This document shows, piece after piece, positions 1 through 64,000 of a stretch of DNA of 64,000 nucleotides. The position numbers and the translations under genes were made by a program. Position 1 is the first letter of the stretch. Every line of letters begins with the position of its first letter. The stretch is from positions 151,345-215,344 of the forward strand of contig WELA01001098.1 in NCBI GenBank assembly GCA_009602735.1. Direction: 5' to 3'. This stretch comes from Mesotaenium endlicherianum. Its lineage: Eukaryota. The notes beneath the pieces are model-generated. The model was given only the letters and a program-made list of their open reading frames with translations. It was not told the DNA's origin and did not search any database.

Positions 1-1490
1 GCTGAGGCCGTCAGCGTCCAGGTTCGTCGACCCTGGACGATGGTGCACGTCAAAGGTGTACTCCTGCAAGATGAGCGCCCACCGTGCGTACTTGCCTATC
101 AGGCACTCCGACGTCATGAGCCACTTGAGTGGCTGATGGTCGGTGACCAAGCGGAAGTGGGTGCCGTAGAGATAGTGCTTGAAATGCACAATCGCCCATA
201 TCGCTGCCAGGCACTCCCCCTCATAGGAGCCGTAGTTGCCCTCGGCACGGTTGTTGCTGCGGCTGGCGTACGCCACCACATGCTCGAAGCCGTCATGCTC
301 CTGTACCAGCACTGCTCCAAGCCCCGCCTGCGACCAGTTGGTGTGGAGGATGAAGGGCTTCTGATAGTCAGGCCGCCGTAAAACCGGGGCGCTCACCAAC
401 AGCTCCTTGAGCTTGTCAAACGCCGCCTGCTACTCTGGTCCCCATACGTAGGCAACGCCCTTGCGTAGCAAGTCGTTGAGCGGCTTGGCCAGCTCGCTGA
501 ACCCAGGCACAAAGCGACGATAGTAGTTGGCGGTGCCAAGGAAGGCCCTCAACTGCGAGAGGTCGGTCGGCGGCGGGATGCCTGTGATGGCCGAGATCTT
601 GGCCAGCTGAGGAGCCAAACCACTCTGGAAGATTGAAGATGCCCGAGGTACTCCACCTCCCGGGTCCCAAAGGTGCACTTGCCTAGATGACACTTGAGCC
701 CAACGGCCTCCAAGCGGTCCAGGATTGTAGTGATATGCGCCACGTGCTCCTCAAACGTCTCACTGAAGACGAGCACGTCATCGATGTAGCACCGGGCAAA
801 GGAGAGCCCTGCCAGCTCCTTATCCATGACTCGCTGGAAGGTGGCAGGAGCGTTCTTCAAGCCGAAGGGCTCAACCCTCCACTCGTAGAGACGCTGCGAT
901 CCCCAAAAAGCCGTTTTATGCTGGTCCTCCTCCGCAAGGGGTATCTGGTTGAAGCTCTGCCTCAAATCCAGCACCAAGAACCAAGTACAAGTACTGATGT
1001 CGTCGAAGATCTCGTCAGGGGTTGGCATAGGGTATCTGTCCTGCTCAGTGACCTCGTTAAGCTTACGATAGTCACCGCACATCCTCTTCTCCGACCAGTT
1101 GCCTGAGGCGTCCTTCTTAGCTGGCATGACTGTGGGCGCAGCGTAGGTGGAGGCAGACTCACGAATGAGTTGACCCTCCTCTAGCTTGCCTGTCTGCGTG
1201 CTGATCAGGTCGTCCTCAAAGCGGCTGTAGCGATAGCGCTTCTGGAAGATGGGCACGTCTGTCTGGAGGGGTATCCTCATAGGGTCGCCTGTGTAGCGCC
1301 CAAGATCGTGCATGCCGCTGGCAAAGCTGGCACTGCGCCATGCATCCAGCAATGCCGTCAGCTGAGCAGCCTGTGCTCCAGTGAGAGTCCCCCCCGGCTT
1401 CCAAGTAGGGACAACTGGTGGTGGCTCCTGCACTGCAGCTGGCGCCTCCTGCCCTGCTGCTGGCGTGATCTGTGGGGTTGCAGGCGTCAC
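1..1490 (-). pseudogene. pol: Family A reverse transcriptase + RNase H (frameshift near 635, stop at 430-432)
   Basis: RMCGDYRKLN, LDLRQSFNQI, PFGLKNAPATFQR, YIDD and LRAFLGTANYYRRFV. After the stop it reads FILHTNWSQAGLGAVL...YEGECLAAIWA...TDHQPLKWL...HRPG (RNase H). Confidence 0.93.
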
Positions 1491-1847
1491 CTGTCCTGCA
1501 GCTGGCTGCGCTCGGCTTGCCTCGGGTGCCTCCTTCTTGGCAGCTGCTGCCAGCTGCGCTGCACCACCTGTCGATGGCTGAGAACGTGGAAAAAGAAATG
1601 GGGAGCAAAACTCCCTGGGTCGCTGTGAGGACTCCTGTCTCCTCCTTCACCCCCCTAGCGAACCAGAACTAGGACCAGGACGCGGCGCAGGCGGCTGCTG
1701 AGAAGCTGGACCCTCGCGCTGGGAATGCCAGGTCGTACCAGGCGGGGCGTGGCCATCGCCGTCGGAATCTCGGTCCATGGCGTCGTAGGACTGGTCCATC
1801 TCAGGATGACGAGCCTGGGCGTAAAGGGGAGTCAGGGCCTGTGTCTG

Positions 1848-2790
1848 CAGAAGAAGCCACGTCAAGACGTTGGCATCGATAGCCTGGCCAAGGAGACGCA
1901 CGCACTTGACCTCGGTGATGCCGTCCACCTGTGTGAGGTGTGGAGGGAAACCCATCGCACGCTCCATCTCCACGGGGCCGCTGGAACATGCCGGTCTCGA
2001 GGTCAATGATCATTCCGCGCTGGTCGCCCACGTAGGCCGCGTTGTCGTAGCGACTCACGAACGTAGGAAGCGCCCGCGTGACGTCGTGGAGGACTTGACA
2101 CTGGGCCTGAGAAGGATGTGGAAGGGCGACCACGCGCTGGGCCAGGCGCGCCACGTCGAGGATGGAGTCAACGTTGCGCGTGTGGCGTGGATATGCAGCC
2201 GCTAATGCCTCAAGCGTGCCTTGCATGGCCAGGTTGGTGAAGTAAGCACGCACACGATGCGCGAAGGAACCGATCTGGGCGGCGTCGATGACTGCCTCAC
2301 GACCGACGTAGCTGCTGCAGAGGGAAAAGTCGGCGCTGACGTTGGGCCAAGAATCGTGGCGGACAGCCACGTTCTCCAACACCCAGGCGAGCGTGTGCGG
2401 CGGCTGGCGGTCCTCAACCATGTTGAGGACGCGGAGCAGGTGCCAGAACAAGGCCGTACGCGGGTCACCGAGCGCGCCGCCCCGTCCCGCAATGGAGAAG
2501 CCCTGGCACTCCCAGCCAGCAATGATGAGGTCGATGGGCCCGAGGCGCGTGATGTGCTCGGCTGTAATGTCGCGGATGACTATGGGCCAGTCAGTCTGGG
2601 CGCGGTAGAAGGCATGCTCAGGGAAGAGGTCCGGGAAACGCTCGTGGCACAAGGCCATCTGCCTGCGGGCGACCTGCTGCGCCTCGCCATCAGGGTCCAC
2701 GTAAACGTACCGACGTACGGGGATGCCAGCCTGCAGGGTGGCCAGCAACCCTGTCGCAATGCCGGCGAAGAGCTCAACAAGGACAATGCC
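1848..2790 (-). pseudogene. DNMT3-like C5 cytosine methyltransferase domain within the retrotransposon polyprotein (frameshift near 1975)
   Basis: Motif I VELFAGIATG, IV DLIIAGWECQGFS, VI WVLENV and VIII IDAAQIGSFAHRVRAYFTNL lie in ORF 1801-2931. Motifs IX-X, EMERAMGFPPHLT...RLLGQAID, lie in ORF 1647-2006. Confidence 0.92.
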
Positions 2791-3574
2791 GCCGGGACGC
2801 TCGTCAAGCTGTGCGGTGTAGATAGGCGTAGGAAGGGGGCGGCAGCCCAGGGCGGGATCGCCGGCCTGCGCTGGCGGTGGGTAGGAGCGCAGCAGATTGT
2901 GCTGATGGGGCGCCATGCGGAGGGCCGCCACTGCGAGCTCTGCGTAGTGGCGAGTAAGCCGAGGAATGCGCTCGAGCAGCGGCTGCGGGCGAGCCGTGCG
3001 AGAATGCGCTTGATAAGTGCGTCAGCGCGCACGCGCGTCCTGCAATGCCTCCTCGGGCACTGGGCGGGCCAGAGCCTGCGCGACGCGCACGCACTGCTGC
3101 TGCCACCGGTCCCTTGTCCTGTAGTCGGCGTGATGTGAAGCGGCGTGGGCTAGCTGCTCTGTGGCGGTGCGCTGGGGCAGCTGGGGATGCTGATCAAAGT
3201 ACGAACGCTGACGCTCGCGAAGATCCGCCTGGATAGGCACTGTGCAAACGGAGCGCTCGTCCCAATGTGCCGCCTATCGAGGACGGACGAGCTGACGTGG
3301 GGTGAGTTGGACTCGCAGGCGCAGCGGAGAAAGAGATGTGAGTCGGATGCGCTCCCACTGGCTGCGCTGCTTGAGCCCTGCACGTGGCGGTCGCAGGGGC
3401 GCGCAACGATGCGGGCCACCTTATGAGGAGGTGACCCAGACGGCCCGTCGTCGGCTATGTGGCTGCGCGGGACGGCGGCAGGCCAGCCAGGCGGCGTCTG
3501 GCATAATGCGTGGGCTGCAGTGGTGGAGGAAGCGTCATGCTCGCGAGTGCGGAGATCACGCGAACCGTCATACG

Positions 3575-3735
3575 GCGGTGTGACTGAGCACAGGCGCGTC
3601 TCGCGCAAAGGAGTGACTTCTCTCTCCTCGCAAATAGGAGTGACCTCCCGTGCGTCCCTGGGAGTGTTGTGCAGAGGTGTGACCTCACGGGCATCCCTGG
3701 TATGCTCGCGTATCGGGGTGACCTCGCGTGCGCAC
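3575..3735 (-). repeat. Coding tandem repeat REVTP (~39-bp and shorter units, 4-5 copies)
   Basis: AREVTPIREHTRD-AREVTPLHNTPRD-AREVTPICEE-REVTPL...SVTP in ORF 3150-3947. Confidence 0.8.
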
Positions 3736-4088
3736 CGGTCTAGTGGCATAGTGCGGCGTGCGAAGCGTAGAGCTGGCCCGGCGTAGGGGGAAGGACCTGT
3801 ACGCCCAGGACCGAGGATGCTGGACCTGGCCACTGTTTGCTGCGCACGTCTGGCTCGCGGGTTGATGGCGGAGAAAGGAGCCGTGGAGGCGGTGCTGGCG
3901 GAGGCGCGACCTGGCCAGCCTGTGCCCAGGCTGTTGCCAGCAAACAAGTGCGTGACGTCACGGCACTCGTTGCTGGTCGAACAGTCGTGCTGTATCGGAC
4001 GACTAGGCCCGCCGGCGCATGGATGGGCTCGACGGGGACTGGCCGTGGTCTCGTGAGAGAGAGAGCTAAAGCCGGGAGGCCCTGTAGG

Positions 4089-6794
4089 CTAGCGTCGGAC
4101 GCGAGCTGTAGGCGTGGGCGGCGGTGGCTCTGCCGACGGTTGGGCTGCGGGCTCCTCTGGGGCCTCCTGGGACCAATCCTGCCACTCCTCCTCCTCGCTG
4201 CTCAATGACGCGTCGTTGGACCTGCCTGGGAACGCTGCCTGCCTCATGGCCTCATCCTCAGACGTGGTAGTGCGTGGCCACGAGTTGCCTGTCTTGTACG
4301 ACGGTGCGGGTGAGGGCGACTGGGAGGTCATGCGGTATTGTATGGCGACCCCCACAGGCACGTCATGCCGTACGTGGACGTGTGATCTTGAGGAGGGTTT
4401 GCTCGTCGTAGGAGGCTGTGGCCTAGGTATGGCTGCTGCGGCTGTCGCTGCGTCATGAGCGTGCGCTGCAGCAGTAAGGGCAGCCGTGGCAATGGCGTGT
4501 GCCTTGACGGCGTCTGCCGCCATCTGACGCATCATGGCGTTATGCGCGGCGTAGATCCGCACTGTCTCCCTGGCTTGTGCGGCCAGAGCGTCAGCCTGCT
4601 TCTGGGGCGTGAGGTGGAGCACGGCACCAGACAGCTCGGGATCCTCCTCCTGCGTCTCCAGTAAGTCGGCGCCAACGAAGACCTCGTCATCCTCGGCTCC
4701 CCCCTTATCGGTCTGAACCACGGACCGACCGTCGTCCAGCGCCATGAAGCCGTAGAGGGCGGACTCAGCTGAGCGACGATCCAAGATGTCAAGTGGCACA
4801 GATGCAGTGCGGGTCCCCCCTGACTGCCAGTCGGGTCGGTTGAAGACCCGCTTTACCCAGTTGTCCACTGCGGCGCCGATAGGAAAGAGAATGTCCTGGC
4901 CAAGGAGCACGTCAAAGGTCTCAGAGCGAGTGACCAACGCGTGCCGGTGGATGATCGTCTCATCCGGAGTGCCGAACCGAAAGGCGAAGCGAAGGGCCAG
5001 CCGCGTGCGCCCGGTGACGGTCTCGGACGTGCCGGCCACAGTGTTGATCCGCGTCGGCGAATCCTTCAGGTCGGCTGACGAGAGGCCCAGCTGACAAAAG
5101 TAGCGCAGGCTGATGAGGACTGGCTGGGCGCCAGTGTCGAACATGATGCGCTGCGGGGCCTGCGTGTTGACCAGCACGATGCCCTGCAAATTATCCAAAA
5201 ACGCAGCGTTAGGCGTGCTGATCATCCTGCGCTCATGCGCAGGTCGCGCGGGCGCGGAGAGCACCGCGGCTGCCGCGTCTGACGCTGGCCTGCCGTCAAC
5301 GGCGCGCTGGCTGTCCCTGCACGATTGGAGCAATAACTGGGTTGCCTGCCGACTGGCCTCCATTGACACGCCGAGCTCCGCAAAGGAGACCGCGGGCATG
5401 CGGTGAAGCGCCAGCGAGATGACCTCGGCGTTGAGCTGCACCGTGGTCATCGACGAGGACATCGCGTGAGGCGCGAAGGCCGCTGGCGCTGCTGGCGTGT
5501 CCAGCACGCGGAACGAGCGGGGCAGACGCGGCGCCTCCTCCGTGCAACGCCCCTGATCTGGCCCGGCGCGCTTCTGTGCCACTGCTGGGCGTCCGGCTGC
5601 CACCAAAGCGTGCTTGCGCCGTGCGCTGCCGTCTGTTGTGTGGCCCCCAAGTGGCACTGTGCGTGTGCAGCAGGCCAGAATGGGGACGCACGCGGCTGTA
5701 GCAGCAGGCGCAGCCGCTGGGACAGCCGGCAAAAGAGCGGCTGGCGCAACTGGCGCTGGTGCGCCTGATGCGGGCGCTCCTGGCGCTGGCGCACCGGGCG
5801 TTGGGACACCTGGCGCTGGCGCACCTGGCGCTTTTGCAACTGGTGCCTCGGCAAACGCTGGCGCCGCCGTCGGAGCGGCTGCGGATGTCAGTGCAGCTTC
5901 GGGCGCAGACGCCTTTGCTGCTGGCGCAAACGCCGGAGCTGGCGCAGGCTTGGCTACTGGCAGGCTGACAAGTGGCGCTTTGAGAACGCCTCTGGGCCTG
6001 CCAGGTCGCTTCGCCCAACCGGGGCCGGTGTCGGTATCGGCTGCCCCAAGCAAGGCACGTGGCGCCCTCCAGGTAGCACGCGCGCTCGTCGGGACCCTCG
6101 CCACGCTTATCGCGCAGGCCCAAGGTTTTTGTGCGCAGCCAGGGTTTAAGCCCTGGCTGTGCGCAGCCGTGTGCGTGCCGTCGCAGCTCCGAACAAAAAT
6201 GCGACCGCACAGCGCGATCAAAGATGTCGCCCCCTGACTTGGGATGACAGTCGCGGCTGCCAAATCTGCGCTGGCTGGGCCAGACTGCGTGCGCGTGCCA
6301 AATGGCAGCACGGGTGCGCAGCTGCTGTACGCAGCCGCTGACGTGGTTGTCGTGAGGTGGTCGCGTGGCTGGCTGCTGAGCGAGCCCCGCAATGCGGTGC
6401 GCGGCGTGTGCGGGCGTGGGCAGACATGCGCGGATGTGCCGCTGCCGTCAGGCAGGGTCTCGCCAGCCGTGCATGCGTCAGGTGCGACGGCTGCTGGCGC
6501 GGCTGCCAGGATTGGCGCAGGTGCGGTTGCTGGGAGGCTGCCAAGTGGCGCCTCCCAATCACTCTTGGGGTTGCAGGGGTGCGTGGCCGGTCCGACATCA
6601 AGGTCGGTGTCGGTTGCCTCGGGCGCCGCTCGTGACGCCCTCCCCCCGGCACGTGCGTACGCCAAGGCCCCCGTAACGCGAATTGCGTGGGCGCGGGGGT
6701 TTTGTGCGCAGCCAGGGTTTAAGCCCTGGCTTTGCGCAGCCATGAGCGTGCCATCGGCACTCCGCCCGGCAATATGGCCGCACAACGCAATCAA
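4089..6794 (-). pseudogene. Family A polyprotein segment: Ala/Pro-rich linker + retropepsin aspartic protease (~4830-5200)
   Basis: IMFDTGAQPVLIS catalytic motif and downstream FDVLLGQDIL. Confidence 0.85.
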
Positions 6795-6960
6795 GATGCC
6801 TCCCCCTGACTGGGAATGGCGATCGCGGCCGCTGGATCTGCGCGGGCCGTGCCGGGCTGCGTGCGCGCGCCATGTGGAAGGACGTGTGCGCAGCTGGCGT
6901 GCGCAGCTGTTGCTGTGGCTGCCGAGCTGCGATCTTGTAGCTGGTTGCCCGGCAAGCCTC
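5940..6960. repeat. Diverged internal direct repeat (offset 573 bp); each unit has the hairpin AGCCAGGG-tttaag-CCCTGGCT
   Basis: Hairpin at 6137-6158 and 6710-6731. Peptide AA(Q/H)SQGLNPGCAQ occurs twice. Confidence 0.85.
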
Positions 6961-8915
6961 GCGCCGCCGTGTGCAATGTGAGCGGACGCGTGAGAGTGCG
7001 AGTGTGCGCGTGGCTACCGACAAGAGCGGCCTGGCCTGCCGGACACGCGGCAAGTGTCGGCGCCTGCTGGACCCAGTTGCCTGCAACAGCCAACAGGGGG
7101 AGGTCATCCTGGCGTTGCCGGCTGGTGCGCAGATCTGCGCACGAACTGGCGACGCGTACGGCAAAGGGTGCTGCAGCCGTGTGTGCTGCAAACGTGCCAC
7201 TCAGCTGGCGAGCGCGCCCAGTTGCGACACCCGTCGATGAGCAGACTGTCGGCAGTACTGCTAGCGTCGGCAGAGCGGCACAGGCCAGAGGGGCTGCTGG
7301 AGCCTGCGGTTGTGCTGGCGTGTGTGCCGGACCATGGACGGGCGCGTCGGAAGCTGCAATGTCTGTGACGCAGGGTGGCGGGGCCGCGTAAGCCTGCAAC
7401 CTGCCACCTAGCAGATTGACAGGACGAGGGGAGCGGTTGCTGACGGATATCGGCGTAGCGTGCGCAGGTCTGGCAGATCCGTCTGCACAAACGTCTGCGG
7501 CGCTGGTCGCCGTAGCTCTGTCAAGGGACGAGCGCGTGCGAGGCTGCAGCGCTGCTGTAGCGCCAGGTGTCAGCCTCTGGGGCTGCCACGTGTCAACATT
7601 GTGGCTGTGCGCAGGAGCTGCGCAGACGCCAGCTGCCGGAGTTGGAGCGTCGGACGGCGGAACGCGTGCGAAGAGGGCTCCGCATGCGTCGTAACTGTCG
7701 GCGGTGACGAGACCACGGAGTCTGGCGATCTCCGTATTGGCCTCCACGAGGGCGTCACTGACGTCGTTGATATTGTAGTAATCAACTCCGGGAGTCAGTG
7801 CGGCGTCCATCGTGGCCGTGGCTGCCGTCATCGAGGGGTGGCCACCCGTGCGAGGGTTACGGATGCCCCGAAGTCTTGCTGCGGGCGCAGGGCCGTCACG
7901 AGCGCGTCCGTTCTCAACGTCGCGCTTCTTCTGCAAGCATACAATCTGCAGGTGGCCGGCCTTGCCACAGTAGGTACAGTCACCGGGCTTGCCATTCTGC
8001 GCAATAGTGCAGTTCTAGCGAGAGTGGCCCGTCATCCCGCAAGACCAACAAGGGTCGCTCGTCATGGCGGCCATGGATGTGCGGTCACGCGGAGCCCCGC
8101 GCTGCTGGGTTTGCTGGGACAGCTGAGAGCGCTGGGGCTGTTGCTGCTGCTGGGGCTGGCGAGCCAGAGCTGGGTGCATTGTCGTGGATGGCAGCACCAA
8201 AGACTCCTGGCATACGCCCGTGGATGCGAGGCCAACATAGTCGCTAATGTTGCTCCGTGCGGCGGCCAAGCTCTGCTTCTCGACTGAGAGGTAAGCGTCC
8301 TCCAGCAAGTACTCGGAGCCGATGTGGTAGATGAGAGGAGCCATGGCTTGCTCCCTCAAACGTGGCTCTACGGCGCGCAAGAAGATCTCCGCTGCCTCCC
8401 GGTCAGTGACGGTGCCAACGTCTCGGCAAAGGTGCGTCAAGCGGCGGTACATCATGTGGATCGTCTTGTTCTTGCGGCGGAAGAAGTGGTGCAGGCTTTG
8501 TGCGTGCGTAGATCTCGTCACTCTTCTCACGGAAGGTGTCACGGGCCTCATAGAGGAGATAGCGCATGAGCGTATAGAGCACGTCACGCTTAGTGAGCGC
8601 GGGCGTCTTAAGCCTCGCGGACACGAACTCAGCCTCAAACTTTGAGATTGTGTCGTCCAGATCACAGGTTCCTGGTCTGTCGCTAAAGCGGAAGAGGGAG
8701 GACCTGTCAGCCTTGACCTCGTGGTCACTTGCTATGGGATACCAGGAATCGTGGTGAGCCCACTGGGAAGATGGCTCAGGGACAATCACCGGAAGTACGA
8801 GTGCTGGCTGCTCCCCATCATAGGGTTCAGTGACAGTACTGAGATCGGAGTCTGAGTCTTCTCCACTAACCCCTTTGTAGTGAGGCTGGTAAGCACGCCC
8901 ACTACGGGTAGGCAT
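6791..8915 (-). pseudogene. gag: Family A gag (frameshift ~8500, stop at 8015-8017), two zinc knuckles, long low-complexity tail
   Basis: Start MPTRSGRAY. Knuckles CWSCGMTGHSR*NC and CTYCGKAGHLQIVC (CX2CX4HX4C) are in frame with ORF 6791-7936. Confidence 0.8.
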
Positions 8916-8967
8916 ACGCTGAAGATTCTAATTGCGTGCAGGCAAAGAGAGATCTTTTTAGAAGTAA

Positions 8968-10480
8968 GGAGTGTGTACTCTCCAAAGTGAGCACCTCGAG
9001 ACTGTAATCTGGTAGGAAAACAACTAATGAAGTCTGGCCCAAAAGATCACTAGAAGCACATCATGATCTTCAAGAGTAGTCCTATGGCAGAGGGTATAAG
9101 TTGTGACTTTGCTCACCACTTGTGAAGTTCTTCTAGTGACTGGAAGCCAGCAAGGCTTGCTCTTCACAAGAGAGAGACTAAGTGGTCCTGAAAATACAAG
9201 AGATAAAAGTGTAAGCTTTACTGATAATCTCTGTGACTTACAACCGGCATAATGGGACTTCTAATATGATGTTCCTCTAGGGACATCTCTAGCACTTATA
9301 CTCCTGGAAACCCGGCATCATATGCGGCGGATCCAATGCATGTAGTCACTCTAGGAGGCTCTCCTATGTCCACTAATGTGTACAAGGCATGTACTAGCAC
9401 TCCTATAGGCTAAGCATAACTCAAACCAATCAAAGCAAAGCACGTAATATGCTAAGTGTCTCTCATTGGTGGAGCTTACCTTGGGTAGTTCTACCTAGAT
9501 AGCGCCTCAAAAGTGAATCTCGAACTTAAGGAAGCTTCCTCTAGGGGTAGGTGATGCAGTCACCAAGTTATAGCGTCAATGATGCACATATACTATGGAA
9601 ATGCAAGACTTATGTAGTCTAAAGGGCTCGCGGATTTGTGCGCACAAAGCTAGGGGTCCTTGGGGTCACGAATAGTCGACATTGTCACCTTTGGGTGCAT
9701 TGAGTCACAAGTTGGCCATTTGGTGTGATTCCGCTAGGTGCCGAAAGGGGTGCGGACTAGATCGCGTCTATCTCGCTCGATAATTAACCAAATGACCGGA
9801 GCGGTGCCATTCGAAAGATGCTTCGACGCGCTACACTTTGGTGACTTGGAAATCTAGAGAAGGTCATCATATGGATGCTGTAGTGATTTGAGTTATTATA
9901 TATTAGTATGCATATATTTTAATGTTTTCAAATATATTTGGAGTAGTATTGTGTGGAGTCAAGTGTGAATAGGTACTCTAGTAACTTGGTTCATGTCCTT
10001 TGAACCTTCCAAGACATTTTCGAAGTTAGAGGAAAGACCTAGAAGAACTCCATGTGGCAAAAGTCAGATGTGCCATTTTTAGGTCAAAAGGACATGTGTA
10101 CATTATTCTAGAAAGAGGTGGCAAGTTTTGGGATGTGTTGGGTGCCAACACATCAACATACACCTTCCTAGAAATTACTTATGTAGCAAGTATATAAACA
10201 AGAGCTAGAACATAGAAAGACATTCCAGAATCACTCTTGTACTTGCCAAAATCCAGAAATATATTAACTTTCAAGAAGCCATCTCTCTTTCAAGAAGCTA
10301 CCACTTGTGTTCAAAGATCCTTGTCTTGAATAGATAAAGTATTCTGTTATACTAAGTACTTTATCTATCTGGTTCACTACAGATGCGTAAAGTCAATGCA
10401 AAGTTGGTCTTCCTAGATTGATGGTTCACACACGTAGAGCTTGGTTTTGTACGTCAACCTCGACTTAATAAATCATGACA
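8968..10480 (-). repeat. Family A 5' terminal/LTR-like region, interrupted by a family C solo LTR
   Basis: The terminus TGTCATGATTTATTAAGTCGA resembles 30714 TGTCATGAATTATTGAGTCGA. 8968-9455 is the reverse-complement homolog of ~31465-31958. TATA-like GAGTATAAGT near 9300. Confidence 0.75.
9879..10381 (+). mobile_element. Family C solo LTR (503 bp)
   Basis: TGTAGTG...CACTACA with perfect 5-bp TSD GATGC (9874-9878, 10382-10386). Reverse complement of the LTRs at 34944 and 41116. Confidence 0.95.
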
Positions 10481-13367
10481 ATAACATTTTCAGACCTTAC
10501 CTGGATAAGTTTGTGCAAGTCTTCTTGGATGACATTTTCATTTTCTCTAAAGATGAAGCTCAGCATGGTGAACACTTAAAGACAGTCATGGACACTCTGA
10601 GAAGAAATCAGTCATATGCTAAAATGAGCAAGTGTGATTTCTTTGAGGAAAGTATTGAATTCTTAGGCCACGTTGTCAATGAAGACGGCATCAGTGTGGA
10701 TCCTAAGAAAGTCCACACTATAAGGGACTGGCCACTCCCACAGTCTGTCTCTGAAGTTAGACCCTTCCTTGGGTTGGCGAACTACTATAGGAGATTCATT
10801 GAAAATATTCTACAAAGGCCAGTAAACTGACTGACCTTACTAAGAAAGACATAGGGTATGCGTGGGGGGAAGAGTAGCAGGCTGCCTTCGAGACCCTTAA
10901 AGATGCTCTTTGTTCTGCCCGAGTGCTAGCCGTGTATGACCCCAGCAAACCTGTGCAGGTGGTTACTGATGCTTCTGACTTTGCCATGGGTGCTATTTTA
11001 TTGCAGCATGCTGACAAAACCACAAAGGATGGTAAGGTACGGCAGGAGTGGCACCTTGTGCTGTATGAGTCTATGAAATTCAACTCAGCTGAAATTAACT
11101 CTTCTTTGCATGATAAAGAGCTGCTTGCTATCATCCATGTGCTCAAACATTGGAGAGCATACTTACATGGTAAAGCTTTTAAGGTGATTACAGGTCATCT
11201 AGCTCTAACTCACTTTCAGAAGAAGTCCAAGCTGTCGATGAGGGGAACCGTTGGAGCCAGATGCTGGAGCAGTTCCAAGTCCAAATTGACTACAAACTAG
11301 GGAAGTTAAATCCTGCTGATGCACTCTCTAGGATACCTGACTTGCAAGAAAGGAACTTTTGTCAGCATGCTATAGATAAAGTCCTTTGTGCACTCATTTC
11401 ACTAAAGGTGAAAAAGTCCTTCCTTGAACAACTTAGGAAAGCCAACCTTTCTGACCCAACATTTGAGCCCAGCCCCACGGATGGTATGTGTCCTGCTACT
11501 GCACTCGGGTATAGGCTTAAGGGAGGGGTCTGGGTGACTGAAACCACTTCAGGCAGGCTGAAGCTGGTCATTCCTAATAATTTGGAAATAAGGTCTCTCT
11601 TACTGCGTCAAGCACATGACAGTTTACTGGGTGGGCATTTGGGGCAGGCCAAAACTGTTGACAAATTGGCAAAACATTATCATTGGGATGGGTTGCCTCG
11701 GGAGGTCTTGAAGTGTCAGAGAAATCAGTCTAGGCACACACCACCCGGGGGTCTTTTACAACCACTGCCCATACCAGCTGGACGTTGGGAAACAAAATCC
11801 ATGGACTGGGTGGTAACACTACCAAGAATTGCCAATGGGCATGATTCGATCCTGGTAGTAGTGGATAAACTGACAAAAATGGCATTTTTATCCCCACAAC
11901 TGTCAAAGTAACTGCACTCAAAACAGCAAGACAGTTCTACAACCATGTAGTATGCCAACATGGGCTCCCCTCTAATATCATCTAAGACAGAGAATCAAAA
12001 TATAACTAATGTCTGAAGAGCTTTATTGGGGTTAATGGGAGTCAAACAGCTGCTCAGCACAGCAAACCACCCTTAGACTGATGGGCAGACTGAAAGAACT
12101 AACCGAGTTCTGCAAGAGGTGCAAAGAGCATATATTAACCAAAAACAAGATAATTGGGGTGACCTGTTGGCTCAAATTCAATTTGCGATGAACAGTGCGG
12201 TACACGCGTCAACGGGCCAGACTCCTTTTGAACTCAGCCTGGGTAGAGTCCCTAAGTCTCCTTTAGATGTACTAGGAGAGTCTTTAACTCACCCTGAAGG
12301 GATTGACAATCCGATCTCCCTCCAGTTAACTCAGGTGTTTGCTGACACCCTGTCAGAAATCCAACAGAACTTGCACAAAGCCCAAGAAAATCAACAAAAA
12401 TACTTACCAAATAGGCGATCAACAATTAATAAAGATCTTCATATCAGCAAGTAATCTTTTATGGATCTTCCGTTGACTGATTAAACGGCAAAAGGACAAC
12501 ACACTAGCAGTGAACAACACTCGTTAATCAAATGCGAGTAAACTAGCATCAATAATGCTTTCAGTAAACTCATACATAAGCAAGGTTAGAAGACAGTGCG
12601 TATCAATGGCTTCTCGCCTTGGATTCAGATCTCTCTCAGTAAGCTGTACAAGAGAGTTGGCCTCGTTTCCGAATGCCGAACTCGAGAGCAATGCCTAGCA
12701 TATGTACATGGAATGAGTTTACTGTTCAACGGCCAGTGCGATGGCACCGCCTACCCGGGAGTTAACCACGTTGGTAGGACCTCGGTTAACCAAATCCACC
12801 GCCATCTCCCATCATCCCGAATTGCCATCCATCATAGGGATGTCATCTGGCCATTCATCTAGCATACCACACTTAGATGCATATCGAGGCAGTTCGCTGC
12901 TACCGAGTACGGAAGTCAGCTGGCTGTCAAAGAATGTGTCAGCAAGCTGACTTAAGTGGACTTCAGCCTGCTGCTTTCGGCTGAGTCATTAAACTGATAT
13001 TAAATATGAAGTCCAGCAGACTGATTATTAACTAGAGTTCAGCAGGTTGAACTTATTTAACTGTTATATTTAAATGAATATTATATCTACTAATATACTG
13101 ATTCATTACAAATCAGCACCATCGCGAGCTGACATTTTCTAAAGGCGATTTGGTCAAACTGCATTCTCACCACCTGTACCTGCCTGGTGTGGTCAAGAAA
13201 AAGCTCGGTCCGTTCTGGGTCGGTCCATATTCGGTGGGGCGCCGTGTCGGTCAGAATGCTTACAAATTGAACATGTCAGCAGAATACAAGGGTCATCCAA
13301 TATTTAATGTCTCCTTCCTGGAACCGTACGTCAAAGATGACACACTGTTTACAGGTCGGTTACCCGT
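10481..13367 (+). pseudogene. pol: Family B copy B0: decayed pol fragment (RT C-terminal half, RNase H, integrase)
   Basis: [17 protein letters not shown] and AHDSLLGGH...SMDWV. Colinear with intact pol ~20443-22650, with many stops and frameshifts. Confidence 0.92.
12402..13110 (-). mobile_element. Family B solo LTR inserted antisense into B0 integrase; left junction eroded by ~20 bp
   Basis: Reverse complement of LTR 16826-17545, ending ATTCATTACA. Host pol resumes at AATCAGCACC. Confidence 0.9.
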
Positions 13368-14090
13368 TGAATTGAATCGACTTACCAAATAGGCGATTAA
13401 TGATAAATGAAGATCTTTATATCAGCAAGTAATCTTTATGGTATTTTCTGTTGATGGTTTAAACAACAAAAGACAACACACTAGCAGTGGACAATACTTG
13501 CAAGTCAAATGGAAGTAAACTAGCATCAATGATGCAATCAGTAAACTTGTACATAAGGAAGGCTAGAAGACAGTGCATATCAATGGCTTCTCGCCTTGGA
13601 TTTAGATCCTCTTAGTAAGTTGTACAAGAGAGTTGGTCATGTTTCTGAATGCCGAAATCGAGAGCAATACCTAGCATATGTACATGGAATGAGTTTACTG
13701 TTCAACGGCCAGTGCGATGGCACCGCCTACCAGGGAGTTAACCATGTTGGTAGGACCTCAGTTAACCATAATCCACCGCCATCTCCCATCATCCTAAATC
13801 GTCATCCATCCTAAGGATGTCATCTTGCCATTCATCTAGCACACCACACTTAGATGCATATTTGGGCAATTCGCTGCTACCGAGTATGGAAGTCAGCTAG
13901 CTGGCTGTCAAAGAATGTGTCAGCAAGTTGACCTAAGTTGACTTCAGCGTGCTGCTCCCGGCTGAGTCATTAAACTAATTATTTAATAAGGTCCAGCAGA
14001 CTCCATATTAAATAAAGTTCAGCAGGCTGAACTTATTTAGCTATTTAATTTAAATGAATATTATATCTAGCAATATACTGGTTCATTACA
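13368..14090 (-). repeat. B1 3' LTR
   Basis: Plus-strand TGAATTGAATCG...TTCATTACA, followed by the reverse-complemented PPT TCCCTCCAACTT. Confidence 0.92.
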
Positions 14091-14203
14091 ATCCCTCCAA
14101 CTTAACAAGTTGTCGCCTCGACAACACTAACACTGGGTACATGGTTTTCCCCAACTGAAAGTATTGGGCTCCCTCCCACCGCCTCTTGCTCCAACACTGA
14201 TGT

Positions 14204-15946
14204 CTAACTGTGGGGATTACTAGTAACAGTGTGCTGTCCCTCCGCCCTCAGCCTACTGCCCTTATGAAGGAGATCTTCCTGGGGCTCTACGGTCATGGGA
14301 GCGAGACCGGGAGCCAGACCTCCTCCTCTGTCTTGGGGTCTCCTGAAGCCTGGGGGCTTCGAGTAGGGGGAACCAAGGGGAGAACGCAGTAACTGGGATG
14401 TTTCCTCCTGCACACTCTCAAAATGAAGGGAGGCAGCCTTCTCCAGGGCATTCCTCAAACTGACAGGTACATATACCGACATCTCAGAAGGATGTTGCAT
14501 GACATGAGCCAAGGGCACATGTCCTCTCTGCAAGGGAGATGCTGGCAGGCCTCTGGCTATTTCTATAGCAGTCCTATTTCTCCTGTCTGCCCTGTCTGAG
14601 TGGGTCTCTGCGCCTGCAGATGGGCTCTGTCCTCTGGCAATTTCCAGCCAAGTGATATCTTCCTCTCAACGAGCTGGTGCAGAGCTATGTCTGCCCTGGC
14701 CAACCCAGTCTTTTTCATTACAAGGGATGTGGCAGGTGTCTGGGTCACAGCGGGGCTAGTGTCCTCTTCCTCGCCTTCCTCCTCTTCTTCCTCTTACTCC
14801 TCCTCTTCTTCCCCTCGCTCCTCTGAGACTGCTGGGGTCTCCTCTGTCAGCTGCTCCAACTCTTCCCGAGAAAAAGAATACCCCACTGACCTTCCCCTTT
14901 TGGGTGCTGGTGGGGGCTGTTGAGTCCGGACCACATACAGGTCTTTCTCTCCCTGCTTGCTTGCCCATTTGGCATAAGCGTGCTTCCCTTTAGAGAATGA
15001 CTCTTGGGCCCTGCTCCTGTCCTCCTGCATTAGAGAATGACTCATGCAGTCTCTTACTCCATCCAATCTTGGGTCCCAAGCTGCAATGTGAGGGGGCAAC
15101 ACTATGTTCCCCTGTAGGTCTGTTAGGAAATCTTCCTCCCCTGCCCTGTCATTTTGCTGGTCCCTCATGTTAATGGTCATCCATCGTTAATCGGTGGGCT
15201 TTTGGAAGAAGGCAGGGTCCGTCCTTTTCAGCGTACAAGGGTACCAATGCCCTGCGAAGTCCAGCTGACTGGTTTCCCTGGCCAAGAATTTCCAGCTCTT
15301 TCTCTCCACCTCATTATACATGGCCTTAAACCTGTTATGGGATGTAGTGTCCTTAAAGCTGTCCGCGTCCATGGGGATCATCCTGATGACCCTATCTTTC
15401 CCCCAAATACTCGGAATCGATACAGCTCCTTCCTCATTCACTTGGGCCATTGCCTTGGCCTCTCTGATATCGTGGTAGAGGAGGAGTCCTGTGCTGACCT
15501 CTATGTACTTGTCAAAGTTTTCAGATGTCTCCCCTTCCCTCTCCAGGATGTCCTTCTGCGACTCACTGCGACTTCTCTGGGCATACTTGAAGGCCTCCTC
15601 CAGTAGATCAAAGCCCTTGCCCAGCACTGTGTAGCGGTAGCTGCTGATTATCCTCTGTACTTCTTCTTCAACCTGCTGCTTCCGCCTCTCCTCAGCTTGC
15701 CTCTCCTCCTCTGCCTTCTTGGCCTCCTCTGCAGCTTGTCTGTCCAATTCTTCCTGCCTCAGCCTGGCCTGTTCCTCCTCCTTCTTCTTCTTCTGTGCCT
15801 CCCGCTGTTGTTAGAGTCGTTGCGATTCCCGAGCGGAGATGGAGGATGATTTGATGTCGCCACAAAATTGCAAGTATTTTGCATGTGCCTCTTCCACTCT
15901 TCTCTTCCTCTTAAGTTCCAACTTCTAAGTCATCTTGCTCAATCAT
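14204..15946 (-). pseudogene. B1 extra 3' ORF (unknown function), broken by stops; homolog of 23235-24920
   Basis: Shared blocks YRYTV, SFKDT, YNEVERxSW, HWxPC, PTD*RWMT, LPPxIAxWDPRL, FSKGKHA, GRSVxYS and GHVPLAxV. Confidence 0.85.
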
Positions 15947-16259
15947 AAACACAATGCAGTCAGTGAAGTCTTGGTACTTCGCCGCTACTGAGTACCCTTG
16001 GTGGAGAAGAACGTAGTAGGGAGAGTTCCAAGTGTGTAAGACCTTGTGTGAGTGAGTAGAAGAGGAGAATTGAGTCAGAGAGAAAAAGTGAGTGTGAGCG
16101 CAGGTTGAGTGTGTAGAATGATTACATAAAAATTTGCCTGGCTGATCCCGAGACGGAACACACTCCCTCCAACTAAATTTTAAGGTGAGTTGCCTGTCAT
16201 AACTGTCACTATCTGTCACTAACTGTCACGTTTAACTGTCACGTTCCCCTCCAACTTAT

Positions 16260-16820
16260 CACCTGTCCAGGGCGACTAAAATGACAGTTAGGGAGGTGTG
16301 CCAGCCGCCCGAAGGTGGAACTGCTTCAACGCCCCTTTGGCATTGGTCAGCTGGTCTTTAAATTCCCAAGTGTCCCCAGAGGCATCGTACCTCTTCCATT
16401 GGACCAGGTACTCCATGACATGTTTAATGATCGACGGATAAAGCGAGCGTTCGAAATTTTGTCGACCTCATATTCCTCAGGGTCACCATGCCCGACAGCG
16501 GGGATCGGTCCCGGTTGGACAGGTAACCGACTCGTGAACAGTGTGTCACCTTTGATGTACGATTCCAGGAAGGAGACATTAAATTCTGGGTGACCCTTGT
16601 ATTCTGCTGACATGTTCAGTTTGTAAGCATTCTGACCGACACGGCGCACCACCAAAAATGGACCGACCCAGACCGGACCAAGCTTTTTCTTGACCACCCC
16701 AGGCAGGTACCGGTGTTGAGAATGCAGTTTGACCAAATCGCCCTTAGAAAATGTCAGCTCTCGACGGTGCTGATTAGCGTATTTTTGTTGATTTTCTTGG
16801 GCTTTGCGCAGGTTCTGTTG
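16260..16820 (-). pseudogene. pol: B1 integrase C-terminus (GPY/F) + chromodomain remnant
   Basis: [10 protein letters not shown]...AYKL...FNVSFL...EEYEVDKI. Confidence 0.88.
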
Positions 16821-16825
16821 ACTTT

Positions 16826-17545
16826 TGTAATGAATCAGTATATTAGTAGATATAATGTTCAGTTAAATAAAATAGTTAATTCAGTTCAGCCTGCTGAACA
16901 CTAGTTAATAATCAGTCTGCTGGACTTATTATTTAATATCAGTTTAATGACTCAGCCGGAAGCAGCACGCTGAAGTCCACTTAAGTCAGCTTGCTGACAC
17001 ATTCTTTGACAGCCAGCTGACTTCCGTACTCGGTAGCAGCGAACTGCCTGGATATGCATCTAAGTACGATATGCTAGATGAATGGCCAGATGACATCCCT
17101 ATGGTGGATGGCTATTCGGGATGATGGGAGATGGCGGTGAATTTGGTTAACCGAGGTCCTAGCAACGTGGTTAACTCCCGGGTAGGCGGTGCCATCGCAC
17201 TGACCGTTGAACAGTAAACTCATTCCATGTACATATGCTAGGCACTGCTCTCGAGTTCGGCATTCGGAAACGAGGCCAACTCTCTTGTACAGCTTACTGA
17301 GAGAGATCTGAATCCAAGGCGAGAAGCCATTCATACGCACTGTCTTCTAACCTTGCTTATGTATGAGTTTACTGATTTGCATTATTGATGCTAGTTTACT
17401 CGCATTTGACTTACGAGTATTATTCACTGCTAGTGTGTTGTCCTTTGCCGTGTAACCAGTTAATGAAAATACCATAAAGATTACTTGTTGATATGAAGAT
17501 CTTTATTAATTGTTAATCGCCTATTTGGTAAGACGATTCATTTCA
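16826..17545 (+). repeat. B2 5' LTR (720 bp)
   Basis: TGTAATGAATC...GATTCATTTCA; near-identical to 25034-25753. Confidence 0.97.
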
Positions 17546-17546
17546 G

Positions 17547-17558
17547 TGGTATCGGAGC
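17547..17558 (+). promoter_or_regulatory. Primer binding site, tRNA-iMet type
   Basis: TGGTATCGGAGC 1 nt after the LTR (canonical plant form TGGTATCAGAGC). Confidence 0.9.
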
Positions 17559-17579
17559 AGTTATCACAGTCTTCTTTGT

Positions 17580-19098
17580 ATGGTAAGGACAATGTCTCAA
17601 ACTAGCAACTCCCGAGACATGGAGAACCAGGATAACGAGAATGTCAAAAACCAGGCGGAAAGCCATGTAGCGGGAACCCGTACCTCATCTGAAGCAGTAG
17701 CAAATACTGCAGCTAGAGAGGCTGCAGATGAGGCAGCTGCTATTGCCGCAGTCGCAGCACAGCAAGCTGAGGAGGAGAGAGCCAGATCAGAAGCTGAACA
17801 AGTAGCAAAGGCCGTTGAAGATACAGAAAGGAGGGAAGGACAGCCAGCTGACGAGCGCACTGCTGAAGAACTTATGGCTTCAAGGGCCAATGTTCAGAAC
17901 CCACCTCCTGCTGTACAACTCAATGTACCCCTAGGTCAAATACGTGACCGGCTGAATGCGGCAGGAATTGCTGCTGCAGGAGCAAGAGGGATTGTTGAGG
18001 ACACTACTCAGCGAGTAGAGGCCAATGCTGCTGCTGCGTTTGCTAATCTACCACCCCAAAGTGTAGACTTGGGAGCATTGTTCGTTCAGATTCAGTCGCA
18101 AATGGCGACCATGTATCAGTCCCAGCAGGAGGACAAAAGAATCATAATGTCCCTACTGCGGGACAGAGACCAACTGGGGTCTCAAACCACTAGTGGTGGT
18201 GGCCGAGGGCCTAGTAAGCCCAAGCCGAAACCTCCCCAGGACTATGATCCTGAGGGAAACAGAAAATATTACCTGATCAAGTTTCTCGCGGATGTTGAGC
18301 AGTGGCTGGAGAACTACCCAGAACTGCAAGATCACGACAAGGTCAGGCACACCGGTGCGCTACTGAAAGGCAGTGCCGCAGACTGGTGGCTATACTGGAA
18401 AGGAGAGCGTAAAGCTCGGCAACTCGGTGACCCTACGTGGGTAGAGTTTGTGGAGAAACTGCATGAGAAGTTTGATGTCATCAACCAGCAGGAGAAAGCT
18501 ATCTATGCGATGATCTCCCTGACACTGAAGCAGACCACTTCAATTGCTGAGTTTGCTCAAAAGTTCCAAGAGAACATGATGAAGCAGTCAGATTTGCCAG
18601 AACGGTATAGGATAGCATACTTCAGGTATGGCTTGAAATCCGAGGTCTCTGGTCATTTTGCTGAGAAAAAGTATGAGAAACTGGCTGACTTGATCCAGGA
18701 TGCTGACGCCTGGGATCAGCAGCAGTTCAATCACAAGCGCCAGAGTAACGCTTTGGTGTCTAAGATTGTCAAAAAGCCCCACGGTTCCTACAATGCAGTT
18801 GAAGGAGACCAGGCTGAGGATAATCAGGGTGATGAATATGAGTATGAGTACAATGCTATTCAGTCTAGNTGATGAATATGAGTAGGAGTATAATGCCATA
18901 CAGTCTAGAGGTAGAGGTGGTTTCTCTCGGGGCGGCTATGGAAGAGGTGGTGGTAGGACTAAGCCAAGACCAGCCTCAGCAAAATCCACTTGCTACCATT
19001 GCCAGCAGTTGGGCCACTACCAAGAACAGTGTCCAGTCAAGCACCTTCCGAAAGACGAGAGAAAAGACCAGCCTTTAAAAGACAGCAACAGTCAGTAA
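17580..19098 (+). CDS. gag: B2 Gag (open once the N plus 39-bp duplication at 18869 is removed)
   Basis: MVRT start, [19 protein letters not shown], and C-terminal knuckle [14 protein letters not shown]. 1519-40=1479 nt, divisible by 3. Confidence 0.88.
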
Positions 19099-22000
19099 TC
19101 CAGTCTACTGACTGTGAGGATGCTAGAGATAGTGAGTCGTCACTAGCTGCCCTCGTAGTAGGTATTATGGGTCCTGCTGAACTGGATTCACTATGCATGC
19201 CTGACAACCAGATAAAGGAGACCATCAGCAATATAGACGTTCAGAGAGTGCACACTCTGGATGCTCTTGTTCCGCCTGATGTCCAACATTTCTTTGCTAA
19301 GTCGGGAGAACAATGCGAAAGTCAGGAAAAGTCAGTCCCCCCTATCCTACTGCATTGCATGATTGCAGGTAGGAAGGTGAGAGCATTTGTTGACGGAGGG
19401 GCGTCACATACTTTTATCCACAAGGACTTAGTTAAGCGGCTAAGGCTGCCTACTGTCACCCAAGGGAATAGAAAAATATTCCTTGGAGATGCCTCAAGTA
19501 TCCCGGGAGGAGTTATAACCAAGCCTATTGAGGTCCAGTTAGGTTCTGGCATTGCAGTTCTAACTGAAACGCTTACATTTGAGGTACTCAACACTGGCTT
19601 TTATGATCTCGTGCTAGACAGGTCCCGGCTTAATAGACATCAAGCTGAAGTGTGTTGGAGCAGAGGTACAGTTAAAGTGAGAGGAGCCAGTGATGGGCAG
19701 ACTGATTTGGCACCCACCAGTGCTCTTCCTCTTGTCCTGTGTGGATGGCAAATGAAGGAAAAGAAGAGGCTTCCAGAAGGATGCAAGTTGCTGAATGCAA
19801 TGGAGTTCGTCAAAGGCTGGAACCAGAAGGAAGACCGAATGTTCTGTCTGCTGCTAAGAGAGGTACCTCCTCAACCTGAAGAAGTGGTTGAGAAAAAGGT
19901 AAGCCCTCCGGATCACCCTACTGCTGCAAAAATTGTTGCTCAGTACACTGATATATTTAATATGCCTCCAGGACTACCCCCTAAGAGGGAAGTAGATCAT
20001 AAGATTGATTTATTACCTGGTAGTCAGCCACCTTGGCATCGCACGTATGGCTTGTCGTATGTGGAGAGCGAGGAGTTGAAAACACAGATTGCAGAGCTAG
20101 AGGAAAATGGTTATATTTCTCCCAGTAAATCACCTTACGGCGCACCCATCCTATTTGTTAAGAAAAAGGATGGCAGTATGCGGATGTGTGTGGATTACAG
20201 AGCCCTGAACAGAATTACAGTAAAGAACAAGTATGCTTTACCCAGGATCGCGGACTTGCTTGATACCCTGTCTGGTGCTAAGGTGTTCAGTAAAATAGAT
20301 CTCAAGAGTGGTTATCATCAAATCAGGATTGCTGAGGGGGATGAACACAAGACTGCCTTCCGCACACGTTATGGACACTATGAGTTCAACGTGATGCCTT
20401 TTGGACTGACTAATGCTCCTGCTACCTTCATGGGTGCTATGAATGACATTTTCAGACCTTATTTGGATAAGTTTGTGCAAGTTTTCCTGGATGATATTTT
20501 AATTTTCTCTAAAGATGAAGCTCAGCACACCGAACACTTAAAGACAGTCATGGACACTCTGCAGAAAAATCACTTATATGCTAAAATGAGCAAGTGTGAT
20601 TTCTTTAAGGAAAGTATTGAATTCCTAGGCCACGTTGTCAGTAAAGAGGGCATCAGTGTGGATCCTAAGAAAGTCCAGACCATAAGGGACTGGCCAGTAC
20701 CACAGTTTGTCTCTGAAGTTAGATCCTTCCTCGGGTTGGCTAACTACTATAGGAGATTTATTGAGAATTATTCCACAAAGGCCAGTAAACTGACTGACCT
20801 TACTAAGAAAGACATAGGGTATGTGTGGGGGGAAGAGCAGCAGGCTGCCTTCCAGACCCTTAAAGATGCTCTTTGTTCTGCCCCAGTGCTAGCCGTGAAT
20901 GACCCTAGCAAATCGGTGCAGGTGGTTACTGATGCCTCTGACTTTGCCATGGGTGCTATTTTGTTGCAGCCTGCTGACAAAACCACAAAGGATGGTAAGG
21001 TACGGCAGGAGTGGCATCCTGTGTTGTATGAGTCTATGAAATTTAATCCAGCGGAGATTAATTTCTCAGTGCATGATAAAGAGCTGCTAGCTATCATTCA
21101 TGTACTCAAACAGTGGAGAGCATACTTACATGGTAAAGCTTTTAAGGTGATTACAGATCATCTAGCTCTGACCCACTTTCAGAAGAAGTCCCAGCTGTCG
21201 AGGAGGGAGAACCGCTGGAGCCAGATGCTGGAGCAGTTCCAAGTCCAGATCGACTACAAACCAGGGAAGTTGAATCCTGCTGATGCACTCTCTAGAAGAC
21301 CTGACTTGCAAGAAAGGAACTTTAAACAGCATGCTGTAGATAAAGTCTTGTGTGCACTCACTTCACTAAAGGTGAAAAAGTCCTTCCTTGAACAACTTAG
21401 GAAAGCCTACCTTTCTGACCCAACATTTGAGCCCAGCCCCACTACTGGTGTGTGTCGTGCTACCGCACTCGGGTATAAGCTTAAGGGAGGGGTCTGGGTG
21501 ACTGAAACCACTTCAGGCAGGCTGAAGCTGGTCATTCCTAATAACTTGGAAATAAGGTCTCTCTTACTGAGTAAAGCGCATGACAGTTTCCTGGGTGGAC
21601 ATTTGGGGCAGACCAAAACTGTTGGCAAACTGGCAAAACATTATCATTGGGAGGGGTTACCCCGGGAAGTCTTGAAATATGTCAAGTCCTGTGACCAGTG
21701 TCAGAGAAATAAGTCTCGGCACACACCACCCGGAGGTCTCTTGCAACCGCTACCCATCCCAGCGGGATGCTGGGAAACTATATCCATGGACTGGGTGGTC
21801 TCACTACCAAGAACTGCCAATGGGCATGATTCAATACTGGTAGTCGTGGATAAACTGACAAAAATGGTCATTTTTATCCCCACAACTGTCAAGGTGACTG
21901 CACTCGAAACAGCGAGGCAGTTCTACAAGCATTTAGTATGCCAACATGGGCTCCCTTCTAATATCATCTCAGACAGAGACTCAAAATTCACCTCTAAGTT

Positions 22001-22904
22001 CTGGAAAGCTTTAATGGGGTTAATGGGAGTCACACAGCTGCTCAGCACAGCAAACCACCCTCAGACTGATGGGCAGACTGAAAGAACTAACCGAGTTCTG
22101 CAGGAGGTGCTGAGAGCATATATTAACCAAAAACAAGATAATTGGGATGACCTGTTGCCTCAAATTCAGTTTGCGGTCAACAGTGCGGTGCACGCGTCAA
22201 CGGGCAAGACTCCTTTTGAACTCAGCCTGGGTACAGTCCCTAGGTCTCCTCTAGATGTGCTGGGGGAGTCTTTAGCTCACCCTGAAGGGATTGACAACCC
22301 GGTCTCCCTCCAGTTAACTCAGGAGTTTGCTGACACCCTGTCAGAAGTCCAACAAAACCTGCACAAAGCCCAAGCAAACCAACAAAAATACGCTAATCAA
22401 CACCGTCGGGAGCTTACATTTTCAAGAGGCGATTTAGTCAAACTGCATTCTCAGCACCTGTACCTCCCTGGTGTGGCCAAGAAAAAGCTTGGCCCTGTCT
22501 GGGTCGGTCCATATTCGGTGGTGCGTCGTGTCGGTCAGAATGCTTACAAATTGAACATGTCAGCCGAATACAAGGGTCACCAGGTCTTTAATGTCTCCTT
22601 CCTGGAACCATACATCAAGGGTGATACACTGTTCACAGGTCGGTTACCTGTTCAACCGGGACCGGTCCCCGCTGTCAGGGACGGCGACTCTGACGAATAT
22701 GAGGTTGAGGAGATTTTAGACGCGCGCTCGGTCCGTCGATCGTCTAAATATGTCATGAAATACCTCATTCGATGGAAGGGTTACGATGCCTCTGGGGACA
22801 CTTGGGATTTTAAGGGCCATTTGACCAATGCCAAAGGGGCGTTGAAACGGTTCCACCTTCGGGCCGCTGGAGCCACAGTCATTTCAGTTGACACGGGAAG
22901 GTGA
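18990..22904 (+). CDS. pol: B2 Pol: protease, RT, RNase H, integrase, chromodomain (probably via -1 frameshift)
   Basis: FVDGGAS, FLDD, TDASD, HHCC, SMDW/SDRD/QTER, GPY and EYEVEEILD...[15 protein letters not shown]; 1304 aa open. Confidence 0.97.
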
Positions 22905-23234
22905 CAAGCGGTCCTGTCTCCATTTAAGTTGGAGGGGAAAACATATGACAGTTAGTGAGTGAGAGCGATAAAGGGACAGTTACGTGAATCCTCAGTGTCA
23001 GCATAGTGACAGAGGGGACAGCCTGGCCCACATAAAGCACCTTAAGCGGAAGGAAGGAACTTAACTCACCCTCAAACACATTCATATGTTTATGTTTAGC
23101 GCACTGCAATTACGTCAACTTTCAGCAATCACCTTGTAAGGTAAACAGGATCGAATCCACTATACTAATACTAACATACTTCCTGCAATCCCTATGACAA
23201 AGGTCCATATCCTACTAACTCGTGCCCTGGTTAC

Positions 23235-24920
23235 ATGTACAGGATGGCTCCCACCACACAAAAGGAGGACAGAAAGCGCAAGGCAGAAGAAGCCAGGAGG
23301 ACAATGGAGCAATACCAGAAGGAGCTGGCGGCGACGTCCCTCACTAGGAGAGAACAAGAAAGGGTCCGCAGACAACAAGAGGCGGCAGAAGAAGCACAGA
23401 GGAAGAAGGATCAGGAAGCGGAAAACCTCAGGAAAGCTTTGGAGGCGAGACGGAAGAAACAACAAGAAGAAGCGGCAGCGGCAGAGGAGGAGAAAAGGAA
23501 AAAGATTGAAGCGGAGAAACAGAAGAGCTTGGCCACTTACAGGTATACTGTGGTGGGTGGCCAAAACTTTGATAACCTTAAGGAAGCATTGCTGGCAGCC
23601 CAGGAGATCAACAAGCGGGAACAGACAACACTGCTACAGAGGGAAGGAGCTGCAGCACTGGATAGGTACATCGAGACACACACTGGTGTGGTCCTTTACG
23701 AAGATTATGCTAAGATGGTGGGCAATACGGCAGAGCAGGCCCGGTACCTTGCAGATGATTCAGAAGACAAGCCGGTCACCATACCAGGAATAGTGGGAGA
23801 TCAGAGACTCATCCGGATGGTGAGCATGCGGCCCAATAGCTTTAAGGATACGGTATTCTACCTCACACTACTGCCAGCTTACAATGAAGTGGAAAGAAGG
23901 AGCTGGGAGTACTTGGCTAGGGAAGCAGGACAGCAGATGTTCTCTCCCCACTGGTTCCCGTGTAAACTGAGGAAGGCTGAGCACGGACCCCAGTACTACC
24001 AGCAGCCAACAGACTGGAGGTGGATGACCTTCACCAATAAGAAGCAGGAGTGTGATCGAGCCCAACCGGATGATTTCCACTATGGCCTAGACGGCTATCT
24101 CATCCTACCACCTTACATTGCCCCTTGGGATCCCAGGCTGAATGGATGCTTGAGCAATATGAATGCAGAGACCAAGGAGCATAGGAGGAGGGGAAGAGAC
24201 TACTTCTCTAAGGGAAAGCATGCCTTTGTCAAATGGGCAAAGAATGCAGGCCGGATAGATATCAGCAGGCTGAAAGCCAAGCAACCTCCAGCGCGCCCTA
24301 AGAAAGGGAGGTCGGTAGACTACTCCATGTCTACTAGGGAGCAGGACGACTTAGTGGACGAGACCCCTACTCTCTCCGAGGAGGAGGATGAGGAGGATGA
24401 GGAAGAAGAGCAAGGCAGAGGAGAAGCATCAGCAGCTGGTACTCAGGATACCCAGGGGCAGGCAGGGGCACGTTCTAAAGAACCACGAACAGGTGTTTGG
24501 AATGTAATCCCCGTTATGGAGGCAACTGGACCCCGCGCTCGCTCCCCCAGCCCACCTGCCCAAGCAGGGGAAGAAGCTGATCTGACTGTACTGGGCAGCA
24601 GACACAGGCAGAAATCCCCAGAGGACAGGGGTGCCAGAAGAGGGACACGCGGGTGGGCCAGAGGTATGCCAGCCTCCCCCTCCGCTCAGGGGCATGTACC
24701 TCTAGCCAATGTATTTCAGCATCCTACTGGAATGCCTGTCTATGTGGGAATCAACACCCAAGTGGTTGAAGAGCAGGCCACCATCCTCCGTTCTCCTCGA
24801 GGTCCAACTTTAGAGCAAACAGGGTTCTTTAGAAGGCCAGCTGACAGACCTAGAGGGCTGTCCAGATCCGGGTCCAGATCTCCGTCTCCTGATCCTGAAG
24901 CCCCAGGAACAACCCCTTAA
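23235..24920 (+). CDS. B2 extra sense ORF (561 aa, unknown function)
   Basis: Long open ORF between pol and PPT: charged coiled-coil-like N-terminus, aromatic-rich core, acidic and Arg/Ser/Pro-rich tail. Conserved at protein level in B1. Confidence 0.88.
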   Translation: MYRMAPTTQKEDRKRKAEEARRTMEQYQKELAATSLTRREQERVRRQQEAAEEAQRKKDQEAENLRKALEARRKKQQEEAAAAEEEKRKKIEAEKQKSLATYRYTVVGGQNFDNLKEALLAAQEINKREQTTLLQREGAAALDRYIETHTGVVLYEDYAKMVGNTAEQARYLADDSEDKPVTIPGIVGDQRLIRMVSMRPNSFKDTVFYLTLLPAYNEVERRSWEYLAREAGQQMFSPHWFPCKLRKAEHGPQYYQQPTDWRWMTFTNKKQECDRAQPDDFHYGLDGYLILPPYIAPWDPRLNGCLSNMNAETKEHRRRGRDYFSKGKHAFVKWAKNAGRIDISRLKAKQPPARPKKGRSVDYSMSTREQDDLVDETPTLSEEEDEEDEEEEQGRGEASAAGTQDTQGQAGARSKEPRTGVWNVIPVMEATGPRARSPSPPAQAGEEADLTVLGSRHRQKSPEDRGARRGTRGWARGMPASPSAQGHVPLANVFQHPTGMPVYVGINTQVVEEQATILRSPRGPTLEQTGFFRRPADRPRGLSRSGSRSPSPDPEAPGTTP

Positions 24921-25033
24921 GGTGACAGGCTGAAGAGGCTGTCAGTAAGGGAGGCTGGTCAGGTTCAATCACTTTAGTTAAAGCTTTGCAGTTTAATGTT
25001 GTCGAGGCGACAACAAGTTAAGTTGGAGGGATT

Positions 25034-25753
25034 TGCAATGAATCAGTATATTAGTAGATATAATGTTCAGTTAAATATGATAGTCAATTCAGTTCAGCCT
25101 GCTGAACACTAGTTAATAATCAGTCTGCTGGACTTATTATTTAATATCAGTTTAATGACTCAGCCGGAAGCAGCAGGCTGAAGTCCACTTAAGTCAGCTT
25201 GCTGACACATTCTTTGACAGCCAGCTGACTTCCGTACTCAGTAGCAGCGAACTGCCTGGATATGCATCTAAGTACGATATGCTAGATGAATGGCCAGATG
25301 ACATCCCTATGGTGGATGGCTATTCGGGATGATGGAAGATGGCGGTGAATTTGGTTAACCGAGGTCCTACCAACATGGTTAACTCCCGGGTAGGCGGTGC
25401 CATCGCACTGACCGTTGAACAGTAAACTCATTCCATGTACATATGCTAGGCATTGCTCTCAAGTTCGGCATTCAGAAACGAGGCCAACTCTCTTGTACAG
25501 CTTACTGAGAGAGATCTGAATCCAAGGCGAGAAGCCATTCATACGCACTGTCTTCTAACCTTGCTTATGTATGAGTTTACTGATTTGCATTATTGATGCT
25601 AGTTTACTCGCATTTGACTTACAAGTATTATTCACTGCTAGTGTGTTGTCCTTTGCCGTGTAACCAGTTAACGGAAATACCATAAAGATTACTTGCTGAT
25701 ATAAAGATCTTTATTAATTGTTAATCGCCTATTTGGTAAGACGATTCATTTCA
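25034..25753 (+). repeat. B2 3' LTR (720 bp), preceded by PPT AAGTTGGAGGGA
   Basis: Direct repeat of 16826-17545. Confidence 0.97.
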
Positions 25754-25758
25754 ACTTT

Positions 25759-28700
25759 TGACAGGTTGTCAGCAAACTCCTGAGTTAACTGGAGCAGCAA
25801 ACTTCTGGGAAATTGTAGGGAGACCGAATTGTCAATCCCTTCAAGGTGAGTTAAAGACTCCCCTAGGACATCTAAAGGAGACTTAGGGACTCTACCTAGG
25901 CTCAATTCAAAAGGAGTCTTGCCCGTTGACGCGTGCACCGCACTGTTGATCGCAAACTGGATTTGAGGCAACAGGTCATCCCAATTATCTTGTTTTTGGT
26001 TAATATATGCTCTCAGCACCTCTTGCAGAACTTGGTTAGTTCTTTTAGTCTTCCCATCAGTCTGAGGGTGATTTTCTGTGCTGAGCAGGTGTTTGACTCC
26101 CATTAACCCCATTAAAGCTCTCCAGAACTTAGAGGTAATTTTGAGTCTTTGTCTGAGATGATATTAGAAGGGAGCCCATGTTGGCATACTACATGGTTGT
26201 AGAACTGTCGCTGTTTTGAGTGCAATTACTTTGACAGTTGTGGGGATGAAAACGACCATTTTTGTTAATTTATCCACTACTACCAGGATCGAATCATGCC
26301 CATTGGCAGTTCTTAGTAGTGTTACCACCCAATCTATGGATATTGTTTCCCAGCGTCCAGCTGGTATGGGCAGTGGTTGTAAAAGACCCCCGGGTGGTGT
26401 GTGCCTAGACTTATTTCTCTGACACTGATCACAAGACTTCACATACTTCAAGACCTCTCGAGGCAATCCATCCCAATGATAATGTTTTGCCAGTATGCCA
26501 ACAGTTTTGGCCTGCCCCAAATGCCCACCCTGTGAACTGTCATGTGCTTGACTCAGTAAGAGGGACCTTATTTCCAAATTATTAGGAATGACCAGCTTTA
26601 GCCTGCCTGAAGTGATTTCAGTCACCCAAACCCCTCCCTTAAGCCTATACCCGAGTGCAGTAGCAGGACACACACCATCAGTGGGGCTGGGCTCAAATGT
26701 TGGGTCAGAAAGGTAGGCTTTCCTAAGTTGTTCAAGGAAGGACTTTTTCACCTTTAGTGAAGTGAGTGCACACAGGACTTTATCTACGGCATGCTGACTA
26801 AAGTTCCTTTCTTGCAAGTCAGGTCTTCTAGAGAGTGCATCAGCAGGATTTAACTTCCCTGGTTTGTAGTCAATCTGGACGTGGAACTGCTCCAGCATCT
26901 GGCTCCAGCGGTTCTCCCTCCGCGACAGCTTGGACTTCTTCTAAAAGTGAGTCAGAGCTAGATGATCTGTAATCACCTTAAAAGCTTTACCATGTAAGTA
27001 TGCTCTCCATCGGTTGAGCACATGAATGATAGCAAGCAGCTCTTTATCATGCACAGAAGAATTAATTTCAGCTGAGTTGAATTTCATAGACTCATACAGC
27101 ACAAGGTGCCACTCCTGCCGTACCTTACCATCCTTTGTGGTTTTGTCAGCAGGCTGCAACAAAATAGCACCCATGGCAAAGTCAGAAGCATCAGTAACCA
27201 CCTGCACAGGTTTGCTGGGGTCATACACGGCTAGCACTCGGGCAGAAAAAAGAGCATCTTTAAGGGTCTGGAAGGCAGCCTGCTGCTCTTCCCCCCACAC
27301 ATACCCTATGTCTTTCTTAGTAAGGTCAGTCAATTTACTGGCCTTTGTAGAATAATTTTCAATGAATCTTCTATAGTAGTTACCAACCCAAGGAAGGGTC
27401 TAACTTCAGAGACAGACTGTGGTACAGGCCAATCCCTTATAATCTGGACTTTCTTAGGATCCACACTGATGCCTTCTTCATTGACAACGTGGCCTAAAAA
27501 TTCAATACTTTCCTTGAAGAAATCACACTTGCTCATTTTAGCATATGACTGATTTCTTCTCAGAGTGTCCATGACTGTCCTTAAGTGTTCAACATGCTGA
27601 GCTTCATCTTTAGAGAAAATTAAAATATCATCCAGGAAGACTTGCACAAACTTATTCAAGAAAGGTCTTAAAATGTCATTCAAACCACCCATGAAGGTTG
27701 TAGGAGCATTAGTCAGTCCAAATGGCATCACGTTAAACTCATGGTGTCCATAACGTGTGCGGAAGGCAGTCTTATGCTCATCTCCCTCAGAAAATCTGAT
27801 TTGATAATAACCACTCTTGAGATCTATCTTACTGAACACTTTAGCACGGGACAGGGTATCAAGCAAGTCCTCGATTTTGGGTAAAGCATACTTGTTCTTT
27901 ACTGTAATTCTGTTAAGAGCTCTGTAATCAACACACATCCGCATACTCCCATCCTTTTTTTTAACGAACAGGATGGGTGCGCCATAAGGTGATTTACTGG
28001 GGGAAATATAACCATTTTCCTCAAACTCTGCGATCTGTGTTTTCAACTCTTCGCTCTCCACATAAGACAAGCCATAAGTGCGTTGCCAGGGTGGCTGACT
28101 CCCACGTAATAAATCAATCCTATGATCTACTTCCCTCTTAGGGGGTAGTCCTGGAGGCATATTAAAAACATCATTGTATAAGCAACGATTTTTGCAGCAG
28201 TAGGGTGCTCCGGAGGGCTTACCTTTTTCTCAACCACTTCTTCAGGGGAGGAGATACCTCTCTTAGCAGCAGACAGAACATTCTGTCTTCCTTCAGATCC
28301 CAGCTTTTGATGAACTCCATTGCATTCACCAATCTGCATCCTCCTGGAAGCCTCTTCTTTTCCTTCATTTGCCTTCCATAGAGGACAAGAGGAAGAGCAC
28401 TGGTGGGTGCCAAGTTAGTCTGCCCATCACTGGCTCCTCTCACTTTAACTGTACCTCTGCTCCAACACACTTCAGCTTGATGTCTATTAAGCCAGGACCT
28501 GCCTAGCACGAGATCATAAAAGCCAGCGTTGAGTACCTCAAATGTAAGCGTTTCAGTTTGAACTTCAATGCCAGAACCTAATCGGACCTCAATGGGCTTG
28601 GTTATAATTCTTCCCGGGATACTTGAGGCATCTCCAAGGAATATTTTCTATTCTCTTGGGTGACAGTAGGCAGCTTTAGCCGCTTAACTAAGTCCTTACG

Positions 28701-30520
28701 GATGAAAGTATGTGACGCCCCTCCGTCAACAAATGCTCTCACCTTCCTACCTGCAATCATGCAATGCAGTAGGATAGGGGGGACTGACTGTTGCTGACTT
28801 TGGCATTGTTCTCCTGATTTAGCAAAGAAATGTTGAATATCAAGTGGAATAAGATCATCCACAGTGTGCACTCTCTGGAGGTTTATATTGCTGATGGTCT
28901 CCTTTATCTCTTTGTTGGGCATGCATAGTGAATCCAGTTCAGCAGGACCCTTAATACCTGCTACGAGGGCAGCTAGTGACGACTCACTATCTCTAGCATC
29001 CTCACAGTCAGTAGACTGGATTAGTGACTCTTGCTGTCTTTTTAAGGCTGGTCTTTTCTCTCGACCTTTGGGAGGTGCTTGACTGGACACTGCTCTCTGT
29101 AGTGGCCCAACTGCTGGCAATGGAAGCAAACGGATTTTGCTGAGGCTGGTCTCGGCTTAGTCCTACCACCACCTCTTCCATAGCCACCTCAAGAGTAACC
29201 ACCTCTTCCCCTAGACTGTATAGCATTGTACTCATACTCATATTCATCACCCTGATTATCCTCAGCCTGGTCTCCTTCAACTGCATTGTAGGAACCGTGG
29301 GGCTTTTTGACAATCTTAGACACCAAAGCGTTACTCTGGCGCTTGTGATTGAACTTCTGTTGATCCCAGGCATCAGCGTCCTAGATCAAGTCCGCCAGTT
29401 TCTTACACTTCTTTTTAGGAAAATGACCAGAGACTTCGGATTTCAAGCCATACCTGAAGTATGCCATCCTATACCGCTCTGGCAAGTCTGGCTGCTTCAT
29501 CATGTTCTCCAGGAACTTTTGAGCAAACTCAGCAACTGAAGTGGTCTGCTTCAGTGTCAAGGAGATTATTGCATAGGTAGCTTTCTCCTGCTGATTGATG
29601 ACATCAAACTTCTCATGCAGTTTCTCAACAAACTCTACCCAAGTAGGGTCACCGAGTTGCTGAGCCTTACGCTCTTCTTTCCAATACAGCCACCAGTCTG
29701 CTGCACTGCCTTTTAGTAGAGCACCAGTGTGCCTGACCTTCTCGTAATCTTGCAGCTCTGGGTAGTTCTCCGNCGTAATCTTGCAGCTCTGGGTAGTTCT
29801 CCGACCACTGCTCAACATCAGCGAGAAACTTGATCAGGTAATATTTTTTGTTTCCCTCAGGATCATAGTCACGGGGAGGTTTTGGCTTACGCTTACTAGG
29901 CCCTCTGCCACCACCAGCAGTGGTTTGAGAACCCAGGTGGTCTCTGTCCCGCAGCAGAGACATTATGATTCTTTTGTCCTCCTGTTGGGACTGATACATG
30001 CTCGCCAATTGAGATTGCATTTGCACAAATAACGCTCCCAAATCCACACTCTGAGGTGGGAGTCTAGCAAATGCAGCAGTAGCAGTAGCAGTAGCATCCA
30101 CCCGCTGATCACTCTTGCTCCTGCAGCAGCAAAACCTGCCGCATGCAAGCGGTCACGAATTTGACCTAGAGGCACATTGAGTTGTACAGCAGGAGGTGGG
30201 TTCAGAACATTAGCCCTTGCTGCCATAAGTTCTTCGACAGTGCGCTCGTCCGCTGGCTGTCCTTCCCTCCGTTCTGTATTTTCAGCAGCTTTTGCTAATC
30301 GTTTGGCTTCTAGTCTGACTCTTTCCTCCTTAGCCTACTGTGCTGCGACTGCACCAATAGCAGCTGCCTCATGTGCAGCCTCTCTAGTTGTAGTATCTGC
30401 CACTGCTTCAGAATAGGTATGGGTTCCCGCTACATGGCTTTTAGCTTGATTTTTGACATTCTCGTTATCCTGGTTCTCCATGTCTTGGGAGTTGCTAGTT
30501 TGAGACCTTGTCCTTACCAT
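25759..30520 (-). pseudogene. pol: B1 gag-pol, fragmented
   Basis: ORF fragments are nearly identical in sequence to B2 Gag/Pol (MVRTRSQ, FVDGGAS, FLDD, TDASD, AHDSSQGGH), with many stops and frameshifts. Confidence 0.93.
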
Positions 30521-30554
30521 ACAAAGAAGGCTGTGATAACAGCTCCGATACCAC

Positions 30555-30713
30555 TGAAATGAATCGACTTACCAAATAGGCGATTAACAGTTAATGAAGA
30601 TCTTTATATCAGCAAGTAATCTTTATGGTATTTTTTGTTGATGGTTTAAACAGCAAAAGACAACTCACTAGCAGTGGACGATACTCGCAAGTCAAATGGA
30701 AGTAAACTAGCAT
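30555..30713 (-). repeat. B1 5' LTR, PBS-proximal part (resumes at 32096-32195 after the insertion)
   Basis: GCTCCGATACCA (PBS reverse complement, 30542-30553), then TGAAATGAATCGACTTACC... Confidence 0.9.
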
Positions 30714-32095
30714 TGTCATGAATTATTGAGTCGAAGTCGTTGCACGTACCCGAGCTACAAGCGTGTGAGCGATCAACCTCGAACGGGCACTTGCCTCTTT
30801 GCATTTGTGTGATTTAGTTTATTAAGTTGCTATGCTTGCATGCCTAGGGGATAGATGCCACGTGACAAGTCAACACTTGTCACGTGCGCCGGACCTACTA
30901 GACGCACCAGAGGTACGGGCCGAATACCCGTCCAAAACTGGACGGTGGCATTTGACTTTGTAATCATAGCCACTACAGGCCGTAGGGACCCAAGCGACAG
31001 CCCAAAGCAAAGGCAACAAGGGTCGAGGGGGCCACGTGGAGCCACCGGAAGGTGGCGGGCTTTTGCGCTTGGCCCAGGCTCACCCGGCAGCCAGCCCGAG
31101 CACTTAATTGTGCTCGGCGCCAAGCGACGGGAGCCACCGAGGCCACGTGGCGCCACCGGAAGGTGGCGGGCACCTTCAAGTGGCCCAGGGGCACTTAAAT
31201 GCCCGTCACTCGGGCCCAGGCACTCCTAAGTGCCCGACACCCAAGTGGCGAGGCCACCAAGGGCACCCAGGGCCACCGACCGACAGCTGCAGCCCGTCGG
31301 TTGGCCCATACGCACCCGACCAAGATGTGCTCAGCCGACAGGAACCGTCACAGCCTGCAAGAGTGTCACAGCTTAGCGGGCAACCGTTCGATTGCACAAA
31401 CATAAGTGTGCAAGCTTGTCTTACAAGCTTAGTATGTGCTAAAGTGAGCTCGACCTATCACAAGCATTTAGCATATTCTAGCATCTCGCTTTTGATTGGA
31501 TTGAGTAGTAACTAGCCTATTGGAGCGCTAACACGATAGGTATATGTGTGTGTATGCAAAGGTAGATCTTAGATGAAGACTACATGCATTGAATCCGCGC
31601 CTAACCCGCCGGGTGTCCAAGAGTATAAGTACTAGAGATGTCCCTAGAAAGACATCTTTTTAGAAGTCCCCATTATGCCAGTTGCAAGTCACAGAGATTA
31701 TCAGTAAAGCTTACGCTTTTGTCTCTTGTGTTTTCAGGACCACTTAGTCTCTCTCTTGTGAAGAGCAAGCCTTACTGGCTTCCAGTCACTAGAAGAACTT
31801 CACAAGTGGTGAGCAAAGTCACAGCTTATACCCCTGCCATAGGACTACTCTTGAAGATCATGATGTGCTTCCAGTGATCTTTTGGGCCAGACTTCATTAG
31901 TTGTTTTCCTACCAGATTACAGTCTTGAGGTGCTCACTCTGGAGAGTACACACTCCTTGATTGAAACATCCAGCACTTGCCTCCCTTTTTGGCTATAAAG
32001 CCCCATGTATTGTAGACTTCATTGCAGCAAAGCCTGCTTGCTTATTATGCATTGCTTGTGTCGATAGTACGCACCCGACCTCCTAGCGCACGATA
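30714..32095 (+). mobile_element. Family A-related non-coding insertion (solo LTR or deletion derivative, ~1.38 kb)
   Basis: TGTCATG...CACGATA flanked by duplicated (A)GCAT. Both the 5' terminus and ~31465-31958 match the element A upstream region. Confidence 0.85.
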
Positions 32096-32190
32096 GCATC
32101 AATAATGCAATCAGTAAACTTGTACATAAGCAAGGCTAGAAGACAGTGCATATCAACGGCTTCGAGAGTTGGTCTTGTTTCCGAATGCTG

Positions 32191-32458
32191 AACTCTCTTG
32201 TACAGGTTACTGAGAGACATCTTAATCCAAGGCAAGAAGCCATTGATACACACTGTCTTCTAGCCTTGCTTATGTATGAGTTTACTGATTGCATTATTGA
32301 TGCTAGTTTACTTGCATTTGACTTGCGAGTATTGTCCACTGCTAGTGTGTTGTCTTTTGCTGTTTAATCAACTAACAAAAAATACCATAGAGATTACTTG
32401 CTGATATAAAGATCTTCATTAATTGCTATTCGCTTATTTGGTAAGTCAATTCATTTCA
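32191..32458 (+). repeat. 3' part of a plus-oriented family B LTR, fused to the B1 5' LTR
   Basis: Matches 17277-17545 and ends ATTCATTTCA. Confidence 0.88.
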
Positions 32459-32739
32459 CATATGTACATTATTCTAGAAAAAGGTGGCAAGTTTTGGGAT
32501 GTGTTAGGTGCCAACACATTAACATGCACCTTCCTAGAAATTACTTACGTAGCAAGTATATAAACACGAGGTAGAGCATAGAAAGGCATTCGAGAATCAC
32601 AATTGTACTTGCAGAAATATAATAACTTTCAAGAAGCCACCTCTCTTTCAAGAAGCTACCAGTTGTGTTCAAAGATCCTTGTCTTGAATAGACAAAGAAT
32701 TCTATTTTACTAAGTACTTTATCTATCTGTTTCACTTCA
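32459..32739 (+). repeat. Family C LTR, 3' half
   Basis: Matches ~10093-10381 and ends TTTCACTTCA. Confidence 0.88.
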
Positions 32740-33910
32740 CTTGCATGTAACTACTCTACAAGGATCAAGGCATGTGTTTCCAGTGTTTTTTTGGGCCATA
32801 CCTCATTAGTTGTTCTCTTACCAGTTTACAGTTGTAATGAATCAGTATGTTGGTAGATATAATAGTCATTTATATATAATAGTTAATTAAGTCTAGTCGG
32901 CTGAACATTAGTTAACATTCAGTCTGCTGGAGTTTTATTTCTAATGACTCAGCCGAGGGCAGCAGGCTGAAGTCAGCTTAGGTCAGCTCGCTGATATATT
33001 ATTTGACAGCTAGCTGACTTCCGTACTCGATAGCAGCGAACTGCCTAATCATGCATCTAAGTGTGATATGCTAGATGAATGGCAAGATGACATCCCTATG
33101 ATGGATGGCGATTCGGGATGATGGGAGATGGCGGTGGATTTGGTTAACCGAGGTCCTACCAACGTGATTAACTCCCGGGTAGGCGGTGCCATCGCACTGG
33201 CCGTTGAACAGTAAACTCATTCCATGTACATATGCTAGGCATTGCTCTCGAGTTCGCAATTCGAAAACGAGGCCAACTCTTTTGTACAGCTTACTGAGAG
33301 ATATCCGAATCCAGGGCGACAAGCCATTGATGCTAATTGTCTTCTAACCTCGCTTATGTATGAGTTTATCGATTGCATGATTGATTCTTGTTTACTTGCA
33401 TTTGATATATGAGTAATATGTACTGCTAATACGTTGTCCTTGCTGTTTACTAAGTTAACAAGAAATACCATAAAGATTGCTTGCTGATATAAAGATCTTT
33501 TATTAATTTTTAATCACCTATTGGTAAGTCGATTCATTTAACAATCTTGAAGTACTCTTTCTGAATTGTTCACACTTCTTACTTCTAAATGATCTCTCTT
33601 TGCCGATAAGCATTTAGAATCTTCAGCATATGCCTACTTGTAGTGGGCGCTCTTATCAGCCTTATTACAAAGGGGTTAGTGGAGAAGACTCAGATTAAGA
33701 TCTTAGCACTATCACAGCTCAGTAATCCGCCTGAGGAGCAGCACCCTGTGCCCCCTTAGCCTGCGATCATCCTCGAGCCACCACTTCAGAGGACTCATAT
33801 TGATCCCTTGTACTCCATGGCAGGTGACCAAGATACAAAGGTAGACAAGACTTTCCTTTTCCGCTTCAGCGGTAGGCCAGGCACCTGCGATCTTGACAAT
33901 ACAATAAGTT
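32740..33910 (+). pseudogene. Old relic of a family A 5' leader and gag start, interrupted by a B solo LTR
   Basis: From 33630 it reads MPTCSGRSYQPYYKGVSGEDSD*...FRFSGRPGTCDLDNTI, versus A gag MPTRSGRAYQPHYKGVSGEDSD...FRFSDRPGTCDLDDTI. Confidence 0.85.
32833..33540 (+). mobile_element. Family B solo LTR (older)
   Basis: TGTAATGAATC...GATTCATTTA; TSD ACAGT/ACAAT (1 mismatch). Confidence 0.9.
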
Positions 33911-34943
33911 TGTGTAAGGCCATAGGATTGTAGATAGCATTTTTGTGGTCATTTTGATATAAAATTTGTCAAATTTGTTTAAATATTGAGAACGTTATGG
34001 ATTTCTGAAATTTAATCAGTCAAAAGGTTGGTCGACGACTGCCCTTAATTCATGGGGAGCGCGACCACTGGATGGACCGACAGCGTCGAGCGATTTGGGC
34101 CGTTAGAGTGAATTCGAACCTTCATGTAATTTCGGCTGATGCAGAGTGCCGACCAAGTCGATTTACCAAGAAGTTTCGGTTTAGCCTAGCGCGCTTAAGT
34201 TAGTATATTCTAAACATTTTGACGCATGTATGTGGACGTCAAATTGGCCCGACATGTTGGATGAGGTTGATCTGGCCTACTCACGAACATTCTGGAAGGG
34301 CTAATTAGACAAACACTTAGAAATTTTGTCGCTAAGCGGCCCTCCCTCCTAGGGGCGAGCGGTCGTCGTAGAAAACTATAAGTAGGCCTGACTTCTTTGT
34401 TTTTATATCAATTTTCAATTCTGTAAATTTTTACGAGCTTGTAATGACGAGCCTTTTATCCCATTCCCTTTCAAAAGCATTTTCTACTAAAAATGTTCAT
34501 TGTTTTTGCAAAGTTTTCTTAGTGATACGCCGCTACACTCTAGAGTATAATTGCAACCAGTTTGGTTATACATGAATCCCTGCGCTTCCACTAGAGCACT
34601 CTGTCCCTTTCAATTCAAGGCTGACTTTGAGAACCCGCTGTTGATCCCAAGCATCAGTATCTCAAGTTTGTCGCAATAGTTCAAAGAGACTAGGAGGAGA
34701 AAACCTATTGATGCGCTCAAAAACTTCGATATTGATTGAGTAAGACAAACACTACATCACGTAGTCTGTGTTGTATGTCTTTTTTAACTTATATGTAACA
34801 TTTTTATAAAACAATTTTCCTAAACCACCAACTGGTTTTTATATAGTTTTCTATATAACTAAATAGATATGTCAAAATAACTTCATGTATGTGTATCTAA
34901 AACTAGTCTGCTTGAAAATTGGTTGATATTCCATGTTGCTCCA

Positions 34944-35442
34944 TGTAGTGAAACAGATAGATAAAGTACTTAGTAAAACAGAATACTTTATCTATTCAAG
35001 ACAAGGATCTTTGAACACAAGTGGTAGCTTCTTGAAAGAGAGATGGCTTCTTGAAAGTTAATATATTTCTGGATTTTGGCAAGTACAAGAGTGATTCTCG
35101 AATGTCTTTCTATGTTCTAGCTCTTGTTTATAAACTTGCTACATAAGTAATTTCTAGAACAGTGTATGTTGATGTGTTGGCACCCAACACATCCCAAATC
35201 TTGCCACCTCTTTCTAGAATAATGTACACATGTCCTTTTGACCTAAAAATGGCACATTTGACTTTTGCCACATGGAGTTCTTCTAGGTCTTTCCTCTAAC
35301 TTCAAAAATGCCTTGGAAGGTTCAAAGGACATGAACCAAGTTACTAGAGTACCTATTCACACTTGACTCCACACAATACTACTCCACATATATTTGAAAA
35401 CATTAAAATATAAGCAAACATATAATAACTCAAATCACTACA
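34944..35442 (-). repeat. C 3' LTR (499 bp)
   Basis: TGTAGTG...CACTACA. Confidence 0.96.
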
Positions 35443-35477
35443 TCACCCCCCGATAGAAAAAGCGCCGTCTCGGCGCG

Positions 35478-35601
35478 TCAAGTCAGGTCTTACACATGTG
35501 GAGCAAACTAGTCAACAGTTTCAAGTCAGATGCCACACATGTGAAGAGGACTAGTCAAAGGCGCCAAGTCAGGTGCTACACATGTAAGGTAGACTAGGCA
35601 A
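35478..35601. repeat. Three ~43-bp tandem repeats in the C 3' UTR
   Basis: CAAGTCAG...ACACATGT...ACTAG(T/G)CAA x3. Confidence 0.8.
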
Positions 35602-36210
35602 GGTCGTAGGTGGTGTGACCTTATTGGCTAGCCTACTCCTTAATGATAAAGAAAATTGTACAAGTTGGCCCAGAATCTGCCACGAACTCAAAAATTCATA
35701 GCGGCCACAGAACTGCTCCAAATCTGAAAATTTGAGTGCCAGACGGACCGCGTCGGAGAACTCTACCGGGTCACCAAATTTGAGAGCATTCTAATTTGTG
35801 GAGTGTTGTTGAGAGCTGAGAGAGTAGGCACTCCTCCAAATCTGTGCAGAAACTTCTGAAAATCATAAGTCCTTGTATACTTCTCCAAATTCTGCAAAGT
35901 AAGTCTCAAAATAGGCGCTGTAAGATGTTCTACCAGAGTCTTAAGTTTCAAAGCATTCCAAGTTCAGGGGAGGGCACAATGTCAGAAGGCATATTCTGCC
36001 CTAACAATGCCAGCAGCCTGACCCCCTTCTACTTAGAGCATCATATCTCTCTCACCAGTGCTCCAAATTGAGCAAACTTGGACTCTAAATGACCGGCTAC
36101 TCATGGACTACAGCCAGGTAAATTTTCAGAATTTATTATGAAGAGACCTATTGCCAGTAGCAGTTTTAGTTTTCTGTCCAGAAACCGCAAGAAGAGAAAA
36201 GTGTCTAATG

Positions 36211-39200
36211 TCATTTTTTCCTCTTTGTGGTTCTCGCAGGCTGCCTCCAAGGGGTCTGCTGCTGCTTCTTGATGGTGGCAGGCTGCCTCCCTGAAGTCTC
36301 CGGGCTTCTAGTAGAGAGACTTGGGGCTGGTCCAAGATGGGGGTTGGCGGCATGGAAGCGCTTCAACTTTCTCTGAACTTTGTGAAGGTAGTGCGCCGCC
36401 ACCCAACTATTCTCCGAATCTGGATATCCTTTCCACTTGATCAAGTATTGCTGCTGTCTCCTGAAATTTCTCATAGCCACTATGTCTTCCACTTCGTACT
36501 CCAAATGATCATCCACTATTGTTGGGGCTGGTGGGGTTGTCACACGTCCTGGGAACTTGTTGTCGGGTTGCACATATGGCTTGAAGAGGGAAGCGTGGAA
36601 TACGGGGTCGATGTGCATAGTCTGGGGAAGTTCTAGCTTGAAAGCAACGGGGTTGACTTGCTGGATAATCTTGAAGGGTCCCAAATACTTGGGAGAGAAC
36701 TTGCTGCCGGCAGGCCTGTTGTTCAGGGAAATGTTCTTGGATGATAGTAACACGTTGTCACCCACTCTGTACGTAATTTCTCTTCTGGATCTGTTCGCCA
36801 CTCTTGCTTGAGCATCTTGCGCGTGTTGTAGAGCTTTCTTCGCTGCTGTAAGGGCTGCTTCTAATGTCTCCATAAAATCTGTGGCTGCAGGTACTTCATC
36901 ATGGCCAGCCGTGAAGCTCAGTGGCGTGGTCGGATGGAAGCCATAGTTGAGGAAGAATGGGGACTCTTGGGTAGAGGCCTGCGTAGTGTTGTTGTAGGCA
37001 AACTCGAGGGGGGTCAAGTACATGTCCCAGTCTTGCTCGAGGGTAGACACGTAGGCCTTTAGAGAGGTCTTTAGGGTACGATTCATACGCTCGGTTTGCC
37101 CATCTGATTGTGGGTGGTAGGCAGTAGACATATCCAGCGATGTACCCAAGTTCTTGAAGAGATTTTTCCAGAAATGGCTTGTGAATCTTGGATCTCTATC
37201 TGACACAATTCTTGATGGTAGTCCATGGAGTCGGAAGATGTTGTCAAAGATGAGTCTTGCAAGTTGTGGTGCTGTAGCCTTAGTCGTCGTGGGAATAAAA
37301 TGAGCCATCTTGGTAAGTCTGTCCACCACCGTGAGTATTGCATTATGGCCTCGAGGTGTCACGGGCAAGTCCACGATAAGGTCCATTGAGATGTCCGTCC
37401 ATTGTCTTTCGGGGATTGGTAGTGGTTGGAGGAGTCCTCCCGCCTTTTGCGATGATGGCTTGATTCTTTGGCATGTGTCACAGCTCCTGCAGTACTCCTT
37501 GACTTGCTTAGACATGCCTGGCCAACAATAAGTCCTAGCTAGAACGCCCGTGGTCCTTAGGATTCCAAAGTGTCCTCCAAGAGGGTTGTCGTGTGCTTCT
37601 CGTAGAAGCAAGAGCCGGAGGTCTAAGTCATTAGGAACACATCTCTGGCCCGTATCTTGCCTCACCCAATAATTGCCTTCTTGCTTCTTGCATGGGTCCA
37701 AGGCTGCTTCTCCGTTCTTGTAGTAAGGGTCTCTTTCATAGGCGGCTGAAAATCGAGCTTCCAGATCTGTCTTCAGGGATACCATCACTGCATTTAATTG
37801 CAGTCTTGAGAGGGGGTCAGCCGGGTTTGTCTTGCCGGGCTGGTACTGAATCGTGATGTTGTATTGTTGCAAGTATCCGCTCCATCTTGCTTGTCTCCTT
37901 GAGAGATACGGCTGCGTCTGGAGGTGCTTTAACGCCTCGTGGTCCGTGGTGACCAGTACTTTGCGTCCTTCAACGTAGCAGCGCCAAACCTTCAAGACAT
38001 GTACAATCGCCAATGCCTCTCGCTCCGTGGTTGTATAATTTTGCTCGGCTGGATTTAGCTTCCTTGACTCGTAGGCGATGGGCTGCAGTCCCTTGCCTTG
38101 GTCTTGAAGCAGGATTGCTCCTATTGCATAGGAAGATGCATCGGTGATGACGTGGAAGGGCCAATCTGGGTTTGGACTTGGGAGTGTGAGCACCGGGGAT
38201 GTGGTCAATCTTCGCTTTAACTCTTGAAATGCCTCTTCCTCTTTCTCGGTCCATGTATATAGCCTGTCCTTCTTGAGTAGATCTGTCAGGGGGGCTGCTA
38301 TGTGCGAGAAGCCTTGGATGAATTTTCTGTACCAATTGGCAAATCCCAAGAATGACTGGAGTTCTTTCTTGGTCGTGGGGGTTGGCCATTCCTCCACCAC
38401 CGTGGTCTTCTTGGGGTCTATCTTGATGCCATCAGCAGTCACGTGGAGACCTAGGAACTCCACTTCTTGTTTGGCAAACTCGCATTTTGACTCCTTCGCA
38501 AACAGCTTGTTTTGCTTCAATACTTCAAGGACTTCTTTCAAGTGTCTCGCATGCTCTTCAAGGGTCTTGCTGTAGATAAGGATGTCATCGATGAATACCA
38601 CCACAAATCTGTCCAACATGGGCTGAAATATGGTGTTCATCATAGTCATGAAAGTTGCTGGCGCGTTGGTGAGTCCAAATGGCAGGACCATGAACTCAAA
38701 ATGTCCATATCTTGTCCTGAATGCCGTCTTCTCTATGTCCGGTTCTGCGATGCGAATCTGGTGGTAGCCGCTCCGTAAGTCAATCTTCGTGAAGTACTTG
38801 GCTCCAACCAGCCGGTCCATGAGCTCATCCATGCGCGGCAGCGGGTATCGATTCTTGATGGTGATCTTGTTGAGGGCGCGATAGTCCACACACATCCTCA
38901 AGGTACCATCTTTCTTCTTGACAAATAGCACCGGGGCTCCAAATGGCGACTTGCTAGGTCGAATGAAGCCATGCTCCAGTAGCTCCTTGATTTGCTTCTT
39001 GACTTCGTCTAGCTCCGTGTATGACATTTTGAACGTAGGCCGAGAGATGGGCTTGCTTCCGGGCTCCAACTCTATCTTGTGGTCTACGAATCTTTTGGGG
39101 GGTAGGCCCTTGGGCAATTCCGGGGAGAACACTTCTTTGTAGTCCTCTAAGACTTCTTGTATCTCCTTGGGAACGGGGCTGCCTTCTTGACTCTCGATGT

Positions 39201-39876
39201 CTTTCTTGATGTCTTTTGGCGTGATCAAGGCCAAAAGAAGCTCGTGTCCCTTCCTCACAAGTCTCTTGAGTTGGAGGGCGGACAATAGTATCTCGTGTGC
39301 CGGCTTCTGGATGTCTTGGGTCTGGATATTCTGGATTGCGCGCAAAATACAGATTCTTGAAGTGATGTCATTCTTGATCTTGATAGTACCGGTCCTCCAA
39401 TCAACTTGGGGGTTGTGCTTGGTCAACCAAGGCGTCCCTAGGATGACGTCGTACTTGCCCAATTGCATGGGGGAGAACACTACTCTATCCTTGAAGGACT
39501 TGATAGAGAGTGCCAAGGGGTACGTCTTCTTGGAAGGGGTAGTATAGGAGAATCCATCGGGCATCATAATCTCCTCGTCGTGGTCAAGAGTTCGCATAGT
39601 AATACCGTGCTTGGTGGCAAAATCTGCAGCAATGAAGTTGCCTTGAGCTCCGCTATCCACCAAGATGTGGACCTTCTCTCCTCCAAGGTAACCTCTCAAA
39701 CTCATTGGGGCTGGAACGTCGTCTTCAACGGGGGTCTCCACCTCACTTGGCGTGTTGCCTTCTCGTGAAGTGGGTCTTGGGGTGGTAGGCTCCTGGCCTA
39801 CCGGCGCTGTCCGTTTTTTGACAACTTTTTGGGGCATGAAAGTGCACGATGGCCCTTTTCCTTGCAATAAAAGCAT
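36211..39876 (-). CDS. pol: C Pol: protease, RT, RNase H, integrase, chromodomain
   Basis: [23 protein letters not shown]...CDTC, SMDL/SDRD/QTER, GPF and EYEVEDIV...[15 protein letters not shown]. Confidence 0.97.
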
Positions 39877-41078
39877 AGTCCAGCCGTCATGAGAGCTTCT
39901 TTTTCAGCCGGGGAGAGTCTTGCTTTCACTCCTTGCTGGTTTCTTGCATCATAAGTGTCATTGGAGGGTCTTCCACTCTTCCGGGCAGCCGCGGGGTCCC
40001 TTTTAATAACTCCGATTTCCATGGGTGTGGGTCCAGATTCGGATGTGGAAGGGGCTGCGTACACCCGCGTCGTCGGTACCCGTGAAGATGAAGGCACGGA
40101 GTGCTTGAAATCCAAGGTATCCACCTTTTGGGCCACTTCAATGATCTTTGAGAAGTCCGTCAAGTCGCGTAACTCCACTTCCTTTGCCACCTTGGGTTTG
40201 AGGCCAAAGATGTAGCGGTCAATCTTCTCCTCGAGAGACATGTTGGGGATCTCAAGAGTGAGGGCGTGAAATCTGGATGTATACTCTTGAACGGACGTCG
40301 TTTGCTTGAGATGGTGGAGCTTTCCTCGGGCAATCTTCTCCGCATTGATGGGCATGAATTGCTTCTTGAGGGCCTCACGAAAATCTGCCCATCTTGCATA
40401 TGATGGTGGGGGCTCTTGGCCGAGCATGGGGTGCGCCATAGCTTGATATATAGCCGCTTGATAGTTACGCCACCATGATGTTGCTGCTCCTCTAAGTAAG
40501 GTAACGGCAAAGGGAACGTAGTCCTCCTCGGGTACTTCAAGGAATGCGAGGTACGTCTCCACTTGGTAGAGCCATAAATTCAGGTTGGCACCTTTCCCGG
40601 GGTTGAAAGTGTCGGGTTTGCCGGGCTTGATGAGTTTCCTTGCTCTCGTTGGCTCTTGTGGAGGCGCTTGAGCCGGGGCTGGATTTTGAGCATTGCTCGC
40701 AATAGGGGCAACCATGGCAGCCATAGCTTCTCTTGACGCTTGCACGGTTGCTTCATAGGTGGCCAAGCCCACTTGGTTGTGGACGGTCATTAGGAAGGCT
40801 GCCCACTCATTTGCGGGAACTCCTTGTGGTGGGGTCAACTTTGCTATAGCGGCTGCCACGGGATTTGACGGTGCTCCTCCTTGTGGTGCTTCTTGTTGTT
40901 GCAGATTTCCTTGAGTAGGCTCTCCCATCGACGCTGGAGGAGGGTGTGCTCCTCCTTGTGGTGCTTCTTGTTGTTGCAGATTTTCTTGAGTGGGCTCTCC
41001 CATCGGCGCTGGAGGAGGGTGTCTTGGAGAGGAAGGGCTTCCTTCGAAAGCTTGCTGTTGGTCTTGAGGATCGGCCAT
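39798..41078 (-). CDS. gag: C Gag
   Basis: [27 protein letters not shown] and [14 protein letters not shown]; 75-bp tandem duplication at the N-terminus. Confidence 0.95.
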
Positions 41079-41115
41079 CTTCTTGTGCTACCAAAGTGCC
41101 TAGCTCCGATACCAC

Positions 41116-41618
41116 TGTAGTGAAACAGATAGATAAAGTACTTAGTAAAACAGAATACTTTATCTATTCAAGACAAGGATCTTTGAACACAAGTGGTAGC
41201 TTCTTGAAAGAGAGATGGCTTCTTGAAAGTTAATATATTTCTGGATTTTGGCAAGTACAAGAGTGATTCTGGAATGTCTTTCTATGTTCTAGCTCTTGTT
41301 TATATACTTGCTACATAAGTAATTTCTAGGAAGGTGTATGTTGATGTGTTGGCACCCAACACATCCCAAAACTTGCCACCTCTTTCTAGAATAATGTACA
41401 CATGTCCTTTTGACCTAAAAATGGCACATTTGACTTTTGCCACATGGAGTTCTTCTAGGTCTTTCCTCTAACTTCGAAAATGCCTTGGAAGGTTCAAAGG
41501 ACATGAACCAAGTTACTAGAGTACCTATTCACACTTGACTCCACACAATACTACTCCACATATATTTGAAAACATTAAAATATATGCAAACTAATATATA
41601 ATAACTCAAATCACTACA
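41116..41618 (-). repeat. C 5' LTR (503 bp)
   Basis: Direct repeat of 34944-35442, adjacent to the PBS. Confidence 0.96.
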
Positions 41619-41736
41619 CTCCACGTAGTGAGTATAATGTGGAGAGACGTACCTCTTTAGTCGGCCACATGCTTCAAATTTTAACTCGCACGCAGGATAT
41701 GAATTCGGTAGCCTTCGAAGTTCGCAATGTAGTAAA

Positions 41737-42691
41737 GGTCAATTATGGAATAAGGCCTCAAAGATCCGAACATTAGCTCAAGTAGCTCTCAATTTTTTAT
41801 ATATTCAAAAGTAGCCCTGGCGCATTACTAGGTTTTTAACTGTCGGTTCCCCCATGGGAAGCCAGTTCGCACGGGAAAGAATCTGATAAGCTGGTTTTTC
41901 TCCTCAACGTCCAAAATCTTCAAACGGATCGTATCACGCCGAGTACATGCCCTAGTAAGGTGCAGGATAAATTTCCGATTGCTCCATCCTTGTTTTGTTG
42001 TTGTGACCTGAACTTGAAAGAGTCTAATGTTGAACGAGTGAAAACATTTTTCACTCACAATTGTTAGCCTGCACTCTAAATTTCATCTCGACTAAGTCCC
42101 CTTCCACTTACTTTCGTCCTCGCTTAAATCTCTATTGATCCCCTTACTTCGGTGAGAACATTCGGCAATAGGCTACGTTGCGTGTTAAGTCTCCCAAATC
42201 GCCAGATGTGTCGCCTTCCAGCACCATGTCCAAGTCATAATGATGCGGCTGCGAGGTTGAGGGGTAAGACGATGCGACCTGGGAGCGAGGAGTATCACTC
42301 GTTCATACTTTGGAGCTGATTGGGCAGGTGGTGAAATAAAGATGACGGGATTTGAAGTGAATGTTTGTTCGCACCAGAGGGCCACAAAGCTTCATGCATC
42401 ACAAATTTTCAAACATAGATATTAGTAGTTTCCAGCATGAAAAGTGTTGGTTTTGGTTTCTGGAGGTAAAGTTTTGGTTGGAGGTAATGAGCTGTTCTGA
42501 AGTAAAGAAAAGGTTGTCTGTAAGGGGTGTTTCCGTGTGAAATCGCTTCACACGGTGAGACCGACATTCAGGTCTGACACTGGGGGGATACATGCGCGAG
42601 GGCCAGCGAGGGCTACTTTTGAATACATGAACAGTTGAGGGCTACTGCGGCTCAGAATCGCGTCTTTGAGGGCTAATTCCATACTTGACGC
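41737..42691. mobile_element. Non-autonomous Mutator-like (MULE) TIR element
   Basis: Imperfect ~85-bp TIRs (41737-41820 vs ~42608-42691; core TATTCAAAAGTAGCCCT / AGGGCTACTTTTGAATA). 10-bp TSD ATGTAGTAAA/ACGTAGTAAA. Confidence 0.8.
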
Positions 42692-44510
42692 ACGTAGTAA
42701 ACTAGTTCAGTCGCGGCACGAGGAACGGAAAGGCTCAAGATTTTGAAATGATTAGGTGTGTCAGTTAATATCGAGAGGATTTGAATGGTGGAGTCACGAG
42801 TGACGTCGATGCTAACACCTCCCAAGGTGTTTGAATGACTTTGTTTCAAGTGGGGAACTGGGACAACATACTGTCTCTTGATACTCTTCCCCGACCATGG
42901 GTTTGTCAATTCTTGTGGCTGATTTTTTCTATAGATATTGTCTGGAAAATTATCCGCGCTCTCAATCTCGGCACGTCCAAGGTGGCCCCCAGGGCACCCC
43001 AGGGTGCCGCACGGCGCTATGTACAGCGTGGTTGGATGCTGGTTGGCTGGCCCCAGAAGTACTCCGGCTGGAGCCTGGGCCAAATAAAGAAGTGAGTTGT
43101 ATTCAGTTGTATTTGGTTTTATTGGGTAAAATGGACGTGAATGTGACGCGAGGTAACCCGGGAGAAGCGTCGATAGTAAACCTACATGTTCACTTCTATC
43201 CTTTTCGCACATAAATTTCCCTAGTAAATGTCGATATATATCCCCTGGATCTTGTGACGAGAAGTGGACGTCGATAGCTGTCCGACGATGCACGTCGATC
43301 AGATGGGACTGGTTTGCGAAGAAGGCAAAAGCCTGGCCAAACCAGGGAAAAGCCTGCCAATCAAAAGTGAAGAAAATTGGAGCGAGCCACGTTCAACCTC
43401 TAGTCGCCGCTGAAGACGGAACGCCGAACGACGGTGTAAAGAGGCCTCGCGAAACAGATGGCTTCGATGAGACCAGGATGAGACGATGAATGTGGCATGC
43501 TGGACGCGCTCGCAATCTGTGGACTCTCAACTTGACTCGACAACAGGTCCTTTCGACAGGTGGCGGTAGATTTTCCAGTATCATGCATGTTATCGGTGTC
43601 GCAACTTGCAAAAGAAGCTGCCGGAGCAAGTGGGGTAGCAAAGACAAAACGCTTGGATGCTCAAGCGGTAAAGCGGCTGATGATAATAATGCTCTCTTTT
43701 GGCATACATAAGATTGGTCGACATGCACCAAAGTCGCCTGTCATAGGCTTGATGAATATAATAAAGATAAAAAAATATTGACCAGGTATTGACCTTTTCG
43801 TGAAATCGTGCATCTCAGTTCCAAGCCGACAAAATATACCTCGAGATAATTCGCTTGCAGCAGCTTACAGCAGCTTGCACCAGGTTGCACTGGCTTGCAC
43901 AGCAAATTTCTGCTCTCGACAGTTGGTGATAGTACATCTTGGAAATTTTGGGTTGCTTTTAGCAGCGGAAGTCGACAAAGCGTACCTAAAGGCACCTCAA
44001 GTGACTCGAGAGGTTGTTATGTTCTGCTAGTACTCCCAGAGTTTGCTACCGCGCTCGGTTGGTAATGTGGTGTCCCTCAAATTAGTGCATTGTAGTCATC
44101 GGAGCTAGGGGGCTGGAGGATGTGACTTAAGTTTACGAGTAGCGCAGGGGTAGACGAACGACGCGACCTTGCAGCCGGCAACTCCTCTTGCCTTGCTATC
44201 CAGGTTCAGACCCTAGTGTATTTCAGGGGCTTTTGTAAAGACCAGCAGCACAGAGGTTAACCGGTTTCGGGTTGATATTGCTTGGAGAAGCCTCACTATT
44301 TTCTGGACGATGTCATTTTAATGCTCAGCAGCTCATCCATCGCTGATACTTCCATCAGCATTTGAGGGTGAGGAATTTCTTCTGACAATTTGCTGCGAGA
44401 GGGTGTTGCTTACATGTCATCAGCGTAGGTGATTGATTTCGAAGGGAGTTGACAGACTGTTTGGATTTGTACGTCTACGGACTGATGGTGAACGGCTGTG
44501 ATTTGTGCAG

Positions 44511-47500
44511 ATGGCGCTTCAAGGGGTAGTGCTGCTTCTCTTGGCATTGGCGGTGTTGAACTTCTGCATGACTCCAACTGCAGCCCGGCACATTCAGGAG
44601 GCAGCATTTGACGATCTTAAGAGCGGGCACGCGCTCCCCCTCCTCAATGAAGGGAGACATCTGCTGCAGTCGAGTGGAAATTCGAGTAAGACATTGCATT
44701 GCCGCCTGTCCGTTGGTCCCCAGGGTAATCTGCCTCGTGAAGTTTTGGCTTGACATTGGACACCTGGCTCTTGTCAGCCATCCGTCCTGCTGCTTTCCTT
44801 GAGAGGAGCTGGGGCAATTCGCATGCCATCTGGTGCGCCATGTCTCCGTCCTTGCCATGGCTGCCGCCCCTCTCTTGGGTGCTGCCGCTCTCATGGAGCT
44901 TCGACTTGCAACACTTCTGAGATGCAACTCTCCTGAAAAGAGAGCCGAGCGCTGGCAAGCATGCACTTTTGTCTAATTTCGGCACTCACAGCACTTTCAG
45001 CATGTCCAGCAAGTCCAGCGCTTTCGGCACTTTCAGCAGCAGAAAAAGGCAGCAGCACTCTGTTTTCAGGTCAGCAGGGGTCATGCCTCTGCACGTCACT
45101 TGGTGCTTGGATGTGCACCCCTCGGTCGATTCTTCATGCATTTGATTGGCCAAGTAGCACCCGGGGCAGGCTCACGAGGGTTTTAGCCCCAGGGATGCGG
45201 CAGCTGCGAGGGGGGGGTGATAGATCATAGCAGAGAAACCCAACCCTTCAGCTCCGCACGTCACTGGTCATCAGAGTTGATGCCCTTTGCGTCTCTCCTC
45301 CCCCTCCCCCTCCCCTCCCTGCTGCTGCTGCTGCTGCTCCTCCTGCTGGTGTTCTTCCTCCTTTCCATCCTCCTCCCCCTCCTCCTCCTGCTGCTCCTCC
45401 TCCTTGACCTCCTCCGCCGCCTGCTGCTGCTGGTGCTGCTTCTCCTCCTCCTCTCCCTCCTCCTCCTGCTACTGCCGCTGCTGGCGTGTCGTCCAATCTC
45501 TGGTTCACCACTAAGATCCAAGCAGTCCCACTGTAGGCTGGTGCAAGTTCCTCTCCCTCGTGAGCAGCCCGCCAGCCTTCGGCTCCACTTGCCTGCTACC
45601 GTTCACCCCCTCCATGCCTGCGCCTGCCCGTTCTGTCAAATATCCCCCGCCCCCTCCCTGCTATTCCCTCCCCTCCTCCCTCCCTCCCCTCCGTTTAATG
45701 CTGTAAATGATTCCTGCTTGTGTTTCTAACGCTCTTGCCTCGCCACATGGCGATTATCAAGCTTCGGCAGCCCAGTTGACCCACCCACCCAATTGACCGT
45801 TGGCGTCGTCTCTTTGCGCGCCCTCCCTTTCCCCCCCTCTCCCATCAAAAGAAAGACAAACTTTACGCACACGCACCTGCGCGCGCACACACACACGCGC
45901 GCGCACGCACGCTCGTGCTAAGTTACCAGAGAAACAATCGTGGCGACCAGCTCCACTCGAACCATGATATCAACCGCCTGCATGCACGCGTGTTGGGGCG
46001 GCGGTGGCTGCAGCCAACGGAGAGAAGAGCAAGAGCGGGGGAGGAGGCGGCGGCGGCGTGAAGTGGTGGATGGTGTTCATCCCCGCCTTCATCATTGCGC
46101 ATCTGCCATGCATCCCCCTCATCTGGTGGCTGGCCAAGCGCAGGAAGGCGCGCCGCAGCGTCCTGAAGGGTGCGCGTTCCCACTCGCTCACTCAAAATCA
46201 TCTTGCCTCCCCCTTCCCGCTCCGTGCTCCCCTCCTTATCCTCCCCCCAATACTACTCCCCNNNNNNNNNNNNNNNNNNNNNNNNNNNNNNNNNNNNNNN
46301 NNNNNNNNNNNNNNNNNNNNNNNNNNNNNNNNNNNNNNNNNNNNNNNNNNNNNNNNNNNNNNNNNNNNNNNNNNNNNNNNNNNNNNNNNNNNNNNNNNNN
46401 NNNNNNNNNNNNNNNNNNNNNNNNNNNNNNNNNNNNNNNNNNNNNNNNNTTCTCATCTCCCGCTCCCCCTCCCCCTCCCCCCTCTGTTCCTCGCTTTGGC
46501 GTGCTGCCCTGCTGCCTCGGCCGCTCCTGAAGGTTGCAGGTGCGGATGTGTTTTTGTTTCTGTGTAGAGATCATCCAAAGACCTCGCCCCTGTTCTTGCT
46601 GTTCCAGCACCGAAGTTTGAGCGATGAGCTATGGGTCACTGAGTTCAGATCTGCGCGCCGCGCGCCTCGTCCCCGCCCTCCCCTTCCCTCTTCTCCCTCT
46701 GTGTCGCCACTTGTCGCCGTGTGTCGGGAGGTGCAGCGCTGCCCAGGCATGCATCCGAGTGTCCACGTGTCCACGTGTATGCAGCTCCGCGCGTCCAGCT
46801 GTCTGCCGGCTCCCGCTGCTGCCAGCCTCCCCCTCTCCTGTTACCATCGCCCTTTATGGAGCGAGAAAATTGCTTCTCATGCGTGACATTGAACGCGACA
46901 GGCAGCGGACACGTGTCGACTTTTGCCCATCCTGGACGTTGCAGCCGTTCGACCTTCTGACAGTACTGTCAGAGGCAGAGAGGGCAAATCGATACAGGGT
47001 GTGCGAGAGAGTCTGTCGAGATGCCGACTGTTGGCCGCGCTGATGCGACACCTTCGGTCTCGACGAGAGAGCAGTGGCGGCTAGTGGCAATGGATGTGCA
47101 AGTGGGTCCGAGGTGCTTCTGTTAAACAACTGGGAAGTTTGCGTCCCTCCCTTGCCCCTTCAAGAACCAGTACCTTCGAGAAAGAGCTCGCACCTTGGCT
47201 TTGAGTTAATGACACCCATTTGGGGATCGAGGAAAGAGCCGTCTCTTGGCCCTCTGCTTAATGACAGTCGCACTCTCCGCCAGACGCATGTCTCGGCACC
47301 TAGCAGCACATTAGAGGGGTTCGCTCGCGCCATGTCACTCGAAGCACAGGCCGAGAGCTTCGGCGAGTGTCACTAATCAGAGAGACGGCGTCACGGCCGG
47401 CCGTCCTGTAGCGGGACGTCTGAAGCCGGCGTCATTGATCAGAATCAGCCCCACAGCCGCAGTTTTGAGCGGGATGATTGCGACTCTGTGCGGGCAGGTC

Positions 47501-50500
47501 CGCTTCTCGGACGCAATTGCTCTTCATACTTGCAGCAGCCCCTCCCTTTCCCTCTTGCAATCTCTTCCGCCCCTCCCCTTCTTCTTCACGTCTCCGTTCC
47601 CTGCCCCACCCTTCTCATTTGCTTGGGCTTGCACCCGCGAACGAGGGCACGTGCAGACCTTCACTTGTGCTCACACGCTGGCATGTGTGTGCGCACGCGC
47701 GCGCTCTCTTGCGCCTGTGTCAATCCGTGCGCTTGCGCGTGTTGGCACGGGTGCAGGTGGACACCTGTCGATGAAGATCCAGGACCACTTCGTGAAGGCC
47801 GTGACCCTCAAGGAGATCAACAAGGCCACCAAGAGCTTCAGCCAGGACAACCTGCTGGGCGAGGGCGGCTACGGCCAGGTGTACAAGGGCGTCACGCCAG
47901 ATGGCACCGTATGGGCCGTCAAGCGCTCCAGCCGCACCACCACGGCACGCGACCTGGCAGAGTTCCAGAACGAGGTGCGTGCGTGCTCGCACACGTGAAC
48001 CCCCCCCCNNNNNNNNNNNNNNNNNNNNNNNNNNNNNNNNNNNNNNNNNNNNNNNNNNNNNNNNNNNNNNNNNNNNNNNNNNNNNNNNNNNNNNNNNNNN
48101 NNNNNNNNNNNNNNNNNNNNNNNNNNNNNNNNNNNNNNNNNNNNNNNNNNNNNNNNNNNNCCTCTCCTTCCTCCTTGCCACTCTCCCCCCCTGCTAATAT
48201 TCCCCCTGCTTGCAGCACCCCTTCTTCTTCCTCCTGCCCCGTTCTCTCTGTGTATACTTGCATCTATGCGTTCGAAGTGTGTGAGATGTGTGAGTGCTTC
48301 TTCGTCTGAAGACTGACAACTTTACCCCCAATTCTCTCTCCCACCCTCCCTCTCTCCCTCTCCCTCTTCCTCCCTCCGTCCCTCGCTCCCCTCCCACGCC
48401 CATGATGCTGACTTTCGTGGGGCTCCGGCCGCTGCCGCCCCGCCGCCGCTCTTGTGTGTGTCCGTGTGTGCAGACGTGACGACGGTGCCGCTGACATGGA
48501 ACCAGCGCCTGGACATCGCCATCGGGGCCGCGCGCGGCCTGCACTACCTGCACTCCTTCGCACGCGAGCCCATCATCCACCGCGACGTCAAGTCCGACAA
48601 CATCCTCCTCGACAGCACGCTCCAGGTGCGCGCCACGTGCCTTACTACTCCCCCTCTCCCCTCCCCCCTTCTCCCCTCCCTCCCCCNNNNNNNNNNNNNN
48701 NNNNNNNNNNNNNNNNNNNNNNNNNNNNNNNNNNNNNNNNNNNNNNNNNNNNNNNNNNNNNNNNNNNNNNNNNNNNNNNNNNNNNNNNNNNNNNNNNNNN
48801 NNNNNNNNNNNNNNNNNNNNNNNNNNNNNNNNNNNNNNNNNNNNNNNNNNNNNNNNNNNNNNNNNNNNNNNNNNNNNNNNNNNNNNNNNNNNNNNNNNNN
48901 NNNNNNNNNNNNNNNNNNNNNNNNNNNNNNTCCCCCCCTCCCCCTCTTTTTCTCGGCCTGAGAAGTCCCTCTGGAGAGCTAGAAAGCAAAGAGAAGATCA
49001 ACAGGGAAAGGGGGATCGTTAGAAGAGGGAAGAAGAGATGAAAGAAAGTAAAAGGGGAGATGGAAATGGAGACCAAGATGCGAAGGAGGAACATTTGTTT
49101 CTGCGAGAGTCTTCTGGTTGGCCCCGCCAACACAGCTGCCTGCCTGTCTGCCTGCCTGCCTGCATGCTTGCGCACACAAAAGCTGCTGTGAGGCTGCAGT
49201 GCTATCGCTGTGTACTTACGTGACTGGATACGAATAAACGCTGGCGCGGCAGGCCAAGGTGGCGGACTTTGGGCTGCTGAAGAATCTGCCTATGGGCGAG
49301 GACGCGCCCAAGCACGTCACCACGCGCGTGGCCGGCACCTTCGGGTACCTGGATCCCGAGTACCAGGAGATCTACCGCATCACCGCCAAGAGCGACGTCT
49401 ACAGGTGGCGCCCCCCGCGCTCTCGTCCTCCCCCCCCTCCCCTCCTCGCCCCTTCACTGCGCTCTCCCCCCCACTTGCCCCCCCTCGGCTGCGCCCTCCC
49501 TCCTTATTCCTGCGTCCTCCTCCTCCTCCTCCTCCTCCTCCTACTCCTCCTACTCCTCCTCCTCCCCCTTATACTTCTAGTAAGGCTACTACCACTACAC
49601 TCTCTCACTCATCCTGCTGCTGCTGCTGCTGCTGCTGCTTCAACCGGCTCTGAGTTGGGAAATAGGCGTGTGCAGTGTGTGCGTGCGTGCGCGTGCGTGC
49701 GTGCTTCCTGTGCAAGAGAGTCCGTGCGCGCGCACGTGTGCTAAGCGTGTGTGCGTGCGTGTGCGCATGCCTGCGCGTGCTCGAGTGCTCGTGTCTGGGT
49801 TCGTGTGACGTGCTTGCGAGCGCGTGTGCGCGTGCGCGCGCGCGCATGTGGCTCTGTGCTTGCGCGTGCGTGAGTTCACACATCCGCGTTCGCACGCGTG
49901 CGCACGTGTGTGGGTGGGGCGTGCAGTTTCGGCGTGGTGCTGGTGGAGATCTTCACGGGCAAGGGGCCCATCATCCCGGACCCCGACAACCCCACGGAGC
50001 ACATCAGCCTCATCAAATGGGTGAGCAGCCCCCCGTCCCCCCCCTTTTCCTGTCCTTACCCGGCTTCCCCCCTTTTCCATTTCCCAACCTTCTTCCCCGC
50101 CCCCCCCCCCGCCGTCTGGGGGTCCGACTTTTCTCCTTCATCTGCCCTTTTCTTTTTGTTCTTTTCTCCAGCCTTGTTCTTCTGCGTCTTCTGCTTCCCT
50201 CCTTCATCAGGAAGCATCTGTTTTCCCCTTTTGTCGGTTCAAGATTGTCTACTTTCCCACCCCCTCCCTTCTCCCTGGTTTCGCTTCCTCCTCCGTCGCC
50301 GCCAGGCAGTGCCCGTGAGCGCGCTCTGCCGACAAAAGAAGAGAACCTCGAACTCTCTAGCTCACTTCTTCTCCTCCCTGGCGCCGCTCCCTCCCTCTCG
50401 CCGGCCGGCAGGTGGCCCCGCACATCGTTCGCTCACGCTTCAGATCATCATGAGAAGTATCATCGATATCTCTCGACCATTAGCCTTAATTCCCTGGCGT

Positions 50501-51355
50501 CGCCCCCCCTCCCCCCCGGGCAGGCGGTGCCGCACATCGCGAGCGCGCGCGCAGAACAATATTGTATAATGGATATTCTATTTGCAGTACACAATGCTTT
50601 GTGAAGTGATATCCCTTGCCATGTAACATTTTTCTTCTCTCCCCCCCCCCCCCCCCCCCNNNNNNNNNNNNNNNNNNNNNNNNCCCCCCCCCCCCCCGAG
50701 CAGGTGGTGCCGCACATGGTGAGCGCGTGCAAAATAATATATTCTGATATGCTCTGTACTCTTCCTCTCCTGCTCTCTCCTCCCCCATCCGGGCAGGTGC
50801 TGCCGCACAGAAAAGCACCATATGGAAAATAATACTGATATCTGTTTTCTTCCTCTCCTGCTCTCTCCCTCTCTCTCTTCGCCCCCTCTCCCCCCCGGGC
50901 GGCAGGTGGTGCCGCACATTGTGAGCGCGCGTGTGGAGAACATCGTGGACCCGGCGATGCCCACCACGTACAACGCGCAGGACGTGCACCGCCTGGGCAC
51001 TGTCGCGCTCTCCTGCCTGGCGCGCGATGCGTCGAACCGCCCCGACATGGAGGAGGTCGTGCGCAAGCTCGAGGACATCAAGGCGGCCGCCGCGTCGGGC
51101 GGCACGCTGGGCGGCAGCGTGGGGGGCGGCAGCGGCATGTTCGACTTCCAGATCGGCTCCGACTTCGGGAGTAACAGCCACGGCGGCGGCACCACCACGT
51201 CGACATCTGGCGGCGGTTCGTACGCTGGCCGCGGGCCATTCACGTCGGGATCGACGGCCACGCACTCGTTCGGCGACGTGGCGTACCCCCCCAGCATCCC
51301 CTCGGAGGTCGACCCCAGCTCCAACCAGATGACCTACAGCATGACTGCCAGATAA
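44511..51355 (+). CDS. Receptor-like Ser/Thr kinase (RLK/Pelle), spliced. Exons 44511-44685, 46014-46169, 47757-47974, [exon(s) missing, probably in the gap 48009-48160], 48474-48625, 49253-49404, 49927-50020, 50906-51355
   Basis: Signal peptide, TM followed by [48 protein letters not shown] and RPDM. GT-AG junctions are phase-consistent. Confidence 0.88.
45290..45485. repeat. Intronic (CTC/CTG)n low-complexity tract
   Basis: Direct reading. Confidence 0.85.
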
Positions 51356-51828
51356 GGCCCGGGCGGGCAGGCGGGCGGGCGGGGCGGGCGGCGCGTGTGC
51401 TCGCGCGCGTGCTGGCGAGCAGAGGGGTGGACGGGCAGGCGGGGGGGTAAGCGGGCGGGCAGGGGGGCGGATGGGCGGGTACGCGGACAGGGGGGCCAGG
51501 GAGGCGGGCGAGCGGGCAGGAAGGAAGGTAGGCACGGAGAGAGGGAGGAAGTACGACTGGGGCTGGTTGAATTGGAGCGCAGGCTGGTTGAATTCGGTCT
51601 TCATGGGGGTTGCTTGCAGCCTTGGGTGCTCTTGGAGAGGGGACGGACGCGTGCAGCCGGGGAGGAAAGATGGAATAGTTACATTGGAGTGCCGGCCTGG
51701 GGGGAAGGAAGGCCAGGTTCAAACAGGGGCTATGATCAAAAGCGGTGGGTGGAGGAGGGGGAGGGGGAGGGGAGGGAGGTGGGGGGTTTGAAGGAGGGTG
51801 GCGTGTGTCGGAGCAAATTAGAGGATCG

Positions 51829-54309
51829 CCGGATGGAGAGTGAATGCGTTTGCGGTGTGTGTGTGTGTGTGTGCCGATGAAGCCTGCTTTGGGTGTCGCT
51901 TTCTCGGCGGGCCGGGTTTTAGGAGGACAGCTGGCAAACCACGAGGGCGCTGCATGGTGCTCGCGCGTGCTCACGCATGCATGTGTGTGCGCGCTTGCTC
52001 GGTGGTGCCTTAGCCGGCCTAGCTTCTTGCACGTTCCTTGGAGCAGGTGTTTGCACCGACCAGGTGCCAGGTGTGCTTGCGGGTGCATGCGCGTGCGGCT
52101 CGCGGCGTTAAGTCTTATTCCCTTTACTTTTCGTGCTGATATACACAGCTATACGCCTGTTTTTCAGTATGTCATTAGTATTCACAGCTTGGAGACTCTG
52201 ACGAAGGTGCTCTGCATTCAAGGCTGAAGTGATGGCCCAGTCAAGGCCAATGGCGCAAAGCATTTGAACACATCATTTAGACGTAGTCAGAGGGTCCACT
52301 TTTTGCATGCACGCTATCTATTATGACTCATTGCATGGTCTTATGACAAAATGGCTTCCATTTTCCAGCTCGCCCCCATGGTTAGTCTATGGTTTTTATT
52401 AAGCAATATGTTTAAGTGTTTACTAGTGGTGCATGCTAAGAGACATATATTTGTAGCTCCAGCTCTTTTAACCATTATTATTTGAAATATGTGGTATTTG
52501 GCTTATATAAAGGGAGCCCCTGTTCTCATATGTAGAAAGATTGTGTGGTGGACCATATTGTGGTCTTCTGAAGGGTTACGCTTGGATCACGATGGGCATC
52601 AATACTTGGAGGAAACGTTCGTCGTTGACATCTGTGGCGCATATTTTAGCATGCTTTATCAGTGTGACAGACTCGATATGGTAACTTCTTGGCTTACTGC
52701 AATGTTTTCCGAAGGCTAGCTCCCTCCCAAAAAGAGGGGAGCCGTGTATTGCACTATTCTGATGTGTCACAAGTTATAAGCAATTAGAACTAGGGACATC
52801 AATACGCAGGCATCAACGTGATAGCCTGTGGTCATCGACCGCTTTCAATCTTGGCGAGGTCACATAGAACAGGAGGCAATGTGCATAAATATTGCAGGGT
52901 CTGCAAAGGCTCAATTATCGGTTATAGTAGTACTCAAGGTATCGTATGAAGCCTCGGTTGCATGCCCTTCCATGTTGTTTGAAGCTGTAATGTTGGAAAC
53001 TTTTGCTTTTTCTCGCATTCAATTTCCCAACACGTACCCCTTAAGATCATTGTAAAGTTCTTACATGCNCCGGATGGAGAGTGAATGCGTTTGCGGTGTG
53101 TGTGTGTGTGTGTGCCGATGAAGCCTGCTTTGGGTGTCGCTTTCTCGGCGGGCCGGGTTTTAGGAGGACAGCTGGCAAACCACGAGGGCGCTGCATGGTG
53201 CTCGCGCGTGCTCACGCATGCATGTGTGTGCGCGCTTGCTCGGTGGTGCCTTAGCCGGCCTAGCTTCTTGCACGTTCCTTGGAGCAGGTGTTTGCACCGA
53301 CCAGGTGCCAGGTGTGCTTGCGGGTGCATGCGCGTGCGGCTCGCGGCGTTAAGTCTTATTCCCTTTACTTTTCGTGCTGATATACACAGCTATACGCCTG
53401 TTTTTCAGTATGTCATTAGTATTCACAGCTTGGAGACTCTGACGAAGGTGCTCTGCATTCAAGGCTGAAGTGATGGCCCAGTCAAGGCCAATGGCGCAAA
53501 GCATTTGAACACATCATTTAGACGTAGTCAGAGGGTCCACTTTTTGCATGCACGCTATCTATTATGACTCATTGCATGGTCTTATGACAAAATGGCTTCC
53601 ATTTTCCAGCTCGCCCCCATGGTTAGTCTATGGTTTTTATTAAGCAATATGTTTAAGTGTTTACTAGTGGTGCATGCTAAGAGACATATATTTGTAGCTC
53701 CAGCTCTTTTAACCATTATTATTTGAAATATGTGGTATTTGGCTTATATAAAGGGAGCCCCTGTTCTCATATGTAGAAAGATTGTGTGGTGGACCATATT
53801 GTGGTCTTCTGAAGGGTTACGCTTGGATCACGATGGGCATCAATACTTGGAGGAAACGTTCGTCGTTGACATCTGTGGCGCATATTTTAGCATGCTTTAT
53901 CAGTGTGACAGACTCGATATGGTAACTTCTTGGCTTACTGCAATGTTTTCCGAAGGCTAGCTCCCTCCCAAAAAGAGGGGAGCCGTGTATTGCACTATTC
54001 TGATGTGTCACAAGTTATAAGCAATTAGAACTAGGGACATCAATACGCAGGCATCAACGTGATAGCCTGTGGTCATCGACCGCTTTCAATCTTGGCGAGG
54101 TCACATAGAACAGGAGGCAATGTGCATAAATATTGCAGGGTCTGCAAAGGCTCAATTATCGGTTATAGTAGTACTCAAGGTATCGTATGAAGCCTCGGTT
54201 GCATGCCCTTCCATGTTGTTTGAAGCTGTAATGTTGGAAACTTTTGCTTTTTCTCGCATTCAATTTCCCAACACGTACCCCTTAAGATCATTGTAAAGTT
54301 CTTACATGC
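51829..54309. repeat. 1240-bp tandem duplication around a single N (probable assembly artefact)
   Basis: 51829-53068 appears identical to 53070-54309; ORF translations are identical at offset 1241. Confidence 0.9.
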
Positions 54310-54926
54310 TTAACATATTCCAAGTTCCAAAATACCTTCTTCGAGAACCTTCGAGTGTAGCTTTTGTGAACTGGTATACATTCGAGTGGTAGGAAACAGT
54401 AACAGGAACAGTGACGACGCGTGCAGCTTCGAGCGACGCGTGCAACTTTGAGCGACGCAGTTCCGCAGAGTTTGCCGTACAGATTGTCTTGCAGAGACCC
54501 TCAAATGCACTCAAATTAACCCAAAACCAAATGGCCTCAAAGGGCGCACAACGTGTCGGGCAGTGCGCTGCGGCCCGCTTGCATCGCCAAGTATTGGGCC
54601 AGTCAGAGCCAGTCAGGGACCAGTCCTGAGAAGGGGCTCCAGGTCAACCGTTCCTGCACTGCCAGTCCCAATTTCGAGCTGCCTTATTAATTGCACGGCT
54701 TTTTCTGGAGCTCTAGTACCTGCGCAGGTGATGAGACCTTGCTGAGGGGAGTCAGGGCTCCATGAAGTTCCTATATCTGATTAAGGGCGCCCATTACGCA
54801 GCAACAACCATTGTCCTCTTTGCGTTTCGATGAGCCCCTAGTACTGCGACTCTATTGCTGGTGCGTCATGATGAAAGCATCTGCTTGTACCAAATTTCTT
54901 GAGGCACTCGGCGTGTCTTAGATAAG

Positions 54927-57900
54927 ATGATGGGCAGCGACCAGCACTTGTCAGTCCTTACGCGGGGCGTTGGACTTGCGGCTCCTTCTCCCTATAATAG
55001 GGCTCTTGCAGAGATTCCTCGGGCTTCCAATGGGGTAGGCAATTTGGGCTACATGCCAGACAGTCGGGAGGCTCACAGACAGCACCAGCCACTTTACCAG
55101 CAACAGCATCAGCAGCAGCACTATTTTCCGGAGACATGGCAACGGGATCCTATCCAGAAGGAAGATTTAAGTAAACCTGCAGGGTTTCATCAGCCTGGCC
55201 ATGATTGGTCCGGGTCCTGGTCTCCTTATTCCCAAGGTGGAGGTGCTTACAGTCATGAGGCTCAAGGTGAGGCTGAATGGAGAGGGGGAGGGGGTGTCAC
55301 GGGCTTTTCAAACCGACAAGAAGCGAGCATCGGGGAGAAGGACGAGCTTAGTCCGGGGGTAGACGATGACTTGCACGAAACTCTCCAGCTATGGCAGACG
55401 CTTCAGAACCGAACATCCGCCGGGTCAGAGGCACATGATGAGGACTATCTCAATGAAACGTCTCTGGATGCAGCATATGGCAGAGGGATTGGATCTGCAG
55501 TTGGGGATGGAGCTGACGAGAGGATGAGAAACAAGCCGGTAGCACAGCCACCAGAAACATCTAAGGCAATCTTTTCCAACCATGAGTCACCACCTTCGCA
55601 ATCAGGCCCTTCACATTCAGGAAGACACCCCGAAGCAGTCTCTGGTCAAACTCAGTTGAGTCCACCACCTTCGACAGGCGGTCAAAGCTTTGTTGACCCC
55701 GTTGGCCCCAAGCCTTCCACAGGTCAAATTCCATATGCTTCCCTTCTTGCTGACAAAACCCTTCTTCACCTGGGCCCTGCTCCCTCTGACCCCCTGGCTT
55801 TCCCAAGTAACATGAGTAACACAAGTAGGAGCTGGGATGTACATAACATAACGCCAGCTAGAACATTCTATGCCCCCAGGCTTCATTCCCCTGAGCCTGC
55901 ATCCCATACAGACGAGCCACATGCATCTATAGCAGAACCTCATAGGGAGCCGAAGAATCCGATGGATCCGACGGAGCCAAAGACGTTGAGCCTGAGCACA
56001 CATCAGCAGCGGAGGAGGGCCCACCCCCCCCTTCCTCCTTCTCCTGCTGCAACTGCAGTTGTAGATCTTACCGAGACCGACAGCGACGACGACGATGGCC
56101 AGCAGCCATTGCCTGGCCATGAGTATTGGGGGGGAGGGGCTGCTGTCAACGGGGTCTTCTCAAGGAGTGACCCTGGGAGTACGAGAATTGCGGCTTCAGA
56201 GGGTGGGGCCAACTACCTGGGGAAAAGGAAGGGTGTTGACCTCCCATTTCAAAGTGAAGCACCAGGCTCGGGTCAAGGTCAGGGCCAGGGTCAAGGTCAA
56301 AGTCAAGGTCAAGGTCAAAGTCTGACCCTGAAGCGACCCTTCAGGCTGCCGCAGAAATTCCAGCCTCCTCGCCCTGTGGGAGCTCTTGGGAGTGGTGGTA
56401 GCACACCCCAGGCTCCTCGCTCGTTCGAGGCCGTCGATCCGATGATCCAGCGACAGGGAAGTGGGGACCACGGTCTAGAGCCGCTTGAGAGTGGCGCACA
56501 CTCCCAGCATCAGCATCCGTATCACATGAAGAAGCATCATCACCACCATCAGCAGCATCAGCATCAGCATCAGCATCAGGAGCAGCAGCAGCAGCATCGC
56601 ACTAATACTGATCGTCAACATCACCATCATCATCATCATCATCAGCATCATCACCATGGCCATCATCCTTCAGGGAGTTCAGAAGCAGAGCCAGGGTTTG
56701 ATTCCTTTGGACCCCGCCCTGGCTGGCGCATGCCAGGCTCCAGGGGGGGGGCAGGGGATGCCATGATGTTACACAACGCCAGCTCAGCGCCAGATGCAGA
56801 GGCAGCAGCAAACCCCGCAGGAGCAGCAGGGGGGGGCGTGATTTCTTTCTCTAACTCCCCTCAAGCTGCTGCTCAGTACGCCTCAGCGGCAGGGTTCCTG
56901 CCTGCAGGGTTTATGCCAGCTTCAGCAGTCCCCCCCCAGGGGCTGCCCATGCCCCCTCCCGGGTTGAGCCTGCCCAAGCTGTCACCCCAGGAGGGCCAGG
57001 CCCTCCAGGGAGTCATGCAGGTGGGACTACTAATGCGGCATGTCACCATCATCGCGCACATCTCAGGCTTTGTATCAAGCTTTGTGATGTGCGTGTGATA
57101 CATGTTCATAAGAGGTGTGATGGTTTGTGACATGTGTCGTGTGCATGTTTGAGTAATGGGAGTCATGCGACGTTTGCTTCTTCATCGCTTCCTTGTTAGG
57201 AGAATGGGGCTGAGTGAGGAGGGAGAGGCCGGAGAGCACGTGAGCGTGAGCGCTGGTGGCTTGTGCTGGCCAGGCTCAGCCTGGCAGAGAGACCCTGCCA
57301 AGAGCCTCTCGCGCCCTTCAAGCTCCTTGAGCCTCTGCGTGGCCGAGAGATCGCGGCAAGGGCCCTCGAGACCTTCAAGCCCCTCGTGGGCCCTCCAGCC
57401 CCTCGAGCATCTGCGTCTCCTGTCGCCTGCCAAGCTGCTTCTTAGCTGCCGTGCGAGCGGCAGACAGACAGGCAGACAGACAGACGGACAGCGCTGGGTC
57501 TGTGAGAAATGGCAGCAGCCAGAGGCCCTCAAGCTGCATTCATGTTTGCTCGTCCGCCAAGCTGCTGCTCAGCTGCTGTGAGAGAGAGGGTGGGAGGGAG
57601 GGAGGGAGGGAGAGAGGGAGACAGAGATAGAGAGAGAGAGAGTAAGCGAGAAAGAGACAGAGACAGAGACAGAGACACAGTCAGAGACAGACGGTGCAGA
57701 CAGCGCTGTGGCTGGGGGGAACAGGAGGCAGGAGCCAGATGGCGTCGGATGATGACGTTTGTGGGACCCCCACGAGCATTTTTTTGCACTGGACCTTGTG
57801 CATCTCTGAAGCTCGTGTGTGTTCCTATGCTGTTTTGTTCTCTTGTGGTGTAGGGCTACCTGGCGGGCGCCAGCAGGGACGAGCTCGAGGTGGCGGAGGG

Positions 57901-58411
57901 CCTCATGTCTGTGCCCCTCCTGAAGCACCAGGTGAGCCGCCAGGCTGGCAGGCCGCCAGGCTGGCAGGCTGCCGGCTGGCCCCTATCCAGGCGTGGCGTG
58001 GCCTAGCCCCCCCTCCTCCACGCGGTGTTCCTGCAATGATTTTTTGCTACTTCATCTGCATGTGCCACGCAGGCGGGCATTTGCAGAAGCCCACGTACGC
58101 GTGGGGGCGCGGTGGCGTCGTGCGCGTGCCCCCGCACGCTGGCGGTGCGTGCCTGTGTGCGCGCGCGCTTATGCGCTCCTGGTGCACCTTGGGCAGTGGA
58201 TGTGAACGTACTCTTGGGAGGCGTCATCTGCCGCCTGTGCCCGACGTCTGATTAGTATTTGGGCCGTTGGATGGGCTTGGGTGCCACCACCAGAAGCTTG
58301 CGCTGGCGTGGATGATGAAGCGTGAGGCGTCGCATCCGGCCGGGGGCATCCTCGCTGACGACCAGGTGCGCTGCACCTTGTCACAAGCATGCGCGCGCCG
58401 CACACACACAC

Positions 58412-58459
<48 letters not shown>

Positions 58460-58520
58460 CGCGCGTATGCTCCTGCATGCATGCGCGCGTGTTCAAGCAC
58501 ACACACCCACACACACGCGC

Positions 58521-58555
<35 letters not shown>

Positions 58556-58689
58556 GCGTGTACACACACACGTACATGTATACACACACGTGCACGCGCG
58601 CACACACACATACGTGTACACACACACGTCCCCACACTACGTGCACCCGCGCACACATGCATACACACATGTACACGTGCTCCCGCTTA

Positions 58690-58740
<51 letters not shown>

Positions 58741-61700
58741 ACACACATTCACACACAGACATATTTGGTCACACACACACCCGCACCAAAAACAGATGTT
58801 TGCATTCATATAGGAGTACCGGGGCTGGATTGCGAGGGTCTGCTCAGCTGCACATATTCCCCATCGTTGATCTTGTCACTCATGCGGCGGCGGGTGGGCT
58901 TTCTGGGACAAGCTGCGGGTTGGGCGGGCCGGCGGGCGGCAGGGCCTTGGCAAGACCATCTCCACCATCGCCCTCATCCTCAAGGGCGGCGCCCGCTCCG
59001 GGCAGGCTCACAGAGCGGTGCCAGCGGTTGCACACATGCCAGGTGGCAGCACGCCGTCCGCCGGCACCGCCATGGTGGATCTTGTTGAGATCCACGACCA
59101 CGACGATGACGACGAGCAGCAGCAGCAGCAGCAGCAGGGCCGCCAGGGAGAGCGCGCCCCCGCGGGGGCGGCGGGGGGGGGCTTACAGCTGGCAGCGCCG
59201 CTGCTGGCCCCCTTAGCCCCGCCCTCTCACGTTGCAAAGCAAAACCCCCGACTAAACCTGGGCCTAAACCCCGACCAAAATCCCATGCTTAACCCCAGCG
59301 TGCCTCAAAGCATGACATCGGGTTGGGCCCCTCTCGCCCACATGCTTCTCCAGGGAGAGGGGCAGAGTCGCGCTCAGGGGGAGGCTCGACGGGGGCAGGA
59401 GGGGCGCGCTTGCAGCAGGCTGGAGGAGGCAGCTTCCCTCCTGGACCGTTTCAGGCACGGGTCAGGCTTGGGGGCCCGGCATCAAGAGCAGCAGTACGAG
59501 GAGGGCGATATCCTTGCTGGCGGCACCACGCGCAGGCAAACGAACGGGGGCCACCGGCCGCTGTTGCCCGGCTTCCTGACAGGTGGCATGTCCTTGGGGG
59601 CTTGTGGCAGTGCCACCTGGCAGGGAGCCTTTGAAGCTCGGTCAGCACCCCCGGGGATGGCTCATGGGACTGAAGCTGAGATTGAGGCTGAGGCTGAGGC
59701 TGAGTCAGGGGCAGAAGCTCCCCTCCTTCACTCGTCGCAGTTTGGGTGGGTGGGGATCGACAGGGGAGGCGCTGACGCCCTTGAGACAGACGCGCAGGCT
59801 GTGGATGGGTTTTTGAGAGGCCTAGGTGGCGGTCAGGTGGCGCAAGCGGAGGGGAGCGGGAGTGAGAAGGGGGGCGGTGAGATGGCGGAGGGGATTGGCG
59901 TTATCGAGAGCATAGAAGGGGGGGACTCGCTAATGGAGGAGCTTCTGTCAGGCTCGCTGCCGGCTAATGCTGGGCTGCGAGCTGGCACCCCTGCCGCCAG
60001 CAAGGCTCCCCTCGGCAGGGGCAAGAAGACCGCGGCCGGCAGAGCTGCGAGCGCGGCGGCGGCAGCGCCGGCAGCGAAGCCGCTGCCAGCTGGCGCCGTC
60101 TCGAGGCCGGCAGCTGGCACGCTCATCGTGTGCCCCACGAGTGTGCTGCGGCAGTGGGCCCAGGAGCTGCGCGACAAGGTCGCGCCAAGTGTTGGCGTCT
60201 CAGTGCTCGTCTACCACGGGCCCGGTCGCACGCGGGACCCCGCCAAGCTGGCGGCCTTTGACGTGGTCCTCACGACGTTCTCAATCGTCAGCATGGAAGT
60301 TCCCAAGCAGCCCCTCCCTGAGGAGAAGGAGGAGAGGGAGCGGGAGCGGGAGAGGGAGAGAGAGCGCGAGAGGGAACGGGGAATCCTTGAGAGGGAGGGG
60401 GGCATGGGAGCGCGCGGAGAGTATGGCCTGAGCGGGGGGGGTGCTGAGCTGGCGCTGGATGCGTACGCGGGGGGGTGGAGGAAGCATGGTGACCGGGGTG
60501 GTGGCGGCTTCGGGGGCAAGAAGGGGGGGGCCGGGGGTGGGGGCAGTGCGGGGAAGGGGAAGGGGAAGGGGAAGGTGAAGGCGCTTGTCGGCGGCGGTGG
60601 CGGGCCACGGGACGACGGCGCGCTGCCACCTGGCTCCGGGACCCTGGCACGCGTGGCGTGGTTCCGAGTTGTGCTGGACGAAGCACAGAGCATCAAGAAC
60701 TGCCGCACTCAGGTGAGTGCAAGCTTTCCTCCGCTCTCTGCTCCTGCCTCTGCCTCTGCCCCGGCCTCTGCCTCTGCACTCAGGTGCGTGCAAATCCTCT
60801 TCCGCTATCTGCTGCCGCTGCCACTGCCCCTGCCCCTGCCTCTGCCTCTGCCTCTGCGTCTGCCTCTGCCTCTGTCTCTTTCTCCACCTCTGCCTCCGCC
60901 TCTGCGTCTGCCTCTGCCTTTGCGTTAGGTGAGCACTCCCCTGTGATCTTTGCCCCCGCCGCCGCCCCTTACCTGCCTCCGCCTCTTCTGCGGTCCTTGC
61001 CTCTGCTCTTGCCTCTGCCCCAACCTCACCGCCGCCGCTGCCTCTGCCTCTCCTTCTGCCTCTAGTGCCCCCTTGGCCTGAGCATGTGGCTTGAGAATCG
61101 GATGATCGAGTGCTGACTCACTGACAAACTGATCACTGACTGACCGGCCGGCCGGCTGACTGACCGGCTAACTAAGTATGTTTGTGCTGTCGGGTGCACT
61201 CCCGCATGCACCGGGCGCCGTATGCGGCGTCCCGTCAATCTCTTGCTTTTGCTCCTGCTCCCGCACCTCCCCTCGTGCCTCCGTTGGGAGCCCTCGTGCT
61301 GACCTGTGGGTAGTTGTGGCTGCGCTGTGCTATGATGCGCTGTGCTATGCTGCGCTGAGCTGTGGCTTTGTATGGCGCTGTCACTTTGGTCTTCTTACGG
61401 TGCTCGCTGCTGCTCTCCTCCGCTGCTGCACTCCTCCGCTGTGTCCCCCCCCCCCCCTACCGTGCCAGGTGGCGCGCGCGTGCTGGGGCCTGCGCGCGAA
61501 GAAGCGGTGGTGCCTGTCGGGCACGCCCATTCAGAACTCCATCGACGACCTGTACAGCTATTTCCGCTTCCTGCGCTACTCGCCGTTCGACGAGTTCCGC
61601 GCGTTCCGCGTGCAGGTCAAGGACCCCATCCAGCGCAACCCTGGCGCGGGCTTCAAGCGGCTGCAGGCCATCCTGCAGGCCGTCATGATGCGCCGCACCA

Positions 61701-63569
61701 AGGGTACGTCACGCCCGATTGTGACGCGCCACCACCGCTGCACACGCTCTTGCATGCTACCACGCACGCACGCATGCACGCGCTCCTGCTCGCTCGCTCG
61801 CTCGCTCTTGTGCACGCACGCTCGCTTGCTCACACGCAGGCACGCACGGTTGCTTGCTCGCCTGCTCGCTCGCAAGCCTTGGACACGCGCACGCACGTAT
61901 TCACGCACGCATGCACGCATGTGCCATTGCACACACCACTGCTTTTCAGACACGCACTTAGCATGTGTGCGCTGACATCGCATATACGCACCATCATTGC
62001 AGTGCATCTATTTGGGGGGGGATTGGGAGCTAGCTGCGTGGATGTGGGACACCAACGTATGCATGTACTCTGGGGCGGGAAGATGTATATTTTATATTCT
62101 AAAGGCTGTTTTGGGCGTGCGCTCACGCCGCGCTAGTGCCGCTCTCTTGCCAGTCTAGCCTTAACCTCTGTGCCAAAGAGGGACGGCGTTTTTTATCAAA
62201 GCAGCAGCAGTCTTGCTTGCTCCATCCAACTCTGGGGGCGCACTTGGTGCGCACGAGCGTGCATGCGTGTGCGCGAGCGCGGGCGTGTGTCAGTGTGTGT
62301 GTGTGCAATGGTGGGTGCGTAGCGTGAGTGTGAGCGCATGTGTGTATGTGTGTGTGTCCTCATGTGCGCATGCGCAAGCGCCCGCCTGCGTGCGTGCTCA
62401 TGCGTCTCTCTGCTCATTCGTGCGTGAGCGTGTGCGTAAATGTGCGCGTGTGCGTGCGCGCTCTTGCGCTTGTGCTCATGCGTGCGTGCCTCTGTGCCTA
62501 AGCATGCATGCGTGCGTGAGCATGTGTGCGCACAGCCTCCAAGATCGACGGCAAGCCCATTGTGGACCTGCCCGAGCGCATCGTGGAGCTCCAGGTGGCG
62601 GAGTTCAGCGAGGAGGAGCGCGCCTTCTACTCGTCCCTCGAGGCCGCCTCCAAGAAGCAGTTCCAGGTTCGCCCCTCAAGTCTTAATCCCTAGACCGTAA
62701 AAGCACCGGCCTTAAACCCTATTCATGAAAGCCCACGTTCATACTTGAAAGCCCGTACTTGAAACCCTAGACCACGTTTTTGACCTAAGCGACTGCGCGC
62801 GCCTCTGGCTCTCTGACCTGAGTGGCAAGTCCGCTTCTCTCCCTGTGTCTCCTACTCGAGGTCACTCGAGGGTGAGATTGCATCTCTGCAAAAACCCGCC
62901 TGCAAGAAGCAGTTCCAGGTCCAGTTCAAGCACTGACATTAACCCCCGACCCTTGATCCTCTGGCACAAGGGCGCGCGCGGCAGAAACTGTGGAAAATCA
63001 TGGGTAATGTGCTAACTATGCCAACTATTGAAAGCAAGTAGTATATATCCACGTCTGTATATGCATGTATAGATGCATATATATAGGACTGTGTATGTAC
63101 ACACATACATTTACATATGTATGTCTATGTATATGTGTACATATCTACACATATATATGTACATATATGTATGTAGATACGTATGTATATTTATGTACAT
63201 ATGTGTATATATGTATATATTGTGGAATAGCCTACTTGGCTTCGACCGTGAGCCCCAACAAGCCTTTCCGGTGCACGGCATTCCGTGTGTGTGTGTGTTG
63301 CGCGCGTGCGCACGTGGGCGCAGACGTACGCGGCAGCGGGCACGCTGCAGAGCAACTACGTGAACATCCTCTACATGCTGCTGCGCCTGAGGCAGGCGTG
63401 CAACCACCCCCACCTGGTCAAGGACAAGGAGGGGGAGGGCGGCGCCGCCGCCACCGAGCACGCGGCTGAGCTGGCGGCCATGGAGGCCGCGCGGGGGCTG
63501 CCACGTGTCAAGGCGACGCAGCTCCTGGCCGTCGTGGAGGGCCACTCTGCCATGTGTCCCCTGTGCATG
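54927..63569 (+). CDS. SNF2-RING helicase (Rad5/16-like, Ris1 group; FRG/CHR27-CHR28-like), continuing beyond the window. Exons 54927-57020, 57854-57931, 58294-58365, 58943-60712, 61469-61703, 62536-62666, 63324-63569
   Basis: [14 protein letters not shown]...[64 protein letters not shown] and RING start CPLC. Splice phases are consistent; the start codon and first exon are less certain. Confidence 0.9.
58400..58780. repeat. Intronic (CA)n-rich microsatellite
   Basis: Direct reading. Confidence 0.9.
60735..61062. repeat. Intronic (CCTCTG)n repeat
   Basis: Direct reading. Confidence 0.85.
63040..63222. repeat. Intronic (TA/TATG)n microsatellite
   Basis: Direct reading. Confidence 0.85.
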
Positions 63570-64000
63570 GTGAGGGGGGCTGTTTGCTCTCCTGGGGATG
63601 GGTTGGAGCTGCCTTCAACTCTCTTGTTTTCTCTCTCTCTCTCTGTATCGCTTTATAAGTGTCCCTCTGTCTTTCTCTTTTACGTCTCCCCCTCCTCCCT
63701 CTCTTGGTCTCTCTCCCTTCTGTCATTGTTCTTGTCCCTCTCTCCACACCTCTCCCTCTGTCTCCCCCTCTCCCTCATTCTCTTCGTCCCTTCCTCTCTC
63801 TTTGTCCATGCTCTCTCCCTCTATTGTTTTTTCCTGCCTCTGCCTCTCATTGTCCCCCTCTCCCTGCCTCCCTCTGTCCCTCTGTCCGTGTTTGGGAGCC
63901 CCTCCACTCCAGGGTGCCTCCATTGCTGCAACTTTGACTACGCCTTTGGCAAGGCCAGCCGGCTGACGTGGGCAAGTGGAGGCTATGTTCTAATTCTTGA

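What the first reader, a model, noticed from the sequence alone, without database searches (positions are those of the whole stretch)
1848..2931. Ty3/gypsy retrotransposon with its own DNMT3-like cytosine methyltransferase between protease and RT
Seen: ordered C5-MTase motifs I, IV, VI, VIII, IX and X, on the same strand and colinear with PR and RT, with no intron. Several blocks track DNMT3 closely: FAGIATGLL vs FDGIATGLL, AHRVRAYFTNL vs AHRARYFWGNL, EMERAMGFP vs EMERVFGFP. Known: DNMT-carrying retrotransposons are rare and were reported in Symbiodinium and charophyte algae (de Mendoza et al. 2018, Nat Commun). Inference: the MTase is released from the polyprotein into the particle and could methylate the new cDNA or the insertion site. 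This copy is frameshifted, so an intact sibling would be the active form.
Basis: partly seen in the sequence, partly recalled or inferred. Interest (0 to 1): 0.9.

Follow-up and report, generated by a model that had tools for sequence, protein, structure and literature searches.

The report
Jumping gene carrying a DNA methyltransferase
This is a broken copy of a repeated green-plant retrotransposon whose polyprotein includes a DNMT3-like DNA methyltransferase, a kind already described in the alga Klebsormidium, but here the enzyme has glutamate in place of a normally invariant active-site proline and likely marks the element's own new DNA copies.

Summary
Observation confirmed. A minus-strand Ty3/gypsy element carries an intronless C5-methyltransferase (PF00145, E 4.7e-11; best PDB sequence and fold matches DNMT3A/B/C) between protease and RT. 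This copy is dead: several stops and frameshifts, one inside the domain. Sibling contigs from a run of a matching organism cover the whole domain, so it is no one-off insertion. The kind is published (KnitGypsy-Dnmt3, de Mendoza 2018), and this scan met it before in a moss genome.

Not found in my literature searches: (1) motif IV reads Glu-Cys, not Pro-Cys, here and in 90 of 155 relatives, switching at least 7 times on the tree; (2) the lineage spans Klebsormidium, Mesostigma and Closterium, plus a sister clade (including Scenedesmus) with the domain between RNase H and integrase; (3) relatives end A-coding-B-A-B with 4-bp target duplications and a conserved palindromic B|A junction, which suggests integration from a circle; (4) two relatives have a UAG-CARYYA readthrough signal right after the methyltransferase. 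Methylation of new cDNA is inferred, not shown: the Klebsormidium enzyme was inactive in yeast and this element is not CpG-depleted.

The parts
8966..9681 (-). 5' terminal repeat (likely the 'A' repeat); outer limit uncertain
   Evidence: 8966-9482 matches 31441-31958 at 85%; summed contig depth 130,000-170,000 over 8961-9600 against 800-22,000 inside the element. The outer limit 9681 rests only on a TGTC start like that of relatives, which could be chance.
7925..8930 (-). gag-like region with a CCHC zinc knuckle (7937-7978), broken by a frame change and a stop
   Evidence: No Pfam hit; tblastn of Closterium P0005 residues 61-235 at E 2e-5; C-x2-C-x4-H-x4-C seen directly.
5300..7900 (-). long Pro/Ala-rich linker with an internal duplication (5917-6497 / 6490-7070, 69%)
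4791..5276 (-). aspartic protease (FDTG at 5141-5130)
   Evidence: PF13650 E 2.4e-6; 37% identical to P0003
2830..4790 (-). protease-to-methyltransferase linker, about 2 kb, with stops at 4089-4091, 3274-3276 and 3022-3024 and at least one frame change
   Evidence: P0007 aligns from 3327; sibling contigs differ from the window at the stops 3274-3276 and 3022-3024; 4089-4091 was not among the rows shown
1990..2811 (-). DNMT3-like C5-methyltransferase, motifs I-VIII and target-recognition region; motif IV is W-E-C-Q
   Evidence: PF00145; PDB sequence search; AlphaFold pLDDT 92.8; Foldseek best DNMT3A E 1e-13
1836..1970 (-). methyltransferase motifs IX and X, in another frame
   Evidence: relatives align here in frame -3 at 33-54% identity
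1281..1835 (-). methyltransferase-to-RT linker with a stop at 1647-1649
   Evidence: 33 sibling contigs of run X1 differ from the window at that stop; no CARYYA signal follows it
639..1280 (-). reverse transcriptase (YIDD at 788-777)
   Evidence: PF00078 E 1.9e-31
1..420 (-). RNase H, with Asn at the usual first catalytic Asp (LHTNWS, 348-331); runs off the window before integrase
   Evidence: PF17917 E 9e-37. That this position is normally Asp is recalled; relative P0005 reads LYTDWS.

Best explanation
This is a decayed copy of a repeated Ty3/gypsy retrotransposon whose gag-pol polyprotein carries a DNMT3-like cytosine methyltransferase between protease and RT, and in active ancestors that domain was likely cut out by the protease, packaged in the particle and used to methylate the newly made cDNA before integration. 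Shown: layout, DNMT3 fold, presence in siblings, long-term conservation, and decay of this copy. Shown in relatives only: downstream integrase and PHD finger, A-coding-B-A-B ends with 4-bp target duplications, and in two elements a readthrough-type stop after the domain. Inferred: protease release, packaging, activity of the Glu-Cys enzyme, cDNA as substrate, and integration by cutting a circular cDNA at the palindromic B|A junction. I put the identity at about 0.97 and the self-methylation mechanism at about 0.55.
For: PF00145 and DNMT3 matches. Among 155 relatives the catalytic Cys is kept in 154, the ENV Glu in 153 (2 gaps), the motif VIII arginines in 146 and 144, and the first glycine of motif I in 144 (11 gaps). 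Between two uninterrupted relatives (L129, L161) the domain has dN 0.21 with saturated synonymous sites, like protease (0.23) and below the linker (0.52). 1,090 contigs of run X1 lie on 1560-3400 and cover 30 of 30 bins. In 62 of 80 metagenome loci RT or RNase H follows the domain and in 58 of 80 protease precedes it. In L129 and L161 a single TAG-CAA-TCA stop follows the domain, matching the plant-virus readthrough signal CARYYA (PMC4132726); this would make Gag-protease-methyltransferase the abundant product, as expected for a particle component. Two SymbioDIRS-Dnmt3 domains methylate CG de novo in yeast (PMC5890265).
Against: The K. nitens gypsy domain gave no methylation in yeast; the authors call this inconclusive because DNMT3B also failed. 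The proline before the catalytic Cys is described as invariant, and a rice DRM3 with Cys but no Pro was predicted inactive (PMC2965745). CpG observed/expected is 1.03 in the domain, 1.07 in protease and 0.75 in RT-RNase H, against 0.41-0.66 in four chromovirus ORFs of the same window; self-methylation at CG would predict the reverse, although the same test also failed for the active SymbioDIRS elements and relative L082 is depleted (0.34). The domain evolves 3-6 times faster than RT, RNase H and integrase. Summed depth over RT is about twice that over the domain, so some related copies may lack it or be more diverged. No protease cleavage site was tested.
Confidence: 0.55

Rival explanations
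1. The domain is a pseudo-enzyme or trap: it binds DNA (or forms the covalent cysteine adduct) without net methylation, shielding the cDNA or competing with host methyltransferases, so it works against silencing.
For: Missing proline in 101 of 155 relatives; no CpG depletion in this element while its neighbours are depleted; no activity for the K. nitens domain in yeast.
Against: SAM-binding and catalytic residues stay almost invariant, unlike DRM3 and DNMT3L, which lose them. Glu and Pro interchange at least 7 times, which fits two working states better than loss of function. The one K. nitens protein I identified has the proline (P0063).
Confidence: 0.17
2. The enzyme is active but its target is not bulk CG in cDNA: it methylates non-CG sites, the element's RNA or RNA:DNA hybrid, the palindromic B|A junction, or chromatin at the insertion site.
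For: No CpG depletion; the B|A junction GACA-GC-TGTC is kept across distant families and holds a symmetric CHG site; the sister clade places the domain next to integrase; relatives carry a PHD finger.
Against: No CHG depletion in the coding parts either (0.97-1.28). Decay of relatives at CG (0.22) and CHG (0.24) against CHH (0.08) is what host MET1 and CMT would give. No direct test.
Confidence: 0.22
3. The domain is a neutral passenger, or a one-off capture or nested insertion of a host DNMT3, bacterial or viral gene into this copy.
For: This copy is broken; the linker before the domain is unusually long; some sibling contigs skip parts of it.
Against: Same layout in K. nitens, Mesostigma, Closterium and 80 metagenome loci; DNMT and RT trees agree; purifying selection. 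Best viral matches are only 24-41% identical over short stretches, E 4e-11 or worse. The only hit in 185,579 prokaryote genomes is itself a whole gypsy pol on a 9-kb MAG contig.
Confidence: 0.04

Closest known systems
KnitGypsy-Dnmt3 of Klebsormidium nitens (de Mendoza et al. 2018, PMC5890265)
   Same: Intronless, unrearranged DNMT3-like domain in a gypsy polyprotein; K. nitens GAQ93235.1 (P0063, which I take to be such a copy) has zinc knuckle-protease-DNMT order, is 34% identical over the domain and lies on the same side of the tree. The paper's legend notes DIRS-like repeats, as I find in relatives.
   Different: Motif IV is WECQ here and FPCQ in P0063. P0063 and three close relatives end at the same place just after the domain, whereas siblings of this element appear to read on into RT. 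I could not see the paper's figures, so its drawn domain order is not checked.
SymbioDIRS-Dnmt3 of Symbiodinium (same paper)
   Same: DNMT3 domain in Pol; split repeats A-coding-B-A-B; shown to methylate CG in yeast.
   Different: Uses a tyrosine recombinase. Relatives of this element have an rve integrase, no recombinase in the Pfam scan and 4-bp target duplications.
EpiLTRs of Cymbomonas and Euglena (bioRxiv 10.64898/2026.05.21.726589)
   Same: LTR retrotransposons carrying a cytosine methyltransferase.
   Different: Their DNMT is sister to DNMT4 and comes with a DAM domain and a chromodomain; here the domain is DNMT3-like and relatives carry PHD, no DAM or chromodomain.
Mammalian DNMT3A/3B catalytic domain; plant DNMT3 and DRM
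   Same: Best sequence and fold matches; family profile E 2e-27 to DNMT3A, 7.5e-14 to DRM, 6e-10 to HhaI; TM about 0.6-0.68.
   Different: No PWWP/ADD or UBA domains, motifs not permuted as in DRM, an insertion after motif II, Glu for the motif IV Pro.

Membership tests
Streptophyte Gypsy-DNMT3 (KnitGypsy-Dnmt3 kind) | Gypsy-order pol: protease, RT, RNase H, then integrase | tested here: met
   Protease-RT-RNase H in the window; integrase lies outside the window and follows RNase H in relatives.
Streptophyte Gypsy-DNMT3 (KnitGypsy-Dnmt3 kind) | Intronless, unrearranged DNMT3-type domain inside the polyprotein | tested here: met
   colinear with uninterrupted relatives such as P0163 and P0193.
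Streptophyte Gypsy-DNMT3 (KnitGypsy-Dnmt3 kind) | Clusters with K. nitens copies apart from host DNMT3 | tested here: inconclusive
   Same side of a 96-supported branch as P0063, but the tree is FastTree, unrooted, has no host DNMT3 rows, and the window row is long (1.11).
Streptophyte Gypsy-DNMT3 (KnitGypsy-Dnmt3 kind) | Split direct repeats A-coding-B-A-B | not testable with these tools
   The 3' end is outside the window and no genome is held; attempts inside the window gave nothing. Met in relatives: 8 complete cases among 43 loci with a repeat hit.
Streptophyte Gypsy-DNMT3 (KnitGypsy-Dnmt3 kind) | Purifying selection on the methyltransferase | tested here: met
   In relatives: dN 0.21 with saturated dS for L129 vs L161. 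Among 53 decayed copies pN/pS was 0.61 (transitions) and 0.36 (transversions), but RT gave 0.67 and 1.69, so that test is noisy. Not tested on the window's own family.
Active DNA C5-methyltransferase | Motif I FxGxG, catalytic Cys, ENV, RxR, motifs IX and X | tested here: met
   All present, but IX and X are out of frame in this copy.
Active DNA C5-methyltransferase | Proline before the catalytic Cys (PC motif) | tested here: not met
   Glu in the window and in 90 of 155 relatives; Pro in 54.
Active DNA C5-methyltransferase | SAM-dependent 5mC formation | not testable with these tools
   Needs biochemistry.
DIRS / Ngaro (tyrosine-recombinase retrotransposons) | Tyrosine recombinase, no DDE integrase | tested here: not met
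   Relatives carry rve and H2C2 integrase domains and no recombinase among 14 proteins scanned; 4-bp target duplications.
Chromovirus | C-terminal chromodomain and RT in the chromovirus branch | tested here: not met
   Relatives end in PHD; the window's own chromovirus RTs are set apart by a branch of support 100 (only 3 outgroup rows).
Troyka | CG..CG termini and 3-bp target duplication (PMC12440569) | tested here: not met
   Relatives have TGTC..GACA termini and 4-bp duplications.
REXdb non-chromovirus Phygy clade | RT/RH/INT phylogeny with reference sequences | not tested
   No reference sequences were available as tool sequences; only passages of PMC6317226 read.

The most novel reading that the evidence does not exclude
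The element belongs to an ancient green-plant lineage of gypsy retrotransposons, from chlorophytes to bryophytes, that integrate not from linear cDNA ends but by cutting a circular cDNA at an internal palindromic attachment site, and that load their particles with a DNMT3 variant working with Glu-Cys instead of the 'invariant' Pro-Cys; the enzyme marks the new cDNA, possibly protecting one of the two identical junctions on the circle from the integrase.
Probability: 0.2. Interest if true: 0.85.

Novelty: new variant of a known kind. Interest (0 to 1): 0.55.

Why it matters
Whether gypsy-borne DNMT3 is active, and why a transposon would carry its own silencing enzyme, has been open since 2018; the one domain tested gave no signal. 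This family offers many natural, diverged, uninterrupted domains in two active-site states and two polyprotein positions, which makes the question directly testable. A working Glu-Cys enzyme would overturn the rule that loss of the motif IV proline marks a dead methyltransferase. The conserved palindromic junction with 4-bp target duplications points to an integration route unusual for DDE integrases. The copy in the window is itself only a fossil.

Tried and rejected
No whole genome is held, so intact siblings and the element's 3' end could not be searched. No RNA holder was listed. RNA runs X18, X21 and X24 gave no read on the methyltransferase; X18 had 60 reads, almost all on the terminal repeat; this is no test of expression. 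Small-share runs were not used for habitat or host. Attempts to find a B repeat or B|A junction in the window failed: local alignments did not beat shuffles and GACA-N(1-2)-TGTC occurs 5 times in 64 kb. Two viral-contig scans gave only distant phage-type methylases and no locus of the second layout, so its ends are unknown. Co-variation of Glu/Pro with two other columns (Thr 70% vs 9%; motif X Arg 59% vs 12%) was not significant on 7 independent pairs (p 0.22 and 0.25). The first, better-model DNMT tree did not finish; FastTree was used. Glu-Cys in 74 of 80 loci and in all 53 distinct copies is partly circular, because the search pattern demanded GW[EP]C. Context of window-versus-sibling differences (12 CG, 8 CHG, 9 CHH, 11 other; best 40 of 174 rows) is too thin to name the host pathway. 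The protein atlas gave no answer for the gag region. Troyka was considered from memory and rejected after reading. A programmed readthrough in the window's own element was looked for and not found.

Full report
WHAT IS IN THE WINDOW. The minus strand from about 9680 to 1 holds one retrotransposon: terminal repeat, gag-like region with a CCHC knuckle, Pro/Ala-rich linker, protease, about 2 kb of linker, C5-methyltransferase, RT and RNase H, running off the window before integrase. Of 12 ORFs scanned, four hit Pfam: PF00145 (E 4.7e-11), RVT_1, RT_RNaseH and aspartyl protease. Motifs I-VIII are in one frame and IX-X in another, with the break at about 1966-1990. The copy also has several stops and other frame changes, so it is dead. 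The domain is DNMT3-like by single-sequence search (first 29 of 44 PDB matches), by family profile (DNMT3A E 2e-27, DRM 7.5e-14, HhaI 6e-10) and by fold (pLDDT 92.8; Foldseek best DNMT3A E 1e-13, all listed rows DNMT3).

IS IT A FAMILY FEATURE? Yes. In run X1, which may be the source of the window and so is not independent, 1,090 contigs lie on 1560-3400 and cover 30 of 30 bins; individual contigs have depth 45-57 while summed depth over the domain is 2,900-15,800. That suggests on the order of a hundred or more copies, though the tool warns that depth is no copy number. Siblings differ from the window at the stops 1647-1649, 3022-3024, 3274-3276 and 8015-8017, so these look copy-specific. No difference at the motif IV codons was among the 40 rows shown of 174. 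Summed depth over RT is about twice that over the domain, and single contigs show internal deletions.

BREADTH. 1,800 clusters at 50% identity match at E up to 0.001, 403 at 1e-10 and 55 at 1e-30; I examined the best 150 plus five in all; the weaker hits may be ordinary methylases. By layout: 7 have the domain before RT, 14 have protease directly before it, 79 have it after RT or RNase H or just before integrase, 55 are too short to tell. Of 30 clusters looked up, names came from Klebsormidium nitens, Mesostigma viride and Closterium for the first layout and Scenedesmus sp. PABB004 for the second. In the DNMT tree (139 of 156 rows, 230 residues or longer) one branch of support 96 separates 19 rows of the first layout, including the window, from 78 of the second. 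The RT tree (74 rows) agrees: 43 second-layout rows on one side at support 93. One capture followed by relocation is the simplest reading, but neither tree has a proper outgroup. A Calypogeia fissa (liverwort) RT-RNase H is 84% identical to a methyltransferase-bearing element; its own upstream DNA was not seen. The host of the window is not identified; its nearest named relatives are streptophytes.

ACTIVE SITE. Motif IV reads W-E-C-Q. Among 155 relatives the residue before Cys is Glu in 90, Pro in 54, Ser in 7, Asp in 3, Cys in 1; Cys itself is kept in 154. Glu and Pro need 12 changes on the tree, at least 7 forced by well-supported branches, against 38 for shuffled labels. Pro to Glu needs two base changes, and neither one-step intermediate (Ala, Gln) was seen. 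So Glu is a maintained state, not decay. PMC2965745 (passages) calls this proline invariant and predicts inactivity without it. One paper search on the point listed no such variant, but I saw only the listing and read passages of one paper.

ENDS AND EXPRESSION SIGNALS, SEEN IN RELATIVES ONLY. The best 80 of 287 metagenome loci are protease-DNMT-RT-RNase H-integrase-PHD elements or pieces of them; many are repeats of the same family or locus (53 distinct of 74 projected). 43 loci hit the terminal repeats of L082, and 8 show the full A-coding-B-A-B. Of these 8, five have an exact 4-bp target duplication (two are the same locus), two have one mismatch, one has none. Termini are TGTC..GACA, a G-rich polypurine tract precedes the first B, no tRNA-like primer site is evident after A (judged by eye), and the internal B|A junction is the palindrome GACA-GC-TGTC or a transition variant. 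The same junction lies 419-431 bases after the ORF in two distant Pro-Cys elements, L129 and L161. My inference: reverse transcription gives (BA)-coding-(BA), the ends join into a circle, and integrase cuts one internal B|A junction, yielding A-coding-B-A-B. Six loci with A-coding-B could come from double cutting or from B-B recombination. In L129 and L161 one in-frame TAG-CAA-TCA separates Gag-protease-DNMT from a 1,047-residue RT-RNase H-integrase-PHD frame, matching the readthrough signal CARYYA (PMC4132726, passages); two cases only, and other families, including the window's, read straight through.

SELECTION AND COMPOSITION. L129 versus L161: dN 0.21 for the domain, 0.23 protease, 0.03-0.07 RT, RNase H and integrase, 0.52 linker, with synonymous sites at or near saturation. 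Against self-methylation at CG: the window element has CpG observed/expected 1.03 in the domain and 0.75-1.07 elsewhere in coding parts, while two chromovirus families in the same window have 0.41-0.66. Relatives in another host decay at CG and CHG about three times faster than at CHH, as host silencing would cause.

MECHANISM. Best reading (0.55): the domain is released by the protease, rides in the particle and methylates new cDNA, so that the copy enters the genome pre-marked. Rivals: a different substrate or context, including the junction or the target site (0.22); a non-methylating binder or decoy (0.17); passenger or one-off insertion (0.04). Only identity, conservation and decay are shown.

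COMPARISON WITH PRINT. PMC5890265 (abstract, parts 1-4 of 7 of the main text, passages of two supplementary files; figures and Supplementary Figs 13-15 not seen, and they may show the domain order and motif IV of the K. nitens copies) describes KnitGypsy-Dnmt3, notes DIRS-like repeats in a legend, and found no yeast activity. PMC12344493 (passages) and bioRxiv 10.64898/2026.05.21.726589 (passages; supplements closed) cite the kind for streptophytes only. Also read: PMC10952607, bioRxiv 10.1101/2022.06.16.496473 and PMC6317226 (passages), PMC12440569 (parts 1-3 of 5). Ten searches listed no paper, by title or abstract start, on the chlorophyte layout, the Glu-Cys motif, the junction or the readthrough; the search for the family's names returned only the 2018 paper and the 2026 preprint. 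The library lacks most subscription papers and Repbase.

VERDICT. Real, correctly identified, a new variant of a known kind. The copy is a fossil; the value lies in the family. Interest 0.55.

Noticed in passing
L129:4661-4669 and L161:3489-3497: Single in-frame TAG followed by CAA-TCA (CARYYA) between the methyltransferase and RT, so the gag/pol-type expression boundary sits after the methyltransferase; K. nitens P0063 and three relatives also end just after the domain.
   Followed up: partly
L082, L085, L098, L114, L145, L159; L129:8235; L161:7051: A-coding-PPT-B-A-B ends with 4-bp target duplications and a palindromic GACA-GC-TGTC junction conserved across distant families.
   Followed up: yes
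P0085, P0179 (Scenedesmus), P0057, P0022 and 75 other proteins: Sister clade with the methyltransferase between RNase H and integrase, then PHD; Pfam misses the domain in some (P0057), so such elements are easily overlooked.
   Followed up: partly
window 31441-31958 and 33541-33912 (+): Pieces related to the element's 5' repeat (85%) and gag start (72%), separated by other repeats; a second, fragmented family member or two remnants.
   Followed up: partly
window 17532-22901 (+), 25030-30150 (-), 10480-13370 (+), 34944-41618 (-): Two chromovirus-type gypsy families; 34944-41618 is a full element with 97.6% identical LTRs and open gag and pol with chromodomain.
   Followed up: no
L161 (CADCWO010000201.1): A contig filed in a cyanobacterial metagenome-assembled genome is a eukaryote-type gypsy-DNMT element, probably a binning contaminant.
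   Followed up: partly
window 51829-54309: Exact 1,240-bp tandem duplication (100% identity), possibly an assembly artefact.
   Followed up: no
window 47300-51300 and 58870-64000 (+): GC-rich host genes in pieces: a protein kinase and an SNF2-related helicase; the methyltransferase element resembles them in GC and CpG content more than it resembles the neighbouring transposons.
   Followed up: no
P0214 (Calypogeia fissa): Liverwort RT-RNase H 84% identical to a methyltransferase-bearing element from metagenome locus L082; suggests the family in liverworts or transfer between bryophytes.
   Followed up: no

What the first reader, a model, noticed from the sequence alone, without database searches (positions are those of the whole stretch)
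23235..24920. Unknown 561-aa accessory gene in the env position of a chromovirus
Seen: an intact sense ORF after the chromodomain. It has no signal peptide or TM stretch, so it is not Env-like. It has a charged helical N-terminus, a conserved W/Y/P-rich core (YNEVERRSW, HWFPC, PTDWRWMT, LPPYIAPWDPRL, FSKGKHA) and an acidic then RS/P-rich tail. Known: chromoviruses usually encode only gag-pol. Inference: a novel accessory factor, for example anti-silencing or RNA/chromatin binding.
Basis: partly seen in the sequence, partly recalled or inferred. Interest (0 to 1): 0.75.

Follow-up and report, generated by a model that had tools for sequence, protein, structure and literature searches.

The report
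Swappable spliced extra gene in chromovirus
A young retrotransposon, likely from a green alga, carries after its standard genes an intact extra gene that is conserved at the protein level and has no detected relative outside its own family; it is likely spliced, likely exchanged between sub-families as a cassette, and is predicted (untested) to encode a nuclear helper that keeps the element active against host silencing.

Summary
A complete 8.9-kb chromovirus (LTRs 97.6% identical, 5-bp TSD) has an open 561-codon sense frame between the chromodomain and the 3' PPT, with no membrane or signal segment. It is a real gene: a sister element in the same window has a homolog in the same place (41% aa identity, synonymous sites saturated, dN 0.47), and the 40 of 205 differences shown for close copies in public runs are 25 synonymous to 15 non-synonymous (pN/pS 0.17). 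New points: a contig end matches removal of a GT-AG intron 23141-23242, so the start is probably ATG 23244 (558 aa); the gene lies between two copies of the PPT motif; and it is far more diverged between sisters than gag/pol (dS 0.24-0.33), which points to cassette exchange. No homolog was found in 1.84 billion representatives, Pfam, PHROGs, NCBIfam or PDB; the fold models failed. Sense extra ORFs after pol are a known kind, also in Tekay chromoviruses (18%), so this is a new protein family in a known slot. Best guess: a separately transcribed nuclear transactivator/anti-silencing factor (0.4).

The parts
16821..16825 (+). Left target-site duplication ACTTT of element A (right copy 25754-25758)
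16826..17545 (+). 5' LTR of element A, 720 nt, TG...CA; 17 differences from the 3' LTR
17547..17558 (+). Primer-binding site of the TGGTATC type (tRNA-Met assignment recalled, not tested)
   Evidence: sequence
17580..19096 (+). gag (Ty3 capsid, Retrotrans_gag; CCHC knuckle after the N at 18869). The N sits between two copies of a 40-nt stretch, likely an assembly gap. The gag end overlaps pol in the -1 frame at a TTTAAAA heptamer (frameshift inferred); end coordinate approximate
   Evidence: (X1 contig skips 40 nt here)
18963..22904 (+). pol: protease, RT, RNase H, integrase, Tf2-type SH3, chromodomain
22927..22940 (+). Internal copy of the PPT motif directly after the pol stop; also present (twice) in element B
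   Evidence: 5 of the 6 AGTTGGAGGG matches in the window are internal or 3' PPT sites of A and B
22941..23140 (+). Putative internal promoter and first non-coding exon: 2 TGACAG motifs (5 in element B), pyrimidine/CA-rich leader, short upstream ORFs of 5, 15 and 17 codons
   Evidence: promoter activity inferred
23141..23242 (+). Likely 102-nt GT-AG intron in the leader of the extra gene (CTAAC at 23215-23219)
   Evidence: table 7: one X4 contig end before 23241 matches 23109-23138 at 23 of 30 letters without gaps (compared by eye); boundaries
23235..24920 (+). Extra ORF (ORF3), 561 aa from the first ATG, 558 aa from ATG 23244
23256..23546 (+). Charged long helix, aa 8-104, with basic clusters RKRK, RRKK, KRKK
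23532..24359 (+). Conserved core aa 100-375 (44-49% identical to element B), fold unknown
24360..24434 (+). Acidic tract aa 376-400, also present in element B
24663..24749 (+). Second conserved motif in the tail, aa 477-505 (RGxPASP...GHVPLAxVxQHP...VYV)
25021..25031 (+). 3' polypurine tract
25034..25753 (+). 3' LTR of element A
14268..15909 (-). Broken homolog of ORF3 in sister element B (in-frame stops and frameshifts in the tail); B is the older element into whose integrase gene A inserted
16170..16260 (-). Element B: two internal PPT-like motifs around five TGACAG repeats, between pol and the ORF3 homolog
25754..30713 (-). Element B gag-pol and part of its 5' LTR, 89% identical to A over 5020 nt; pol continues at 16825-16300; 3' LTR 14091-13368

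Best explanation
The ORF is a conserved extra gene of this chromovirus family that is likely transcribed from its own internal promoter, likely spliced in its leader, likely exchanged between sub-families as a cassette, and predicted to encode a nuclear regulator that would switch on or protect the element's transcription against host silencing. Shown: intact frame, position, purifying selection, no membrane segment, several divergent versions within one organism. Inferred with fair support: splicing of intron 23141-23242 and start at ATG 23244; exchange of the pol-to-PPT cassette by template switching between co-packaged RNAs at the conserved flanks. Inferred with weak support: the long charged helix acts as spacer or oligomeriser, the basic clusters as nuclear signal, the aromatic core as nucleic-acid or chromatin-binding domain and the acidic tract as activation surface, in the manner of foamy-virus Tas or caulimovirus P6/TAV, which are also made from a second promoter downstream of pol.
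For: Coding constraint: A versus B, 379 codons, pS 0.78 (saturated), dN 0.47, core dN 0.38; 40 shown of 205 differences in four runs: 25 S, 15 N, pN/pS 0.17, p 5e-8; the 21 that vary among other copies are 17 S, 4 N. Splicing: one X4 contig end fits the exact GT-AG junction, another X4 contig begins at 23242, and all four runs read TGCAG at the acceptor. Cassette exchange: gag dS 0.33 and pol dS 0.24 against saturation in ORF3; DNA identity falls from 0.81-0.90 to about 0.5-0.7 between about 22870 and 24990 and returns at the PPT; B-type ends (29 of 30 and 25 of 27 letters, by eye) and further types appear in X1, X4, X6. Long residence in the element: GC3 0.55 and CpG o/e 0.38 like gag/pol (0.48-0.49; 0.42-0.48), unlike host exons (GC3 0.75-0.98). 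Nuclear/regulatory hints: RKRK and PK[KR]GR clusters and the acidic tract are kept in both A and B. Silencing pressure: CpG depletion and three antisense GT-AG junctions over integrase/ORF3 in X12, X4 and X6. Architectural precedent: PMC5902531 passages.
Against: No domain, homolog or fold supports any biochemical function. In three raw-read RNA runs (6-24% of each read) the first 1 kb of ORF3 has depth 0 to about 2 and no read joint at the proposed intron; only X12 covers the 3' third, with a loose end at 24666 that suggests another locus. The splice evidence is one contig end in a run of unrecorded kind, from a diverged copy, and could be an intron-less DNA copy. No transcription start was seen, so splicing from the LTR transcript is not excluded. 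Basic clusters lie in a generally charged helix and are weak evidence. A chromovirus of another family in the same window (34944-41618) with near-identical LTRs has no such ORF (longest frame 73 codons in its 3' spacer), so the gene is not needed by chromoviruses in this host in general. The 40 differences were chosen by the tool as best supported.
Confidence: 0.4

Rival explanations
1. The protein is a cytoplasmic scaffold or RNA chaperone that gathers Gag and genomic RNA into assembly bodies (the viroplasm side of caulimovirus P6), not a nuclear regulator.
For: A 97-residue helix plus a disordered P/R/G tail suit self-assembly; aromatic and basic core.
Against: Conserved basic clusters and acidic tract; a structural partner of Gag would be expected to travel with gag, yet the gene is exchanged independently of gag.
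Confidence: 0.2
2. The protein is a Rev/SR-like factor that controls splicing or export of the element's own RNA, keeping the genomic RNA unspliced.
For: The element has a likely sense intron that the window copy and X1/X2 copies retain; RSPSP motifs and an arginine-rich tail.
Against: Only two RSPSP motifs, no RS-repeat domain or RRM.
Confidence: 0.15
3. The cassette is a passenger with its own fitness effect (captured cellular or mobile-element gene, or a gene once inside a longer ancestral LTR whose start is marked by the internal PPT motif), kept because it benefits carrier cells or the zygote rather than the replication cycle.
For: PPT motif followed by TG-starting repeats directly after pol in both A and B; TGACAG resembles BELL/KNOX sites (PMC13470011, PMC4889651 passages); gene genealogy differs from gag/pol.
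Against: No cellular homolog among 1.84 billion representatives; composition is that of the element, not of host genes. The host genome itself could not be searched.
Confidence: 0.15
4. It is an Env-like or movement protein for cell-to-cell spread.
For: Position and size match env; splicing is also reported for env-like ORFs (PMC7264820).
Against: No hydrophobic segment (maximum 0.73), no signal-like N-terminus, no N-glycosylation sequon; no Pfam or viral-fold match.
Confidence: 0.04
5. It is a chance open frame or a neutrally decaying relic.
For: The copy in element B is broken; differences private to the window copy are 11 N to 8 S; little RNA coverage.
Against: 0 of 500 simulations reach this length; strong synonymous excess among other copies; breakage after insertion also affects B's gag and pol.
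Confidence: 0.02

Closest known systems
Sense extra ORFs between pol and the 3' LTR of plant LTR retrotransposons (eORF-3'F / aORF-3S), including Tekay chromoviruses
   Same: Same position and orientation, over 250 codons, no conserved domain; 18% of 782 Tekay elements carry one (PMC6317226 Additional file 5).
   Different: RT-RNase H of A falls outside the seed-plant clade, in an unresolved group with Closterium and unnamed chromodomain elements (quick tree); the same table lists no extra ORFs for Chlamyvir (44) or Tcn1 (1500). No sequence relative was found. Leader intron, doubled PPT motif and cassette exchange were not seen in the passages read.
Foamy-virus Tas/Bet and caulimovirus P6/TAV
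   Same: Accessory gene downstream of pol made from a second, internal promoter (PMC5902531 passages; PMC13220597 abstract start); P6 is a transactivator and suppresses antiviral defences.
   Different: No sequence or profile similarity; internal promoter and function are only inferred here; host element is a Ty3 chromovirus, not a virus with an infectious phase.
VANC anti-silencing proteins of VANDAL DNA transposons
   Same: TE-encoded accessory proteins against silencing (passages of PMC11728184 and bioRxiv 10.64898/2026.05.21.726589); a short tandem motif lies beside the gene here.
   Different: Class I element; no similarity detected; the TGACAG repeats are shared by different ORF3 types rather than type-specific.
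Env and env-like genes (errantiviruses, Athila, SIRE)
   Same: Position, size, likely spliced expression.
   Different: No transmembrane segment, signal peptide or glycosylation sequon.
Retrotransposon-borne methyltransferases (KnitGypsy-Dnmt3, DAM-chromoviruses)
   Same: Algal Gypsy elements with extra epigenetic cargo (PMC5890265, bioRxiv 10.64898/2026.05.21.726589).
   Different: Those are recognisable enzyme domains, mostly within pol; ORF3 has no methyltransferase match.

Membership tests
Chromovirus (Ty3/Gypsy) | gag then PR-RT-RH-INT order between LTRs with TSD, PBS and PPT | tested here: met
Chromovirus (Ty3/Gypsy) | Chromodomain at the integrase C-terminus | tested here: met
   PF00385 E 5.8e-7, above cut-off, residues 1178-1230
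Tekay clade | RT groups with seed-plant chromoviruses | tested here: not met
   Quick tree, 47 of 122 candidate rows (full-length, hand-picked by label): the 12 seed-plant rows form a clade (SH-aLRT 100) without A; their Tekay identity was not verified
Chlamyvir or Tcn1 clade | RT groups with named reference elements; Tcn1 mostly self-priming | tested here: inconclusive
   No named references were in the tree; A has a tRNA-type PBS, unlike 83% of Tcn1
eORF-3'F / aORF-3S | Separate sense ORF of at least 250 codons between pol and 3' LTR | tested here: met
eORF-3'F / aORF-3S | Present in many copies and conserved | tested here: met
   2 of 2 family members in the window whose 3' region is present; all 30 bins covered in 4 of 4 runs laid, which were chosen as holders; synonymous excess
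Env / env-like | Signal peptide and transmembrane segment | tested here: not met
   Hydropathy scan only
Env / env-like | Spliced subgenomic mRNA | tested here: inconclusive
   One contig junction; none in raw reads; donor is local, not in the 5' leader
Caulimovirus P6/TAV or foamy-virus Tas/Bet | Sequence or profile similarity | tested here: not met
   No Pfam or PDB match
Caulimovirus P6/TAV or foamy-virus Tas/Bet | Own internal promoter and transactivation | not testable with these tools
   No transcription start seen in the runs laid
VANC anti-silencing proteins | Sequence-specific DNA binding that removes methylation from the element | not testable with these tools
   No similarity detected; no methylome at hand

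The most novel reading that the evidence does not exclude
A simple retrotransposon has become a complex one: it carries an exchangeable, separately transcribed and spliced regulatory gene of a new fold, held in several ancient versions on near-identical gag-pol backbones, switched on in the zygote by host KNOX/BELL factors through its TGACAG array, and acting as a counter-silencing factor in an arms race with the algal host.
Probability: 0.12. Interest if true: 0.85.

Novelty: new variant of a known kind. Interest (0 to 1): 0.5.

Why it matters
Thousands of extra ORFs are known in plant LTR retrotransposons and, by the reviews read, their roles are undetermined. This one comes with handles for testing: a young complete element, proof of protein-level selection, a likely spliced transcript of its own, and natural versions on almost the same backbone. 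If it counters silencing it would be a rare retrotransposon-encoded anti-silencing protein of a new family in an algal relative of land plants; if the cassette exchange holds genome-wide it shows accessory-gene shuffling of the kind known from complex retroviruses in a chromovirus.

Tried and rejected
Homolog searches, all blank: word-seeded search with aa 95-385 (0 of 3594 candidates) and with the A+B alignment (0 of 3575); hmmsearch of 1.84 billion representatives with a 3-row profile (0 at E 0.001); viral contigs (0 of 7 pattern hits); metagenome contigs (0 of 74); Pfam (one E 0.13 hit on the charged helix), PHROGs (0), NCBIfam (0 for A; only E over 0.04 for B pieces); PDB sequences (best E 1.1); ESM Atlas (no usable hit; best 0.86, below the lead threshold). 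Folding: single sequence pLDDT 43, core alignment pLDDT 37.5; Foldseek on the poor model gave 0 matches at E 0.001 in viral and PDB libraries, which says nothing about the fold; the wide structural search was not obtained. No RNA holder on record was listed. LPPY as an adenine-methyltransferase motif was rejected: B has LPPH and Pfam is silent. The overlapping 199-codon frame 23194-23793 has no counterpart evidence and was set aside. Contig depths were not used as copy number or expression. No genome is held, so copy number, solo occurrence of ORF3 and host species were not determined; 'GC-rich streptophyte-like alga' rests on my recalled reading of the SNF2 exons, their GC3 and the Closterium neighbours. 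Literature searches; none listed a description of this protein, but subscription papers, Repbase-type libraries and the large supplements of PMC6317226 (files 1 and 3) were not readable.

Full report
Observation. The window holds a complete chromovirus, element A, at 16826-25753: two 720-nt LTRs with 17 differences, the target-site duplication ACTTT, a PBS, gag, and a pol with protease, RT, RNase H, integrase, SH3 and chromodomain. Between the pol stop (22904) and the 3' PPT (25021) lies an open sense frame of 561 codons, 23235-24920. None of 500 simulated spacers of the same composition came near this length (maximum 250). The protein has a long charged helix (aa 8-104), an aromatic core, an acidic tract (aa 376-400) and a P/R/G-rich tail; its most hydrophobic 19-mer scores 0.73 and it has no N-glycosylation sequon. 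It is not Env.

A second copy in the window. A is inserted in the integrase gene of an older sister, element B (minus strand; gag-pol 30520-25754 and 16825-16300, 3' LTR 14091-13368). B carries a broken homolog at 15909-14268, in the same place (41% identity over 409 columns, E 3e-98). The motifs YNEVERxSW, HWxPC, PTD, LPPxIAxWDPRL, FSKGKHA, QPP..PKxGRSV, the acidic tract and a tail motif at aa 477-505 are kept.

Selection. Between A and B, synonymous sites of ORF3 are saturated (pS 0.78) while dN is 0.47, and 0.38 in aa 201-375. Laid on aa 1-388, contigs of four public runs showed 205 differences, of which the tool listed 40: 25 synonymous and 15 non-synonymous against 258 and 906 sites (pN/pS 0.17, p 5e-8). 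The 19 that are private to the window copy are 11 N to 8 S, as expected of decay after insertion; the 21 that vary among other copies are 4 N to 17 S. The frame is therefore maintained as protein. Its GC3 (0.55) and CpG depletion (0.38) match gag and pol, not host exons (GC3 0.75-0.98): it is an old resident of the element.

Cassette exchange. gag and pol of A and B differ by dS 0.33 and 0.24 (89% identity), LTRs by 13%, but ORF3 is saturated. Identity drops just after the pol end and returns about 45 nt before the 3' LTR. Selection alone cannot saturate synonymous sites, so the cassette has an older genealogy than its backbone; template switching at the conserved flanks is the inferred route. 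Contig ends in X1 and X6 match the B type (29 of 30 and 25 of 27 letters, by eye), and ends in X1, X4 and X6 plus a 1165-nt X4 contig with 80 differences point to further types. The PPT motif is repeated directly after pol in A and twice in B; 5 of its 6 matches in the window are these sites and the two true PPTs. It is followed by TGACAG repeats (2 in A, 5 in 50 nt in B, the densest such cluster in the window; similar ends in X1 and X15). Whether the internal motif primes DNA synthesis or marks the start of an older, longer LTR is open.

Expression. One X4 contig leaves the window at 23241 with 58 letters whose last 30 match 23109-23138 at 23 positions without gaps (by eye). This equals removal of 23141-23242, which starts GT, ends AG and has CTAAC 24 nt before its end. 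A second X4 contig begins at 23242, and all four runs read G at 23239, giving the acceptor TGCAG. The first ATG, 23235, would then be intronic and the protein would start at 23244 (558 aa). Three other junctions, in X12 reads (8 reads) and in single X4 and X6 contigs, are GT-AG introns on the opposite strand over integrase and ORF3; they suggest that X4 and X6 hold RNA and that the family is also transcribed antisense. Against this: the kind of X4 is not on record, the evidence is one contig, and three raw-read RNA runs show almost no cover of the first 1 kb of ORF3 and no joint at this intron. X1 and X2 contigs, like the window copy, retain the intron.

Identity. No relative was found in any library. 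These searches rest on two sequences and on collections that evidently lack this host's copies, so they show isolation at present sensitivity only. Both structure predictions failed for the core and the fold searches are uninformative. The RT of A is 55-61% identical to its best full-length unnamed relatives and falls outside the seed-plant clade in a quick tree, loosely with Closterium elements and with the third chromovirus of the window (47 rows kept, careful search unfinished). That third element has no extra ORF.

Mechanism. Shown: a conserved, soluble protein encoded after pol. Likely: own spliced transcript, cassette exchange. Guess (0.4): a nuclear transactivator or anti-silencing factor, from conserved basic clusters and acidic tract, from the signs of silencing pressure (CpG loss, antisense RNA), from the keeping of several old versions, and from the layout shared with foamy-virus Tas and caulimovirus P6 (PMC5902531, passages; PMC13220597, listing and abstract start). 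Rivals are an assembly scaffold (0.2), an RNA-processing factor (0.15), a passenger gene (0.15), Env-like (0.04) and chance (0.02). TGACAG resembles the BELL/KNOX site (PMC13470011, passages), and such factors start the zygote programme in Chlamydomonas (PMC4889651, passages); zygote-specific expression is a lead only.

Comparison with what is known. Sense extra ORFs after pol are an established kind with undetermined roles (PMC7264820, first third of the text; PMC9289625, passages). PMC6317226 (passages, section 9 and Additional file 5) finds them in 18% of Tekay chromoviruses and lists none for Chlamyvir or Tcn1; PMC11728184 (passages) describes 5' extra ORFs of Tekay; PMC2864245 (passages) labels an additional ORF of unknown function in its figure of fungal and spikemoss elements. 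Three unchecked earlier notes of this scan describe extra genes after pol in other genomes; none matched this protein by sequence. The slot is known; the protein family, the likely leader intron, the doubled PPT motif and the exchange of versions were not found in seven literature searches.

Verdict. Real gene, new family, known position; new variant of a known kind. Interest 0.5.

Noticed in passing
window 1-9000 (minus strand; RT at 552-1646, C5 methylase at 1804-3021, protease in 4092-7013): A GC-rich retroelement with a C-5 cytosine methylase domain (PF00145, E 4.7e-11) upstream of RT; resembles the Gypsy-Dnmt3 elements described from Klebsormidium (PMC5890265 passages). Ends and DNMT class not examined.
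   Followed up: partly
window 34944-41618 (minus strand): A third chromovirus of another family, with open gag and pol frames, LTRs 97.6% alike and no extra ORF in its 790-nt 3' spacer.
   Followed up: partly
window 22359-23540: Three antisense GT-AG junctions (22359-22647 in X12 reads; 22914-23315 in X4; 22359-23540 in X6), two sharing one acceptor: a spliced antisense transcript over integrase and ORF3.
   Followed up: partly
window 9873-33539: Nest of at least four insertions of the same family (A in B in a third copy at 10480-13371, a solo LTR at 12403-13112, further LTR pieces at 32094-33539), i.e. repeated insertion into itself.
   Followed up: partly
window 18829-18910: A single N between two copies of a 40-nt stretch interrupts gag; an X1 contig skips 40 nt here, so the break is likely an assembly artefact.
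   Followed up: yes
window 54903-64000: Host SNF2-family helicase gene with many introns, CA-repeat-rich introns and GC3 up to 0.98; the 731-codon frame at 54903-57098 may be its first exon.
   Followed up: no
window 51829-52227 and 53070-53468: A 100%-identical direct repeat of at least 300 nt spaced 1241 nt apart; not examined.
   Followed up: no
window 30714-32093: A 1.4-kb insertion that splits the 5' LTR of element B; not identified.
   Followed up: no
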